Source: an uncultured archaeon (GTDB taxonomy: Archaea > Iainarchaeota > Iainarchaeia > Iainarchaeales > JAAZKV01). From it: a DNA stretch of 64,000 nucleotides. The stretch spans positions 25,192 through 89,191 of the forward strand of contig CAZUCF010000003.1 in assembly GCA_964619405.1 (NCBI GenBank), read 5' to 3'. The position numbers and the translations under genes are program-made. Positions 1-64,000 of the stretch are shown piece by piece. Numbering within the stretch: position 1 is the first letter of the stretch; every line of letters starts with the position of its first letter. The notes beneath the pieces are model-generated. The model searched no databases. It saw nothing but the letters and a program-made list of their open reading frames with translations, and was not told the origin of the DNA.

Positions 1-108
1 AAAATAAATTTTGAATTTAAAAATTAATTAATAAAAAATAACTAACTAATAAAACAAAAAATTAATTAATCCAAAAAAATATTAAAATTACATTAAAAGA
101 AATCAAAT

Positions 109-1074
109 TCATTTCAATAATTCTTCTTTCAAATTATTTAGGTTTTGGCCTTCTAATATTACATAGTGTTCTGAAAAAGCTTTTTTCATTTTTTCTAATT
201 CTGTTTCATTAACCAAATCAGTTTTGTTTATTACTATTATGAATCCTTTGTCAGAAAACAGTTTTTTTAATTCGTTCAACAAGTTTTTTTGTTCTATAAT
301 TTCTTGTAATGGGTCAACAACAAATATTATTGTGCCCTTCAAATATTGGAATGCTGAAATTGCTTTTAACTCAATATTGTTTCTCGCGCTAATTGGCCTA
401 TCCAATAATCCTGGCGTGTCAATTACTTGTATTGGAACATATTTCTTGAAGAATAATCCAACATTCAATCCTTTTGTTGTGAAAGGGTATGAAGCAATTT
501 TTGGTTTTGACTCAGTTATTTTTGATAATAATGTTGACTTACCAACATTTGGTAGTCCTGCTATCAAATAAACTTCTTCGTCTGTTTTAATGCTTGGTAA
601 TTCCTTGAGTTTTTTTATTGACTCATTGTAAAAATCAATGTCTTTACCCAAACTTTTTATTAAAGATGAAACCCTACCAAAATACTCGTTAGAAATTTTT
701 TTTGCTTTGGTTCTTGAATTTGTTTCAAATTGTAATTCTTTTAACGCAACTATTTTTTCACGCCTAATATTTTTTATTACTTTAGCAACAGATGATAAAT
801 TGGAAAGAGATTTTCTTATTTTGTTTATATCAATTATAAATTTAAATAAGTCCCTGTAAAAATCAGGTAATTTGTCAATACTAGGAAAATCTGTTACAAT
901 TAACAATAATTTTTCTATTAAATATTCTGCTGAAACATCAATTTTAATAATTTCTTTTCCTTTTAAAGTATAGAAAGGCGTTTTTTGTTTTTTGTATTGC
1001 GAAGCACTTTTTCTTGCTCTTGAAAAAGCAGAGTTCAATAATTTGTCAGGAGTATCAATTGTTTTAAAATTCAT
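109..1074 (-). CDS. NOG1-family GTP-binding protein
   Basis: GTPase motifs GLPNVGKST (G1), DTPGLLD (G3), NKTD (G4). Size and N-terminal region are typical of archaeal Nog1-like GTPases. Confidence 0.8.
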   Translation of the reverse strand: MNFKTIDTPDKLLNSAFSRARKSASQYKKQKTPFYTLKGKEIIKIDVSAEYLIEKLLLIVTDFPSIDKLPDFYRDLFKFIIDINKIRKSLSNLSSVAKVIKNIRREKIVALKELQFETNSRTKAKKISNEYFGRVSSLIKSLGKDIDFYNESIKKLKELPSIKTDEEVYLIAGLPNVGKSTLLSKITESKPKIASYPFTTKGLNVGLFFKKYVPIQVIDTPGLLDRPISARNNIELKAISAFQYLKGTIIFVVDPLQEIIEQKNLLNELKKLFSDKGFIIVINKTDLVNETELEKMKKAFSEHYVILEGQNLNNLKEELLK

Positions 1075-1588
1075 TTTTTTTACCTCTTCTTCTTTTATCT
1101 AATAAAAATGCTTTTTCAACTAATTCAGGGTTTCTTTTTCTTATTGCGCTTAAAGCCCAAGGTATTTCTTGGCTCATTCTCCTTAAAAGAGTTGTTGATT
1201 CTTTTCCAGCAACCATTTGTTTTAACAAATAATTAACAGTCCAAAGAGTATCCTGAATTTCTTTCAACTCTTTTTTACTTGGTTTTCTTTTTTTATTTAA
1301 CAATTTTTTTTTTAACTCGGCTTGCTTTCTTTTCCTCTCTAACAAGTCATTCTCTGATTCTTCTTTTTTTTGGCTTTCACTTTGTTTTTGACTTAACTCC
1401 TTTTTTATCACTTTTTTTCTAACACTAGGAAACCTTTTTGGGTACAAAACTAATAAAATTTTTTTATACAATTCTCTTTTCTCAACAGGGCTCAAGTTTG
1501 ATCTTTTAACTATTTTTTTCAAATTTGTTTTTGATGAATTTTTTGAACGCGCATTATTTAAAGGATTTGCTTTTTTTCTTCTTTGCAT
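1064..1588 (-). CDS. Lys/Arg-rich hypothetical protein
   Basis: 174-aa ORF, highly basic, start overlaps the downstream GTPase gene by 11 nt. No recognisable motif. Confidence 0.4.
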   Translation of the reverse strand: MQRRKKANPLNNARSKNSSKTNLKKIVKRSNLSPVEKRELYKKILLVLYPKRFPSVRKKVIKKELSQKQSESQKKEESENDLLERKRKQAELKKKLLNKKRKPSKKELKEIQDTLWTVNYLLKQMVAGKESTTLLRRMSQEIPWALSAIRKRNPELVEKAFLLDKRRRGKKNEF

Positions 1589-1648
1589 AACATATTTAAG
1601 ATTAAGCAGTTTTTTAATCTATATCAAACACAAAGAAAGGCGTTTTTA

Positions 1649-2686
1649 ATGGAAGATTTTTACGGTAAAAAATACAAAAAGTTCATATTATTACCATTAT
1701 TCTTAACAATCATTTTTTTGATTTTAATACTCGTTTTTCCAGGAATAAGTTCTGGGATTGATTTAACTGGTGGCAATGAAATTACTTTGCGCTCTCAAAA
1801 CCCTTTGAGTGAAAAAGAAATTTATGATGTTCTAACAAACAATTTTTCTTTGAGCGAGTTAAGTATTTCAACATTATCTTCGCCGACTAGTTATGGAGCT
1901 ATAATAAGATATGGAAAAGAACCAGTTGTTTTAGAAGCAGAATCTTTGCTTTCACAAGCAGAAGCAAGTGTTGATGATGATTTAATTTCAATAGAATACT
2001 CAAAAAAAGCAATTATTCTTTTGAATGGTGAGGAAAAAGAGTATTCTAACGCAAAACTCGCTTTGCTTGACGCACAAGATGCTCTTTCTGAGTACAAAGA
2101 AAATTTTGAATCAAATTTGAAAATTGCTTTACAAGAAAAATTAAATATTGGAAACGAACTTGAGTTCCAAAGAAAAGAAGTTTCACCAACAATTGGTTCG
2201 GCAGCACTAGCCTCAATGATACAAATATCTATTTGGGGTTTTATTTTAATAACAATAATTATTTTTATTGCGTTTAGACAATTTGTTCCAACAATAGCAA
2301 TTATTTTAGCAATGGTGTTTGATATTCTCGCAGGTTTAGCAGGAATGGCTTTACTAAATATACCATTATCACTAGCAACTATCCCAGCATTATTAATGTT
2401 AATTGGTTATTCTGTTGACACAGACATAATGCTTACCTCAAGAGTACTAAAAAACAAAACTGGAACTAATGGTGAGAGAGCAACAACATCAATGAAAACT
2501 GGTTTAACAATGACTGGAACTACTCTCGCAGCATTAGCATCAATGATTATTATTTCTTATTTTTACCAAATTGATGTAATATATAATATTTCAGCAATTT
2601 TGTTATTTGGTTTGATTGGGGACCTTGTTTCAACTTGGTTAATGAATGCACCAATATTATTATGGTTTGTTGAGGGGAAAAAATGA
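1649..2686 (+). CDS. secF: protein-export membrane protein SecF
   Basis: N-terminal TM, periplasmic-type loop and C-terminal multi-TM bundle, translationally coupled to secD (ATGA overlap at 2683). ATG at 1649 preferred over the TTG at 1583. Confidence 0.75.
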   Translation: MEDFYGKKYKKFILLPLFLTIIFLILILVFPGISSGIDLTGGNEITLRSQNPLSEKEIYDVLTNNFSLSELSISTLSSPTSYGAIIRYGKEPVVLEAESLLSQAEASVDDDLISIEYSKKAIILLNGEEKEYSNAKLALLDAQDALSEYKENFESNLKIALQEKLNIGNELEFQRKEVSPTIGSAALASMIQISIWGFILITIIIFIAFRQFVPTIAIILAMVFDILAGLAGMALLNIPLSLATIPALLMLIGYSVDTDIMLTSRVLKNKTGTNGERATTSMKTGLTMTGTTLAALASMIIISYFYQIDVIYNISAILLFGLIGDLVSTWLMNAPILLWFVEGKK

Positions 2687-4287
2687 AGTTTCTAAAAAAT
2701 TGGAGAATATTATTATTGGTTGTTGCGTTAATAATATCAATAACAACTATTCTAACAATGGGCATTCCTCTTGGCCTAGACTTTGGTGGTGGAACAAGAT
2801 TTGAAATTGAATTACAAGAAGTTGTTTCACAAGAAGAAATAGCAAGAATAACAAATATTATTTCTATGCGAATTGATCCAACTGGTTTGAGGGATTACAC
2901 TATTTTTCCTATTGGCGGGCAATTCATAACAATCCAAATGTCTGAGACTGATTCAAGCGAACTTGAGAAAATAGAAGCTAGAATAAGACAACAAGGAAAA
3001 TTTGAAGCTAATCTTAATGGGCAAGTTGTTTTTACTGGAGACGAAATAAGAAGAGTATTAAGGAGTGATAACTCGTACGGAATATATAAGACGGGAGTAA
3101 ATAATTTTGAGTGGAGTTTGCCCTTTGTTCTAAATGAGACTGCTACAAAAAGCTTTACTGAAAAAACTTTTCACCAATGTTCAATAACTGGTTTTGATAC
3201 TAGTGGAAAACCAATTTATGATTGCGAGAAAACAATTTTCTTTTTGGATAAACCAGAAGCAATAATAATTATTAGTGAGGATTATTATGATAGTGATTCA
3301 GAAGAATTGTTTAATGGTAACAGGTTATTGAATATACCAATTCAAACAGAAATAGATGAAGTTATTGAAGACTCGTTATTGAATATAATTGTTTTTGATG
3401 GAAATTTGAATATTGCATTATTGGAAGAATACTTTGATAAAACAAAAAAAGCAATTGTTTCAGATGACATTGGAAACGAAACAATAATATTATTACAAGA
3501 TATTGGTTTTGAAGTAGTAAAAGAAGAAAAAAAAGATGCTCCTTGGCTTTGGAGTGTTTTGAATGCAAGACAAATAATTAGTTTGACATCAGGAATAACA
3601 AATGAAGATGTTTCTGATATTAGTCAAGCACAACAATTCTCAACTTTGAGGATTAGTGGGCAAAGAGAAACAGCCCAAGAAGCATTTGATGATTTAGAAG
3701 AATTATCTATTTTACTTGAATCAGGTTCGTTACCAACATCAGTAAAAAGTATTTCCAAGGAAACTATTACACCTTCTTTAGGACAAACATTTTTATCAAA
3801 TGTTTTACTAATGGGAGTACTAGCATTTCTAATGGTTGGGCTAATAATATTCCTAAGATATAGGATGCCAAAATTAGTTATACCAATATTCATTATTGGT
3901 GCAAGCGAAATAATAATTCTTTTGGGTTTCATCGCATTTTTTAAAAGACCATTGGACCTAGCTGCTTTTGCAGGAATAATTGCTGCAATTGGAACAGGTG
4001 TTGATTCAGAAGTAGTTATAACAGACGAAATACTTGGACGAGGAAAAAGTGTTAAAGAATCCTTAATAAAAAGAGTGAAATCAGCGTTATTCATAATAAT
4101 GACTTCTGCACTCACAATGATCGGGGTAATGGGGCCAATAATAATATTTAGGGCATCATTATTAGGTTTAGACAAATTATATGGTTTTGCTGTTGTTGCA
4201 ATAGTAGGCGCACTAGTTGGAGTATTTGTTACAAGACCAGCTTTTACAAAAATAATTGAAGATATTATAAACAAATTAGAAAAATAA
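2683..4287 (+). CDS. secD: protein-export membrane protein SecD
   Basis: 534 aa with N-terminal TM, large extracytoplasmic domain and C-terminal 5-TM region (GIIAAIGTGVDSEVVITDE). Adjacent to secF. Confidence 0.8.
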   Translation: MKFLKNWRILLLVVALIISITTILTMGIPLGLDFGGGTRFEIELQEVVSQEEIARITNIISMRIDPTGLRDYTIFPIGGQFITIQMSETDSSELEKIEARIRQQGKFEANLNGQVVFTGDEIRRVLRSDNSYGIYKTGVNNFEWSLPFVLNETATKSFTEKTFHQCSITGFDTSGKPIYDCEKTIFFLDKPEAIIIISEDYYDSDSEELFNGNRLLNIPIQTEIDEVIEDSLLNIIVFDGNLNIALLEEYFDKTKKAIVSDDIGNETIILLQDIGFEVVKEEKKDAPWLWSVLNARQIISLTSGITNEDVSDISQAQQFSTLRISGQRETAQEAFDDLEELSILLESGSLPTSVKSISKETITPSLGQTFLSNVLLMGVLAFLMVGLIIFLRYRMPKLVIPIFIIGASEIIILLGFIAFFKRPLDLAAFAGIIAAIGTGVDSEVVITDEILGRGKSVKESLIKRVKSALFIIMTSALTMIGVMGPIIIFRASLLGLDKLYGFAVVAIVGALVGVFVTRPAFTKIIEDIINKLEK

Positions 4288-4511
4288 TAGAAAATCTTTG
4301 CAAAAACCAATGCTAAATACAAGCTTATTTAATAAAAAATAATTAAAGAGAAACTAAATGATTTAAATGAAAACTAAAAAAAATTTATTAAGAAATAAAA
4401 ACAAACAAGTTATGTATAAGATTGTTTGTTAAGTAAATATTGTTAACCCAAATAAAAAACCAAAAAAGTTCTTGCAAAAAAATTAAAAATCAATTTAAAT
4501 TAAATGAACCA

Positions 4512-5000
4512 TTATATTAATTCTGAAAAGTTTTTTGCTTTCAAAATTATTTTTATAAAAAAATACCACATTGCAATAACTATCCCACTCATCACAAACC
4601 AAGTCAAAGTATGAATCAAATCAGCATCAAAACCAATCCTAGCTAATATAAGTAGAAAAAATATTCTAAAAAAATTAATTACTAATAATAAAAGAGCACC
4701 AAAAAACAAAAAATTCAATTTTTTTTTCAATAATACTTTTAAAGGCAATGTTAATCCAACCAACATAGCCACGCTAACTAAACCAGTACAAGAATTATCA
4801 ATAACGAATTTTGTGTTATTCAACAGAATCACATTACCTTGAACAAACAAACCAAGATAAGAACCGTTAATAAAAGCTAGGAAAGAATTAAAAAAGTAAA
4901 TATTAATATTCAAAACAATAAACTCTATAATAAAAAATATTAAAAAAAACTTTAAAATAAAAAATGCTAGTTCCTTATTATTTTTTTTTAATTCAAACAA
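4512..5000 (-). CDS. exosortase/archaeosortase-family membrane protein (small form)
   Basis: Polytopic membrane protein with candidate catalytic Cys in NSCTGLVS, an NffR Arg motif and a later His (IHTLTW), matching the Cys/Arg/His pattern of the family. TTG start. Confidence 0.5.
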   Translation of the reverse strand: MFELKKNNKELAFFILKFFLIFFIIEFIVLNINIYFFNSFLAFINGSYLGLFVQGNVILLNNTKFVIDNSCTGLVSVAMLVGLTLPLKVLLKKKLNFLFFGALLLLVINFFRIFFLLILARIGFDADLIHTLTWFVMSGIVIAMWYFFIKIILKAKNFSELI

Positions 5001-5006
5001 AATAAT

Positions 5007-5525
5007 TCACCAAGGCACTTTTTTTAATCCAAGTTTAAAAGCAATTACATTAGTAATTGAATGAATAAATATTGTTGCAAACAAAATTATTAATATTACT
5101 TCAATTCTTGGAATAATTACAAAAAAACTCAAAATTAAACCACCTAAAATAAAATCTATTTGATCAAAAATAACACACCTTTGCCCACTTTGAAAACCAA
5201 AACGCCTTTTAAAAAAACTTTCAACAATGTCACCTAATATTGCTCCAAAAGAAAGTAGCACAGCTAACAACAAATAATTTGGTATTACTAAAAATATGTT
5301 AGGATAAAAAAAAGCGAAAATAAAACCAGCAATTGTACCACAAAAAACCCCTGATAATGAACCCAAAATAGTTTTTCCTTTACCAAGAATTCTTTTACCA
5401 TTAATGTTTTTGTTAAAATCAATAGGCATTTTCCCATGCAATATTATTGGGGAAGCATTCGCAACATACAGTGGAATAACATAAGCTATAATAAAAATAA
5501 TTACTTCAAAATAAAAATCACTCAT
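5007..5525 (-). CDS. carS: CDP-archaeol synthase (DUF46, CarS)
   Basis: Membrane protein with ANASPIILHGKMPIDF, GKGKTILGSLSG, GDIVESFFKRRFG and DQIDFILGG, characteristic of CarS. ATG at 5525. Confidence 0.75.
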   Translation of the reverse strand: MSDFYFEVIIFIIAYVIPLYVANASPIILHGKMPIDFNKNINGKRILGKGKTILGSLSGVFCGTIAGFIFAFFYPNIFLVIPNYLLLAVLLSFGAILGDIVESFFKRRFGFQSGQRCVIFDQIDFILGGLILSFFVIIPRIEVILIILFATIFIHSITNVIAFKLGLKKVPW

Positions 5526-5543
5526 TATTAACACCAAACAATA

Positions 5544-6245
5544 TTATAATAAAACTAAACCCAATAATAAAGCAAAAATTGCTCCCGAAAAACAACCTAT
5601 TAGATTAACGTGAGTGTTATTTAAAATTTTTCTGTTTTCAAAAACATCCCCAAACAAAGAATCAACTATTGTCCCAACTAACCCAGAGCCAATTATAACA
5701 AACATTATTAAAAAATTCTTGTAAAAAGAAAAATATAATAAAGCAATTATTGTTGAACCAATTAAAGCTGCTATAAAACCAAGTACTGTTACTCCGCCAT
5801 CAGTCCCCCTTGGAACCGTTTTCAAAGTTGTTATAAGAACAGGATTTTTTTTTGAATAAAACCCTATTTCGGATGAAAGAGTATCAGATAATGCCGCTGA
5901 AATTGCTCCAAAAAAACAAAGCTCAAATATTAAACTATGCTCGGGATAAATTATTATTAATGATAAAGCAAATAATGCTGGCAAAGAGTTTCCAACAACA
6001 TTCCAAATACCCCTTCTTTCATGTTTTCTTTTCGGATAATTACTTGCAATCTCGCCAATAACAAAAAAAGTTACTACTGCGAGAAAACGCAACAATGTTG
6101 TTTCACTTGGCCCATAAGTCATTGCCGCTAAACCAACAACATTCGCAAGAATTATTCCTTCAAAATCCAATAGTTTTTTTTTGTAAGAAAAAATTGAAAA
6201 GACAAATAAGAATAATAGTATTATTGCTAATTCTAAAAAATCCAT
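5544..6245 (-). CDS. DUF92/TMEM19-family integral membrane protein (VTE6-like putative polyprenyl-phosphate kinase)
   Basis: Multi-TM protein with SDTLSSEIG and GTDGGVT motifs typical of COG1836/DUF92. Adjacent to carS. Confidence 0.6.
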   Translation of the reverse strand: MDFLELAIILLFLFVFSIFSYKKKLLDFEGIILANVVGLAAMTYGPSETTLLRFLAVVTFFVIGEIASNYPKRKHERRGIWNVVGNSLPALFALSLIIIYPEHSLIFELCFFGAISAALSDTLSSEIGFYSKKNPVLITTLKTVPRGTDGGVTVLGFIAALIGSTIIALLYFSFYKNFLIMFVIIGSGLVGTIVDSLFGDVFENRKILNNTHVNLIGCFSGAIFALLLGLVLL

Positions 6246-6257
6246 AAAATAAATTCA

Positions 6258-6848
6258 CTATTTTGACTCTGTAAAAGTTGCTTTGAAAGCAATAACCTTC
6301 TTAATCATACAGATTTTTTCAATATCTTTGAAAACATTATTTGTGAATTTACCCAAAATTAATTCTTGAACTACTTCTTCAAAATCTTTACCATTAAAAC
6401 TCATTAATTTTTCTTTCATCATTTTTCTAAGACCAGCTTTTTGAGCATTAGTTGCTTTCTTAACTGTAATCGCAACAAGAGAAACTCTTGCTTCCCCACC
6501 AATAACAGGAATACTCTCAACAACCATTACTTTACTATTGCCCCGCCTAATAAGTCTACCAATTGAGGATTTTGATAACTCAAACTTAGATATTTTTGTA
6601 TTAATATTTTGTCCTTGAATATCAAAAGTTCTAAAATAAATTGAAGTATCTCTCTTCATTCGCAAACCAGTTAATTTGTCAAGAGTAACTTTTAATGTCC
6701 TACCAGTCAAATTAATTGGTTTTTCAGCAGGAGTTTCAGCCAATACTTTTGAATCAAATATTCTAGAAGCTTTTACTAAAAACCATTTCTTTTTCTTCCA
6801 CTTGTCAACAGTTTTTCTCCTCGAACCAGTATTTTTTTCAACCACCAT
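6258..6848 (-). CDS. rps3ae: 30S ribosomal protein S3Ae (eS1)
   Basis: DKWKKKKWF...ETPA N-terminal signature, about 195 aa. ATG at 6848 (GTG at 6857 is an alternative). Confidence 0.9.
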   Translation of the reverse strand: MVVEKNTGSRRKTVDKWKKKKWFLVKASRIFDSKVLAETPAEKPINLTGRTLKVTLDKLTGLRMKRDTSIYFRTFDIQGQNINTKISKFELSKSSIGRLIRRGNSKVMVVESIPVIGGEARVSLVAITVKKATNAQKAGLRKMMKEKLMSFNGKDFEEVVQELILGKFTNNVFKDIEKICMIKKVIAFKATFTESK

Positions 6849-6956
6849 AAAAATCACTTTAACATTTCAATAAATCATCAACTTTTTCTAGTGCAATTAA
6901 TTCTTTTCCAACAAAAACCTTTTCTTTATCAATCATTAACTCAACAAAAACATTCA

Positions 6957-7373
6957 TTATCTCACCAATAAAGCAGCACTTTCAGCAGTATACTTCCAAT
7001 CAGAAGGAATTTTTCCTTTTTTAGAATAATATTTGCTTAATCTCCTTATTTTTGAAACGGTTACCTCATAACCTCTTTTAGCAGAATCATCTTTCTTGTT
7101 TTTACTCAAATGATTATTTAATAAAACACTTTTCTTAATAAGATTCAATAAGTCTTCAGGCAACTCGCCAATTAATTTGTTTTCAGCAAGGATTTGTTGT
7201 AAATGTTTTCCAGTAAGTTCCCTAACATCTCTTACGAAATACTCTTCCCTCAAAATAAGCCCTATTTTGCTTGGAGAATGACCAGCATTCGCCAAAGAAA
7301 TAATAATGTCTTCCACTTCGTCCTTAGAAATTTCTTTAGAAGATTTTTCTGTTTTCTTTGCTTTTTTAACCAT
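6957..7373 (-). CDS. rps15: 30S ribosomal protein S15 (uS15/S13e type)
   Basis: 138 aa with GHSPSKIGLILREEY and the C-terminal S15 helix region (RLSKYY). Confidence 0.9.
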   Translation of the reverse strand: MVKKAKKTEKSSKEISKDEVEDIIISLANAGHSPSKIGLILREEYFVRDVRELTGKHLQQILAENKLIGELPEDLLNLIKKSVLLNNHLSKNKKDDSAKRGYEVTVSKIRRLSKYYSKKGKIPSDWKYTAESAALLVR

Positions 7374-7503
7374 TTAAATCACTTAACCTTTCCAACCAAT
7401 TCGGCTTGGAAAAGAACATCAAAATTATAATGTATTTACTGAAAAAGAATATTTATAAATCTAATTAATCAACAAAAAATAATAAAATGAATTTTATTTC
7501 ATG

Positions 7504-8151
7504 TTAATTAATTTTGTCAATTAATCTTTCCAAGTAAACAAACAAATTAAGAGCTTGATTTTGTTTTTCTAAAATACCAGTATTAAATAATTCTTGGCTT
7601 ATCCTATAAACATCTGATAAAAAATTATTTGCTGACCTAGCAAAATGTCTTGACTTGCCAGAATCATGCATTAATATATCATGTCGATTAGAAAAAATTC
7701 TTTCCCAATCTTCACCAACTACATTAGAACAAACACTTTGTAATTCATAAAAAGAAAATTTTTTGGTAAAATCAATTACTAATTTTTTGCTTTTCTCATC
7801 ATTAAATTTTTTTTCTGGGAAAACCAAAAATTTATTGCTTTTTAAAGACCTTTTTAATTTCTCCAAATAAAACTTTTTCTCGGCTGAAGAAACAATAGAA
7901 AATCTTTTTTGAAGCGAACCCAATCTTTTTCTTGCGGAAGCCAATTCTGTTGATTCAACAGCTCTTTCAGAAGACCCCATTGAAACCCTATTAATTTCTA
8001 AAATATTTTCTGTTGCTTTAATTGACTGTTCTTTTTCAAAAATTTGTTTTTTTATTTTTTTTCTTAACATAGAAAGTCTTTCTTTTGAAACTGGTTTTGG
8101 TTTTGAAAACAACTTTGCTAAAAAATTTTGTTGAACAGGCCTTGACTTCAT
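7504..8151 (-). CDS. hypothetical protein
   Basis: 215-aa ORF in a coding-dense minus-strand block. No recognisable motif. Confidence 0.4.
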   Translation of the reverse strand: MKSRPVQQNFLAKLFSKPKPVSKERLSMLRKKIKKQIFEKEQSIKATENILEINRVSMGSSERAVESTELASARKRLGSLQKRFSIVSSAEKKFYLEKLKRSLKSNKFLVFPEKKFNDEKSKKLVIDFTKKFSFYELQSVCSNVVGEDWERIFSNRHDILMHDSGKSRHFARSANNFLSDVYRISQELFNTGILEKQNQALNLFVYLERLIDKIN

Positions 8152-8202
8152 GATAATAACATTCTTCCAATTTTTAATAAATATATGTTTTTCTAACTAA
8201 CA

Positions 8203-8787
8203 TTATAAATAACGCCCTCTTTTTTCTATTTTTTGCATCCTATCAATTAATTCTTTACTAGGGTTATAACCAGACATTACTAATTCCCAGCCATTTTTAA
8301 GAGAAGAGTGAGTAGCATTAAATGTTTTTTTGAAAACAATTAAATCGGTTGCTATGTCCTCAACTTTTTTTGAAAAAAAACCTAATCCAAAATCAATGAA
8401 AACCAATTTGTTAGAATAAATAATATTTGATGTTGTTAAATCACCATGAATTATTCCAGCACCATGAATTCTTCTTATTTCTTGGCCAGCAACAAAACAC
8501 AATTCTTTCTTGTCATCAATTATTTCTTTTAACAATTTCCCACTTATAAATTCCATTATAATCTCGCATTTTTTTTCGTTAACCGAAAATATCTGCGGCA
8601 CATTTATTTTGTTGAATAATAATTTAATTATTTTTGCCTCACTTTTTGTTCTTTTTATTCTAATAGAATCATCAAGTATTTTATTCCTATACTTTTTGGA
8701 AAGCCTTGTTTTTGAAATACTTTTTTTCCCTTGAAAAATTATTTGCTTGACTTCTGCTTCAGCACCAATTCTTTTTAATTTAACCAT
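8203..8787 (-). CDS. bud32: KEOPS complex kinase Bud32
   Basis: Small atypical kinase: GAEAEV glycine loop equivalent, HGDLTTSNII catalytic loop, IDFGL. Confidence 0.8.
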   Translation of the reverse strand: MVKLKRIGAEAEVKQIIFQGKKSISKTRLSKKYRNKILDDSIRIKRTKSEAKIIKLLFNKINVPQIFSVNEKKCEIIMEFISGKLLKEIIDDKKELCFVAGQEIRRIHGAGIIHGDLTTSNIIYSNKLVFIDFGLGFFSKKVEDIATDLIVFKKTFNATHSSLKNGWELVMSGYNPSKELIDRMQKIEKRGRYL

Positions 8788-8863
8788 AAAAAAAGAGTCT
8801 AACGAATTTATTTTAAATACCTGTTTTGTTAAAAAAATTTTTAAAAAAAGAATTTTTTTGAAA

Positions 8864-9349
8864 TTAACATGTTTCTCTTATTGAAGCTAGTAATTCTTTT
8901 GCAAAAGCATTAATTTCTTTTGTTGTTTCTAATTGGTTTTCACGCAACATTGAAACTTCGTTTGGAAGCAAAATCATTGAATTAGCGTTATCAGAGTACT
9001 TTGCAGACAAACTCAAATATGAAACAATATTCTTGTATTCTATTGTTGAACAATGATTTAAAAAATAATTTATTTGTTTTGACTCTTCAAGCGCCCTTGT
9101 AAAATAAATAAAGGCTTGTGCTGAAGCAATCTCAAAATCAAGTGCTTTTGCTAAACTACCATAACTATTGCTTCTTAATAATGAAACTTCATTCAAATAA
9201 GAGTTCATTAAATCCAAATTCGGGTTAAAAGAACTTTCAACCGAATACTCTTTTTTTAAACGCAAAAAATCGTTTTCATCAACCCCATTATTAATAGTAC
9301 AACCAAACAAAACAAAGAAAACGATTAATAATGATAATAATTTTTTCAT
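8864..9349 (-). CDS. putative secreted lipoprotein
   Basis: N-terminal signal peptide ending in the lipobox-like LFGC. Confidence 0.45.
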   Translation of the reverse strand: MKKLLSLLIVFFVLFGCTINNGVDENDFLRLKKEYSVESSFNPNLDLMNSYLNEVSLLRSNSYGSLAKALDFEIASAQAFIYFTRALEESKQINYFLNHCSTIEYKNIVSYLSLSAKYSDNANSMILLPNEVSMLRENQLETTKEINAFAKELLASIRETC

Positions 9350-9460
9350 TTAAACCATTAAATTAAGAGTCTTTCAAGTATTAAATCTTTTCTTAACAAG
9401 CAAACCACAATAATTAAAAAAATTAGTCATTTCATTAAATAAAGAAAAATGATTTAATTA

Positions 9461-10576
9461 TCAAAAGTTTTCAAAAATTTTTTTGAAAACACTTTTCCTT
9501 TTCTTTTTTAGTTCGTCTTCTTTTTGTAATTGTTCTAATAATTCTTTTTGTTTTTTACTCATTTTTTTTGGTGTTTCAACTATTACTTTTATGTACTCGT
9601 CACCAAAATCATTTGAGTTAAGAATTTTTATCCCCTTATTTTTTAATCTAAAAATTGTTCCTGTTTGTGTTCCAGCAGGAATCTTTAATTCAGCCGTTCC
9701 TTTTAATGTTGGAACTTCTATTGTTGAACCTAATGCTGACTCTGAAAAAGAAATTGGTATTTCTGCATAAATATCTTCGTCATCTCTTTTAAAAACATCG
9801 TGATTTTCAACAAAAATTATTATAAATAAGTCGCCGACACCATCTTTCCCCTCGTGCCCTTTTCCTTTTAATCTTAAATGGTTACCAGTATTTATTCCAG
9901 CTGGTATCTTTAATTTTATTTTTGTTGTTTTGTTTTCTAAACCGTTTCCATTACAATGAGAACAATTTTTTTCTGCTATTTTTCCTTTACCATGGCATTT
10001 TGGGCAAGTTGTTTGAGTTTGAAATATTCCAAAAGGAGTTCTTTGTTGTCTTATTACACGCCCTTGTCCATTACAAGTAGGGCAGGTTGTTTCTTTACCA
10101 TCTTCTGCACCAGTACCATTACAAAAAGAACATTTTTCTATTCTCTCATAAGAAATAGTTTTTTCTACTCCAAAAACAGCTTCTTCAAAACTAATACTCA
10201 AATTCAAACTAATATTTTGACCCAAATCTTTTTTCGTTCTTTTTCTCGAACCAAATATGTCCCCGAAACCCATTTCACCAAAATTGAATCCAGAAAAAGA
10301 GTTGAACAAATCTTCAAAATCAAAATCCATTCCTTGGCCAAAGCCTTGGTAACCTTGAAAGTTTTTGTAAGCGTCACCATAATTATCATAGTTTTGCTTT
10401 TTTTCTGGGTCAGATAATACTTGGTATGCTTCAACTATTTCCTTAAATTTTTTTTCTGCTTCAGGGTCCTTTGAAACATCAGGATGAAATTTTTTTGCAA
10501 GGTTTTTATAAGCTTTTTTTATTTCTTCTGTTGTCGCACTTTTTTGCAAGCCCAATACAGAATAATAATCAGTCAT
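9461..10576 (-). CDS. dnaJ: molecular chaperone DnaJ
   Basis: J-domain HPD (FHPDVS), G/F region and four CxxCxGxG repeats (CSFCNGTG, CPTCNGQG, CPKCHGKG, CSHCNGNG). Confidence 0.95.
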   Translation of the reverse strand: MTDYYSVLGLQKSATTEEIKKAYKNLAKKFHPDVSKDPEAEKKFKEIVEAYQVLSDPEKKQNYDNYGDAYKNFQGYQGFGQGMDFDFEDLFNSFSGFNFGEMGFGDIFGSRKRTKKDLGQNISLNLSISFEEAVFGVEKTISYERIEKCSFCNGTGAEDGKETTCPTCNGQGRVIRQQRTPFGIFQTQTTCPKCHGKGKIAEKNCSHCNGNGLENKTTKIKLKIPAGINTGNHLRLKGKGHEGKDGVGDLFIIIFVENHDVFKRDDEDIYAEIPISFSESALGSTIEVPTLKGTAELKIPAGTQTGTIFRLKNKGIKILNSNDFGDEYIKVIVETPKKMSKKQKELLEQLQKEDELKKKRKSVFKKIFENF

Positions 10577-10710
10577 TATTTACACCAAAAAATAAAATTC
10601 ATTAATTTTTCTAAATTATTTTTCCTAAAAATATAAAAAAGGTTTAGCTTGCTTGCCAAACCTTTGTTGAATTAATTTCAACTTCCTTTATTTTTAATAA
10701 TGATTCAATA

Positions 10711-12597
10711 TCATTTTTTAGAATCATTTTTTTCTTCAAATTCTGCATCAACAACTTTATCATCTCCTTGTGCTGCTTTGCCATCACCAGACGAAGTATT
10801 ATTTTTACTATCGCTCGGCCCAGCGTTTTGTTGTTTGTTTTGTGCTTGCTGGTAAACTTGTGAACCAATTTCTTGTAATATCTTGTTTAACGAATCCATT
10901 TTTTGTTTTACTTGTTCAGAATTCTTTGGTTCTTTCTTTATTTCTTCTTTTAATTCATTTAAACTTGATTGTATTTTATTTTTTTTCTCGTCATCCAATT
11001 TGTCTTTTAATTCTTCCAACATTTTTTCTGTACTATATATTGTTGCGTCTGCTTGATTAAATATTTCTATTTCTTGTTTTATTTTCTCATCTTCTTTTGC
11101 GTGTTCTTCAGCCTCTTTCTTCATTTTTTCTATTTCCTCGTCATTGAGCTTTGTTGACGCAACTATTTTTATACTCTGTTCTTTTCCCGTACCATTATCT
11201 TTTGCTGAAACATTTACTATCCCGTTTGCATCAATATCAAATGTTACTTCAATTTGCGGCATTCCTCTTGGGGCAGGCAATATTCCTGTTAATTGGAATC
11301 GTCCCAAACTCTTATTGTCTTTTGCTAATGGTCTTTCTCCTTGCAAAACATGAATATCAACTGTTGTTTGATTGTCAGCTGCTGTAGAAAATATTTGTGA
11401 TTTTTTTGTTGGAATAGTTGTGTTCCTATCAATCAATTTTGTTGATACACCACCAAGAGTTTCTATTCCTAAACTTAAAGGTGTTACATCTAACAACAAA
11501 ACATCTTTTACTTCACCACTTAGAACTCCTGCTTGTATTGCTGCGCCCATTGCAACACACTCCATTGGGTCAATTCCTCTTTCAGGCTCTAAACCAGTAA
11601 CTTTTTTTACAAATTCTTGTAGAACAGGCATTCTTGTTGGACCACCAACAAGTATTACTTTTGATAATTCAGCAGCAGTTATTTTAGCATCAGCTAATGC
11701 TTGTGTAATTGGTTTTTCGCACCTTTGAATTATTGGTCTTACCAATTCTTCTAATTTTGCTCTATTAATTTTCATGTTCAAATGTTTTGGGCCACTAGAG
11801 TCAGCTGTTACGTAAGGCAAGTTAATATCTGTTTCAATTGTTGTTGATAATTCTATCTTTGCTTTTTCAGTTGCTTCTCTTAGTCTTTGCATTGCCATAC
11901 TATCTTTTGATAAGTCAACACCTTCTTTTGTCTTGAATTCTTTTATTATGTAGTCTAACAATAATTCGTCCATGTCTGTCCCGCCTAATTCTGTGTCCCC
12001 CGAAGTTGATTTTACTTCAAAGACACCATCACCTAGTTCCATTATTGTTACATCTAGTGTTCCTCCACCAAAATCAAATACTAGTATTTTCGAATCGCCT
12101 TTTTTATCTAAACCATATGCTAGTGAAGCAGCAGTTGGCTCATTAATAATTCTTATTACTTCTAAACCAGCGATTGCACCAGCATCTTTTGTTGCTTGTC
12201 TTTGGTTATCATCAAAATAAGCTGGAACAGTTATAACAGCTTTTTCTACTTTGTCACCTAAATAAGATTCAGCATCTTTTTTTATTTTTTGTAATATGAA
12301 AGAAGATATTTGTTGTGGAGAATATTCTTTTCCACTTGCTTTGAATTTAAAATCTTTACCCATTTTTCTTTTTGCTTTTATAATAGTGTTTTCAGGGTTA
12401 CTAATTGCTTGTCTTCTTGCTGGTTCACCAACAAGCATTTTACCATCTTTTGTAAATGCTACAACACTTGGAAACGCTTTACCATAAACCGTGTTACCTT
12501 CTGCAGAAGGAATTATTTTTGGTTTTCCCCCTTCTAAAACTGCTGCAGCACTATTTGATGTTCCTAAATCTATTCCTATTATCTTACTCATAATCAC
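10711..12597 (-). CDS. dnaK: molecular chaperone DnaK (Hsp70)
   Basis: [35 protein letters not shown]. Confidence 0.97.
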
Positions 12598-12678
12598 ACC
12601 TCTAAAAATTATTTTTTAATTTTGAATTAAATTCAAAAAATTAATAACAACCTCGCATTTATTACAATTCAAATTATC

Positions 12679-13413
12679 TTAAACTTCATTTTCACCAAAT
12701 TTTTTTTCAATACCATCATTATTTATTTTATTAATATTATTTTCATTAAATTCTTCTTTTTTATCATCATTTATTTTATTAATATTATTTTCATCTTCTT
12801 TTTCATTAATTTCATTTTTACTTTTTTTGTTTTCTTTGTTTTTTTCAATTTCTTCAATTTTATTATTTACACTATCTTTATTTTCATAATTGAAATCATT
12901 TTTCTTTAATTCTTTTTCATCAAAATCATTTTTTTGATTTAATAAATTGTTAATACTTATTTTTGTTGTTCGCAAAACTTTGTTTTTTAATTTGTAACCT
13001 GTTGAGAGTACTTGTACTACTTGGCCTTCTTTTAAATTATTATTTGATTCTTGCATTAAACAATCCATTATTTCGTGGTCGAAATTGTCTCCAACATTAA
13101 CTTCTATTTTACTCAAACCATTTTTTCTTAATATTAAAAATAATTGTTCGTATATTTGAACAAAATCTTTGTTGTGTTTTAAACCTAATTCAAGTGAATC
13201 TAGTACTGGTAACAATTCTTCAATTGTTTGGGCTAAAACATATTCTTTGAAATCACAATTTTGTTTTTCAACTCTTTTTTGAAAATTCTCAAATTCTGCT
13301 TGAACTCTTTTCAAATCATTTGTTAATTCAATAATTCTTTTTTGTTCTTGGGTTTCTTCTTTTTCAACACTATCCTTTTGAGGCATTGTTTTCGTTGACT
13401 TGTTTTTATCCAT
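12679..13413 (-). CDS. grpE: nucleotide exchange factor GrpE with a long N/K/E-rich C-terminal tail
   Basis: Coiled-coil N-terminus plus GrpE core (AEFENFQKR; beta-domain GYKLKNKVLR). First gene of the grpE-dnaK-dnaJ order. Confidence 0.85.
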   Translation of the reverse strand: MDKNKSTKTMPQKDSVEKEETQEQKRIIELTNDLKRVQAEFENFQKRVEKQNCDFKEYVLAQTIEELLPVLDSLELGLKHNKDFVQIYEQLFLILRKNGLSKIEVNVGDNFDHEIMDCLMQESNNNLKEGQVVQVLSTGYKLKNKVLRTTKISINNLLNQKNDFDEKELKKNDFNYENKDSVNNKIEEIEKNKENKKSKNEINEKEDENNINKINDDKKEEFNENNINKINNDGIEKKFGENEV

Positions 13414-13527
13414 AATATTAAAAGCAACCCAATTCTTTTTAAATTTTATCTAACTTTGTCTAAAATATTTAAACTTTTTAAGTATTATTTAGACAAACTT
13501 ATAAATTGTTTGATTTTTTATTGTGTA

Positions 13528-14019
13528 ATGAGTAACGAGTTAATTTTGAATGAAAAGAGTAAGTTACCAGTTGTTAAAGGCACACCCGTTAAAAACTTAT
13601 TCAAAAAAAGCAATACTATTACTATTTCAAAGATAGCCATGCCCGAAAGCAATAATTTTGATGACAAACTGGCTTGGTTGTGCGCAAGCACTGGTTTTTT
13701 TGAGAATATTGATAAAAACAAGAATGCTGCTCGAATTTTTAAAGAAATTTTTTTAGCAGGAACAATAGGACAAATAGTTACAAGCACAACAATATCAGAA
13801 AGAATTGGTATGAGTAGAGGAAGCACAATAAACCATTTGAACAGACTAGTAAAATCTGGTTTGATTGAAAAAGCAGGAAAATATTATTTTACTAGACAAA
13901 AAACAATGTTGGGGATTATTGAAGAAATAGAGGATGATGTGCTACACTCTTTTTTAAGAATGAAAAAAATCGCAAAAGAAATTGATTCCAAAACAAGCCA
14001 AGTAATAAATATGAAATAA
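13528..14019 (+). CDS. winged-helix transcriptional regulator, divergent from grpE
   Basis: HTH segment ISERIGMSRGSTINHLNRLVKSGLIEK. ATG at 13528 preferred over the upstream TTG. Confidence 0.5.
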   Translation: MSNELILNEKSKLPVVKGTPVKNLFKKSNTITISKIAMPESNNFDDKLAWLCASTGFFENIDKNKNAARIFKEIFLAGTIGQIVTSTTISERIGMSRGSTINHLNRLVKSGLIEKAGKYYFTRQKTMLGIIEEIEDDVLHSFLRMKKIAKEIDSKTSQVINMK

Positions 14020-14075
14020 AAAAAAATAAATATTATAAAATAAAAACTAATTATAACACAAATAATAAAACTTGG

Positions 14076-15086
14076 TTACTTTGTTTTGTTAAAATAATCC
14101 TTGAAATGATTTTCAATTTCATTAATTGTTTTTGATAAAGCGAATTTGTTTCTCAATTTTTTTGCACCAACAAAATTTTTTGCTAAAAAAATAAAATAAC
14201 CCCTAATATCATTTATGCCAAGAGAAAAATCTTTTGCTAATTCAATATAACGCGAACCCTCTAAAAAAATATCTTTCGAACTTCTTTCCAAAACGGTTTT
14301 ATTTAATTGCATAGATTTTGATTTTAAATTATTAACAATTTTTTTACTTTTTTGTTTTTCAAATTGTTTTATTTGTTTAAACAAAAACGCGTTGCCTATT
14401 GCACTTCTACCAATCATAACAAAATCACAATTGGTTTCCTTTTTCATTTTAATATAATCTTCTAAATTATTAATATCACCATTCCCAATTATTGGAACTT
14501 TGCTCTGTTCTTTTAATTTTTTTATTTTTTTCCAATTCGTTTTTCCACCATACCCTTGTTTTCCTAACCTCGCATGCAAGCAAATAGCATTAACACCAGC
14601 TTTTTCAGCTTCTCTTGCAACCTCTAAAAAATTTTCTTTTTCTAAGCCCAAACGCATTTTTATGGTAACCGGTTTTTTTGTTGAATTTTTCATTTCTTTT
14701 ATTATATCTCTAACTAATACAGGAAATTGCATTATGTAGCAACCATATTTTCCTTTTACTGCTTTTGGGACACTACACCCCGCGTTTAAATCATAACCCG
14801 CAAAATTATTTAGCAAAGGGTTATTTTCTATAATAGAAATTGCTTGTGAAAAATCTTTTGGTTTACTACCAAACAATTGCAAAAAAACTGGTTTTTCTTT
14901 TTTATTAACAAACAACATTTTTTTTGTTTTGTTATTCTTGTGAATAATTGATTTGCAAGAAATTAGTTCAGTGTATTGTAATGAAGAACCATGTTCTTTG
15001 CAAAGAGTTCTAAAAGCAATATTAGTAAAATCGGCCATTGGAGCAAGAAAAGCACCTTTCTCTATTTTTAAAGAACCTATTTTCAT
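14076..15086 (-). CDS. dus: tRNA-dihydrouridine synthase
   Basis: FMN TIM-barrel motifs LAPMADFTN, DLNAGCSVPKA (catalytic Cys) and GNGDI. Confidence 0.85.
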   Translation of the reverse strand: MKIGSLKIEKGAFLAPMADFTNIAFRTLCKEHGSSLQYTELISCKSIIHKNNKTKKMLFVNKKEKPVFLQLFGSKPKDFSQAISIIENNPLLNNFAGYDLNAGCSVPKAVKGKYGCYIMQFPVLVRDIIKEMKNSTKKPVTIKMRLGLEKENFLEVAREAEKAGVNAICLHARLGKQGYGGKTNWKKIKKLKEQSKVPIIGNGDINNLEDYIKMKKETNCDFVMIGRSAIGNAFLFKQIKQFEKQKSKKIVNNLKSKSMQLNKTVLERSSKDIFLEGSRYIELAKDFSLGINDIRGYFIFLAKNFVGAKKLRNKFALSKTINEIENHFKDYFNKTK

Positions 15087-15143
15087 AAATAATATTTAAA
15101 TCAAAAGGTTTAACAAAATGGCCAAATAATTTTTTACACAAAT

Positions 15144-18100
15144 CTATTCAACAATGGTTTTAGCAGAAGGATATTCAATATCATTTGAATCTTTTGTGTA
15201 TTCTAAAAGCGTGTTTGAATTCAAAACAAGTAAAGTATTGTATTCGTCAGCAGCAAAGTACTTTCCTTCTGCCACAAAATCAGGCGGCCACATTGTCGCC
15301 GAAACACTATCTCCTTGTTCGAAAGGCGTGCTATCATAATCTTGAGAACACCCAACTTTGGTTTTCAATTTTGTAATAGTCTGGCCATTATAATCTTTTG
15401 CAAAAATACTTGTTGCTTCCCCATACAACCCATAATAAGATGTGGACCCAAACCCAGCAGTACTTGTATTTTGAATTGGTGCATGATAAGTATGATCAAC
15501 ATTATAACACATTCTTCCACGTGTATAACCATCATTTACATAGTCGGTATAAACTTTATGCAATGGTGATTCAAGAATAACCCAGTATAAATTTTTTGAT
15601 GGTTTTACCTTTATAACTTTTGTAATTGTTAAATTTTCTTTGTCTCGCAAGTCAAATATTTCTTGTTTTTCAATGAATTCTAAACCAGAATTTAGTCTTA
15701 GTGTTTTTGGATATCCTTCTTCATCAACCATAAACCAAATGTTTCCATTAATATCAATAAAATCAACTTCGTTTTGTTTGTAAATGACATCAATTTTACT
15801 TCTTTCATATTTATTTTGTTTTACATAATTTTCTTTTGAATTATTTAGAGTATAAACTTTTTTTCTTTCAAGAACACACCCATCATCTATATCAACTTCA
15901 GAAATACAAGGAACAATGTTTCCGTCAATAATTTTCATTTTTGTTTCTCCAACACAATCAATTTCTTTACCTGCTACTTTTATTGCATAAACAGAACTTC
16001 CATCAATTTCTTTTATCCAATAATTTCCTTGGTCATCTTTTAATGGGCTTGAGTATTTTTCATCAAATTTGCAATCAATCAAATTAATCTTTTTCATGTC
16101 CTCTATTATGTCATTAATATTTGTGTTGTTATCCAATTGTTCAGGTGCAGGTGTTCTTGCAAAACAAGCATTTCTTTGATCCTCATCAGGAATAGGAACA
16201 CAATAATTAGCATCAGCATAATACTGTGCAAGATTTCTTAGAACAAAAGTTAAATCATAATCACGCAGATTTTTGTTTAATATATTTTCCAAATTGTATT
16301 CTGCAAGAATTTCCTTATTTTTGTCAACCACTTTTATACAAGCAATTCCCGCATAATAATCAAACGGAAAAGAATCATAACAAGGATCAATATAATTATA
16401 GTGTTTTGCAATATTTAGAAGAATTTTTGCTTTATCTTTTACATTAATATTAAGGCTATTTGTAAAACTGAGCGCATCTTTACTAAACAAACCAGTAAAA
16501 GAATCAAAATTTGTTATACAAGAAGAAATCTTTAAAACATCATTCCCCCATAGTTTACAATTTTCTAAAGAAAATCCATTAACATCGATTGAATCTGAAG
16601 GGAAATTAAAATTAATTGGATTTGAAGGGATATTATTCACTGACAAAAAAGCTAAATTAACAGGGGCAATAACTTGAACTGTTTTTTCCTTATTTAAATC
16701 TTCTAAATTTATTTTAAAAGAATTAAAGCCTTGAGGGGATTTTATAACTAATTCATAATTATCAAATTCAGTAAAGATAAAGTCACCATACTTCCAATTT
16801 GTATCAAGAACTTTTATTGTTTCATTTAAACTCGATGCCAGAATTAAACCAGTTGGCACAATAGTCAAAGGAGGACCAGAATTAATTGTAACAAATTCAG
16901 GAATACTTCCAATTTGATTAGGATCTATTCTCCAATAAACATAAGGAGAATTTTCCGGTTGCCATGCCCCCCATCCATTAATATTTTCTGTAATATGTTC
17001 CAATGAAGACCCCATAACCCCATAACCAATCCCATTTTCAGAAATCAATCCCGCATGCTCATCATTAACCACAATATCACCCGGCAGAGGCATTTCATTT
17101 GGAGCTAATCTTCTTAACCCTGGCAATTCTTGAGCAGAATTAAATACATTTACAGTATAGGCGGGCAAATAATATCCAACTGTCTCGCCAAAAAAATCTA
17201 TTGCAGGCGAACTAGAAAAAGGTAAATTAACCCCCCAACCAGAGTAAATATCATAAGGAAATAAATTACATTTGTACCCAAAAAAAGGATGATTATACAC
17301 TGATTGATGAGCCCACCCCAAAGAACCTTCATAATATTTTGCTAAGATAGTAAATAACGCCCCATAAGCAAATTCTTCAGAAGATAAATTTTTTAAATTT
17401 GCCAGAATTTGAGGAGAATAATCTAATGAATACATACTTAAAACATCTATTAATTTTTGTAAAGCCTCACTACCCCCACCACTATTTTTAAAATCATTAA
17501 ATGCATTTACCAAATGATCAAAAACAACATCTTTGTTTAATCCTGCAACAAGGCTACCAAAACTTTTTTTTGGCCAAATATTAAATGATTTAAATTTTAT
17601 AGAAATTCTTGGCGCTGGCTTGTCCGCATTCCACCACGAATGCACTTTAGACATTTCCCCCACATACTTGCATTTTCCGTTCGCACAAACTTTTTTTGCA
17701 ATTCCTTCTTGTACCCAAATTCCTTTTGTTTCATTAAAATACCATAAAGGCATTTGGTTTGGAGCATTGTTTTGTTGTGCTTCATCTATTTGGAAAGTTA
17801 TTTTTGCACTTGTCCCATTTTTAAAATCCAAATTGTTTCCTTTTTCGTCTTGAGCAATTATTTTTGCAAAACCATAACTAACAAAAGCAGTTTCTAATCC
17901 GTTCTCATCTATCCCTTCAAGTTCTCCTGGAAAATATTGCATGTCTCCTTGTGTGTTAGGATTAAAACCAGTTACAGATAATTCAGCTTCTTCTGGAACA
18001 ATATTTGTACCAAGTATTACCAAGTCTTCACCATTTAATTCTACTTCAACAATTTTATCAGAAACAATATTGTTTGCATTCAAATCAATCTTTTCAAAAT

Positions 18101-18794
18101 CATTCATTAGAGCCATTATTACATCAAGCTCTTGATCCATACAAGAATTAATTTTTTTGTGTAATGGAACAAAGCCTTCTTTTGAAAAATTTAATGTAAA
18201 TTCATCTTTGCATTGTAATTCTAAAGAATAAGTGTTGTCATTTAATTTTGAAGATTTTATTGTCGCACCAGTTGCAGTTATTATTGTGTTAGAAAAGTTG
18301 GTTGATTCTCCAAAAATAATTCCAGAAATTTGTATTTGTTGAACAGGTGCAAAAAGATTTGGAATATTTATTATTGGAATATCAATATTTGGAATAATTG
18401 ACCCAATATCAGTCCCAAATAGTGGCGCAATAAATAACATTGCTAAACCAAAAAAAATAAAGCAAAGCAATACTCCTAAAACAAAACCAATTTTCCTAAA
18501 AACGCTTTTTAAAAAAAACTCTTTTTTTAAATGATGTTTAAAAACTTTTTTTTGCTTAATATTAAATTCATTCAATAATAAAGCAGTATCATTTTGACTT
18601 AAATCAAAATCATAAATTTTTTCTAATTTTTCAGAATCTTTTGTCAAATTAATCTTTTTTACAATTTCGTAAAAACCAATTATTTCTCTTAATTCATTAG
18701 GCGGCAAGTTTTCAAACGCCGAAATCAACTCAAATTTTGTAACACCTAGTTTAACGGATTTTAATATATCTTGTTTGATTTTATTATTTAACAA
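15144..18794 (-). CDS. large membrane-anchored extracellular protein (1216 aa), function unknown
   Basis: Single N-terminal TM (VLGVLLCFIFFGLAMLFIAPLF) after a roughly 95-aa cytoplasmic head, then a long Cys-containing ectodomain. A possible NlpC/P60- or CHAP-like segment (PGDIVVNDEHAGLIS) is only weakly supported. Confidence 0.6.
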   Translation of the reverse strand: MLNNKIKQDILKSVKLGVTKFELISAFENLPPNELREIIGFYEIVKKINLTKDSEKLEKIYDFDLSQNDTALLLNEFNIKQKKVFKHHLKKEFFLKSVFRKIGFVLGVLLCFIFFGLAMLFIAPLFGTDIGSIIPNIDIPIINIPNLFAPVQQIQISGIIFGESTNFSNTIITATGATIKSSKLNDNTYSLELQCKDEFTLNFSKEGFVPLHKKINSCMDQELDVIMALMNDFEKIDLNANNIVSDKIVEVELNGEDLVILGTNIVPEEAELSVTGFNPNTQGDMQYFPGELEGIDENGLETAFVSYGFAKIIAQDEKGNNLDFKNGTSAKITFQIDEAQQNNAPNQMPLWYFNETKGIWVQEGIAKKVCANGKCKYVGEMSKVHSWWNADKPAPRISIKFKSFNIWPKKSFGSLVAGLNKDVVFDHLVNAFNDFKNSGGGSEALQKLIDVLSMYSLDYSPQILANLKNLSSEEFAYGALFTILAKYYEGSLGWAHQSVYNHPFFGYKCNLFPYDIYSGWGVNLPFSSSPAIDFFGETVGYYLPAYTVNVFNSAQELPGLRRLAPNEMPLPGDIVVNDEHAGLISENGIGYGVMGSSLEHITENINGWGAWQPENSPYVYWRIDPNQIGSIPEFVTINSGPPLTIVPTGLILASSLNETIKVLDTNWKYGDFIFTEFDNYELVIKSPQGFNSFKINLEDLNKEKTVQVIAPVNLAFLSVNNIPSNPINFNFPSDSIDVNGFSLENCKLWGNDVLKISSCITNFDSFTGLFSKDALSFTNSLNINVKDKAKILLNIAKHYNYIDPCYDSFPFDYYAGIACIKVVDKNKEILAEYNLENILNKNLRDYDLTFVLRNLAQYYADANYCVPIPDEDQRNACFARTPAPEQLDNNTNINDIIEDMKKINLIDCKFDEKYSSPLKDDQGNYWIKEIDGSSVYAIKVAGKEIDCVGETKMKIIDGNIVPCISEVDIDDGCVLERKKVYTLNNSKENYVKQNKYERSKIDVIYKQNEVDFIDINGNIWFMVDEEGYPKTLRLNSGLEFIEKQEIFDLRDKENLTITKVIKVKPSKNLYWVILESPLHKVYTDYVNDGYTRGRMCYNVDHTYHAPIQNTSTAGFGSTSYYGLYGEATSIFAKDYNGQTITKLKTKVGCSQDYDSTPFEQGDSVSATMWPPDFVAEGKYFAADEYNTLLVLNSNTLLEYTKDSNDIEYPSAKTIVE

Positions 18795-18806
18795 TTTTCC
18801 ACCTAA

Positions 18807-20837
18807 TTATTTAATCATTATTGCATCAATTGCAAAAGCACCATTCTCATTAACAATTATTGGGTTCATTTCTATTTCTTTTATTTCTGGATAAGTTAAA
18901 GACAAATTTGAAACAGCTTTAATTACTTTTTTTAGTGAATCAATATCATATTTCTTTTTTGTTCGCGCGCCTTTTAAAACAGCTGTTCCTTTTACTTCTT
19001 CAAACATTTCTTCTATATCAGAGTCATTTATTGGAGCAATTTTTTGTGAAACATCCTTCATTATTTCAACAAATATTCCTCCTAAACCAAAAGTAATTAT
19101 TTTTCCGAATTCGTTTGTAATACTTGAAACAAGAACTTCTTGCCCCCAAATCATTTCTTGTAAGGCAATTTGTTTTGGTTTATTCATTTTTACAAGAATT
19201 TTTTGCATTTCAAAAAATATTTTTTTTGCTTCTTCTTTATTAACAATATTCCATTTTACTAAACCCAAATCGGTTTTGTGTGGTATTCCCGAAGAAGCTT
19301 TCATTGCTATTGGGAAAATAAATTTGTTTATTTGCTCATCAAACTCTTTTTCGTTTTCAACAAACTCGGTTTTACAAGTTTTGATTCCAAACTCATTTAA
19401 AATAGAAAATGCTTGCTTCATGTTTATTACAGAATTTTTTTTGATTAAATTAATTGTTTCTTGTTTTGGAACAATTTTTTGTTCAAAATTTTTTAACACT
19501 TTTTTTGATGAATCATACGCTCTTAAACGAGAAAGAGCTTTTATCCCTCGCTCAGGAGTATCAAATTCTACTATCCCATTTTCTCTAAAATGCCTTCTCG
19601 CATTACTAACTGCTGTTCCACCCAAAAAAGAACATAATATGGGTAAGCGCGAATTTAGTTCAACAATAATATCTGCTACTCTATCAGGATCAGTCATGCT
19701 TTGTGGTGTCAATAAAACATATAATAAATCAACATTTGCATCGTCTTGTAAAACTGTTAAAGCAGTTCTATAATCAATTGGTTTTGCATCCCCAATTAAA
19801 TCAAGTGGGTTAGAAGGATTTGGATTAATTTCTTTTACAATTTCAATGGTTTTCTTACTAAACATTGGTAAAGTAAAGTTATGATTTGATGCTGAATCAG
19901 CAGCTATTACTCCTGGACCACCAGCGTTTGTTACAACTGCTAAACGAAAACCATTTGGCTTTTTTAATTTTGAAAGTATTTTAGCCATGTCAAAAAAACC
20001 TTCTATTGAATTCATTCGAATTATGTTAGCTTTTTTGCAAGCAACTGAAAATATATTATCATCAACACTTAATGCTCCTGTGTGAGATGACGCTGCTTTC
20101 ACTCCTTCAGCACTCCTACCTGATTTCAATAATATTACCGGTTTCTTTTTTGCTAGAGCATAAGCTGATTTTAAAAAATCTGAATTATTTTTTACTGATT
20201 CCATGTAAACAAAAACTGCTTTTGTTTTTGGATCACTTGCAAGATAATTAAAATAAGAGCATTCACTCAAAAAAGATTTGTTTCCTGTTGAAATAAACTT
20301 GCTAAAACCAACTTTTTCTTTTCTAGCCCAATCTAATATTGCAGTACAAAGTGCACCACTTTGTGATACTAAAGCAATATCTCCTTTTGCAGGAAAGTTT
20401 GCTGAGAACGAAGCGTTCAAACCATTTTCACTATTAATTATTCCAAGAGTGTTTGGCCCAACAACATTCATTTCATTTTTTTCAACAATTTGTTTTATTT
20501 GTTCTTCGATTTTTTTTCCATCTTCACCAGTCTCACTAAAACCAGCTGTTATTATTACAACATTTTTAACATTTTTTTTAGCACAATCTTCAATTACACT
20601 TAAAACAAATTTTGATGGAACAACAATAATGGCTAAATCAATTTTCTTATTTATTTTTGTGATTGATGGAAACGCATCAATACCCAAAATTTTGTTTTCT
20701 TTTAAATTGATAGGATAAATTGGCCCTGAAAAATTCGCGTCAATAAGATTTTTTACTATAGCATAACCTACTTTTCCAGGAGCATTACTAGCACCAATTA
20801 TTGCAACGCTCTCTGGTTCAAACATTTTTTCTAGCAT
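18807..20837 (-). CDS. acd: acetate--CoA ligase (ADP-forming), fused alpha/beta
   Basis: N-terminal CoA-binding domain (VAIIGASNAPGKVG), succinyl-CoA-synthetase-like ligase domain and C-terminal ATP-grasp, 676 aa. Confidence 0.85.
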   Translation of the reverse strand: MLEKMFEPESVAIIGASNAPGKVGYAIVKNLIDANFSGPIYPINLKENKILGIDAFPSITKINKKIDLAIIVVPSKFVLSVIEDCAKKNVKNVVIITAGFSETGEDGKKIEEQIKQIVEKNEMNVVGPNTLGIINSENGLNASFSANFPAKGDIALVSQSGALCTAILDWARKEKVGFSKFISTGNKSFLSECSYFNYLASDPKTKAVFVYMESVKNNSDFLKSAYALAKKKPVILLKSGRSAEGVKAASSHTGALSVDDNIFSVACKKANIIRMNSIEGFFDMAKILSKLKKPNGFRLAVVTNAGGPGVIAADSASNHNFTLPMFSKKTIEIVKEINPNPSNPLDLIGDAKPIDYRTALTVLQDDANVDLLYVLLTPQSMTDPDRVADIIVELNSRLPILCSFLGGTAVSNARRHFRENGIVEFDTPERGIKALSRLRAYDSSKKVLKNFEQKIVPKQETINLIKKNSVINMKQAFSILNEFGIKTCKTEFVENEKEFDEQINKFIFPIAMKASSGIPHKTDLGLVKWNIVNKEEAKKIFFEMQKILVKMNKPKQIALQEMIWGQEVLVSSITNEFGKIITFGLGGIFVEIMKDVSQKIAPINDSDIEEMFEEVKGTAVLKGARTKKKYDIDSLKKVIKAVSNLSLTYPEIKEIEMNPIIVNENGAFAIDAIMIK

Positions 20838-20890
20838 TATAAATTAAACTCTTTTGACTATTAAATACTTATCTTAACAAATTATTTTAA

Positions 20891-22576
20891 TTAAAAAAGC
20901 ACTCCTTTGTTTTGAATACAATTCCCAAACATGTCAATTGGGTTTGCTCCTGCCCCAAACATTGGAAGAATGTTTGATTCTTCTTCAATTAAACAATCAA
21001 GGATTGTTGTTTCATCATTATTTATTGCATTAATAATTCCTTGTTTTATTTCACTTGGTTTTTCAATTGTTATTCCATTAAGCATGTAAGCTTCAGCAAG
21101 CTTAGCAAAATCAGGGCTTTTTTGTAAATGAGTGTGAGAATACCTTTTATCTAAAAACAATTCTTGCCATTGTCTAACCATCCCAAGATAAGAATTATTA
21201 AAAATTATTTGAGTAGTGTTAATGTTTTCAATTTTGCAAGTTGCTAGTTCTTGTGAAACCATTGCAAAGCTACCATCCCCATCAATGTTAATTACTTTTT
21301 CTTGCGGAGCAGCGATTTTTGCTCCAATTGATGCTGGAAAACCATAACCCATTGTTCCACTACCCCCAGACGTAATGAAAGTATTTGGGAGACTTCTTTT
21401 TAGGAAGTGCATTGCAAACATTTGGTGTTGGCCTGTCCCAGTAGTAACAATATCTTTTTTTTCAAGAACCATGTTTAATTCGTGAATAATTTTTCTTGGA
21501 TCAATTTTGTTTGAATTAATATCAATGTTGCAATTACATTCTTTGATAAAATTTTTTATTTTTTCTTGCCAAACATTATTTTTTTTAGAACTAAAGTTGA
21601 TTATTTTTATTAATTCTTTAAGAATTATTTTTGCATCACCCATAAGAGCAATCTCGTTTTTAACATTTTTATTAATTTCTTTTTTATCAATTTCTATTTG
21701 AATTATCTTTGCTTTTTGCGCAAAAAATTTTGTGTTTCCTGTTACCCTATCACTAAACCTACAACCAATAGAAATTATTACATCAGCATTAGCAATTGCA
21801 TAATTAGCAATTTTTTTTCCATGCATTCCAATTACTCCTAAAGCTAAAGGGTTTTTCTCATCAAAACAACCTTTTCCCATTAATGTTGTTGCAACAGGAA
21901 TATTTAAGCCAGAAGAGAGTTGATTTAATTCATTAATAGCCATTGAAGAAATTGTTCCACCACCAGCAATTATTACTGGACGCTCTGCTTCCAAAATTTC
22001 TTTTGAAGCTTTTTTTATATTATCAAAATCAATAATTGTTTTATCAAAAATTGTTCTTGAATTTTTTTGTTTGTCCGCGTTTTGCATTTGAATATCTTTT
22101 GGAATGTCAATTAGAACTGGACCTCTTTGTCCAATCATCGATGTTTGAAAAGCATTATTTATTATTGATTCTATTTGTTCAGCAGAATTAATTCTAAAAC
22201 TTTTTTTTGTAATTGGCTTTGCAATATCAACAATATTTGTTTCTTGGAATGTTCTTTTACCAGTTAGAGTTGTCGGAACGTTTCCTGTTAAAGCAATTAA
22301 CGGAACAAAATCCATGTAAGCAGTCATTATACCAGTAATTAGATTTGTAGAACCGGGGCCAGAAGTAGCCATGCAAACACCTGGTTTTTGTTTTATTCTT
22401 GCATAAGCATCAGCAGCATGAGCAGCTGCTTGTTCGTGCCTAACCAAAATATGTCTTATTTCTTCTTGGTTAAGTAATTCATCATAAATTGGAATGGTGC
22501 TTGCCCCAGGAATCCCAAATATTATTTCAGTTTTATTATCAATTAATATTTGAATTATTTTTTTCGCACCATGCAT
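20891..22576 (-). CDS. ilvB: acetolactate synthase large subunit-like ThDP enzyme
   Basis: ThDP-binding motif IDGDGSFAMV...IFNNSYLGMVRQWQ. N-terminal pyrimidine-binding domain with the conserved Glu (HEQAAAHAADAYAR). Confidence 0.8.
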   Translation of the reverse strand: MHGAKKIIQILIDNKTEIIFGIPGASTIPIYDELLNQEEIRHILVRHEQAAAHAADAYARIKQKPGVCMATSGPGSTNLITGIMTAYMDFVPLIALTGNVPTTLTGKRTFQETNIVDIAKPITKKSFRINSAEQIESIINNAFQTSMIGQRGPVLIDIPKDIQMQNADKQKNSRTIFDKTIIDFDNIKKASKEILEAERPVIIAGGGTISSMAINELNQLSSGLNIPVATTLMGKGCFDEKNPLALGVIGMHGKKIANYAIANADVIISIGCRFSDRVTGNTKFFAQKAKIIQIEIDKKEINKNVKNEIALMGDAKIILKELIKIINFSSKKNNVWQEKIKNFIKECNCNIDINSNKIDPRKIIHELNMVLEKKDIVTTGTGQHQMFAMHFLKRSLPNTFITSGGSGTMGYGFPASIGAKIAAPQEKVINIDGDGSFAMVSQELATCKIENINTTQIIFNNSYLGMVRQWQELFLDKRYSHTHLQKSPDFAKLAEAYMLNGITIEKPSEIKQGIINAINNDETTILDCLIEEESNILPMFGAGANPIDMFGNCIQNKGVLF

Positions 22577-22804
22577 AGTTTACACATCCATAAAATTTTC
22601 ACGCACACAAAAAAAGATTTTTATATGTGCTTTAAGCTAAGACCAAGACAACCAGAAGTAGATTTAGTATTGTCTCAAAATTAATCATAGTTATATTGCT
22701 TTTTTTGTATTTAAAAACAATAACAAAAATTAGGTGTAACAAAAAATACATCTTGTTTTTAATAACAAATTAACTAAAAGAAAAATTAAATAAAATACTT
22801 TAAA

Positions 22805-23006
22805 CAAAAAAAATCAATTAACAAAAATAATTAACAAAAAAAATCAATTAACAAAAATAATTAACAAAAAAAATCAATTAAAAAAAAGAATTTGTTAAAA
22901 TAAAAAAAATAATTAATAAAAAATTAATTCATAAAAAAATAAAATTAACAAAAAAAATCAATTAAAAAAAAGAATTTGTTAAAATAAAAAAAATAATTAA
23001 TAAAAA
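22805..23006. repeat. nested AT-rich tandem/direct repeats
   Basis: 30-bp unit acaaaaaaaatcaattaacaaaaataatta at 22805 and 22835, with a partial third copy. A roughly 59-bp unit (aacaaaaaaaatcaattaaaaaaaagaatttgttaaaataaaaaaaataattaataaaaaa) occurs at about 22864 and 22947. Confidence 0.75.
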
Positions 23007-23021
23007 AATTGTTGAAAAAGA

Positions 23022-23174
23022 TTATTCTTCTTCAGCAAAGGCTTTTATTTCATCAAAGTTTTCTACTATTAGCCTTGCTTTTCCTTTTCCAAATTGAAAA
23101 GGATATTTATCATCTTCAGCTCTCATTAATTTTATTAATTTGTTTCCTTTGAACTCACCATATTCTACAACCAT
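23022..23174 (-). CDS. small PC4/YdbC-like (p15 coactivator fold) protein, 50 aa
   Basis: Hand-translated ORF absent from the track: MVVEYGEFKGNKLIKLMRAEDDKYPFQFGKGKARLIVENFDEIKAFAEEE. The pattern F.G...i.l...(6-8)..F.FG..KA..i.....I..F resembles the prokaryotic PC4-like family. Confidence 0.4.
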   Translation of the reverse strand: MVVEYGEFKGNKLIKLMRAEDDKYPFQFGKGKARLIVENFDEIKAFAEEE

Positions 23175-23304
23175 TAAAACACCTCTTTAAAATAATGGGT
23201 TAAACAAACCTTAAAAAAGTAATCTTCTCAAATGCATTTCTTGTAAAAACGATTAATAAAACAACTAATTTATTAAATTCAAATACTTTATTCTTTTGAT
23301 AATT

Positions 23305-24333
23305 ATGAATGCGTTTAACAACAAAAAGTATTTGGAAAAAGAATTTGTTGAAATAAAAAAAAGAATCCAAAAATTTGATAAAACATATATTGAGATTGGT
23401 GGACACTTGTTAACTGATAATCATGCTAAAAGAGTTTTGCCAGGATATAATCCAAAAAACAAATTAAAATTAATAAAAAAATTGCCCAACAAGGGTTTTG
23501 TTTATTGTGTTAATGCTAATACTCTTGACAAGGGAAAAACTTGGGGTAACACTACAAAAACAATTGAAGAAATTTCTTTAAAAGAAATTGAATTATTAAA
23601 AAAAGAAGGTTTAGAATTGTTATGTGTAGTACTTAGCTTGTACTCACACGCAAAAAAGTCATCAACCTTCAAAAAAAAATTAGAGAAAAAAGGTTATCTT
23701 GTTTTAACAACAAAAAAAATAAAGAATTACCCAAATAACTTAAAAGAAATAATGGGCAAAAATGGTTTTGAAAAACAACCCTTTCTTGAAACTAAAAAAA
23801 ATAATATTATTGTTACTGGTATTGGAGCAAATAGTGGTAAATTGTTTTTTTGCCTTTCACAAGTATTCCATCAAACAAAAAAAGGCGTTAATGCGGGTTA
23901 TTTTAAAATAGAGACTTTTCCAGTTTGGAATCTCTCATTAGACCATGAGTTAAATTTGGCTTACGAAGCAGCAACAGCAGACATACAAGACAAACTAACA
24001 ATTGATAAATTTCACAAAAAAAAATATGGAATTTTAGCTGTTAATTATAACAGAGATATTGAGGCTTTTAGTGTTCTAAAAAAATTAATTAACAAAATTA
24101 CTAGAAAAGAAAACAAGATGAGAAAATATTTTTCTCCCACAGACATGGGAATAAATTTTGTTAAAAACGGGATTATTGATGATGAAAAAGTTAGAGAATC
24201 TTCAAGAAAAGAAATTTTGTGGAGAAAAAAAAATTTTGAGAAAAAATTTAAAGAAAAACAAGTTAATAAAAAAACTTTGGAAAGAATGAATGAAATTATT
24301 AAAAAAATAAATAAAAAAAAATTAAATTCTTAG
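23305..24333 (+). CDS. DUF1846 (UPF0371)-family protein, short form
   Basis: N-terminus FNNKKYLEKE...IEIGGHLLTDNHAKRVLPGYNPKNK matches the characteristic DUF1846 start. ATG at 23305. Confidence 0.55.
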   Translation: MNAFNNKKYLEKEFVEIKKRIQKFDKTYIEIGGHLLTDNHAKRVLPGYNPKNKLKLIKKLPNKGFVYCVNANTLDKGKTWGNTTKTIEEISLKEIELLKKEGLELLCVVLSLYSHAKKSSTFKKKLEKKGYLVLTTKKIKNYPNNLKEIMGKNGFEKQPFLETKKNNIIVTGIGANSGKLFFCLSQVFHQTKKGVNAGYFKIETFPVWNLSLDHELNLAYEAATADIQDKLTIDKFHKKKYGILAVNYNRDIEAFSVLKKLINKITRKENKMRKYFSPTDMGINFVKNGIIDDEKVRESSRKEILWRKKNFEKKFKEKQVNKKTLERMNEIIKKINKKKLNS

Positions 24334-24370
24334 TACATACTAATAATAATTGAAAGAATTTAATATTATT

Positions 24371-24973
24371 ATGAATATTAAAAAAATCACTGCAATAGTT
24401 CACCCATTATTTCATGAAAAACAATCTTTTGTTGAAAATAACAATAAAATACAAGAAAAAATTGCTAAACACCAATTTGGAACAATGGGACAACTAGTAA
24501 ATAATTCTCAAAATTCAGAATTAGTTGTTTTTGTTAAAACAAATTTTATTAAAGGAACAAGCTTATACAAACAACAAGAAAGATTTGTTAGATGGGCACA
24601 AAAAAAAATTGGAAATAGGTTTATTAGCACAGCATATGATTTTGGAAGCCCTTTAAAAACAAGGAGTAATTCTTTTTACTTGACACAAGCACAATTATTT
24701 AAATTTTCTTTTGCTTCACGAGTAAAAATTAATCTTACTGGTGAATTAAAGGATTCTGGGCAATGCATTAACCAGACTTTTAAAAATTTGGAAGAGATTT
24801 TAAAGAGAAAAGGAATCAAAAAAATACAAAAAAATGTTTTACCGAGTGCAAAAAGTTTTAGACAAGCTAGCGCAATTTCTATTGGTTTAATGAAAAAAAG
24901 GTTAAGAGAGTTTTCACAATGGAGAAGAAAACAAACACCAAAAAAAAAATCAAAAAAATTATTAAATAAATAA
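24371..24973 (+). CDS. hypothetical protein
   Basis: ORF with a basic C-terminus. No motif recognised. Confidence 0.35.
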   Translation: MNIKKITAIVHPLFHEKQSFVENNNKIQEKIAKHQFGTMGQLVNNSQNSELVVFVKTNFIKGTSLYKQQERFVRWAQKKIGNRFISTAYDFGSPLKTRSNSFYLTQAQLFKFSFASRVKINLTGELKDSGQCINQTFKNLEEILKRKGIKKIQKNVLPSAKSFRQASAISIGLMKKRLREFSQWRRKQTPKKKSKKLLNK

Positions 24974-25157
24974 AAAAAAACTTAATTGAACTTATTTAAA
25001 ATAAAAAAAATAATTAAAAATTTAATATGAAAAATAAGATTAAATAAAAACTTAGATTAGTACTCAATTATTCAAGTAGCCAATTAAAAAAATATTTTTC
25101 ACTATTTGAAATATACTAAACACTTAGCTTTTAAGCACATATAACATTTTATTTATT

Positions 25158-26636
25158 ATGAAAGAAGAATGTGGTGTTTGTGCTTTTGTTGGAGAAAACG
25201 CTGAGAAAAACATTTATTTGATGCTTGTTCAATTACAACATAGGGGCCAATTATCCGCAGGAATGACTACTTTTCACCCTAATGAAAAACACTTGTTGAA
25301 AACGCATAAAGGACTTGGTTTAGTAAATAGTTCTTTCAAAGCATTTGATGAAAACAAATTTAACCAATTATTAGAAAAACATAAATCAAAAAGAGGTATT
25401 GGTCATGTTAGGTACTCTACTATTGGTCAAGACGAATTAGAATTTGCTCAACCTTTTGAGAGAGAGCATGGTAAGAAAAAAAGGTGGTTTGCATTTGCTT
25501 TTAATGGAAACATAGCAAATTACTCGGAATTAAAAAAAGATTTAGAGGAAAGCGGGTATCACTTAATACGAGAAACAGACACTGAAATTATTCAACATTT
25601 GATTTCAAAATACTCTAAAGAAGAACCAAATAATCTTAGAAATGTTTTTCAAAGAATAGCAGAAAAAATTGATGGTTCTTATTCAATTGTTTTTATTAAT
25701 GCTGAAGGAACGATTGTTGCTTTGCGTGACCCGCTCGGAATAAAACCATTGTGTTATGCCAAAAAAAATAATGAGGTTGGTATTGCTAGTGAGAGTGTTG
25801 CTCTTGCAAATGTTGGTTTTCATGAGATAAAAGAAATTTTGCCCGGAGAAATTATAATAATTGATAAAAAATTAATTAAACAAAATTATTTCAAATCAGA
25901 AAAAAAAGCTTATTGCATGTTTGAATGGGTTTATTTCGCTCACCCAGCATCCGAAATAGAAAACAAACTCGTTTACAATGTCAGATATAATTTGGGTAAA
26001 GAACTAGCAAAATTAGAAACACAAAAGATTGATAAGAATTGTGTTGTTGTGCCTGTCCCTGATTCAAGTAAACCAGCAGGAGATGGTTTTGCAGAGCATT
26101 TAAATTTGCCTTCAAAAGAAGGTTTGATTAGGAACCGTTATTTGGGTAGAACATTTATTGAAACAAAGGATAGAGCAGATAAAGTAAGACAAAAATTTAG
26201 TATTGCAAAAGAAGTTTTTGAAAACAAAAAAGTTTTTTTAGTTGACGATAGTATTGTAAGAGGCAACACAATGAAAAATCTTATTAATTATATAAAAGAA
26301 TTTGGGAAACCAAAAGAAATTCATGTTAGAATTTCTTGTCCAGAAGTAATGTTCCCTTGTTTTTATGGAGTAGACATGGGTTCAAAAAAAGAGTTTATCG
26401 CAAATGATAAATTAGGAAGACAAAAAAGAATTGAAGAAGTGAGAAAAGAAATTGGAGTAGACTCTTTAATTTACCAACCAATAGAAAACCTCGTTAAAGT
26501 TATTGGTTTAAAAGAAAAAGATTTGTGTTTAGCATGCTTAAATGGTAATTATCCAACAAAAAAAGGTTTAGAATTAATGAAAAAAGACGATTTTAATGTG
26601 AATTACCACACCCTAAAGGGTGTGGCTTCTTTATGA
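25158..26636 (+). CDS. purF: amidophosphoribosyltransferase
   Basis: N-terminal nucleophile Cys (MKEECGVCAF), PRTase loop VFLVDDSIVRGNT. The last 10 codons run into an IS-end hairpin. Confidence 0.9.
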   Translation: MKEECGVCAFVGENAEKNIYLMLVQLQHRGQLSAGMTTFHPNEKHLLKTHKGLGLVNSSFKAFDENKFNQLLEKHKSKRGIGHVRYSTIGQDELEFAQPFEREHGKKKRWFAFAFNGNIANYSELKKDLEESGYHLIRETDTEIIQHLISKYSKEEPNNLRNVFQRIAEKIDGSYSIVFINAEGTIVALRDPLGIKPLCYAKKNNEVGIASESVALANVGFHEIKEILPGEIIIIDKKLIKQNYFKSEKKAYCMFEWVYFAHPASEIENKLVYNVRYNLGKELAKLETQKIDKNCVVVPVPDSSKPAGDGFAEHLNLPSKEGLIRNRYLGRTFIETKDRADKVRQKFSIAKEVFENKKVFLVDDSIVRGNTMKNLINYIKEFGKPKEIHVRISCPEVMFPCFYGVDMGSKKEFIANDKLGRQKRIEEVRKEIGVDSLIYQPIENLVKVIGLKEKDLCLACLNGNYPTKKGLELMKKDDFNVNYHTLKGVASL

Positions 26637-27190
26637 TGCGCGTTTAGTACGCGCTTAGGTTTGTTTGATGGATATCTTCTTGGTTTTTAACGTATTGTTT
26701 GGTTGTTTCTAAATCTACTGAACCAATACTTCGATAAAATTTTCCTCTGCTCCACATGTGTCCTTTTGTGTATCTATTTCTTAGATTTGGATGTTTTTTG
26801 AAATACTCGTATGATGATCTTCCTTTCAACAAATTTGTTGCTTTTGCTAAACTGATTTCTGGATTTACATGCACTACCATATGCACGTGATCTGGCATAA
26901 CTGCTAACTCCTCTATTCGCATTTTATGTTCTTTTGCAATTTGTTGCAAAATATTTTCCATATCTTCTTTACTACCCTCTTTTCTAAAAACGTTAAATCT
27001 ATATTTAGGACACCACTCTATATGATATACACATTGATAGATTGCGTGGGCTCCGCTCACTAAATCATTCATGTTTGAAAAACTCCTGTGCAGTTCCAAA
27101 GTGGCGCGGCAGCGCCACGCTGCGCAAAAAAGATACTACTTAGAAATAGATAATTAGCTCGCTTTCATCCGCACCTTAAAAGGTGCAGTT
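26606..27190 (-). mobile_element. IS200/IS605-family element carrying tnpA only (boundaries approximate)
   Basis: A Y1 HUH transposase gene is flanked by GC-rich subterminal hairpins in an AT-rich context: ccacaccc-taaa-gggtgtgg (26606..26625), gcgcg-tttagta-cgcgc (26638..26654), gtggcgc-ggca-gcgccac (27101..27118) and gcacc-ttaaaa-ggtgc (27171..27186). Confidence 0.7.
26644..27072 (-). CDS. tnpA: IS200/IS605-family Y1 transposase TnpA
   Basis: YHIEWCPKYR, HUH motif PDHVHMVVHV, C-terminal catalytic Tyr region (TKQYVKNQ). ATG at 27072 (TTG at 27099 is an alternative). Confidence 0.85.
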   Translation of the reverse strand: MNDLVSGAHAIYQCVYHIEWCPKYRFNVFRKEGSKEDMENILQQIAKEHKMRIEELAVMPDHVHMVVHVNPEISLAKATNLLKGRSSYEYFKKHPNLRNRYTKGHMWSRGKFYRSIGSVDLETTKQYVKNQEDIHQTNLSAY

Positions 27191-27257
27191 TTCTCGCTCG
27201 ACTAGATAATTAAAAATATTTGATAGAATTTTAAATTCTTCACACACAAAATACTTA

Positions 27258-28022
27258 ATGGAAAAAATTGCTATTGTTAGTTCCTTACAAGACGAAGCTG
27301 GAAAAAACATTGCTGAACAATTAAAAAAAATAGGAATACCAAAATGGGCTAATTATTATGATTTTGAAGAAGATTCTATTTTTCTACCATTAGAAAGAGT
27401 TAGGGAAGAAAATATTATTGTTCTTTCAAAACACCAAAGTGTCGCTGGGAAAAAAAGTTTAACAACCCACTCAATAGGAAATTTTTCTAAAGCAGAATTT
27501 GGTGGAAAAGAAAGAACTCTTTGTGGAGCACTAGCAAAAACAAATACAAATTTTTTAAGAGAATTAAATACAAAAAATAAATTCGTTAATGAAGAATTCT
27601 TGGTTTGTTATGAGGCAACACACCACGGGCCCTTTACAAACAAAAATGTTTCTTTTATTGAACTTGGTAGTTCCTTAACAGAGTGGAATAATGAAGAATA
27701 CGCAAAAATTATTGCTGAAACCGTTGTTAATGTTACTTTAAAAAAAAACAATGATAAAATAGTTATTGGTTTAGGTGGAGGACATTATGCACCAGACTTT
27801 AGCAAACTTGCTTTGAGAAAAAATTATTCTTTTGGACATATTTGCCCACAATACGCACTTGATTTTTTGGATGAAGATTTATTAGAACAAATGATTTCTA
27901 AAAGCAAGGCCGAGCAAATAGTTCTTGATTGGAAAGGATTAAAACAAAACAAGGAGAAAGTTGTTTCTTTGTGTGAAAAATCTGGTTTAGGGTTTGAGAG
28001 AGTTCAAAGATTATTGAAATGA
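27258..28022 (+). CDS. dtdA: archaeal D-aminoacyl-tRNA deacylase (DTD2)
   Basis: Roughly 250-aa archaeal DtdA architecture with the YEATHHGP motif and GLGGGHYAP. Confidence 0.8.
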   Translation: MEKIAIVSSLQDEAGKNIAEQLKKIGIPKWANYYDFEEDSIFLPLERVREENIIVLSKHQSVAGKKSLTTHSIGNFSKAEFGGKERTLCGALAKTNTNFLRELNTKNKFVNEEFLVCYEATHHGPFTNKNVSFIELGSSLTEWNNEEYAKIIAETVVNVTLKKNNDKIVIGLGGGHYAPDFSKLALRKNYSFGHICPQYALDFLDEDLLEQMISKSKAEQIVLDWKGLKQNKEKVVSLCEKSGLGFERVQRLLK

Positions 28023-28179
28023 AAAATATTAATTAATAATTCTAACTTATCTTTTTTCTTTTCTTATTTTCTAACTCAATCAAATAATTTTGATTTAAGA
28101 TCAGTCCAATACATTTTAGGAATTGTTACCCCAGTAAGAACGGTCCCTGTTTAAAAAAATAAAATTTATTAGAAAAAAA

Positions 28180-29421
28180 CTATTCTAAAAGCCACTTCCA
28201 AACTGGCTTAACAACAATCTTTACACCATCAACAACAAACTCTCTTTCTTGATCATAAGTCAAAAGCAACCCCCTCTTCAACTTATAACTCTTACAAGCC
28301 TCAACCAAACCACTAACTTCTCTTTTTTCATTCTCTTCATTCAAAGAATAACAAACCTGAATCGCCCTAACAATTTTCAAACCCTTTTTTATTACAAAAT
28401 CACACTCTTTCTTTTCTCTATGATAAAACACTTCATTATCCCTTGACTTCAAATCAATTAAAACAAGATTTTCTAATGTTGAACCATTATTTTCAGAAAA
28501 TTTAAATCCAACTTCTTTTAAAAAACCAATATCTGAAGAATAAAATTTTCTAGAATTCAAAATTTGTTTCTTATACGAATAATTAAATTTCCTCACTTCA
28601 ATAAAAAGAAAAGAATTCAAAAAATACCCCAAATATTTCTTAACAAGACTTTTAGAAGAAATTCCTGCCACTTCACCCATTTTTGAATAGGAAATATCTC
28701 TTCCAACCGCATTAATTAAATAAGTTGCAAGAATTTTAAGTTCCTCAACATTTTGTAAACTATACCTTGAAACAATATCCCTATAAAAAATATCAGAATA
28801 ATACTGTTTAATTAAAAAAGAATCATTTTCTTGTACTACAAGTGGAAAACCACCTAACAAAAAATAAGATTTAAAAGCACGTTTTATAGATGCTAATTTA
28901 CTTGTTGAACTAAAATCACTTGGAATATTTCTAAACCTAAGAAATTCCTTAAAAGAAAAAGGACTTAAATAAACCACAATATTTCTACCAGTTAATGCTG
29001 TTGCTATTTCTGAACTTAATAATTTAGCATTTGAACCGGTAACAAATATTTTAATGCCTTGTTCATACATTCTATTCAAAAATTTTTCCCAACCAGGAAT
29101 CACTTGAATTTCATCAAAATAAAAAACAAAATCCTTAGGATTTGATTCTAAAAAAAGCTCAAAAAGTGAATTAAAATCATCTGAGGAAAAATTAACAACC
29201 CGCTCATCATCAAAATTAAAATACAAAAAATCTTTTTTTAACTCTTTATTAATTAACTGTAATAAAGTAGATTTGCCACACCGCCTAATACCAGAAATAA
29301 TAACAATTTGTCTAGTCTTTAATAATTTAGATAAATCTAAATCTCTTTTAATTAATGGTTTATTTTTTAAGAAAAATTCTTTTTGATCAGCCATTATTAG
29401 TTTTAATTTTTCTTTATCCAC
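28180..29421 (-). CDS. AAA-family ATPase with C-terminal DUF4143-like domain
   Basis: Walker A GIRRCGKST, Walker B-like FYFDEIQ, about 410 aa. This is the AAA_14/DUF4143 architecture common in archaea. Confidence 0.75.
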   Translation of the reverse strand: MDKEKLKLIMADQKEFFLKNKPLIKRDLDLSKLLKTRQIVIISGIRRCGKSTLLQLINKELKKDFLYFNFDDERVVNFSSDDFNSLFELFLESNPKDFVFYFDEIQVIPGWEKFLNRMYEQGIKIFVTGSNAKLLSSEIATALTGRNIVVYLSPFSFKEFLRFRNIPSDFSSTSKLASIKRAFKSYFLLGGFPLVVQENDSFLIKQYYSDIFYRDIVSRYSLQNVEELKILATYLINAVGRDISYSKMGEVAGISSKSLVKKYLGYFLNSFLFIEVRKFNYSYKKQILNSRKFYSSDIGFLKEVGFKFSENNGSTLENLVLIDLKSRDNEVFYHREKKECDFVIKKGLKIVRAIQVCYSLNEENEKREVSGLVEACKSYKLKRGLLLTYDQEREFVVDGVKIVVKPVWKWLLE

Positions 29422-29694
29422 ACAAATAGTAAAGAACGATTGATATATAAATCTTTCTTTCTAAAAGAACGCTTTTAATACTATTAAATCATGAAAAAAT
29501 ACAAACCACCATTCTTCACTGTGCCAAACATTTAATGTTTTTTTATATTCAAAAACTGAAAGTTTTTGATTTTTAAAATCACCAGATTTTAATCCTTCAA
29601 AAACTAACAAGGCATCATTAGAATCTATAAAAACACCTTATCTTAAATAGTATAAAAACACTCCACGAGTGCCATACCAGTAAAACAATTAAAA

Positions 29695-30942
29695 TTAACC
29701 AATATTTTTTAAAAACTCTTTTTTTATCCTAAAACAATTCGCATGCTTAAAATGTCCAAAATAAGAAGCTTTAGTTGATTCGAATTGCTTTTTATCAAAA
29801 TCATCTAACTCTTTATTTTTTACTAATTCATTATAACTACTTATTTTTTTCTTGAAATTTGTTAAAACCCTTTTTCTCACATAAACAGAATAAGGTCTTA
29901 TAATATAACCAAGAAAATCAATCCCATTAGTTAGAGGTAAAAGAATTGATTCTTTTTTCAAATCAAGTAGCAAATTACTTTTAACAAAAAACAAAATCCT
30001 AAAAAAACAATCTAACAAAAAACTTTTGCTTTTTGAAAGCAAAATAAAATCATCAACATACCTAACATAATGTTTGATTCTCAATTTTTGTTTTATAAAA
30101 AAGTCAAGTTCGTGCAAATAAATATTGGCAAAAAACTGGCTGGAATAATTACCAATAGGCAAACCCTTGTTTTTTTCTGTATTGAATAAAGATTTGTGTT
30201 TCGGAATTTTTTCCCAATATTTTTCTCTTGATTTTTTAACAAAATTTTCTTGAGGACAAGAAAAAACAATTATTTTTAACAGAAAAATTAATTCTTCTTT
30301 TTGATTAAAAGAAAACAAATCAGAAGAGACAACTCTCTTTTTTATTAATTTAAAGAGTATTTTCTTATCAATACTCATAAAAAAATTCTGTACATCTAGT
30401 TGTAAAAAATAACCCCTTTTATAAGATTTCGAACTATTCTGATAGGATTGAGTAAACTTTTTTAAACACTTAACTGCTTTATGCGTTCCTTTCCCTTTTC
30501 TACAAGCATAACTATCAAAAATAAACCTTTTCTCATAAATCTTTTCTAATTCTTTTACCAAAATATGGTGGACTATTCTGTCTCTAAAATCAGCTGCAAA
30601 AATTTCTCTTGGTTTTGGTTTTAAAACAACAAAACAAACAGAACGCCTCGGAACATAAGTCTTATTGTTTAAAAAAGAATGTAAATCGAAAAGATTTTGC
30701 TCTAAGTTCTTTTCAAACTTTAAAGCATTACTATTATTTCTTTTTCCTTTCCTACATTCCTCGTAAGCTCTGTAAATGTTTTCTATCCCAAGGATTGTGT
30801 CTTTTTCCGAACGAACACACCTAACTCCGTTGTTGTTGTCGTTAGTCTTATTGTCGTTGTTGATATTACCATTGTTGGAATTCAAGTTGTAAGCGTTACT
30901 AGTATTACTAGGAACAGTAGAACTATTTTGTGGAATATTCAT
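29695..30942 (-). CDS. diversity-generating retroelement reverse transcriptase
   Basis: RT motifs LDVQNFFMSI, the DGR-specific GLPIGNYSSQFFANIYL, YVRYVDDFILL and IDFLGY. The first roughly 46 codons of the only ATG-initiated frame are the template repeat itself. Confidence 0.9.
   Translation of the reverse strand: MNIPQNSSTVPSNTSNAYNLNSNNGNINNDNKTNDNNNGVRCVRSEKDTILGIENIYRAYEECRKGKRNNSNALKFEKNLEQNLFDLHSFLNNKTYVPRRSVCFVVLKPKPREIFAADFRDRIVHHILVKELEKIYEKRFIFDSYACRKGKGTHKAVKCLKKFTQSYQNSSKSYKRGYFLQLDVQNFFMSIDKKILFKLIKKRVVSSDLFSFNQKEELIFLLKIIVFSCPQENFVKKSREKYWEKIPKHKSLFNTEKNKGLPIGNYSSQFFANIYLHELDFFIKQKLRIKHYVRYVDDFILLSKSKSFLLDCFFRILFFVKSNLLLDLKKESILLPLTNGIDFLGYIIRPYSVYVRKRVLTNFKKKISSYNELVKNKELDDFDKKQFESTKASYFGHFKHANCFRIKKEFLKNIG
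30804..30918 (-). repeat. DGR template repeat (TR)
   Basis: Aligns with 31599..31710. It is adenine-rich on the coding strand (AAC/AAT codons, translating to NSNNGNINNDNKTNDNNNGVRCVRSE), and the 3' 26 nt are identical to the VR. Confidence 0.85.
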
Positions 30943-31145
30943 AACTAAAAAAACCTCAGTCTTAATAGTGTCTTTTTCGCCTCACAAATTTTTTTTGGCA
31001 TATGGCTTTCCACATCAAAAAGCACCTAACCATTAAACACTCTTATCCCAAAGGATAAAATTCTGGGCACAATTCTGTTTGCTTTCTAACAACTTTGTTG
31101 TTAGTACCCACTAAATTAGTGAGAATAAATTACTAACACACTTTT

Positions 31146-31490
31146 TTATTGGACACTATTACTCCAACCATTTGCTTGCTTTGCTAAATCAACTATTAAA
31201 CCAGTTGAATAAATATAAGAATTAAAATTATGAAAAACCTTCGCTTCCTTACACAAACGAACAATCATTTTTAATTCCTCAACCAAAACAACCAACTCTC
31301 TTAAAACAATTTTTTTATCAACAAGAGAATTTGCTTTTGCAATACAAACACATATTTCTCTACTCTTATTTCTCAAATCACTTCCAAGAGTATATTTATT
31401 ATACCTAGAAAAATTCTTCACAATCTTTTCAAAATACAATGCTAAATCAAACGCTTTCTTATAAATCGACAAACTATCATATTGAGCCAT
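31146..31490 (-). CDS. avd: Avd-like accessory variability determinant (four-helix-bundle / 23S rRNA IVS protein family)
   Basis: 114 aa with a predicted helical-bundle sequence, MAQYDSLSIYKKAFDLALYFEKIVKNFSRYNKYTLGSDLRNKSREI, typical of the family. It lies between the target gene and the TR. Confidence 0.7.
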   Translation of the reverse strand: MAQYDSLSIYKKAFDLALYFEKIVKNFSRYNKYTLGSDLRNKSREICVCIAKANSLVDKKIVLRELVVLVEELKMIVRLCKEAKVFHNFNSYIYSTGLIVDLAKQANGWSNSVQ

Positions 31491-31515
31491 ACACAAACAC
31501 CACTTTAAAATTTTC

Positions 31516-31536
31516 GTGCCGCGCCCTTTCGGGCAC
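31516..31536 (-). other. GC-rich GNRA-tetraloop hairpin downstream of the VR
   Basis: The minus strand reads GTGCCCGAAAGGGCGCGGCAC. GCCC-GAAA-GGGC forms a 4-bp stem with a GAAA loop (an alternative is a 5-bp GTGCC/GGCAC stem). It sits 58-78 nt after the target stop codon. Confidence 0.4.
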
Positions 31537-31593
31537 TTTCTTTTTTCATCTCCCACTTAACCTCTAAACATAAAATTTTAAATCATCAAATTT

Positions 31594-32652
31594 TTAACTT
31601 TCCGAACGAACACACCTAACTCCGAACTTGTCGTCGCTAGTCTCATAGGCGGAGAGGATACCATCGAAGGAATTCAGGTAGTACGCGTAACCAGTAGAGC
31701 TAGGAACAGTGGTGCTTGACCAATAACCAAAACAAGTCGAATTCCAACCAGTTTGAGTAAAAACACTATTCAAATAACTCGAAGAAGGGTAACTCATGTC
31801 AGGCAAAGTTGCTAACTCAACAAAAGAAGGAACTCTCCAGTCACCAACACTAGAACCGTCAGTCAAACCATCAACACCATTAGCAAGAGTACTACAATAA
31901 CTCAAAGCACTCTCCCCACTCTCCCAAGTAACAGTCTTACAAGTACCCCCACTCATTCTATGATTCTTCTGCCAACACAAACCAGTATGATTATCTAAAA
32001 CAGTCCCACCACCACAACCATCAGCAGTATAACTTTTTGCAGTACCATCCTGCTCTTTATCATCCAAATCCCCAACATCATAACTAGTTGTTTGACCACT
32101 ATGAAGTTCAACCGCAAAAGGGCATTGATCAGCTAACATATTAGCATTAACAGTGTAAGGCGTGCAATCAAAAAAAACTTTTGAAGGATAACGCTCTGTT
32201 TTTGTCAAACCTTGACGAGTAACATAAGTAACAACCAAATCCTCTTGCAAAATCTTTCCTTCCTCACACACTGTTTCAGCATCAACTACAAAATACTTTG
32301 AACCACCCTGAGCCAAATCCTCTGAAAACAAAACCTCTTCACCACCAAGCTCAATCTTACTAATAGTCAAAATATTGCCAGTATTATTCAACAACTTAAC
32401 AGCAAACTCTCCATCACTATTAACCATTGACTCGGTAACACCAATACTAGAAGACATTACAGCCAACTCACTAGAATCGCTAGAAACACTAGAACCAGAA
32501 TCAAGAAAACCAACTAACAAACCAACAACCACAAGAGAAATAACAATAACAACACCAATTATTACAAGGTATTCTATGGTTCCTTGTCCTTTAGAATTTT
32601 TAACAAAACACTCACCAAAAAACATTTTAACTACACCCCTAAAAAAAACCAT
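31594..32652 (-). CDS. DGR target: type IV pilin-like (class III signal peptide) protein with C-terminal DUF1566/C-type-lectin-fold variable domain
   Basis: N-terminus KGQGTIEYLVIIGVVIVISLVVVGLL (archaeal prepilin-like). C-terminus GLCWQKN...DWRVPSFVELATL...YWSST...FGVRCVRSES (DUF1566-like), ending in the VR. Confidence 0.85.
   Translation of the reverse strand: MVFFRGVVKMFFGECFVKNSKGQGTIEYLVIIGVVIVISLVVVGLLVGFLDSGSSVSSDSSELAVMSSSIGVTESMVNSDGEFAVKLLNNTGNILTISKIELGGEEVLFSEDLAQGGSKYFVVDAETVCEEGKILQEDLVVTYVTRQGLTKTERYPSKVFFDCTPYTVNANMLADQCPFAVELHSGQTTSYDVGDLDDKEQDGTAKSYTADGCGGGTVLDNHTGLCWQKNHRMSGGTCKTVTWESGESALSYCSTLANGVDGLTDGSSVGDWRVPSFVELATLPDMSYPSSSYLNSVFTQTGWNSTCFGYWSSTTVPSSTGYAYYLNSFDGILSAYETSDDKFGVRCVRSES
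31599..31710 (-). repeat. DGR variable repeat (VR)
   Basis: 112 nt at the 3' end of the target CDS are homologous to the TR. Mismatches fall overwhelmingly at TR adenines. Confidence 0.85.
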
Positions 32653-32681
32653 TTTTATTAATAAAACAAAAGAACATTCAC

Positions 32682-32699
32682 ATATATATATATATATAT
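32682..32699. repeat. (AT)9 dinucleotide microsatellite
   Basis: atatatatatatatatat lies 30-47 nt upstream of the target gene's ATG at 32652. Confidence 0.9.
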
Positions 32700-32951
32700 T
32701 TGTTTGAAAAATTGGAAAAAAATTATTTTACCCAACACTTCACTTCAAAACCCATTCTTTTAATCACAATTCTCACTTTTTTTATAATTGCCCAAATCCT
32801 TCAAATCCAATAATAAAAAACCACTAATTTTTGGTTTTGATTTAAATGATTTCGCAAACAAAATTTATCCAACCACGAGTTTAATCAAAAAATAATTAGT
32901 ATAATTACAATTATATTATCAAACTGTTTTTTTATCAAAAAAATAATCAAA

Positions 32952-33908
32952 TCATTTTATTGATTGGATTTTTTTTATTATTTTTATAAGAAATGATAAA
33001 AGATTTTCTTTAAATACAACATAATCTTTTTTGTTCAACTCAATAAGCAACAATAATTCTATATCATCATCACTTTTTAAAAAATCTTGGGTTTTTTCTT
33101 GGAGTATTTTAATTGATCTTAAAAGATGCTTATCAACATATTGAATAAAACCCTCTGAACTTAAAACCTTCCTTTTAATTAAGCTAGTATTTATTTTATT
33201 TAAAGGACAAAGTTTGTCAAGAAGATACAAATCAAGAATATCCCTTTCTTTTAAAGTATTTCTAGTCAAAATCGCGCGTACCTTTTCAAGCATCACTTCA
33301 CGAATATCATATTGGAGAATACTTACCTTTACAAGATCATAATTTATTACATTGAGTCGCTTTTTTTCAACCCCCAAAAATTCAGCAAAATTAAACAAAC
33401 TATCTTCCTTGCATTTAAATACCAAATCTTCAATAAAATTAATCTCAATCTTAACCACTTCTTCATTTGAATTAATAAGAGAGGTATAATACAAATACAA
33501 TTTGTACACTGAGCGATCATTCAAAATTTTTACATATTTTGCATTTGTTCTACTAGTCTGAAAATCAAAACCGTTTTGATCAGCAATTTTTTTAAACGCT
33601 TCAATAAGAGGAATAATAGTTTTCTTTATCCTAGCTTCACGCGTTTTTCCTTTCAAAAGACGAATTTCTTTAGAATCCTTATGAGTAAAATCAAGATCCA
33701 CACTAATACGATGATAATTTAGATATTTTTTTGTAAGAAGCGTTCCACCTTTAAAAATAAGTCCTTGTAATTGAGTTTCTTGTGTTTTTAATTTTTGATA
33801 AGAACTAAGAACTTTAGAAAGCACATAATCTTTCTCAATAGATTCAAGAGAAATATTTTTCTTACTTTGAATTAATTTTCCATAAATAGCAAACTCTGTT
33901 TTATCCAT
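32952..33908 (-). CDS. AbiEii/AbiGii-family nucleotidyltransferase toxin (type IV TA)
   Basis: FKGGTLLTKKYLNYHRISVDLDF nucleotidyltransferase signature, about 318 aa. Overlaps the upstream partner gene by 8 nt. Confidence 0.75.
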   Translation of the reverse strand: MDKTEFAIYGKLIQSKKNISLESIEKDYVLSKVLSSYQKLKTQETQLQGLIFKGGTLLTKKYLNYHRISVDLDFTHKDSKEIRLLKGKTREARIKKTIIPLIEAFKKIADQNGFDFQTSRTNAKYVKILNDRSVYKLYLYYTSLINSNEEVVKIEINFIEDLVFKCKEDSLFNFAEFLGVEKKRLNVINYDLVKVSILQYDIREVMLEKVRAILTRNTLKERDILDLYLLDKLCPLNKINTSLIKRKVLSSEGFIQYVDKHLLRSIKILQEKTQDFLKSDDDIELLLLIELNKKDYVVFKENLLSFLIKIIKKIQSIK

Positions 33909-34521
33909 TTAATTCAACCTTTGCTTTTAAAAAGCTTGGAACTTTTAACAAATATTTTTTTAATTTTTGTTTATTTTTCTTATCTAGCAAATCTAAAGGA
34001 ACTTTCTTTTTATAATAAACAAAATCAATAATAGTTTTTTCAATGTCGGAATAATTCCAAACAATATTTTGAGAATTTTTTAACTCACAAACACCAAAAA
34101 AAAGATCTTTACGCATTTTTTTGAACAAAAACACTTGATTAAATATATTAAAAGAACCAGAAAATTTAGAATTAATAATAATTGTCCTGTTTATTGCTTG
34201 CCAAACAACTTTATTTTGCACAAGCGCACTTTCAAGTCCTAAATACCAATCAATATTTAATTCATTTAATATAATATACATCATTTCCAAAGGAGCCATT
34301 TTATTAAAATCTTTCTCAACTTCCTCAGCATCCCTTACATAATAATATTTTTTCCAAACATATAATATTTTTTTTGACTCACGAAGACTCCTAAACAAAG
34401 CAAAAGTAGAACAAGAATTAATCGTTTGATTTAAATGTGAACAAATTTCTTTTTTTGAAACAACTTTCTTTTTAAGACCATCAAGTGCTTGACGTGCAAG
34501 AAGATTATCATCAAGAGTCAT
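33901..34521 (-). CDS. putative AbiEi-like antitoxin/transcriptional regulator
   Basis: 206-aa ORF immediately upstream of, and translationally coupled to, the AbiEii-like gene. The call rests on position and size, not on a clear motif. Confidence 0.45.
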   Translation of the reverse strand: MTLDDNLLARQALDGLKKKVVSKKEICSHLNQTINSCSTFALFRSLRESKKILYVWKKYYYVRDAEEVEKDFNKMAPLEMMYIILNELNIDWYLGLESALVQNKVVWQAINRTIIINSKFSGSFNIFNQVFLFKKMRKDLFFGVCELKNSQNIVWNYSDIEKTIIDFVYYKKKVPLDLLDKKNKQKLKKYLLKVPSFLKAKVELNG

Positions 34522-34686
34522 ACAAACAAATAACCTTATTAAACTTATAAATATGTCGTTTCAAAAAAAACGTAAATAACCGTTTTTTTAATAACAAAAA
34601 AATAATGCTTTTATTTAATACAAACACAAACCAAAAGCTTTCTTATAAATTGGTAAAGAATCGTATTGAGCTATAAAAAAATAATT

Positions 34687-36699
34687 TTAATACAAATTAT
34701 CAAATATTTTTTTGCCATCATTTTCTTCCAAGAATTTTTTTCTCTCATTCACATACTCTTGTATTTTTTTTGCTATGTCTGGAGTAACGTGTTTGAATCT
34801 TCCTTGTATCATTAAATATTCTTCAACAGGAATTTGCGTTGGCTTTGCACTTAATTTTAGAACACCTTCTTCAATCTCGTATATGGGTGAAACCCACGAG
34901 TCAAGCGCTTTTTTTGCAACGTCAATAGTACTACTTGGATCTATTTTCCACCCTGGAATACAAGGAACTAAAACATGTAAAAAACTCGGACCATTCACTT
35001 TCAAAGCTTTTTCTACTTTGCTTTTCAAATCAATTAAATTTGTTACACTAGCAGTTGCAACATAATTTAATCCGTGGGCTGCAACAATAAAAGGCAAGGG
35101 TTTTTTTGGTTGTTGTTTTCCTTTAATTATTTTTCCTGCTGGGCTAGTAGTAGTGCTTGCATAAGGGAATGTTGCTCCGCTTCTTTGTATTCCCGTGTTA
35201 TGTACTACTATTCCGTTTGCTATAAAATTGTGTTCTCCTTCTACTCGCAAGTCAAGTGTTGGCTCTACTCCCTTTTTTTCTATTGAAATAATTTTTTTTG
35301 TTTCAAAGTACTCGTTCCCAAATAAATAATTTCTTTGTTTGTTTTGGTTAGCATATTTTAGTAATGCTCCTTGTTTTGAACTAAAACAAACATAACCATA
35401 TGTTGATTCTTTTAGCAATGCTCTTTTTACTACGAGAGTTCCTTCTTTTTTTGTTTGTGAATGAATTTTTCCAACTCGCACATCCATTGTTTGAAGTAAT
35501 AGTCTTAATGTTCTTAAAAGTTCAAAACTTGCTGAAACATACCTATTACTTTTTCCTATTTTGTATCCGTCAGAAAGCATTAATCCTTCAACAAAAGCTT
35601 CTTTTTCTTTTAATGGCAGAGTAAAAACCCATTGTGGAATTATTTTGTTTTTTGCGCCTTTTCCAAAGCCAAGGGAATCAAAAAACTTTGCTACGTTTAT
35701 TGAATTAATATGTAATTCATTATCATTTTCGCTTAAACAATTACTCCACAACAAGTTTTCTATTAATTGTTTTGCTTCTTTTCTTCCTTTAATTTTTTTT
35801 GGGAGAGCAAAACCAACTTCGGCCTTGTTTATTCTCGTCCAACCATCTCCAACATATATTCCAAGTAATTTCATTAATTCAATGGAAGAATTTTCTGGCA
35901 AATTAACTTCATTTATTTTGTTAACTTTATAATCACCTTTTTTTGATAAAACTATTTTAGAAAAATTAAATGGTTTTCCTTCTAAACCTTTTTTTAGTGA
36001 AACTATTTCGTCCCCAATTTTTAATTCTTCAACCATTTTCCAAACGAAATTGTTTTGCCCTTGTTTTCCATTTCTTTGTAGTACTAAGAAGGGATGATTT
36101 CCTGTTGCTTTTATTGTGTTTGAATTAGTATTAATTTCAAAAACTCTTTTTTTACCATTATCAAATACTCCAACACATTTTTTTAGAACTAGTTCATTTG
36201 TTTTTTGACCGAAAGCATAAACTTCGTCCCCAACATTTATTTCAGTAATTTTTTTAAGTCCGTCTTTTGTCATTATTAATGCGTCTAAAGCCAAGCAATT
36301 CATGTAAGCTTCATTGTCAGTTACAATATACAAAATTTTGTGGCCTCTTTCTACTGCTCCTGAAAGTGCTCCAAATCCAATGTCAAACATTGCTCCGTCT
36401 CCGCCCATCGCAATAACGTTTGTTTCTTTATCTCCTTTCGTATTTAATGCTGCCCTGATTCCTGATGCTACTGCTGCTGCGTTTTCAAATGCGCAGTGCA
36501 CGAATGGAATTTCCCAACTTGTTTCTGGATATGGTGTTGAAACTACTTCCATGCAACCAGTTGCTTGTGCTACAATTGTTTTTCTTCCAGCTGCTTTTAG
36601 TATGTGTCTTAGGGCTAGTGCTTCTCCGCACCCAGCGCATGCCCTGTGCCCGCTTGCAAAAAGTTCTTCTTCATTAATTCCCATTACAGCCATAATCAT
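34687..36699 (-). CDS. porB: pyruvate/2-oxoacid:ferredoxin oxidoreductase beta subunit, interrupted by an intein
   Basis: Exteins carry [16 protein letters not shown] and DNEAYMN|TGIQRSG (ThDP site). The mature size would be 303 aa. Confidence 0.85.
35197..36297 (-). mobile_element. intein (367 aa) with LAGLIDADG homing-endonuclease domain in PorB
   Basis: Starts with Cys ([13 protein letters not shown]), ends ANGIVVHN, followed by +1 Thr. LAGLIDADG motifs are [10 protein letters not shown] and [11 protein letters not shown]. Confidence 0.85.
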
Positions 36700-36744
36700 C
36701 CACCAATAATTAATTTTTTAATAAAAATATTTTTTTGACTTAAA

Positions 36745-37902
36745 TTATTTGAGCCAAACTCCTTTCCCACCTTTTTCTAATATTTCAAATGCTTTTTTTA
36801 TCCTTACAATGTCAATGTCTCTTCCACCTAAACCAGAAATAAATCCTTCTACTTTTACTTTTTCATCTTTTAGGGCTGCTTTTACATCTAATGTAATTGC
36901 TCCTTCGCTTCCAAGTGAAACGTGTCTATCAATTATTCCCACTACTTTAAGATTTTTGCAAGCATTAATTATTTCTTTTACAGGGAAAGGCCTAAATGTT
37001 TTTAGTTTTATTAAACCAACTTTTTTTCCTTTACTCCTTAATTCTTCTACTACTACTCTTGCTGTTCCAACGCTTGTTCCGTTTGCTATTAATGCATATT
37101 CTGCATCATTCATTTCTATTAATTCTATTAAACCATTTCCATAACTTCTACCAAAAACACTAGCAAATTCTTTGTGAACTAGCGGAATTTCTTTTAATGC
37201 TTCTTGCATAGCTATTTGTTCGTGTTCGTGGAATTCAAAAAAACTATTTGGGAATGCTATTGGCCCAAAAGTTTTTGGATTATTTGTGTCCAAAATATCT
37301 TTTGGATTGTATTTTGGTAAGAATGAATCAACTTTTTCTTGTTCTTCTATTTGTACTGGTTCATAAACATGGCTTAATGCAAAACCATCAATACAAACCA
37401 TTACAGGCAAGGAAACATTTTCTTTTTCTGCTATTTTGTAAGCCATTAAAATTGTGTCAAACGCTTCTTGGCTTGATTCACAATACATTTGTATCCAGCC
37501 TTGGTCGCGTTCACTCATTGCGTCAGAGTGATCATTCCAAATATTTATTGGACCACTAATAGTTCTGTTTGCTACACTCATTACTGCTGGAAACCTTGAT
37601 GCCGAAATAATTGGGAGTATTTCGTGCATTAATGCTATTCCGTTTGATGCACTTGCAGTGAATGCTCTTACGCCTGTTGCATAAGCTCCAAATAATGCAC
37701 TTGCAGCACTATGCTCTGATTCAACATTAATCATTTCTGCTTTTAATTCTCCGTCATTAATAAATTCACTAATTTTTTCTGGTACAAGAGTACTTGGTGT
37801 TATAGGGTACATGGGGCAAACTTTTGGCCTGCAAAGTTTTACTGCTTCCGCAATCGCATCACTCCCACTTATTACAATTTTTTTAACCATGCATTTCACC
37901 AT
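36745..37902 (-). CDS. porA: pyruvate:ferredoxin oxidoreductase alpha subunit
   Basis: 385 aa, N-terminal GSDAIAEA...YPITPST and the context of a G-D-A-B operon. Confidence 0.9.
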   Translation of the reverse strand: MVKCMVKKIVISGSDAIAEAVKLCRPKVCPMYPITPSTLVPEKISEFINDGELKAEMINVESEHSAASALFGAYATGVRAFTASASNGIALMHEILPIISASRFPAVMSVANRTISGPINIWNDHSDAMSERDQGWIQMYCESSQEAFDTILMAYKIAEKENVSLPVMVCIDGFALSHVYEPVQIEEQEKVDSFLPKYNPKDILDTNNPKTFGPIAFPNSFFEFHEHEQIAMQEALKEIPLVHKEFASVFGRSYGNGLIELIEMNDAEYALIANGTSVGTARVVVEELRSKGKKVGLIKLKTFRPFPVKEIINACKNLKVVGIIDRHVSLGSEGAITLDVKAALKDEKVKVEGFISGLGGRDIDIVRIKKAFEILEKGGKGVWLK

Positions 37903-37941
37903 TAATTTTTTTCTTCAAAAATAAATTTTTTTTAATTAAAA

Positions 37942-38220
37942 TTATTTTTCCTCCACTTTGTGACTAATACATCTTACTGGGCACACTTTTTCACAGATTA
38001 AGCATCCTTTACAATAATCATAATTTATTTCAAAGAACCCGTCTTTTGTTTTTCTTATTGCTCCATCAGGACAATTCATCCAACATTTACCACACTTAAT
38101 ACATTTTGATTTATCAATTGATGGTTTAAATGTTCTCCAGTCACCAGTCTTATATTTTTTTGTTGAACCGGGTTCTCTAATCACTGCACCTTTACTAAAA
38201 CCTAATTTTTTTTCAATCAT
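37942..38220 (-). CDS. porD: pyruvate:ferredoxin oxidoreductase delta subunit (2x[4Fe-4S])
   Basis: CIKCGKCWMNCP and CKGCLICEKVCP cluster motifs. Confidence 0.85.
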   Translation of the reverse strand: MIEKKLGFSKGAVIREPGSTKKYKTGDWRTFKPSIDKSKCIKCGKCWMNCPDGAIRKTKDGFFEINYDYCKGCLICEKVCPVRCISHKVEEK

Positions 38221-38756
38221 TCTTTGCCACCCGCCGATTTGTAAACTTTTCTAATTGCTTCTAAATTTTTTTCTATGATTGGTCCTTTTGAACCCATTTG
38301 TTCATAAATTGCTTTTTCAAGTCCAACAAGAGACACTTCTTTTGTTACTGCAGCAAATGCTCCAAGAGCAGCAATATTTACAAATGGTTTACCAATTTCT
38401 TCAAGAGCAATTTTTGTAATATCAACGCACACAACTTTTGCTTTTGTTTTTATATTAAGTTCTTCTGGTTTTTTATTTGAATTAATTATTATTGTATCAA
38501 AAACATTTTCTGTTAAACCATTTAGAAGAGTTGCATCAAGAACTATTGCATAATCTGCTTCATAAACTTGTTCTCGTAGATTTATTTTTTGTTCATCAAT
38601 TCTTGCATAACTTCGAACAGGTGCACCCATTCTTTCAACACCAAAATTTGGGAAAGCTTGAGAAAATTTTCCATCAATAAACGCAGCAATTGCTAGTACT
38701 CTTGAAGAAGTTACTGCTCCTTGGCCACCTCTCCCCAAAAAAATTATTTGTTTCAT
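38217..38756 (-). CDS. porG: pyruvate:ferredoxin oxidoreductase gamma subunit
   Basis: GRGGQGAVTSSRVLA motif. ATG at 38756. Confidence 0.85.
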   Translation of the reverse strand: MKQIIFLGRGGQGAVTSSRVLAIAAFIDGKFSQAFPNFGVERMGAPVRSYARIDEQKINLREQVYEADYAIVLDATLLNGLTENVFDTIIINSNKKPEELNIKTKAKVVCVDITKIALEEIGKPFVNIAALGAFAAVTKEVSLVGLEKAIYEQMGSKGPIIEKNLEAIRKVYKSAGGKE

Positions 38757-38910
38757 TTTATCACAAAAATTTTTAATATAACAATAAACCAAAACTTTAG
38801 TTTAACTAACATTTTAATTCAATAAATGTTAAAAAAGTAATGTATTTCAATTATAAAAAGTTAATTCAACAAAGTTTAAAAAGCAAACTAACAGACGAAA
38901 TTGTATTCGT

Positions 38911-39393
38911 TTATTGACGAACAGGGTTTATTTCTTTCCAATAAATTCTGTCACCAAATTGTGTCCTTGAATTAAAACCCATTCTTTTTAATACATTAAA
39001 TCCACCAGTTGCTTCAAATCTAACATAATTCACTCCGGCTTTTTTTAATACATCAAGTGCTTCTGCAACAATTTGGGTATAAAGTCCTTTTTCTCGCATT
39101 GTTTTTTTGACAAAAGCATCTGAAAAACTCGCTTGCGAGTAATCACCAATTCTTTGTATTTTAATATTTAGTTTTCCTATTTCAGAACCATTTCTTTCAA
39201 GACTAATTAATACTGAATTTTTTTTTGGGTAAAAAAAAGTTTTTTGTTTTATTGGTTTTCCAACACCCCTTATTATTCTTTCATGAAAATTTGGTCTTGC
39301 ACCAACACTATTTTTTTTAACCACACTTTTTTTTTGTTTAATAGAAACGTGCATCCCACTAAATTTTTTTGGAACTATTTTTTTTATAGGCAT
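38911..39393 (-). CDS. hypothetical protein (possible minimal GNAT-like fold)
   Basis: A basic N-terminus, then REKGLYTQIVAEALDVLKKAGVNYVRFE, which weakly resembles a GNAT acetyl-CoA-binding core. Confidence 0.3.
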   Translation of the reverse strand: MPIKKIVPKKFSGMHVSIKQKKSVVKKNSVGARPNFHERIIRGVGKPIKQKTFFYPKKNSVLISLERNGSEIGKLNIKIQRIGDYSQASFSDAFVKKTMREKGLYTQIVAEALDVLKKAGVNYVRFEATGGFNVLKRMGFNSRTQFGDRIYWKEINPVRQ

Positions 39394-39395
39394 AA

Positions 39396-40208
39396 TTATA
39401 ACTTGATTTTTGTACTTTTTATTTCTTTTCCGAGTAAAGAATTTTCTAGATTCTTTTCAACAAACAAAGAAAATATTTCAGCGGGAACCCCGCTAAGTGT
39501 TTCAGCTAATTTTTCTAATTTTCCTTTCATTCCACCAGTAACATCAACTGAATTAGATTCTCCACATTGATTTAGAACTTCTTCTAAATTTTCTTTATTT
39601 ATTTCTTCAATTAAAATAGCACTTAAATCAATTTTGGGGTCTGCTGTAAAAATTCCATCAACATCTGTTCCCATCAAAACTTTTTTTGGAGCCAAATGTT
39701 TTGCTGTTTGCGCAATTACTTGGTCGCCCGACATTACACTCCACCCAAAACTTTTATCAGGAACCATTGTCCCAGTAGTTATTGGAATTATTCCTTCTTC
39801 TAAACATTTTTTGTATTCTTCTAAATTAAACGAGATTACTTTTCGTTCGTTTTGAACACAAATATCTGTTCCTAAAATTAGTTTTGATTTTATTCCAAAT
39901 TTTTCAAGTGCTTTAATTGTTTCATTTCCAACATAAGCACAATCTTTTTTTGTTTTTTCTACACCTTCTTCTTGTTCTCGCGTTTCTATTTTTCCATTTA
40001 AATTATAATTTACAACATTAGTGTGTCCAAATGGCCCAACACCACAAACAAGAATTATTTTTAAATCAGGATTTTTATCAAGTGCATTTTTTATTTCTTT
40101 GGCTGAGCGATTTAGAATTTCATAATTCATTTCAAATTTATTATCAGCTTTTTTTGTGATTGAAGAACCACCAAGTTTTAGAATTACTAAGTTATCCAAA
40201 ATAATCAC
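39396..40208 (-). CDS. ipk: isopentenyl phosphate kinase
   Basis: Amino-acid-kinase fold, VILKLGGSSITKK, GVGPFGH. Lies in the mevalonate cluster. Confidence 0.8.
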   Translation of the reverse strand: MIILDNLVILKLGGSSITKKADNKFEMNYEILNRSAKEIKNALDKNPDLKIILVCGVGPFGHTNVVNYNLNGKIETREQEEGVEKTKKDCAYVGNETIKALEKFGIKSKLILGTDICVQNERKVISFNLEEYKKCLEEGIIPITTGTMVPDKSFGWSVMSGDQVIAQTAKHLAPKKVLMGTDVDGIFTADPKIDLSAILIEEINKENLEEVLNQCGESNSVDVTGGMKGKLEKLAETLSGVPAEIFSLFVEKNLENSLLGKEIKSTKIKL

Positions 40209-40597
40209 TCAAATTCAATTGTCCCTTCTTCACCATTTACTTTTGCTTTCTTTACATCTTTTAATTTTTCAATATCAATTTTATCAATGCATGAAATTTC
40301 AGAAATTATTGCTCCAACAGCAACTATTGTTTCACATTCTTTATTCACTAAAGCTAACGGAGCTGTTCCTTGTTTTTTCATTCGATATAGTGCATAACTT
40401 CCAACAGTTGAACCTTTCCCTTGAGGAAAAACTAAAACTTTCCCAGTAATACATACCCCTTCAAGCGGGTGACCGCTTTCTGCAACTATTCCAGTATCTG
40501 GATTCACTCCTCCAAAAAAACTAATTCCTTCTGTTGTATAAAGTACTTCGCCTTCTGCTTTTCCTTTTGCAATTGTTCTTCCTTTTAGTGTACTCAT
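40205..40597 (-). CDS. aconitase X swivel-domain protein (DUF126): phosphomevalonate dehydratase small subunit
   Basis: About 130 aa, GKAEGEVL...SFFGGVNP...FPQGKGSTVG. ATGA overlap with the large subunit. Confidence 0.75.
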   Translation of the reverse strand: MSTLKGRTIAKGKAEGEVLYTTEGISFFGGVNPDTGIVAESGHPLEGVCITGKVLVFPQGKGSTVGSYALYRMKKQGTAPLALVNKECETIVAVGAIISEISCIDKIDIEKLKDVKKAKVNGEEGTIEFE

Positions 40598-41778
40598 TCT
40601 ACCACTTCTCCACATGCTTCTTTTACTAAGTTTTCAATTGACATTATTTTTACTTTAAAATTATTTTTTGCTGCTCCATAATAACATCCTTTTGCTGAAT
40701 CTGTTGCTAAACACTTAAAGCGTCCTTTTATTGGTGCTACTACACAGCAGGTATCACACGCAAATTTTGCTCCAGCTTCTTCTATTATTTTTACATAACC
40801 AATTTCTTCTGCTTGTTTTTTTATTGGTCTAGCAGTTGTAACCCAAAATTCTTTTACAACTTTTTTTCCTTCTAAGAGTTTTGCTAATTTTTCAAGTTCT
40901 TTTAAACTACAATGTGGACAACCAACACTCACAAAATCAACTTCACAATTATCATTTAAACTCGCAAGTGCTTTATCAATTTCTTCTTTTGTAACAGTAA
41001 TTGACTCGTCTGGAACTTGCGTTTTGTTTGGAGTTAAACCCTCCATGTGAAATATTGCTGCTCCACCATATGTTGCAATACTCGCTCCAAATGATTTTAA
41101 TTCTTCTACACTTGCCTCTTTTATTCCAACAATATAAGCTGGTTTGTTTTTTATTTTTTCTCCAATTACTTTTCCAAGTGCCCCAAAATATTCTGTTCCT
41201 TTGATTTTTGTTTCTACACTTACTTTTACTTTTGCAGCTCTGTTTTCATCTAAATGCATTCCATAAAGAGGAGTTTTTCCTGTTAATGCAGAAGCTAAAG
41301 CACTTGGCCCGCCTTCCCTGTTTGTGTATGCTCCAAGAACTGAGTTACAATATGCAACAGCACTACTTTCACTCCAAGCAACATGTTGACCTTCTTTAGG
41401 TTTATTTCCAATAAAATATGGTGTGCAAGTACAAGTTGTTTTTACACCCATTTGTGCAAATGAATCAATTACTGCTTTTTGTTTTTCTGCGAATTCTTTT
41501 GTCATTCCAAGAGCTTCCCAATTTTCAAGGTCCATTCCTGCTGGATTAAGCGTTGTTAAAACTTTTACGCGTCCATCTTTTGCAAGTTCTGCTAAGTATT
41601 CTAGACCAGCGTCCCCTAAATTATCATAACTTACTCCTGCAATTTGTACGCTTGTAACATCAACTAGTTTTTCTGCACCATAAATTTCTCCAAGGGCAAT
41701 TAATATTTCCATTGATTTTTTTACAGCATTTCCTTCTTTTCCATCAGCCATTTCTTGTTCTTGTTTTGTTAATAACAT
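40594..41778 (-). CDS. aconitase X catalytic-domain protein (DUF521): phosphomevalonate dehydratase large subunit
   Basis: 394 aa, a DUF521-like sequence with Cys ligand candidates (TCTCTPY, GCPHCS, ACDTCCVV). Mevalonate cluster context. Confidence 0.75.
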   Translation of the reverse strand: MLLTKQEQEMADGKEGNAVKKSMEILIALGEIYGAEKLVDVTSVQIAGVSYDNLGDAGLEYLAELAKDGRVKVLTTLNPAGMDLENWEALGMTKEFAEKQKAVIDSFAQMGVKTTCTCTPYFIGNKPKEGQHVAWSESSAVAYCNSVLGAYTNREGGPSALASALTGKTPLYGMHLDENRAAKVKVSVETKIKGTEYFGALGKVIGEKIKNKPAYIVGIKEASVEELKSFGASIATYGGAAIFHMEGLTPNKTQVPDESITVTKEEIDKALASLNDNCEVDFVSVGCPHCSLKELEKLAKLLEGKKVVKEFWVTTARPIKKQAEEIGYVKIIEEAGAKFACDTCCVVAPIKGRFKCLATDSAKGCYYGAAKNNFKVKIMSIENLVKEACGEVVE

Positions 41779-41851
41779 TTTTTCACCAAAAAAATTTACA
41801 ATAAATTTATTACAATTATTTTAAATTAATTTTATAAACCACTTTAAAATC

Positions 41852-43138
41852 TTATAAATAATCTTTAATATTATATTCTGGAAATTTTTGTTTTGTCATT
41901 TCACAAACCCTATTAAGCGGCATTGTTAAATCAAATCCTGCTTTACAAGTGAGTCTTGTATTTGGATCACCACTTGGATCAAGTGAAGAACCTTTTTCTC
42001 CAGGAAAAGTATACAAATCTTTATCTGCTTGAAATCTTGTAGCCATTGCCCATTCTACTTCTAGTGGATTATAGATATTTATATCTTTATCAACTACAAA
42101 AAAATGTTTTCCACTAGTGTGCCCTTTCATTGCAGCAAGAATCGCATTTTTTCCTTCTTCATCACTTTTTTTATTTATTTTTATTAAAACATGTAACCAA
42201 CTTGTTCCTCCAGGATTAACTGAAACATCAACTATATCTATTCCTGATTTTTTTACTTCTTGGAAAACAGTTGGTTCTCTTGGCATCCCCATTAATATTT
42301 TATGTTCAAACCCACCAGGAAGTAATGCATGGTAAATATAATTTGGTCTTGTGTAAATTTTTTCAACTGTAAATGTTGGTTCTTCTCTTATTATGTCTGG
42401 TGTTTCGGTTAGATCAACAAATGGACCTTCACTATGTTTTTGATTTAGACTTAAAGTTCCTTCCATTATTATTTCTGCATCTGCTGGAAGAATTGCATCA
42501 AAAGTTTTTGCTTTTATTACTTTGATTGGTTTTAGAGTATTTGCAATTGTTAATTCATTAACTCCTATTGGAGGAGCCATTGCAGCAGCTAAAAGTGTTT
42601 CTCCTCCGCAACCAATACAATATGCAGCTTTTACTTCCCCATTATTTTTTTTAAGAATTTCCATTGTGTTTCTTTCAAGAATTCTAAGAACGATTTTATT
42701 TTTATCAAATACCATCCCTCTATGAAAGCATACATTTTGTCCTAGTTCAGAATCTTTTACTATTATTATTCCTGAAGAAACATATGGCCCACCATCTGCC
42801 TTTGTATGTGTTAAAATTGGAATTTTTTCAAGATCTACTTCTTGATCTTGGTGGTCTGTATTTGTTACAACTTCTGGTTCGCTTGGTTTTTTTAGAGCAT
42901 TAATCATTTTTGGAACAAGATCTTTTACTTTACACTTAAGATATTTTGCTACTTTTTCTTTTGAGGCAAAAACATTTACCGCTACGCGGTTTTCATTTTC
43001 TTTTACGTTTTCAAAAAGAATCATTTCGTCTTTTGTAGAATGAACTATTCCACTTAACTCTAAATTTTTTGATACTTCTTTTGTTATTCTTATTTCGGCA
43101 TTATTTTCAACAAATTCTCTCAGGGTCATTGTTTCCAC
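41852..43138 (-). CDS. UbiD-family decarboxylase (anhydromevalonate phosphate decarboxylase candidate)
   Basis: 428-aa UbiD-like protein, adjacent to and overlapping ubiX and next to the AcnX genes. Confidence 0.7.
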   Translation of the reverse strand: METMTLREFVENNAEIRITKEVSKNLELSGIVHSTKDEMILFENVKENENRVAVNVFASKEKVAKYLKCKVKDLVPKMINALKKPSEPEVVTNTDHQDQEVDLEKIPILTHTKADGGPYVSSGIIIVKDSELGQNVCFHRGMVFDKNKIVLRILERNTMEILKKNNGEVKAAYCIGCGGETLLAAAMAPPIGVNELTIANTLKPIKVIKAKTFDAILPADAEIIMEGTLSLNQKHSEGPFVDLTETPDIIREEPTFTVEKIYTRPNYIYHALLPGGFEHKILMGMPREPTVFQEVKKSGIDIVDVSVNPGGTSWLHVLIKINKKSDEEGKNAILAAMKGHTSGKHFFVVDKDINIYNPLEVEWAMATRFQADKDLYTFPGEKGSSLDPSGDPNTRLTCKAGFDLTMPLNRVCEMTKQKFPEYNIKDYL

Positions 43139-43683
43139 CTGTTATAATTATTATTTTTTATCCCTAATAAGTCTAACGCTTTTCCAATAATAAAATCTTC
43201 TAAATCACTTATCTGTTTTGGTTTTCCATAAAAACCTGGACTAAGAGGAAAAATTATCCCACCATATTTTGATATTGTCGCTAATTGTTCTAAGCATGGC
43301 CCGCTCAAAGGAGTTTCTCTTAAACCAATTATTAATGGTTTTTTGTATCGGAGCATTATGTCAGCGCACCTTGTAATGAGGGTTGATGTGTGAGCATTAG
43401 CTATTTCTGAAATTGTTTTTACTGATGCTGGAATTATTATCATTCCATCTATTAGAAAACTTGAAGAAGATATTTTTGCAGCCATATCTTTGTTTGAATA
43501 ATTTTTGGAAGCTAATTTTTTTAATTCTAAAATTTTTTTGTTTGTTTCTTGTTCAAAAACTTTTTCTGCCCACTCGCTAATAATTAAGTGTGTTTCAATT
43601 TTTTGTTTTTTTAATTCTTTTAGTAAAGCAAGTGCATAGTTTGTTCCACTCGCACCAGTTACTCCGACAATAATTTTTTGCAT
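43126..43683 (-). CDS. ubiX: flavin prenyltransferase UbiX
   Basis: IIVGVTGASG, PASVKT. About 185 aa. Confidence 0.85.
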   Translation of the reverse strand: MQKIIVGVTGASGTNYALALLKELKKQKIETHLIISEWAEKVFEQETNKKILELKKLASKNYSNKDMAAKISSSSFLIDGMIIIPASVKTISEIANAHTSTLITRCADIMLRYKKPLIIGLRETPLSGPCLEQLATISKYGGIIFPLSPGFYGKPKQISDLEDFIIGKALDLLGIKNNNYNRWKQ

Positions 43684-43717
43684 AAAAATAACCAAAACTA
43701 AAATTAATTAAAAAAAT

Positions 43718-44653
43718 TTAACTTATTTTTGCTTTTATTAGAGAATAATTTTTTGCTTGTAGTAATTCAAAGATTTTGTTTTGCTGTTGTTCTGTTTCAC
43801 ACAATATTATTACATTGCCCCCACAACCAGCACCAGTAACTTTTGCTCCCAAGCAATTCTCAAATGTAGCTGTTTTAATTATTTCTTCTGCTTCTTTGCA
43901 AGAAACACTTATTTTTCTTAGTAATTCTTGGTTCTGGTTCATTAGGTTACCAATTTCTTTTAGGCCACCAAATTTTAATTCTTGTTTTGCTTTTACAACA
44001 ATTTTTTTGTAATCTGAAAAAATTTTTTCAAATTCTTTTTTGTTTTCTTCTTTTTTCTTTGCAACCATTTCAACTATTTGTTTTGTACTCTCTTTTTTTA
44101 CTCCTGTGTCAACAACTAACAAGTATAATGTTTTAGCACACTTCAATAATTTAATATTGTTTTTCCCACCACCCTTGTTTTTTTCGAAAAGGATTGTTGT
44201 CCCATATGTTGCACAAGTATTATCTATTCCTGATGGGGTACCATGAGAAACTTTCTCGCATTCAAATGCTAAATCATTTATTTCTTCTTCTTTTAAATCC
44301 AAATTTAAGTGTTGTGATGTTGCGCGAGCCATTGCTACTGCTAGTGAAGCTGACAAACCCATTCCACCGCCAGGAACAGCGTTACCAGAAAAAGTAATTT
44401 TTATTTTGTTTAAACCATATTTTTCTATTATTGGTTTGAATATTCTGCTTTTAATGTGCTCTGGATTCTTTTTAATGTCAATTTTTTCTTTAAAGAATAC
44501 TGGGTCGTCTATAATAATCGTATCATCGTTTATCGGAGCAATTTTTATTTCAACGAACCTGTCTATTCCTGATGCTATTCCTGGTAAACCATAGACAACA
44601 AAGTGTTCTCCGAACAAAATTATTTTTGAATAACCTTTTCCTATTGCAACCAT
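43718..44653 (-). CDS. mvk: mevalonate kinase
   Basis: GHMP kinase motifs KIILFGEHFVVYG, VPGGGMGLSASLAVA, KVTGAGCGG. Confidence 0.85.
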   Translation of the reverse strand: MVAIGKGYSKIILFGEHFVVYGLPGIASGIDRFVEIKIAPINDDTIIIDDPVFFKEKIDIKKNPEHIKSRIFKPIIEKYGLNKIKITFSGNAVPGGGMGLSASLAVAMARATSQHLNLDLKEEEINDLAFECEKVSHGTPSGIDNTCATYGTTILFEKNKGGGKNNIKLLKCAKTLYLLVVDTGVKKESTKQIVEMVAKKKEENKKEFEKIFSDYKKIVVKAKQELKFGGLKEIGNLMNQNQELLRKISVSCKEAEEIIKTATFENCLGAKVTGAGCGGNVIILCETEQQQNKIFELLQAKNYSLIKAKIS

Positions 44654-44740
44654 TTTATCACTAAAAAATTAATTAAAAATTATAAACTATTTAATATTAA
44701 ATTGGTTAAAAACAATTAAAAAAAGTTGTTTTTAGATTAA

Positions 44741-45157
44741 TCAGAATTTTGGCCTAAACTTTGTTCCGTAGTGGATTACGCCTTTTTCTCCACTCTTATA
44801 AAATTTTTTGAAAACTGCTTCTACTTCTAAACCAATTTTTAGTTCTTCGTATTTGCAATCAATTATTTGTGCTGTCATTCTTGCTCCTTCTACCAAATCA
44901 ATTATTGCAATAGAGTAAGGTGTTTGTTCTGAAAAGAATTCTGGACCAGAATGTATTTGTGTGAATGAAACTATTCTTCCTTTCCCAGAGAATTGCATTT
45001 CAGCGTAATCAAGGTTTCCGCAAGTACACAAACCTTTTTTTTCAAAGTATGTTGCGCCACACTTTGTACACTTGTAACCTGTTAATTTGTATCTGTCTGA
45101 ATAATTTCTCCACCTTATTATTGAGCTTTCTCTAAACATTTTTATTACCTCTAACAT
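44741..45157 (-). CDS. DUF35 OB-fold/zinc-ribbon protein (thiolase-HMGS scaffold)
   Basis: Zinc ribbon CTKCGATYF...CTCG followed by an OB-fold region. Typically partners archaeal thiolase and HMG-CoA synthase. Confidence 0.75.
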   Translation of the reverse strand: MLEVIKMFRESSIIRWRNYSDRYKLTGYKCTKCGATYFEKKGLCTCGNLDYAEMQFSGKGRIVSFTQIHSGPEFFSEQTPYSIAIIDLVEGARMTAQIIDCKYEELKIGLEVEAVFKKFYKSGEKGVIHYGTKFRPKF

Positions 45158-45161
45158 TAAT

Positions 45162-45467
45162 TTATTTTTTGTTTGTTCTAATTATTGCTCTCCTAATTTT
45201 TTGGTTTAAACGTGGTTTTCTTAATTCTACTGCTTTTTGTCTTCTTTGTTTTGCAATTGATTCCAAATACTCTTTTTTATTTTTCTTTGTTTGAATGTGA
45301 TCACTCTGAAGATTATCAAAAATCTTTTCAGATGTTTGACTTGCTCTTTTCAAAGAATTTGCTCTCAATTTTCTTGTTATTGCAATTCTTTTTGAAATAT
45401 TCTTTGTTTTCCCTGCTAAAGCATACTTGCTTATTCTTCTTGTTCTTGGAATACTCATTTCAATCAA
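45162..45467 (-). CDS. highly basic hypothetical protein (101 aa)
   Basis: ORF between thiolase and the DUF35 gene. Arg/Lys-rich with no motif. Confidence 0.3.
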   Translation of the reverse strand: MIEMSIPRTRRISKYALAGKTKNISKRIAITRKLRANSLKRASQTSEKIFDNLQSDHIQTKKNKKEYLESIAKQRRQKAVELRKPRLNQKIRRAIIRTNKK

Positions 45468-45527
45468 ACCTCATTAAAACTTTTATTATAATGTTTTTTT
45501 TTATTTTAATATATTTTTAATTTAATA

Positions 45528-45689
45528 TTACTTCAACCTCTTAAAAACATGCACGCAAGCTGTTGCCCCGGAACGGCTTGCTCCGTTCACACGCGCACTG
45601 TCTTCGCAAGCTCGACAGAGCTTATTCAAATCAAAAAAAAAACATTTTACTTCAACCTCTTAAAAACATGCACGCAAGCTGTTGCCCCG
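45528..45689 (-). repeat. 43-bp direct duplication of the thiolase 3' end flanking a 76-nt GC-rich insert
   Basis: ttacttcaacctcttaaaaacatgcacgcaagctgttgccccg occurs identically at 45528..45570 and 45647..45689. The intervening 45571..45646 contains the hairpins gaacgg-cttgct-ccgttc and ctgtc...gacag. Confidence 0.85.
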
Positions 45690-46804
45690 CTTCCACCAAC
45701 ATTGTGTGTTACTCCCACTGTTGCATTTGTTACTTGTCTTCCTTTTGCTTCGCCCCTTAATTGCATTGTTGCTTCTATTGCTTGTTTTACTCCTGTTGCT
45801 CCAACTGGATGTCCACAAGCTTTTAAGCCACCACTCGTATTTATGGGGTGTTTTCCATCAAAGTAAGTTTCCTTGTTTTCATATAATTTGTATGCTTCGC
45901 CTTCTTTTGCAAAACCAAGTGCTTCAACAGCCATTACTTCTGCAATAGTAAAACAATCATGAACCTCTGCAAAACTAATTTCTTTTGTTGTTACGCCTGC
46001 TTGTTTGTATGCTTGTTCTGCAGCAGTTTTTCCAGCAGGAATTGCTGTTAATGTTTTTCTTCTAGCTAAGGATAATGAGTCAGTTGCTAATCCTGAACCA
46101 GTAATATAGACTTCTGAATTCATTTTTTTTGCTACTTCTTCTTTTGCAATTATTATTGTTGCAGCTCCATCAGTTACTGGAGAACAATCAAATAATCGTA
46201 GTGGGTCAGCAACCATTGTTGAAGAAAGTACTGTTTCTTTTGTTATTTCTTTTTTGAATTGACAATAAGAATTGCGTGCTCCATGAAAATGATTTTTTAC
46301 GCTAACCTCTGCAAGTAAATCTCTTGTTAAATTAGGGTATTTGTTCATGTAAGAGTTTGCTAGTAAAGCATATAACCCAGGAAAAGTTAGCCCATTAAAT
46401 CCTTCTAGTTCTTCATCACCAGCACCCATGAGTGCTGTTGTTACTTGGCTAACGTCAACATCAGTCATTTTTTCTACACCATTAACCATCACTATTTCTG
46501 CTTGTCCACTTTCTATTGCATTTATTCCTTCGCGCAGTGCTATTGCCCCTGATGCACAAGCTCCTTCTACCCTAATACTTGGTTTATCTAAATTAAGGTT
46601 TTCTGTTGCCATTGCGCCGACATGGACTTGACCTGACAAAGAATCACCTAACATGTTTCCAGTGAACATTGCGTCTATTTGCTCTGGAACAATTTTTGCG
46701 TCATTAATTGCTCTTAATTGCGAATCCAATAATAATTCTCTTAGGCCTCTATCCCAAATTTCCCCGAACTGGGTAATTCCTATTCCTAGTACTCCTACTT
46801 TCAT
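45647..46804 (-). CDS. acetyl-CoA acetyltransferase (archaeal thiolase)
   Basis: Active-site Cys VEGACASG, GHPVGATG, NVGGSGA. Confidence 0.9.
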   Translation of the reverse strand: MKVGVLGIGITQFGEIWDRGLRELLLDSQLRAINDAKIVPEQIDAMFTGNMLGDSLSGQVHVGAMATENLNLDKPSIRVEGACASGAIALREGINAIESGQAEIVMVNGVEKMTDVDVSQVTTALMGAGDEELEGFNGLTFPGLYALLANSYMNKYPNLTRDLLAEVSVKNHFHGARNSYCQFKKEITKETVLSSTMVADPLRLFDCSPVTDGAATIIIAKEEVAKKMNSEVYITGSGLATDSLSLARRKTLTAIPAGKTAAEQAYKQAGVTTKEISFAEVHDCFTIAEVMAVEALGFAKEGEAYKLYENKETYFDGKHPINTSGGLKACGHPVGATGVKQAIEATMQLRGEAKGRQVTNATVGVTHNVGGSGATACVHVFKRLK

Positions 46805-46931
46805 ACAACCGCCCAGCCGGTTGACGTCTGTATTTTGCTATTGCAAAATTTTTTGTCAACTTTATAATCATTCATAAATATTACCTAATTTTTTAAAAAA
46901 AATTCTTTTGATAAAACTTTTTTTAAAAGTT

Positions 46932-47969
46932 TTAATGTATCGTCTCCATGTGTTTTCTGTATTTTGAATAAGTTAAATATTCTTTTCTATTAACATAATC
47001 CTCTGTTGTTCTTGCTTTTTTTTGTGCTTCCAAAATTTTTTTTGTGCAAGTAAGAATAAATGCGTCTGAACCAGAACCTGAACCATAACTTGTGACTAAT
47101 ATTTTGTCTCCTGGTTTTGCTACATCAAGAACACAAGCAAGTCCTAATAACGATGAACCCGAGTAAGTGTTACCAATTTTTTTTACTATTAAACCTGTTT
47201 CTAATTGTTCTTTTGTTACACCAAATATTTTTGCAACAGCTTCTGGAAATTTTCCGTTCGGCATGTGGAATACAACAAAAGAAAAATCTTTCATTTCCAT
47301 TTTACTTTTTTCTAAAATCATTTTTGTTGCACTAACAACGTGTTTAAAGTAAGCTGGTTCTCCAGTAAATCTTCCCGCGTGTGCAGGATAAGGTTGTAAT
47401 GCTCTCCTCCAAAAATCGGGAGTGTCAGAAGTAAATGAACATGTGTAATCAATTGTTGCTATTGCTTCTTCATTGCTTCCTATTAGGAATGCGGCTCCAC
47501 CTGCTGCTGCACTATATTCAAGTGCGTTCCCTGGTTCTGCTTGACTAGTATCTGCTCCAATTGACAAACCATATTTAATCATTTTTGAATCAACTAAACC
47601 ACAATTAATTTGTATTGTTGCTGAACCAGCTTTGCACGCAAACTCTGTGTCAACAGCCATGTAATCGTTTCCTAAATTAAGAGCTTCTCCAACAATTGAT
47701 GATGATGGTTTTACAGCGTAAGGATGACTTTCTGAACCAATGTAAATTGAACCAATTTCTTTAGAATTAATTTCTGCTCTTGCAATAGCATTCCTTGCTG
47801 CTTCCGTTGAAATTGTTATTGTGTCCTCGTCTTTTCCTGGAACACTTTTTTCAGTTAAACCAAGTCCTGCTTTTATAGCACTAGGGTTATCATTATTAAC
47901 TAAAGCAATTTCTTCTGCTGTTATCCTGTATTTTGGGATATAACTTCCCCAACCAATTATGCCAGCCAT
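46932..47969 (-). CDS. hmgS: hydroxymethylglutaryl-CoA synthase
   Basis: GIIGWGSYIPKYRI start, catalytic Cys in EFACKAG, FHMPNGKF. ATG at 47969. Confidence 0.9.
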   Translation of the reverse strand: MAGIIGWGSYIPKYRITAEEIALVNNDNPSAIKAGLGLTEKSVPGKDEDTITISTEAARNAIARAEINSKEIGSIYIGSESHPYAVKPSSSIVGEALNLGNDYMAVDTEFACKAGSATIQINCGLVDSKMIKYGLSIGADTSQAEPGNALEYSAAAGGAAFLIGSNEEAIATIDYTCSFTSDTPDFWRRALQPYPAHAGRFTGEPAYFKHVVSATKMILEKSKMEMKDFSFVVFHMPNGKFPEAVAKIFGVTKEQLETGLIVKKIGNTYSGSSLLGLACVLDVAKPGDKILVTSYGSGSGSDAFILTCTKKILEAQKKARTTEDYVNRKEYLTYSKYRKHMETIH

Positions 47970-48000
47970 AAATATTACCAACTTGTAACTCTTTTTAATA

Positions 48001-49281
48001 CTAATTGCTTTTAATTTCACTCAAAATTTTTTCTGCACTCGCTTGATTCACTTCTTTTAATTCAATCATTTTTTGTGCTATTAAATCAATTTCTTTTCCT
48101 TTTGCACCTGCCCCAACAGCAATGTTTTTTGCATGTAACTTCATGTGCCCTGATTGTATTCCTGTTGTTGCTATTGCTCTTAATGCAGCAAAGTTTTGTG
48201 CTAAACCAACTGAAGCAATAATACTTGCAAGGTCAGTTACTTTTTTTAAACCAAGTATTTTCGCACTAAGTTGGGCTACTGGGTGAACTTTTATTGCACC
48301 ACCAACTAATCCTAAAGCTAATGGAATATCTATTTCACCAACCAAGTCTCCATTCTTATTTTTATAATATTTTGTTAGCGGAGAATACTTTCCTTCAAAA
48401 CAAGCAAATGCGTGTGCGCCAGCTTCTATTGCTCTAAAATCATTTCCTGTTGCAATTACTACTGCATCAATACCATTCATTATTCCTTTGTTGTGTGTTG
48501 CACACCTAAAAGGAGTTGCTTTTGCTAGCTCATACAAATCAAGTATTCTTTCAATTACTTCACTTCCTTTCATTACTCCTTTAGTGCTTTCTCCTATTTT
48601 TTCTTTTGTCCAAATTGTTTTTGATTGTGTTCTCCTATAAACTGCTAGGTTAGAAATTATTCTTGCAACATGTGTTCCACCAGAAATTTCTTCAATAGTG
48701 TGAGTTATTTTTTCAAGCATTGTATTTATTGCATTAGCACCCATAGCGTCACCCACGTTTACTAAAAGTTGTAATTCAATCATTTTCCCTCTTTCGGTTT
48801 CCAAAATATTTACTATTAAGTCACGTGGCCCGCCACCAAATTTAACCAATATTGGATCAACTTTTCTTGCTTCCAACAAAATTTTTTCTTTGTTCTCAAG
48901 AATTCTTTTTTTTGATTCTTCAACATTTTTTAAATTAATTAATTGTAATTGTCCAATCATTATTTGTTCATCACAAGAAGTTGTGAAACCACTAGAGAGT
49001 TTTGCTGCATTACTTGCTGCTGCAATAACGCTTGGTTCTTCTATAGCAAAAGGAATAACATATTCTTTCCCATTAATAACAAAATTTGTTGCTAAACCCA
49101 AGGGCAATGGAAATGTTCCAACAACATTTTCTATCATCCTGTTCGCTATCTCAAATGGTAGTGGCCCTTCTTTTTCTAAAAACAATTTTTCTTCATTTGT
49201 TAGAGAAAATTCTTTTGCAAGAATTTCTTGTCTTTCCTCAACAGTTTTTTTATAGTATCCTTCAAAACTTTTTTTATCCAT
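48001..49281 (-). CDS. hmgR: hydroxymethylglutaryl-CoA reductase (class II-like)
   Basis: About 426 aa, soluble, FEGYYKKTVEERQ start, EEPSVIAAASNAAK, DAMGANAINT, HMKLHAKN. Confidence 0.85.
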   Translation of the reverse strand: MDKKSFEGYYKKTVEERQEILAKEFSLTNEEKLFLEKEGPLPFEIANRMIENVVGTFPLPLGLATNFVINGKEYVIPFAIEEPSVIAAASNAAKLSSGFTTSCDEQIMIGQLQLINLKNVEESKKRILENKEKILLEARKVDPILVKFGGGPRDLIVNILETERGKMIELQLLVNVGDAMGANAINTMLEKITHTIEEISGGTHVARIISNLAVYRRTQSKTIWTKEKIGESTKGVMKGSEVIERILDLYELAKATPFRCATHNKGIMNGIDAVVIATGNDFRAIEAGAHAFACFEGKYSPLTKYYKNKNGDLVGEIDIPLALGLVGGAIKVHPVAQLSAKILGLKKVTDLASIIASVGLAQNFAALRAIATTGIQSGHMKLHAKNIAVGAGAKGKEIDLIAQKMIELKEVNQASAEKILSEIKSN

Positions 49282-49362
49282 AAACAACACCCCAACAAAA
49301 TAATAAAAACAAATATAATACTACAAAAACTTTTAACCAAATTTATTGAAACAAATTTTTAA

Positions 49363-50706
49363 TTATTCTTTCTCCTTGTTTTTTGCTAACTCGCTTTCAA
49401 TCAAATCTTTTTGTTCTTTCAAATCTTTTTCCTCATCAATTTTTTTTAAGTAAGCAATCATTTCTCTTGCAGCATCCCTTCCTTTTGCAATTGCTTCTAT
49501 AACTGTTTTTGGGCCGTGAACACAATCTCCTGCTGCAAAAACATTTTTTATTTTTGTTTGATTTTTTTTGTTGACCTCAATACAACCGTTTTCAATATCA
49601 CGCAAAGGTTTTTTCACTTCGTCTTTGTCGTGTTCTTGACCTATTGCCACAATCACTTTGTCTGCTTCAATAAAACCTTTTTCACCATTAGTATAACATA
49701 CTTTTGATACTTTTTCATTATTTTCACTTGATTCGAATTTGTCAACTGAATAACCAAATAAAAAGTTTACTCCTTCTTCTTCTGCTTCCAAATAATCTTT
49801 TGGTGAAACACTCTTCTCAGCGTCTCCTCTTTTTGAAATTGTAATGCAATCAACTTTTGCTCCTAATCTTATAGCACTTCTTGCAGCATCAATCCCAACA
49901 TACCCTGCTCCAATAACAACTACTTTTTCTCCTGGTGAAACTAGTGGAACATTATTCTGGTTCAAGTTAACAAGGAATTTCATTGCCGAAACAATTCCTT
50001 TTAAATCTGCACCAAGAATATTTAATTTTTTTGATGAACCAACTCCTGTTCCAACAAAAACAACATCAAATTTTTTTGATAACTCTTCTATTGATTCCTC
50101 AGCTATTTTTGAATTGGGTTCAAAATCAATTCCTAGTTCGTGCAACATTGTTAATTCTCTTGAAACAGTTTCTTTTGGCAAACGAAATTCTGGAACACCA
50201 TATTTTATTACACCCCCAAAAGAATTTGACACCTCAAACACACTAACATTTAGTCCTTCTAAAGCAAGGTAAGCTGCTGCTGTTAACCCTGAGGGGCCAG
50301 AACCAATAATAGCAACTTTTTTGCCATTTAGTTTTCTTCCTTCTGGTAGCGACGCTTTGTCCCCAATAAATCTTTCCAAACCACCAATGTTAATTGGGCC
50401 TTCTTTTGTTTTTGATAGAATGCATGAACCCTCGCATTGTTTTTCCTGTTGGCAAATCCTACCACAAATACTTGGGAAAAAATTTTTTTCCCTGATTATT
50501 TCTGCAGCGTCTTGTAATCTCCCTTCTTTAAAAGCTTTAATGAAAGCAGGAATATTTACTCTTGCTGGGCAACCCTCAACGCACTTTGGTTCCTTGCAAT
50601 TCAAACAACGATTCGCTTCTCGCATTGCTTGTTCTTCATTAAAACCAATTTCTACTTCTTTAAAAGAATTTTTTCTATCATCAATACTGATTTTTGGAAT
50701 CTGCAT
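49363..50706 (-). CDS. glutamate synthase small subunit-like NAD(P)H oxidoreductase (GltD/SudA family)
   Basis: N-terminal Fe-S Cys clusters (CLNCKEPKCVEGCP; CGRICQQEKQCEGSC) and two dinucleotide folds (IIGSGPSG, VIGAGYVG). Confidence 0.8.
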   Translation of the reverse strand: MQIPKISIDDRKNSFKEVEIGFNEEQAMREANRCLNCKEPKCVEGCPARVNIPAFIKAFKEGRLQDAAEIIREKNFFPSICGRICQQEKQCEGSCILSKTKEGPINIGGLERFIGDKASLPEGRKLNGKKVAIIGSGPSGLTAAAYLALEGLNVSVFEVSNSFGGVIKYGVPEFRLPKETVSRELTMLHELGIDFEPNSKIAEESIEELSKKFDVVFVGTGVGSSKKLNILGADLKGIVSAMKFLVNLNQNNVPLVSPGEKVVVIGAGYVGIDAARSAIRLGAKVDCITISKRGDAEKSVSPKDYLEAEEEGVNFLFGYSVDKFESSENNEKVSKVCYTNGEKGFIEADKVIVAIGQEHDKDEVKKPLRDIENGCIEVNKKNQTKIKNVFAAGDCVHGPKTVIEAIAKGRDAAREMIAYLKKIDEEKDLKEQKDLIESELAKNKEKE

Positions 50707-50997
50707 TATCACACCAAGCCTTTGAAAACAAAATAAATAATTTCTCACCAGAAAATGTTTCTCTTTAATTCAAACACTCTATTAAACAAAGGTTAAGTCA
50801 ATATATAAAAACCTTTCCAAAAGACGAAAATTGTTTCGTTGATTGACGATTAATATTTTTTTAATGAATTCTAATTAAAATCAAATAAAATAAAAAAAAT
50901 AAAATTAATGATAACCAAAAAAAAACAAAAAAAGATTTTAAAAGCATTTTTTGTTTCAAAGCAAATGAATTTTTTTTTTTGTTAAACAACAAATTTT

Positions 50998-52425
50998 TTA
51001 TGTGCACCCAGTGATAATACCACTTTCAATTGAGACTTGACAAGTAGTAGAACAATCACTTGCTGTACAAAGCCAATAACTACTAGTATCATCTATGCCT
51101 TGGTTTCCACTTGATGACTTAAAGCTAGTGCCAGTTTGTATATCCCCACTCGCATAAATCCCACCAGTAGCATTTACAGCATAAGTATTATCAGTTAATT
51201 GAACACTATTAGCACCATCACTAAAATTACTAGTGCCTGAAACATTTAATGCGTATGTTCCATCATGCATAACAACATTAGTTGTTCCACTATTAAATTG
51301 ACTCATTCCAGTAGCATTTACAGCATAAGTACCATCAGCCAAAGTAATATTATTACTTGAACCATCTTCTAAATAACCAGCATAACCATTAACACCCAAA
51401 CTAGCTTTATAACTACTATTATAAAATATTCCTGCTGCCGAACCATCAGAAAGTATTGCTATATTACTATTTGGGTCCACACTATAAATGTTTTGTGTTC
51501 CATCTAATATTTTTAAGGTAGAAAACCCATCAGTAAACAAACCATACTCTGTCCCATTATATAATTCAACAGCATCACTACCCACATTCAAATAACTTGT
51601 GTACAAACCATATTCTGTGTAAATTCCGTCAGCCGGGTCATCAAACCAATCAAAAACGGTTTCATCGTTTGTACTAACTAATCGTGTTGCCATAATTCTG
51701 TGTGTTTTTATTGGATTTTGGGTTTCCCAAAAATAACTCTCCCCTCCAAAATCTCCTTTTAAAAATGAAACATCCCCACCAATACTAATTTCTCCAAACA
51801 TCCCAGTTCCTGTTGTAGTTAAACCATTAGTACCTAAATTAACATCAGTAGTAGCACCAGTATAAGTAACATAACCACTCAAATCGGGTTGTGTGCTTAA
51901 ACACTCTTGCACGTTATTTGCTTCAATACAAATGAGTGAGTTTGATGCCCCTTCAAAAAAAAGTGTTCCTGAAGTAATACTACTTTTTTTGCCAGGCATT
52001 AAGTCAAAGCCACCACTATCAAAAATTGATTCAGAATTTCCTACTTGGTAATGAAAGAAAACATCGCTGTAAGAGCATTCTCCTTCACAATCCCCTATGT
52101 TTGGAATAAAAACTGTTTTCTTTTCTTCTGGTAAAAAAATCATTGGTTCATCCACTAAAACTTGTTTTGAACCAATAGAATAACCAGCAAAATAAATTGG
52201 GTGTAATAAATTATTCTTCATAACAATTAATGCGTCACCATTATTATCAACAATAGCCTCAAGAATTGCTATGGAACCAACTCCCCACTCTTGTTTGTTT
52301 TGCATTGTAGAAACTGGTCCAAAAAAACCAAAAAAATTTGTGATTAAAGCAGTAGCAATTAAAGCAATTGTTATAACCGCACCAATTATTGCTAAGTACT
52401 CTATTGTTGATTGTGCTCTTGACAT
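50998..52425 (-). CDS. type IV pilin-like (class III signal peptide) secreted protein, 475 aa
   Basis: N-terminus MSRAQSTIEYLAIIGAVITIALIATALI is paralogous to the DGR target N-terminus. The C-terminal region is Gly/Thr/Ser/Asn-rich and repetitive. Confidence 0.6.
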   Translation of the reverse strand: MSRAQSTIEYLAIIGAVITIALIATALITNFFGFFGPVSTMQNKQEWGVGSIAILEAIVDNNGDALIVMKNNLLHPIYFAGYSIGSKQVLVDEPMIFLPEEKKTVFIPNIGDCEGECSYSDVFFHYQVGNSESIFDSGGFDLMPGKKSSITSGTLFFEGASNSLICIEANNVQECLSTQPDLSGYVTYTGATTDVNLGTNGLTTTGTGMFGEISIGGDVSFLKGDFGGESYFWETQNPIKTHRIMATRLVSTNDETVFDWFDDPADGIYTEYGLYTSYLNVGSDAVELYNGTEYGLFTDGFSTLKILDGTQNIYSVDPNSNIAILSDGSAAGIFYNSSYKASLGVNGYAGYLEDGSSNNITLADGTYAVNATGMSQFNSGTTNVVMHDGTYALNVSGTSNFSDGANSVQLTDNTYAVNATGGIYASGDIQTGTSFKSSSGNQGIDDTSSYWLCTASDCSTTCQVSIESGIITGCT

Positions 52426-52613
52426 TACACCACATTAATAATAACAATTTAAAGTATAATAATTTTTCTAAAGAAAAAAAGCAAGGAAAAAAATTTAAAA
52501 AATATTATTAAAAAACAAAAAATAAATATTGTTTATAAAAAACAAAAATTAATTCAATTAAAATTAATGCTTTCAAAAAAATTATTATAAATAGAATTAT
52601 TTTAAACACAAAT

Positions 52614-53666
52614 TTATTGTTGCAACCAATCTTTTAATTTTCCAAGAACCACAAATTCTTTTTTTTGTAAATCAATAGTATTTTTGCAACCAGATAAAAA
52701 CGAAGCTATTTCCATTTCTTTCTTAAAATTTTTTAAATAACTTTTTACTCCTAAAAAACCATTTTTTTGTTGTTCTTTTAAAATTGGCAAAGCATTTCCA
52801 ACCATGTCAGCTCCAAGAACAATTGATTTTACTGCTTCAAGACCATTTCTTATTCCACCAGAAGCAACAATCTTTTTGTCAGAATGAGAAATAGCATTTT
52901 TTGTTTCTATAACACTTACTGCTGTTGGAACCCCTATATCCCGAAACATTTCTCCAAAACTTTTTTTGTGCCTTAACGCATCTACTCTTGTCCAACTTGT
53001 GCCCCCAGCACCTTCTACATCAATTGCTTTTATTTTTGTTTTAGCTAAGTGTTTTGCAATTTCAAAATTTATTCCATGCCCCACTTCTTTTACATATACT
53101 GGAACAGAAATTTCTTCAGAAAACAAGCCTATTTTTTCTATTAAATTTGAAAAATTTGTGTCGCCCTCTGGTTGCATTGCTTCTTGTGCTGAATTAATGT
53201 GTATTGCTAGAGCATCAGCTTCTATTTTTTGTAATACTTCATTTATTTTTTTAGGAGAATAATTATTTAATTGAGCAACGCCAAGGTTTCCTGCAAGAAA
53301 AATGTCGGGTGCTACGCCTCTAACATAATAAGTGTTTGTTAGTCCTGGTTTTTCAATCATTGCACGCATGCTTCCAAGCCCCATGCCAACACCTATTTCT
53401 TGACACGCTTTCGCAATATCTAAGTTAACTTTTTTTGATATTTGTGCTCCACCCGTAATAGCTGAAACCAAGAAAGGAAAAGAAAAATTTTTTCCAAGAA
53501 AATTTGTTGATAAATCTACTTCTCCTAAATCAATTTCTGGTAAAGAAAAATAATCAAGTTCAACATATTCAAGCAAAGTCGTTTTATCTTTAAATGAAAC
53601 ATCTTTTTGTGTACACAAGTTTAAATGATCTACTTTTCTTTTTTCTGTTTGTGATACCATAGACAA
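52614..53666 (-). CDS. fni: type 2 isopentenyl-diphosphate delta-isomerase
   Basis: KRKVDHL start, FMN TIM-barrel, ASGGIRNG. Confidence 0.9.
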   Translation of the reverse strand: MSMVSQTEKRKVDHLNLCTQKDVSFKDKTTLLEYVELDYFSLPEIDLGEVDLSTNFLGKNFSFPFLVSAITGGAQISKKVNLDIAKACQEIGVGMGLGSMRAMIEKPGLTNTYYVRGVAPDIFLAGNLGVAQLNNYSPKKINEVLQKIEADALAIHINSAQEAMQPEGDTNFSNLIEKIGLFSEEISVPVYVKEVGHGINFEIAKHLAKTKIKAIDVEGAGGTSWTRVDALRHKKSFGEMFRDIGVPTAVSVIETKNAISHSDKKIVASGGIRNGLEAVKSIVLGADMVGNALPILKEQQKNGFLGVKSYLKNFKKEMEIASFLSGCKNTIDLQKKEFVVLGKLKDWLQQ

Positions 53667-53740
53667 GTAAAGAATTAAACTTATTTAAATTGTTTTGTTT
53701 ACTCAAAAGTTTTAAAACTTGTAACAAACAATACTTATTC

Positions 53741-54670
53741 ATGAACAAGGCAGGGCAACAAAAACTAAAACAAAGATTGCTTGATAAGAAACACAGCATT
53801 GTAACACATAATTGGTTAGTTAATGGTGAGCAAAAAGAGCGAACTATTTCAAGAAGAATTGTTAGCAACGAAAAAATGCGGGACAGAGTGAACAGAGTAA
53901 TGCGTGCTAGTTTTTCTGCAAAAACAAGACAAAGAAACAAAAAAAGTTTTAAAGAAGGTAATAACGCAATAATTTTTTTTAACAAAAAACGGGGCCATGC
54001 TGTAAAGGTTTTTGGGCAAGGCTCAATAGGAGACCATTATTCTAAAACAAGGACTTTTCAACAAAATTTATCTTATTGTCTTGCAATGATTAATGGTCAA
54101 ACGATTTCAGAACTAGATTCTAACATTAAAAAGATTAGGGCGCGAGTAAAAAGAATGAAGTCAAGTAAAATTAATCCAAATAGTTTTGATCCAAAACCAG
54201 AGACAATAATTAGACAATTAATCCAAGAAAAAAAAGAGGTTTTGGTTTTACAACAAGAAAAACTAAAGGATTCTTTTTGGAATAGTAAGCCATTAAAAAA
54301 AGGGTATATTCCTTTTGTTTATTCTATAAGAACACCAAAAATATTTTCTGAACACAGATTAAAAAGTAGAGAATACGCTGTTTCAATGGAGTATGTTAGA
54401 GGGCCAAATTTAAGTGAGTTGTTAGAAGCATTAGATAAAAAAGTTAGAACCAAGACTGGTAGGAACGCTGAATTGTTTTTGAAACAAAACAAATTAGATA
54501 AAGAAGAAACCAGAGTAAAAATTACTGAGATAAGCAAGGCCATAAATAATTCTGTTTTACCAAGAACACAAAATACTGTTACCCCTTTTATTCCAAGATT
54601 AGATTCTTTTATTGTTGAAGGAATTGATCGGTTTGGGAATTTTAAACTGGTTCTTGTTGATAATGCATAA
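53741..54670 (+). CDS. hypothetical protein
   Basis: Basic N-terminus. A possible kinase-like segment (SMEYVRGPNL) is too weak to call. Confidence 0.35.
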   Translation: MNKAGQQKLKQRLLDKKHSIVTHNWLVNGEQKERTISRRIVSNEKMRDRVNRVMRASFSAKTRQRNKKSFKEGNNAIIFFNKKRGHAVKVFGQGSIGDHYSKTRTFQQNLSYCLAMINGQTISELDSNIKKIRARVKRMKSSKINPNSFDPKPETIIRQLIQEKKEVLVLQQEKLKDSFWNSKPLKKGYIPFVYSIRTPKIFSEHRLKSREYAVSMEYVRGPNLSELLEALDKKVRTKTGRNAELFLKQNKLDKEETRVKITEISKAINNSVLPRTQNTVTPFIPRLDSFIVEGIDRFGNFKLVLVDNA

Positions 54671-54761
54671 CAATAAAAAAATTATTTAAAAAAAACTAAT
54701 TAGCATTTGAGACTAATTAAAAATCAAGATAAAAAAATAATTTAATTACTTATGCTATTAA

Positions 54762-57239
54762 TCAAATTTTTCTGTCAACTAAATATTCAGCAAATTTTTT
54801 TAGGATTTTTTTTGCATTACTTTCTTTTAAAACAGAATCAATTTCGCTCCAAGCTTCTTCAACCATTTTTTCTGCAATTTTTTTTGAGTAATCAATCCCA
54901 TCGTATTTATTTATTATATCAAGTGCTTCTTGTAATTCTTTTTCTTTTGTTGTGTGAGAATCAAGAATTTCTATTAACCTTTTCTTGTCTTCTTTAGAAG
55001 CAACTTCAAGTGTTCTTATCACAATCAAAGTTCTTTTTCCCTCATGAATGTCTCCACCAATAGAACCTTTTTTTTCTTTAAATTCTTGTTCAGTTAACTC
55101 TAGAATATCGTCTTGTATTTGGAAACCCACTCCAATAATTTGGCCAAAATTCCCAAGTGCTTCAAACTGTTTTTTTGTTGAATTACCAATTATTGCTCCT
55201 AATTGGCAAGCAAATTTTGTTAGAACCCCTGTTTTTGATAAACACATATTTAAGTATTGTGACTCGTTAGGAGTAAAGCCACCATGGTGCCAAGCAATAT
55301 CCCAAACTTGCCCAGAACAAACCCTAAGCATTTCTTTAATATACAAATCATAAATTTGTAATTTTTTTTCATTAGAAAAAGAAAAATCATTATTCATTAT
55401 TTTTATCATTGGCCAATAATACATTATTGTTCCTGTGTTAACAGCAGTGTCAACACCAAATTTTTTGTGAGTGCAGGGTTCTCCTCTTCTTGATTTTGAA
55501 TCATCTTCCACATCATCTTGCATCAAAGTATTGTGGACTATTATCCCATTACAAATATATGAGTGTGTTTCTTCTACTTCAATATCAAATGTTTGAATTG
55601 GCTCTCCTTCTATTATTTCTCTTACTTCAACAAAGCCTATTTTTTCAAAATCAGTTTGTTCTGGCATGAAAGGCACTTTTTCTTTTTGTCTTAAAGTTAC
55701 TTGTCTAACAAATTGTCTTGATAATCTTTGAGTGTTAGTTGTTGATTCTGAACCAATTTCTTGAGCAACTCTTTCTGTTGAACTAACATCAAAACCAAAA
55801 AGAACGGATTCTTTTTTTATTGAATTAGAAAAGTGCTTGTTTGAAATAATTTTTTTATTAATGTTGCTTGTAACAAAACCAAGGCTATCTAATAACATTT
55901 TCATTTGAGTCATTAGCTCTTCGTTTGCACAATCAAAACACACGTACCCTTTTTTGTTAATGTGTCCATCTGAATCAATATATCCTTTAATAAAAGCTAA
56001 TTTGTGTTCTCTTGGAAGAGAAAAAACCCAATTAGGAATATTTATTTCTAAATGATTTTTTTTTAAACCCAAGTAATCAAATAAATTTGCTAGTGCAGTT
56101 GAACAAAGAGTAATTCTTTCTTTATACTGCGATGGCTCAGATTCAAATACTTTCTTTGCTAGCAAAACATATTCTTCCCTGCCTTCAATATTTTTTGGTA
56201 AGCATAATTCAACCTTGTCTTTCGCAATATGACCATCACCAATTATTAAACCACAAATTTGTGCTAGTTCTTTAGTCATCATTGTTGGAATAACATATCT
56301 ATCTTTAAAATTTTTTTCAAAAAAAGGAATTTCTGGAAGAACTCCTTCATCAGAATACACATTTTTTCCAACAACTAACAAATCACCTTTTTCCAATTTT
56401 TTTGCCCTAACCCATTTAAACTCTATTTTTGGTTGTTCGAACACACATTGTTTTTTTTCAAAATTATTCCAGTCTAAACCATATTCTTCAACTAAATAAT
56501 CAACGAACTCTTCAGGCAAGTAACAATTTTTATAACCCCTAATTGAATTAAAAATTGCTCTTGAATTTAAACCACCAAAATCACTTTTTTTAAATGCTTC
56601 TTTAACTAATGAAAAAGTTGATTGTTTTTTGGCACGAGCTTTTTCTTCAATTAGACACAATGTTTTTTTGTTTACTTTATAATGAAATTTTTGTTCTTTT
56701 TGAACTGATAAAAACGGGTGCTCTTCAGTTACACTAATAGTTCTATTATTACTAATTACTTTTAAAACTTTTTTTACACCATTGTCGTGCTTAAAAGAAA
56801 CTCTTCTTTCTTTTATTCTACCAAATTTGTCAACTGACAAAACATAATCTCCGATATTAACATCTTTAATTTTTTTTGGCGAGCCATCAGCCATCCAAAC
56901 TAAAGCATTTTCGTCAACACAACCATTGTGAATTAACTCTACTATTGGTGCTAATTTTAAACCATCGCCCCATTTTCCACCAACCGATTCTGCACAAATA
57001 CAAGTTAGTATTGGCCTAAATCTTTTTCCTCCTCTGTCAAGCAAATCCCAAATTGGTTCATTACAACCAGCCGAGTAAGCATTTAAATCTAATTCAAAAA
57101 CAGTTTTTCCTAATGCATTTTCAACCCATTCTTTTATTGCTTTTCTGGGAATAAATTTTTCTAATTCTTTTTCAATAATCGGAACTTCTTTTTTTAAAAA
57201 GGATTTTATATCCATTTTTGTGTCTTTTTCTGAAACCAT
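54762..57239 (-). CDS. idsA: geranylgeranyl diphosphate synthase (polyprenyl synthetase), interrupted by an intein
   Basis: Exteins carry GGKRFRP, ELIHNG|TLMQDDVEDD (first Asp-rich motif) and FQIQDDILE (second). The mature size would be 361 aa. Confidence 0.85.
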   Translation of the reverse strand: MVSEKDTKMDIKSFLKKEVPIIEKELEKFIPRKAIKEWVENALGKTVFELDLNAYSAGCNEPIWDLLDRGGKRFRPILTCICAESVGGKWGDGLKLAPIVELIHNGCVDENALVWMADGSPKKIKDVNIGDYVLSVDKFGRIKERRVSFKHDNGVKKVLKVISNNRTISVTEEHPFLSVQKEQKFHYKVNKKTLCLIEEKARAKKQSTFSLVKEAFKKSDFGGLNSRAIFNSIRGYKNCYLPEEFVDYLVEEYGLDWNNFEKKQCVFEQPKIEFKWVRAKKLEKGDLLVVGKNVYSDEGVLPEIPFFEKNFKDRYVIPTMMTKELAQICGLIIGDGHIAKDKVELCLPKNIEGREEYVLLAKKVFESEPSQYKERITLCSTALANLFDYLGLKKNHLEINIPNWVFSLPREHKLAFIKGYIDSDGHINKKGYVCFDCANEELMTQMKMLLDSLGFVTSNINKKIISNKHFSNSIKKESVLFGFDVSSTERVAQEIGSESTTNTQRLSRQFVRQVTLRQKEKVPFMPEQTDFEKIGFVEVREIIEGEPIQTFDIEVEETHSYICNGIIVHNTLMQDDVEDDSKSRRGEPCTHKKFGVDTAVNTGTIMYYWPMIKIMNNDFSFSNEKKLQIYDLYIKEMLRVCSGQVWDIAWHHGGFTPNESQYLNMCLSKTGVLTKFACQLGAIIGNSTKKQFEALGNFGQIIGVGFQIQDDILELTEQEFKEKKGSIGGDIHEGKRTLIVIRTLEVASKEDKKRLIEILDSHTTKEKELQEALDIINKYDGIDYSKKIAEKMVEEAWSEIDSVLKESNAKKILKKFAEYLVDRKI
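55530..56921 (-). mobile_element. intein (464 aa) with LAGLIDADG endonuclease in GGPP synthase
   Basis: Cys1 (CVDENALVWMADGS), C-terminal CNGIIVHN, +1 Thr. LAGLIDADG motifs are ICGLIIGDGH and FIKGYIDSDGH. Confidence 0.85.
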
Positions 57240-57408
57240 TTTACCAAAAAATATTATGACACAAGTAGTTAAAAAGATAACATTTTTACAAAAAAAATAA
57301 CAAAACTATGAAAACAATTAAATCAAAAAGACTACAAAAATATAAAAAAATTATTTAAAAAAAAGTAATATGAATCAAAAAAATAATAGTTATTTAAAAA
57401 AGTAATAG

Positions 57409-60400
57409 TTATTTTTCGCTTAATTGTTCTTCAAGTATCTTATTGAGTAATTCTAAAAATTCATCTAATCTTTCAGATGGTATTTTCATTCCGGCTGCTA
57501 TTGAATTGTGCACAATTAAACCATTCGCCATAAAATTTTTTGTTTTTGGGATAGATAAGTCAAGAAAACCATTTTTATACCCCAAACTTTTTTTTGATTT
57601 AATCTCATAAAATGTTAAATGCTGGCTATTAACTATTTTGTCTAACCACTTAATTTTATTTAAACAATCTATGGGTATTTTGTACTTATTTTTTAAAATC
57701 GGATAAATAAAATATTTATTTAAAGAATGATAATTCATTCTTTTAGTTTTGATTCTTGAATATAACACATTATAATCAAATAATTCTCTTGAAATATTAT
57801 TTTGTTTTATAAATTTTCGCATAAACCCATAAGTTATTGGTGAAAACAACATTGAATTTCTTTTTTTCTTTGACTGTTTTTTTATTATTTTTTTTAACAA
57901 AATATCTTTTTTCCCATTTTGTGTAAAACCTATTTTCTTTTGAAATATTTTAATGGAATCAAAATCAGTAATATCTAAAACAAATGATCTTTTTGAATTA
58001 AATTTATTTGTTTTTTTTGTTTTAACTTCTCTAAAATTAGATTTTACTCCAAATCTCAAAAGAAGTATTTGAACTGTTTTAAGTAAATATTCATCCACTA
58101 GCCTTATCATAATAAATCTATCAAAAACACAGGCTTCTGCATCGAACAAACCACTAATATAACTTGCTAAAATATTATTTTTCGAAATCATTATTTTTTT
58201 TGGGACATTTAAATTACCAGTCAGTAATTTGAGTTCGGGAAAATTTTTTTCAAAAAATCGGCACAAATCCGCAGAATAAATACGTATTTTTTTATAATTA
58301 CCCATATCAATTAAAGTTGATTTTAAAGAAAAATTGTTTAAAATTGATTTTTGAAATTTTTCTAAAATTTTTCTATCTGATTCTTTAGCTTCAATTCTTT
58401 TTTTACCAATATTTCCGTCACTTTGAATATAACCAAGAAGCCAAGCTATTTCGAAATTTAGTTTGTTTGAATTACAAACAAACTTTTTTTCAATAAATTG
58501 TGAATAAAAATACTTTTTTGATATTTTGAGTAATGAAAGATACTCAATTAAATGACTTTCAATAATTTTGTGTGACCTAAACTGTTCTAAAGCATTAATA
58601 CTACACAAATTATTTTCAAATGACAAGAGTTTGTTTGTTAATTCTTTTTTTGATAATTTTAATTTTAAACGTTTATTTTTTAAAAAGTTCGAACTTTCTT
58701 TCTTTAAATAAATAAATTTATTATTTATTAATTTAATATCTTGTCCCGCAAAAGGAATTTTTTTGACACCCAAAACAAAATCTTTTTCCAACAAATCTTT
58801 AGCTTTTACTTCAACTAAACTAAAATTTTCAAATTTAAAAAAACGGTGTTCTTCTGAAGAAATTATTTCTGTATTTTTTGTTTTAAATGAAATGGTTTTT
58901 TTCTTTTTTGATACAAAAACTTTATCGCATTTTGAATTTATTAAATTAAAATTAGAATTACTTAACAAATAGTCTGTTTTTATTATTTCTGATATTTTAC
59001 AAATTTCCCCTCTTTTTTTTTGAACTAGTGTGTCAGGATGCAAACAATGGCCACCACCTTGAACTCCAATAATCTCTTTTTCTATTTGTTTAAAGGCTTT
59101 ACCTAAATTAAGGCCTTTTCTAATGAGTGCTTGGGTGCCTCTACCAGAAACTTTTATTGTATTATCTTCGTTTCGTGCTAAAGCGATTATTGGTTTGTCT
59201 TCATTTATTACTGAACCATATAACATGCCAGCAATTATTCCTACAAGAGAATCTTGTATTGCGTCTTTTGCATCAAAAAAATAAAATGACTTTTTTTCTT
59301 CAACACCATTAGCATTAACAAATTCAATTCCTTTTCTTAATTCTCTTTTGTGTTCTTCTATAAGCAATAATAATTTTCCATAATAACTATTTGAACTCCT
59401 ATTCCCCAAACAAACTTGTAATGCTACTTCTGGCATAGCATGTCTACCTGCAGAATTACAAGCTGTTGCAAATTCTTTTGCATCGCGCAAAGGACTTTTT
59501 AATAATTCTTTTTCAAGAGTATAAACTTCTCCAATCAAAGATTGTATTTTCCATTCGGGAACCCCTTGTTCTGACAAATGAATTATTAGAGCAGAAGAGA
59601 GTACTTGCTTTTGTTCTATTGAAAGATCTTCATATGAAAGCCACTCATCATTAAAAGAGTCTTTTAATGGAATATTATTTTGTTTCAAAAAAGCAACACA
59701 ATTTTCTTCGCTTGCTGTTAACCCAGGAATAATTGGTGAAGAAGAAAACATTAGAAATGATACTAGTGGCCGAGAAATTCTACCATATAATCTCAAATCA
59801 TTTTTAACAAAAAGAATTTTTTCTTTTACAGCAATATCAATTATTTTTCTATTCAAACCAATTAGTTTTCCTGAAAAATCTTGCATGTCCCCAACAGCAC
59901 CAACAATAGCCAAACCAGATAAATCAACATTTTTTTTATTTAATGCAAGAGCAAAAAAGAATGCTGTTCCAGAACCGCTTAACTCTTTTCCGCCATCAAT
60001 ACCATAAAATAATGGGTTAATGTGCCGCGGAATTTTTGTTCCAAGAGTAATCAAAAAATCGTTTTCAGATTCTTTATTTTCAATACTTTGATTTTTTTTT
60101 CCTTGCGTAACGGAATCGGGCTCACCACAAGACCAGATCGCCCGTACGGAATCGGGCTCACCACAAGACCGGATCGCCCGTACGGAATCGGGCTGGTGGT
60201 GATCCAAAATAAATAAATTTTTTTTGCCCAAACCATTAATTAAATGGTCTAATTGGCCCGAACCAAAATCTACAAACAAATATGTTTTTCCAAGTTTTTT
60301 TATTTCATCAATGTTTTCTTTGTATAATTGTTTTAAACACAAGTGCGTTACTTTTTTTCCTTCTCTTTCCAACGCTTTTATTGCTATTGCTCCACTTGTA

Positions 60401-60513
60401 ATACCATCAGCGTCATAATGATGAATAACCACTATTGAATCACTATGTTTTATCTCACAAGCAAATTTTTCTAAATCTAAAAAAAAATTTTCTTCAAACC
60501 TTTGTTCAACCAT
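57409..60513 (-). CDS. RecJ/GAN-like DHH-family nuclease, interrupted by an intein and carrying a 24-aa repeat insertion
   Basis: DHH motifs HHYDADG, DFG and LDHH. The DHHA1 motif GGGH|SIAAG is split by the intein. The mature size would be 520 aa. Confidence 0.8.
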   Translation of the reverse strand: MVEQRFEENFFLDLEKFACEIKHSDSIVVIHHYDADGITSGAIAIKALEREGKKVTHLCLKQLYKENIDEIKKLGKTYLFVDFGSGQLDHLINGLGKKNLFILDHHQPDSVRAIRSCGEPDSVRAIWSCGEPDSVTQGKKNQSIENKESENDFLITLGTKIPRHINPLFYGIDGGKELSGSGTAFFFALALNKKNVDLSGLAIVGAVGDMQDFSGKLIGLNRKIIDIAVKEKILFVKNDLRLYGRISRPLVSFLMFSSSPIIPGLTASEENCVAFLKQNNIPLKDSFNDEWLSYEDLSIEQKQVLSSALIIHLSEQGVPEWKIQSLIGEVYTLEKELLKSPLRDAKEFATACNSAGRHAMPEVALQVCLGNRSSNSYYGKLLLLIEEHKRELRKGIEFVNANGVEEKKSFYFFDAKDAIQDSLVGIIAGMLYGSVINEDKPIIALARNEDNTIKVSGRGTQALIRKGLNLGKAFKQIEKEIIGVQGGGHCLHPDTLVQKKRGEICKISEIIKTDYLLSNSNFNLINSKCDKVFVSKKKKTISFKTKNTEIISSEEHRFFKFENFSLVEVKAKDLLEKDFVLGVKKIPFAGQDIKLINNKFIYLKKESSNFLKNKRLKLKLSKKELTNKLLSFENNLCSINALEQFRSHKIIESHLIEYLSLLKISKKYFYSQFIEKKFVCNSNKLNFEIAWLLGYIQSDGNIGKKRIEAKESDRKILEKFQKSILNNFSLKSTLIDMGNYKKIRIYSADLCRFFEKNFPELKLLTGNLNVPKKIMISKNNILASYISGLFDAEACVFDRFIMIRLVDEYLLKTVQILLLRFGVKSNFREVKTKKTNKFNSKRSFVLDITDFDSIKIFQKKIGFTQNGKKDILLKKIIKKQSKKKRNSMLFSPITYGFMRKFIKQNNISRELFDYNVLYSRIKTKRMNYHSLNKYFIYPILKNKYKIPIDCLNKIKWLDKIVNSQHLTFYEIKSKKSLGYKNGFLDLSIPKTKNFMANGLIVHNSIAAGMKIPSERLDEFLELLNKILEEQLSEK
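57505..59046 (-). mobile_element. intein (514 aa) with LAGLIDADG endonuclease in the RecJ-like protein
   Basis: Cys1 (CLHPDTLVQKKRG), C-terminal ANGLIVHN, +1 Ser. LAGLIDADG motifs are LLGYIQSDGN and YISGLFDAEA. Confidence 0.85.
60111..60205. repeat. GC-rich 36-bp tandem repeat (2 full units plus a partial) inside the RecJ-like CDS
   Basis: cggaatcgggctcaccacaagacc[a/g]gatcgcccgta at 60111 and 60147, with a partial copy at 60183. About 61% GC. Encodes VRAIRSCGEPDS/VRAIWSCGEPDS directly after LDHHQPDS. Confidence 0.9.
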
Positions 60514-60637
60514 AAAAAATTAATTGAGAAAAAATATTATAAATTGGAACAAAGTGTTGTGCCGAGCCCACCTTTCGAATTATTTAAACAAATTATAAAA
60601 AAGCACTTTTAAATTACTTTCAGTACAATAATTTGCT

Positions 60638-61936
60638 ATGGGATTTTTTAACAATGTTTTTGGTAAAAAAAATGAAACCGAAGAAATAATAACTAATTTT
60701 GATTTATTACCAACCTTAATTCAAAAAAATTTTGAAGCCGAAACACGAGATTTAGAATTAGAATCTGCAAAAATAATAAGCGAATTAAAATACTTGCATG
60801 AAAAGGGAAAAAGTATTTTAATCGATATTCAAAAAAAAGAATTAGATGAAAAAGAAAATAATCGTTTTAATAAAGCAGCTTTAACATCAAAAAAACAAAT
60901 TGAAAACCAATTAGCAAAAGCTCTTGAAAAAATTAATCCTGAAAAAGCAGGAAGTGAGATTGATGAAATAAGAGCGTATTCTAATGAAAGTTATTTTTTG
61001 ATAATAACTGAAATAAACTCTTTTAGAAAAAATATTGCTTACACAAGTGTTTATTTGAAAGACGAAATGAAGTTACTCGGGCAAACACTCCAAGAAATAA
61101 TTAATAAATTAACACAGTTAAACAAAAACTTTTCAGATAAAAAATATATTTTTGAATTTGAGAAAATAAAAAAAAGACTTGAAAAAATATGTGAAGAAAA
61201 AAGCGAAATAAAAAAAATTGATGAACTAATAAAAAAAAAGCAAGCAGAAATAGAAACAAAAAATATTGAACTAAAAAAAATTGAACAACAAATTTTTGAA
61301 CTCAATAAGAGTCCTGAAATAATTGAATTAAATAAAATTGAAGAAGAACGTGCCAAAATAGCTGGAGAAAAACAACAATTAAAAACAGAAGTTTCTTCAA
61401 TGTTGTCAACAATCGACAAACCATTACAAAGATTTAATGCACTAGTAAAAAACAAGAGATGGTTACTAAGCAATGAAAAAGAATTACTTTTAGATGGTTT
61501 TATTAATAACCCTTTAATCGCATTAAAAAAAGATGTTAATGGAAAAATATTCAAAGAAATATTAATTGAAATAAAAAAAGCTATTGATGATGAAAAAATT
61601 GATTTGAAAGAAAAGGAAAGAGAAAAGCGAATTGATGCTTTACAAGAATTAATTGCATTTGATTTTTTTGAAAAAGTTTTTTGGAAATTAAATGAAATAC
61701 AAAAACGACAAAATGAAATTGAAGCAATAATAAAAAATAATACATATACTAAACTACACTCTAATTTAGAAAATAAAAAAAATGATTTTTTAAAAGAAAT
61801 TGAAAATATTCAAGAATCAAAAAAAATTGAAGAAACCAAAAAAGAAAAAATACTTGATTTTATTCAACAAGAAGAAGAAAAAATAATTAATTTTAGTCAA
61901 AAAATACTAGATAAAAAAATAAGAATTGAAGAATAA
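60638..61936 (+). CDS. coiled-coil hypothetical protein
   Basis: 432 aa, Lys/Glu/Ile-rich with heptad-like character throughout. Confidence 0.45.
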   Translation: MGFFNNVFGKKNETEEIITNFDLLPTLIQKNFEAETRDLELESAKIISELKYLHEKGKSILIDIQKKELDEKENNRFNKAALTSKKQIENQLAKALEKINPEKAGSEIDEIRAYSNESYFLIITEINSFRKNIAYTSVYLKDEMKLLGQTLQEIINKLTQLNKNFSDKKYIFEFEKIKKRLEKICEEKSEIKKIDELIKKKQAEIETKNIELKKIEQQIFELNKSPEIIELNKIEEERAKIAGEKQQLKTEVSSMLSTIDKPLQRFNALVKNKRWLLSNEKELLLDGFINNPLIALKKDVNGKIFKEILIEIKKAIDDEKIDLKEKEREKRIDALQELIAFDFFEKVFWKLNEIQKRQNEIEAIIKNNTYTKLHSNLENKKNDFLKEIENIQESKKIEETKKEKILDFIQQEEEKIINFSQKILDKKIRIEE

Positions 61937-62001
61937 AATAAGCTATTTTTAACAAAAAATCTCGATTTTTAAGGTTTTCTAATAAGATTAATATTAATAA
62001 C

Positions 62002-62595
62002 ATGGATGAAAAAGATAAACAAATAAAATTAAGCAAATTCTTATTACAAAAATATGCTGATTTAATAAATGAGCGTGAGCAACGAACAATTGGAGAAATA
62101 AAATCATTGGTTGATGGAACCGATTTGAGTATACAAACAATAATACAAGATTTCAAAGAAAACACTTATTCTTTTGAAGATGATTATTTAAATTCAATAA
62201 AAAAAGTGTATAATTATATTAGAGAAGAAATAGATTTTACTGAAATTAATTTGGGAATAAATTATTGGTTAAATGCAAAAGAAGTAATGGAATTAAAAAT
62301 AACTGATGACGAAGACCTAGCAGTATTTACTTGTTCAATAATGAAAGCTTTAGGCGATAATAAGGCAGATGTTGTAATAGCTGAACTTGATGACTTAACA
62401 ACACATGCATTCGTTACAACCGAAATAAATGAAAATTTTTTAATATTGGATCCAGCACAAAAAAAAGATTTTGAAACATTTTTTGGAAAAAAACCAGATA
62501 TTTTGAGAAAATACACATTTAATGGCCAAAAAATAAAAAAGTTTTTGTATAGGTTTAACTCAGAAAAATACGAACAGTTTTTGGACGAAGAATAA
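62002..62595 (+). CDS. hypothetical protein
   Basis: 197-aa ORF with an ATG start. No motif recognised. Confidence 0.4.
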   Translation: MDEKDKQIKLSKFLLQKYADLINEREQRTIGEIKSLVDGTDLSIQTIIQDFKENTYSFEDDYLNSIKKVYNYIREEIDFTEINLGINYWLNAKEVMELKITDDEDLAVFTCSIMKALGDNKADVVIAELDDLTTHAFVTTEINENFLILDPAQKKDFETFFGKKPDILRKYTFNGQKIKKFLYRFNSEKYEQFLDEE

Positions 62596-62846
62596 AACAC
62601 AGAAAAACTAATTATCAGCAAAAACAAATAACTTTCCCAAATGTATACATTCTTAAAAAAACAATAAGTATTAATGCCTAAACACACTATTGAAATAATA
62701 CAAGCGAGAATGAAAAAAATTTATGAAACAATTGCTGTGGCAGAAGGAATGAAGAGGAGATTATTTTTTTAAAACAATTTAGTTAAACAATTTAGAGTGG
62801 TTTATAAACCCTACTAATATATTTTTTTTTACTAATTGGTGGTAAA

Positions 62847-63032
62847 ATGGTTGTTGTGAATGATCCAGATAAGTGCGTTTATTGTGGTGGTTGTGTAGGT
62901 GTTTGCCCAGTACAAGCTCTAACTCTAAAAGACACTAGAATAATTATTGATAAAAGCAAGTGTATTAATTGCGGGGCATGTGTTAGCATTTGTCCTGTTG
63001 GAGCAATGAGAATTGAAAAGGTGAATAAATGA
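62847..63032 (+). CDS. 2x[4Fe-4S] ferredoxin
   Basis: CVYCGGCVGVCP and CINCGACVSICP. Overlaps the downstream reductase start (ATGA). Confidence 0.85.
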   Translation: MVVVNDPDKCVYCGGCVGVCPVQALTLKDTRIIIDKSKCINCGACVSICPVGAMRIEKVNK

Positions 63033-64000
63033 CTGATTATGATGTTATAGTTGTTGGAGCAGGACCAGCTGGTTTGTGTGCCGCAATAGAATTAATGAAA
63101 GAGAAGACAAGTGTATTAGTTGTTGATAGGAAGCAAGAAATTGGTTGCCCTAAAAGGTGTGCTGAGGGACTAAGTTTGAGATGGTTCAAAAAAATGAATA
63201 TTACTCCAAAAAAAGAATGGGCAGTTCAAGAAATAAAAGGTGCTGAATTATATTCCCCTAATGGAAAAAGCATTAAAATGAAATCAAAAACACCACAAGG
63301 ATATATTCTTGAAAGAAAAATGTTTGAAAAATACTTGGCTATAGAAGCAGTAAAAAAAGGAGCCAAAATTTTAATGAAGAATCAGGTTGTTAGTGCTGAA
63401 AGAAAGAATGGTAGAGTTGAATTAATAATAGAAGAAAACAAGGAAAAAAAAAGAGTGAGTTGTAAAATAGTTGTTGCTTGTGATGGAGTTGACTCTCTAA
63501 CAGCAAAAATGCTTGGATTAAATACTAAATTGGATTTAAGTGAAACTGATTCAGGATACCAATACGAAATGACTGGTGTGAAAGGTTATGATGAAGACGT
63601 ATTACACTTATTTTTTGGAAAAGATATTGCCCCAAGAGGATACATTTGGATTTTCCCAAAAAGAAAAGGAACAGCAAATGTAGGCATAGGAATAGGAGCA
63701 TATGAAAAAGAAACAGCAAAGTATTATCTTGATAAATGGATAGCTGAACAAACTGGATTAAAAAATGGTTCAATAATAGAGGTTAACGCAGGAGTTATTC
63801 CTGTTGGAGGTTTTTTAGAAAAAATGCAAGCAGATAATTTATTAGTTGCTGGAGATGCTGGACACATGGTTGACCCAATTCATGGCGGAGGAATCGGAAT
63901 CGCGATGGAAGGCGGCAGACTAGCTGGAAAACACGCTTTAATCGCATTAAAAACAAATAAATTTAGTGAAGAGGATTTGAAAAAATACACTGAAGAATGG
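63029..64000 (+). CDS. geranylgeranyl reductase family protein (digeranylgeranylglycerophospholipid reductase), 3' end beyond the window
   Basis: Hand-translated: MTDYDVIVVGAGPAGLCAAIEL (FAD fold), CPKRCAEG, later AGDAGHMVDPIHGGGI. The ORF is open to the window end. Confidence 0.85.
   Translation, partial: MTDYDVIVVGAGPAGLCAAIELMKEKTSVLVVDRKQEIGCPKRCAEGLSLRWFKKMNITPKKEWAVQEIKGAELYSPNGKSIKMKSKTPQGYILERKMFEKYLAIEAVKKGAKILMKNQVVSAERKNGRVELIIEENKEKKRVSCKIVVACDGVDSLTAKMLGLNTKLDLSETDSGYQYEMTGVKGYDEDVLHLFFGKDIAPRGYIWIFPKRKGTANVGIGIGAYEKETAKYYLDKWIAEQTGLKNGSIIEVNAGVIPVGGFLEKMQADNLLVAGDAGHMVDPIHGGGIGIAMEGGRLAGKHALIALKTNKFSEEDLKKYTEEW

Follow-up and report, generated by a model that had tools for sequence, protein, structure and literature searches.

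A rare intein with a predicted LAGLIDADG homing endonuclease in a prenyl diphosphate synthase gene of a DPANN archaeon

A prenyl diphosphate synthase gene in low-GC DPANN DNA, most likely of Iainarchaeota/Diapherotrites, is interrupted by a genuine, rare and conventional intein, in a host protein without description in the searched literature. Sequence and modelled structure indicate a class-1 intein of canonical type, in which a LAGLIDADG homing endonuclease with two motifs is nested; elements of this kind are known, and what is new is the host. Taken as a whole, we consider it very probable that this is a class-1 homing intein whose splicing is required for the enzyme and which is mobile by homing.

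The interrupted gene and its intein

The window (the entire 64-kb stretch of DNA that was analyzed) contains the following features of the precursor gene, where A1 and A2 denote alignments of same-site inteins.

54762..57239, minus strand: precursor ORF, polyprenyl synthase plus intein; a single 825-aa open frame whose PF00348 match is split in two by PF14890 and PF14528
56922..57239, minus strand: N-extein, aa 1-106, ending ...APIVELIHNG; aligns with the N-terminal region of the 361-aa orthologues that lack the intein
55530..56921, minus strand: intein, residues 107-570 (464 aa); scores with the intein models of Pfam and TIGRFAM above cut-offs, best Foldseek matches to inteins with homing endonucleases (HEN)
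56883..56921, minus strand: block A, CVDENALVWMADG, with the Cys1 codon at 56919..56921; Cys1 invariant in 24/24 (A1) and 15/15 (A2) same-site inteins
56718..56729, minus strand: block B, T-E-E-H (TxxH); in A1, His174 invariant and Thr171 at least 90% conserved
56481..56669, minus strand: predicted helical sub-domain, after block B and before the endonuclease domain; AlphaFold helices 191-203, 208-218, 226-233 and 243-253
56229..56267, minus strand: LAGLIDADG motif 1, LAQICGLIIGDGH, with putative catalytic Asp335; G334-D335-G336 invariant in A1 and A2
55962..56000, minus strand: LAGLIDADG motif 2, LAFIKGYIDSDGH, with putative catalytic Asp424; D424 invariant in A1, PF14528 at precursor residues 412-463
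55530..55589, minus strand: blocks F and G, FDIEVEETHSYICNGIIVHN, ending His569-Asn570; D552, H559, H569 and N570 invariant in A1, TIGR01443 above cut-off
54762..55529, minus strand: C-extein, aa 571-825 and stop codon; PF00348 profile positions 51-250
55527..55529, minus strand: Thr+1, first C-extein residue and position -4 of the chain-length-determining region; T/S in 24 homologues, C in the distant P0159
55503..55517, minus strand: first Asp-rich motif (FARM), DDVED; D575, D576, E578 and D579 invariant in A1
55098..55112, minus strand: second Asp-rich motif (SARM), DDILE; Q709, D710 and D711 invariant in A1

The insert begins with Cys (CVDENALVW...) directly after ...ELIHNG and ends in ...GIIVHN directly before TLMQDDVEDD. 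Splicing in silico yields a 361-aa polyprenyl synthase, the length of many intein-free orthologues (up to 86% identity), in which the spliced junction string IVELIHNGTLMQDDVEDDS is present gap-free, and PF00348 changes from two stretches (190.5 bits) with the intein to a single stretch (211.9 bits, positions 4-250 of 251) without it. The insert is in frame, is absent from many orthologues and leaves a seamless junction once removed, as expected of an intein. An earlier note on this DNA had placed a 464-aa element at 55530-56921, exactly ORF residues 107-570, and had quoted two LAGLIDADG strings that are indeed found (ICGLIIGDGH at 56229..56267 and FIKGYIDSDGH at 55962..56000); its expectation that the flanks rebuild a contiguous polyprenyl synthase is likewise borne out. 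The insertion point, described there as immediately before the FARM, does lie just upstream of it, but precisely 4 residues away, between positions -5 (Gly) and -4 (Thr) of the chain-length-determining region.

Profile and fold searches agree on the nature of the element, which had already been read from the letters as an intein with LAGLIDADG motifs. The intein scores above cut-off with PF14890 Intein_splicing (53.7 bits versus 35.8), PF14528 LAGLIDADG_3 (46.4 versus 22.5), TIGR01445 intein_Nterm (31.5 versus 24.5) and TIGR01443 intein_Cterm (28.7 versus 15.6). Foldseek searches with an AlphaFold model (mean pLDDT 83) returned homing-endonuclease inteins first (7qsu, E 1.7e-15, TM 0.71 on target). 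At the sequence level, PDB entries matched the intein only weakly, in blocks F/G and the LAGLIDADG region; blocks F and G align with those of the PI-MtuI mini-intein. A Hint domain of the BIL or Hedgehog type was ruled out by the terminal His-Asn, the +1 nucleophile and the location inside a host protein. Cys1, the block-B His, His-Asn, a Thr or Ser at +1 and both LAGLIDADG Asp residues are conserved in 24/24 homologues, down to 36% identity, and these conserved residues suggest competence for both splicing and DNA cleavage. The helical sub-domain after block B is possibly a DNA-recognition region; at the equivalent position of P0164, a related intein, Pfam HTH_3 gives a match.

Host enzyme, predicted splicing and gene neighborhood

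By its motifs, the host belongs to the short-chain trans-prenyl diphosphate synthases of the IdsA/GGPPS-like kind: the spliced protein combines a full-length PF00348 match with both Asp-rich motifs, and its FARM (DDVED) aligns with DDIMD of the Pyrococcus horikoshii GGPPS (1wy0). The earlier name of GGPP synthase holds for the enzyme's likeness to IdsA/GGPPS and less well for its specific identity. The best NCBIfam match, IdsA_Meth, reaches 251.7 bits against a cut-off of 468, GGPP_syn reaches 194.1 against 500, and residue -5 is Gly rather than the Tyr/Phe of archaeal type-I GGPPS. A C20 product (GGPP) is nevertheless plausible, since motifs resembling those of type-III enzymes are present.

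From established intein chemistry, we infer a conventional route to the mature enzyme. The 825-aa precursor would be translated, the Hint domain would form a thioester at Gly106-Cys107, and the N-extein would move onto the Thr571 hydroxyl; cyclization of Asn570, aided by His569, would then release the 464-aa intein, and an O-to-N shift would leave a normal Gly-Thr peptide bond, restoring the helix ...ELIHNG-TLMQDDVED... of the 361-aa enzyme. The insertion falls within the active-site helix, which bears both the residues that determine chain length and the first Asp-rich motif. Without splicing, the precursor is therefore expected to be inactive, and isoprenoid chain elongation from this gene would then depend on splicing.

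The interrupted gene is the last in an 18-kb archaeal mevalonate-pathway cluster, whose same-strand genes encode thiolase, HMG-CoA synthase, HMG-CoA reductase, mevalonate kinase, UbiD/UbiX, an AcnX-like protein, isopentenyl phosphate kinase and IDI-2. Within the 64-kb window, no other ORF for a prenyl synthase was found. This cluster and the single in-window prenyl synthase support two earlier propositions, that the enzyme must supply the lipid precursor and that its activity strictly requires splicing, as reasonable inferences. The element had also been called the second metabolic intein of the window, and the other is that of PorB (34687..36699), which is related to it; a neighboring DHH/RecJ-like gene bears the third intein of the window. 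Scanning the window for Rfam families and tRNAs gave no hits.

Distribution, mobility and alternative explanations

Inteins at the same site occur in at least 24 protein clusters at 90% identity and in 11 more divergent representatives of 50% clusters, with the insertion between -5 and -4 in all 24 homologues and in 11/11 of the distant representatives. Named carriers are Iainarchaeota/Diapherotrites and Micrarchaeota. A scan of genome contigs with the LAGLIDADG-2 pattern alone, in which most of the at least 80 loci listed are unrelated inteins, found the same-site intein in at least 7 of 185,579 GTDB species representatives. An intein in a prenyl synthase is not mentioned in the searched literature. 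The host had been described as undescribed or very rare for inteins; rarity and a silent literature accord with this, but the case is not unique, given the additional clusters, some of which already bear the JGI pipeline label 'geranylgeranyl pyrophosphate synthase/intein/homing endonuclease'. A scan of viral contigs recovered only two distant, intein-free prenyl synthases and gave no hint of a viral carrier.

Most close orthologues are intein-free, and the suggested survey of related genomes found both occupied and empty alleles, scattered among relatives. Empty alleles are interspersed with occupied ones, and the nearest of them share 93-96% extein identity with occupied alleles. A syntenic locus from another metagenome (L001) is empty, reading GTAGAACTAGTTCATAACGGA up to the insertion point and ACTTTAATGCAAGATGATGTT beyond it, whereas loci L002 and L003 are occupied. 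We propose that such interleaving in close relatives arises because of homing: the endonuclease would cut intein-free alleles at the conserved DNA encoding ELIHNG/TLMQDD, and repair by recombination would then leave a copy of the intein in the allele that was cut. In some pairs, among them P0003/P0004 and P0005/P0006, the inteins are more alike than the exteins (identities of 86 versus 77% and of 90 versus 81%), which, together with the scattered alleles, suggests recent mobility. Bootstrap support for the clade {03,04} is 100% in the intein tree but 0% in the extein tree; this incongruence is suggestive, and we do not claim horizontal transfer as proven.

Alternatively, splicing may have been kept while the endonuclease is inactive, with the element passed on only vertically, since any imprecise deletion would wreck a helix essential to the active site, and with patchiness reflecting occasional precise loss. 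Several observations are consistent with this. Divergence of the intein correlates with that of the extein (r = 0.85), intein GC is close to that of the host (0.29 versus 0.31) with GC3 likewise matched, the extein is more conserved than the intein in most pairs, and bootstrapped neighbor-joining trees of inteins and exteins contain no conflicting pair of splits in which both have at least 90% support. Given the correlated divergence and equal GC, vertical descent combined with loss could account for much of the element's history. Yet the catalytic Asp residues and K429, G431, K447 and D451 of the endonuclease domain are invariant across homologues to 36% identity, which is unexpected for a decaying domain, and neither the two pairs with more similar inteins nor the empty alleles so close to occupied ones fit easily with an inactive endonuclease. 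We therefore regard this explanation as rather unlikely, though it deserves the most weight among the alternatives to an intein mobile by homing.

Co-option of the intein as a post-translational switch, in which conditional splicing (by redox, temperature or substrate) gates how much prenyl diphosphate is available to membrane lipids, would give some DPANN archaea a post-translational valve on membrane-lipid precursor supply. The place of the host enzyme at the end of a complete mevalonate/isoprenoid cluster and the insertion in its active-site helix would suit such a role, but the alignment shows neither a second conserved cysteine nor any other feature of a sensor, most close orthologues lack the intein, and the retained endonuclease is typical of a selfish element. 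Conditional splicing is known in other archaeal inteins, for example RadA (PMC4760082), and on balance regulation of this kind appears improbable here.

The least probable explanations concern the gene itself. It could be a non-functional relic, with prenyl diphosphate supplied by an intein-free synthase elsewhere (the window being only 64 kb of the genome) or by the host of the DPANN cell, since many DPANN archaea rely on a host for their lipids. This is very improbable: the 825-codon frame is unbroken and no splicing residue is missing, the 24 intein-bearing homologues agree without exception in FARM, SARM and other extein residues, and the gene lies within an intact mevalonate cluster in a window that lacks a paralogue. 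A pseudogene reading was likewise rejected. For an assembly chimera or annotation artefact we found no supporting point and give it almost no credence, as the same codon and architecture recur in at least 35 independent protein clusters (NCBI, JGI, ENA and Logan assemblies) and the architecture in at least 7 GTDB genomes; recurrence at the same codon in independent assemblies led us to reject a chimera.

Significance and comparison with known systems

Known inteins are concentrated in proteins of replication, repair and nucleotide metabolism. Among known archaeal inteins, COG categories L and F account for ~75% of cases (PMC4760082). An intein that recurs, and is apparently mobile, in the active-site helix of an enzyme for isoprenoid chain elongation would extend this host range to lipid-precursor metabolism, and the occupied and empty alleles form a natural set in which the homing cycle of uncultivated DPANN archaea could be studied. 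The genes are also an annotation hazard: at ~820 aa and with a split Pfam match, they could be miscalled in surveys of DPANN lipid self-sufficiency. Furthermore, a Thr+1 intein with a Gly-1 junction is a candidate for protein engineering.

The best PDB fold matches of the intein are TliVMA, PhoVMA, PI-SceI and PI-PfuI. Like TliVMA/PhoVMA (7qsu, 7qss, 7qst), PI-SceI (1vde, 1lws), PI-PfuI (1dq3) and PI-PkoII (2cw7), it has a Hint domain split by a double-motif LAGLIDADG endonuclease, and it shares with structure-solved HEN inteins Cys1, the TxxH motif and a nucleophile directly after the C-terminal His-Asn. Those inteins reside in V-ATPase, RNR or DNA polymerase rather than a prenyl synthase, show only 13-17% identity to the present intein in structural alignments and lack its extra predicted helical sub-domain after block B. 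The closest sequence relatives outside prenyl synthases are inteins of SufB (P0153, 198.7 bits) and PorB, the latter scoring 186 bits against a profile of the prenyl-synthase intein family. Both are also located at cofactor- or substrate-binding motifs, but in other hosts and at other insertion sites, and the PorB intein lacks profile positions 77-166, which correspond to the helical sub-domain.

Among solved structures, the spliced extein is best matched by archaeal type-I GGPPS (P. horikoshii 1wy0; G. acetivorans 5jfq), with 159.6 bits and an rmsd of 2.7 over 249 columns, and has in common with these enzymes the ELIHN-x-(S/T)L..DD helix. It differs from them in the Gly at -5, which is Tyr/Phe in 1wy0/5jfq, and in falling below the IdsA and GGPP_syn equivalog cut-offs. 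A small -5 residue is instead found in type-III GGPPS (yeast, human and fungal: 2dh4, 2q80, 9e2h), with which the enzyme also shares a FARM of the form DD(I/V)ED.S..RRG and a GQ..DI.W motif, although type-III enzymes score lower than the archaeal ones (91 and 84 bits versus 160).

A class-1 intein in a prenyl synthase

The prenyl synthase of the window is encoded as a single precursor that carries an intein:

54762..57239, minus strand: precursor ORF, one uninterrupted 825-codon frame
55530..56921, minus strand: intein, residues 107-570 (464 aa), junctions read from the translation
56229..56267, minus strand: LAGLIDADG motif 1
55962..56000, minus strand: LAGLIDADG motif 2

The earlier note had placed the intein at exactly these coordinates, and both LAGLIDADG strings it quoted were located. 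The element opens with a Cys straight after ...APIVELIHNG and closes with ...NGIIVHN straight before TLMQDDVEDDSKSRRG. A Hint/LAGLIDADG profile check, as that note proposed, gave four curated models above cut-off on the excised 464 aa: PF14890 Intein_splicing (53.7 bits; cut-off 35.8), PF14528 LAGLIDADG_3 (46.4; 22.5), TIGR01445 intein_Nterm (31.5; 24.5) and TIGR01443 intein_Cterm (28.7; 15.6). Every residue that the four-step class-1 pathway requires is present (Cys1, TxxH, His-Asn and Thr+1), as is a two-motif LAGLIDADG domain; on every feature that could be tested, the element is a class-1 homing-endonuclease intein. Between block B and the endonuclease domain, a segment of four helices is predicted (56481..56669, minus strand); a related intein, that of the MptE-like protein P0164, matches Pfam HTH_3 at the equivalent place, so the segment could act as a module for DNA recognition.

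The full-length precursor was modelled with AlphaFold2 from 24 homologues (mean pLDDT 83), and the model was confident in the intein and in the synthase helices. Its pLDDT fell below 50 at 103-108 and 571-592, which are both junctions and the helix of the first Asp-rich motif (FARM), a pattern that fits an interrupted helix in the predicted structure. Splicing would proceed through an N-S acyl shift at Gly106-Cys107, trans-esterification onto Thr571, Asn570 cyclisation and an O-N shift, and the unspliced precursor would be inactive.

The host enzyme and its neighborhood

Removal of the intein restores a contiguous synthase. PF00348 matched the precursor in two stretches (190.5 bits) and the precursor without residues 107-570 in a single stretch that spans positions 4-250 of the 251-position profile (211.9 bits). 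The alignment with intein-free synthases suggested by the earlier note was gap-free at the junction across 113 intein-free and 24 intein-bearing exteins, and seven intein-free clusters contain the spliced string IVELIHNGTLMQDDVEDDS letter for letter. When the 361-aa product of in-silico splicing was searched against the database, 824 proteins matched at E <= 1e-20; the top matches were mostly intein-free, exactly 361 aa long and at most 86% identical, and those with names came from Candidatus Iainarchaeum, Diapherotrites or just "archaeon".

The insertion point falls between Gly(-5) and Thr(-4), four residues upstream of the FARM motif (DDVED, precursor residues 575-579); it is thus just upstream of the motif but does not abut it, as "immediately before" had implied. 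By alignment to 1wy0 (P. horikoshii GGPPS; ELIHN-Y-SLVHDD) and 5jfq (ETVHN-F-TLVHDD), the interrupted helix is the one with the chain-length-determining positions, and Thr+1 is its conserved Ser/Thr. The intein takes this active-site hydroxyl as its +1 nucleophile, as inteins usually do. Neither of the best NCBIfam models reached its cut-off (IdsA_Meth, 251.7 bits against 468; GGPP_syn, 194.1 against 500), and whereas an aromatic -5 residue limits archaeal type-I enzymes to C20 products, the host enzyme has Gly. Its core resembles that of eukaryotic type-III GGPP synthases, in which the -5 residue is also small and with which it shares the motifs HN(S/A)SL.IDDIED.S..RRG and GQ..DI.W (as aligned with 2dh4 and 9e2h). 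Judged from its sequence, the enzyme is therefore a short-chain, GGPPS-like prenyl diphosphate synthase, a looser label than the "GGPP synthase" first proposed.

A complete archaeal-type mevalonate route lies on the same strand (as one cluster, 39396..53666, it is called near-complete), and such a cluster is notable for a DPANN-like genome:

39396..40208, minus strand: isopentenyl phosphate kinase (IPK)
40594..41778, minus strand: AcnX-like dehydratase homologue
41852..43138, minus strand: UbiD-family decarboxylase
43126..43695, minus strand: UbiX
43718..44653, minus strand: mevalonate kinase
45647..46804, minus strand: thiolase
46932..48020, minus strand: HMG-CoA synthase
48001..49290, minus strand: HMG-CoA reductase
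52614..53666, minus strand: type-2 IPP isomerase (IDI-2; TIGR02151, 361.8 bits, above cut-off)

This context supports a role for the prenyl synthase in isoprenoid synthesis, and no second prenyl synthase ORF was found within the 64-kb window. The enzyme probably feeds lipid synthesis, which tempers the earlier wording that it "must" supply the lipid precursor.

On the JGI metagenome contig L001 the allele is empty (intein-free), and the gene order agrees with that of the window (DHH protein, prenyl synthase, unknown ORF, IDI-2, GltD-like, HMG-CoA reductase, HMG-CoA synthase, thiolase, mevalonate kinase), and 74 of 90 nt over the junction are identical once the window intein is removed. Contigs L002 and L003 carry an occupied allele with the same downstream neighbors. 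The unknown ORF (53690..54670, plus strand; 326 aa, no family match) separates prenyl synthase from IDI-2 and is encoded on the opposite strand; its L001 counterpart, of 312 aa, has the same place and orientation. A 1216-aa ORF of the window (15144..18794, minus strand) matched no Pfam family at E <= 0.001, and L002/L003 hold a 1270-aa ORF that also has no recorded Pfam match. A 415-aa ORF (29695..30942, minus strand) is weakly similar to group II intron reverse transcriptase/maturase (TIGR04416, 96 bits against a cut-off of 300) and to defense-associated reverse transcriptases.

The neighboring DHH/DHHA1 (RecJ/GAN-like) gene (57409..60513, minus strand) has its own 514-aa LAGLIDADG intein (57505..59046) after the GGGH motif (GGGH|CLHPDTLV...LIVHN|SIAAG); the syntenic L001 orthologue, of 477 aa, has none. 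Its 5' part contains a 36-bp tandem repeat (60110..60194; 2.4 copies, 97% matches) that encodes repeated GEPDSVRAI(R/W)SC and is far more GC-rich than its 29%-GC surroundings.

Distribution and descent of the intein

Searching with the full precursor gave 24 clusters (90% identity; 817-831 aa, 36-100% identical), all 24 with the intein at the identical codon. An exhaustive intein-only HMMER search of 1.84 billion cluster representatives returned 3572 relatives (24 at E <= 1e-30), and every top match covering the whole intein was a prenyl synthase. Of the 149 representatives that were new in this search (P0149-P0297), 11 showed the same-site FARM junction in a regex scan, with inteins of 412-513 aa; the -5|-4 N-junction was also present in ten, P0158 being N-terminally truncated. 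Some of these 11 are canonical type-I enzymes (HNF|SLIHDD), and in one the +1 residue is Cys. Among GTDB species representatives, at least seven genomes have the intein, the matches listed including four "uncultured archaeon", "archaeon WB02no2_33_12", Ca. Iainarchaeum Zod_Metabat.1151 and Ca. Micrarchaeia s1_sp2_bin.3; a truncated match occurs in a bin labelled "bacterium AUK254". A scan of viral contigs found no copy there.

The survey of alleles called for by the earlier note revealed both kinds among relatives. When exteins are arranged in a tree by similarity, occupied alleles (24) and empty ones are interspersed, with extein identities between occupied/empty neighbors of 96% (P0005/P0077), 94% (P0009/P0056 and P0006/P0082) and 93% (P0012/P0048). 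The intein is overall more diverged than the extein (divergences correlate, r = 0.85), and is clearly closer than the extein in P0003/P0004 (86% versus 77%) and P0005/P0006 (90% versus 81%). The window intein is nearest P0003 (66%), while its extein is nearest P0002, P0010 and P0011 (80-81%). In bootstrapped NJ trees the clade of P0003 and P0004 has 100% support for the intein versus 0% for the extein, and P0002 groups with 03-07 by intein (77%) but with 01 and 10-13 by extein (100%). Alternatively, the patchiness may reflect vertical descent with precise intein loss, which we consider less likely; intein and extein NJ trees contained no conflicting split pairs with >= 90% support. The Asp of each LAGLIDADG motif is invariant in all homologues, as are several further residues of the endonuclease domain, and GC content is 0.29 for the intein, 0.31 for the extein and 0.29 for the window. 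Taken together, these observations fit an element long resident and still moving among related lineages, as in a homing cycle. The intein sits in the FARM helix and empty alleles exist; an empty allele would be cleaved around the DNA coding for ELIHNG|TLMQDD, and recombination would copy the intein in.

Relation to known inteins

In a broad 2016 survey of intein hosts, about 75% of the archaeal cases fell in replication/repair or nucleotide metabolism, and the survey's text names no prenyl or isoprenoid enzyme (PMC4760082). Our full-text literature search for an intein in a prenyl synthase or isoprenoid enzyme, or in DPANN or relevant phyla, gave nothing relevant, which together with the GTDB count agrees with the earlier description of the host as undescribed or very rare. 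Same-site sequences are already public, some auto-labelled by JGI as [quoted passage not shown].

The window also holds an intein in PorB, the pyruvate:ferredoxin oxidoreductase beta subunit (34687..36699, minus strand; NF008819, 361 bits in two stretches), whose gene is adjoined by porA and porC. This 367-aa intein (about 35197..36297, between ...TDNEAYMN and TGIQRSGAT) is related to that of the prenyl synthase (186 bits against the latter's family profile) but lacks the helical sub-domain.

The new aspect is the host protein; the element itself is a conventional class-1 homing-endonuclease intein. Outside prenyl synthases, its closest relatives are the inteins of SufB, phage portal proteins, subtilases and MptE-like proteins. 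In direct sequence comparison it resembles solved inteins weakly, matching only PI-MtuI blocks F/G and the PI-PkoII LAGLIDADG region. The best PDB fold matches of the precursor model include the homing-endonuclease inteins TliVMA 7qsu (E 1.7e-15, TM 0.71 on target), 7qss, PhoVMA 7qst, PI-SceI and PI-PfuI; for the exteins, the fold match is P. horikoshii GGPPS 1wy0 (E 1.1e-11, rmsd 2.7 over 249 columns).
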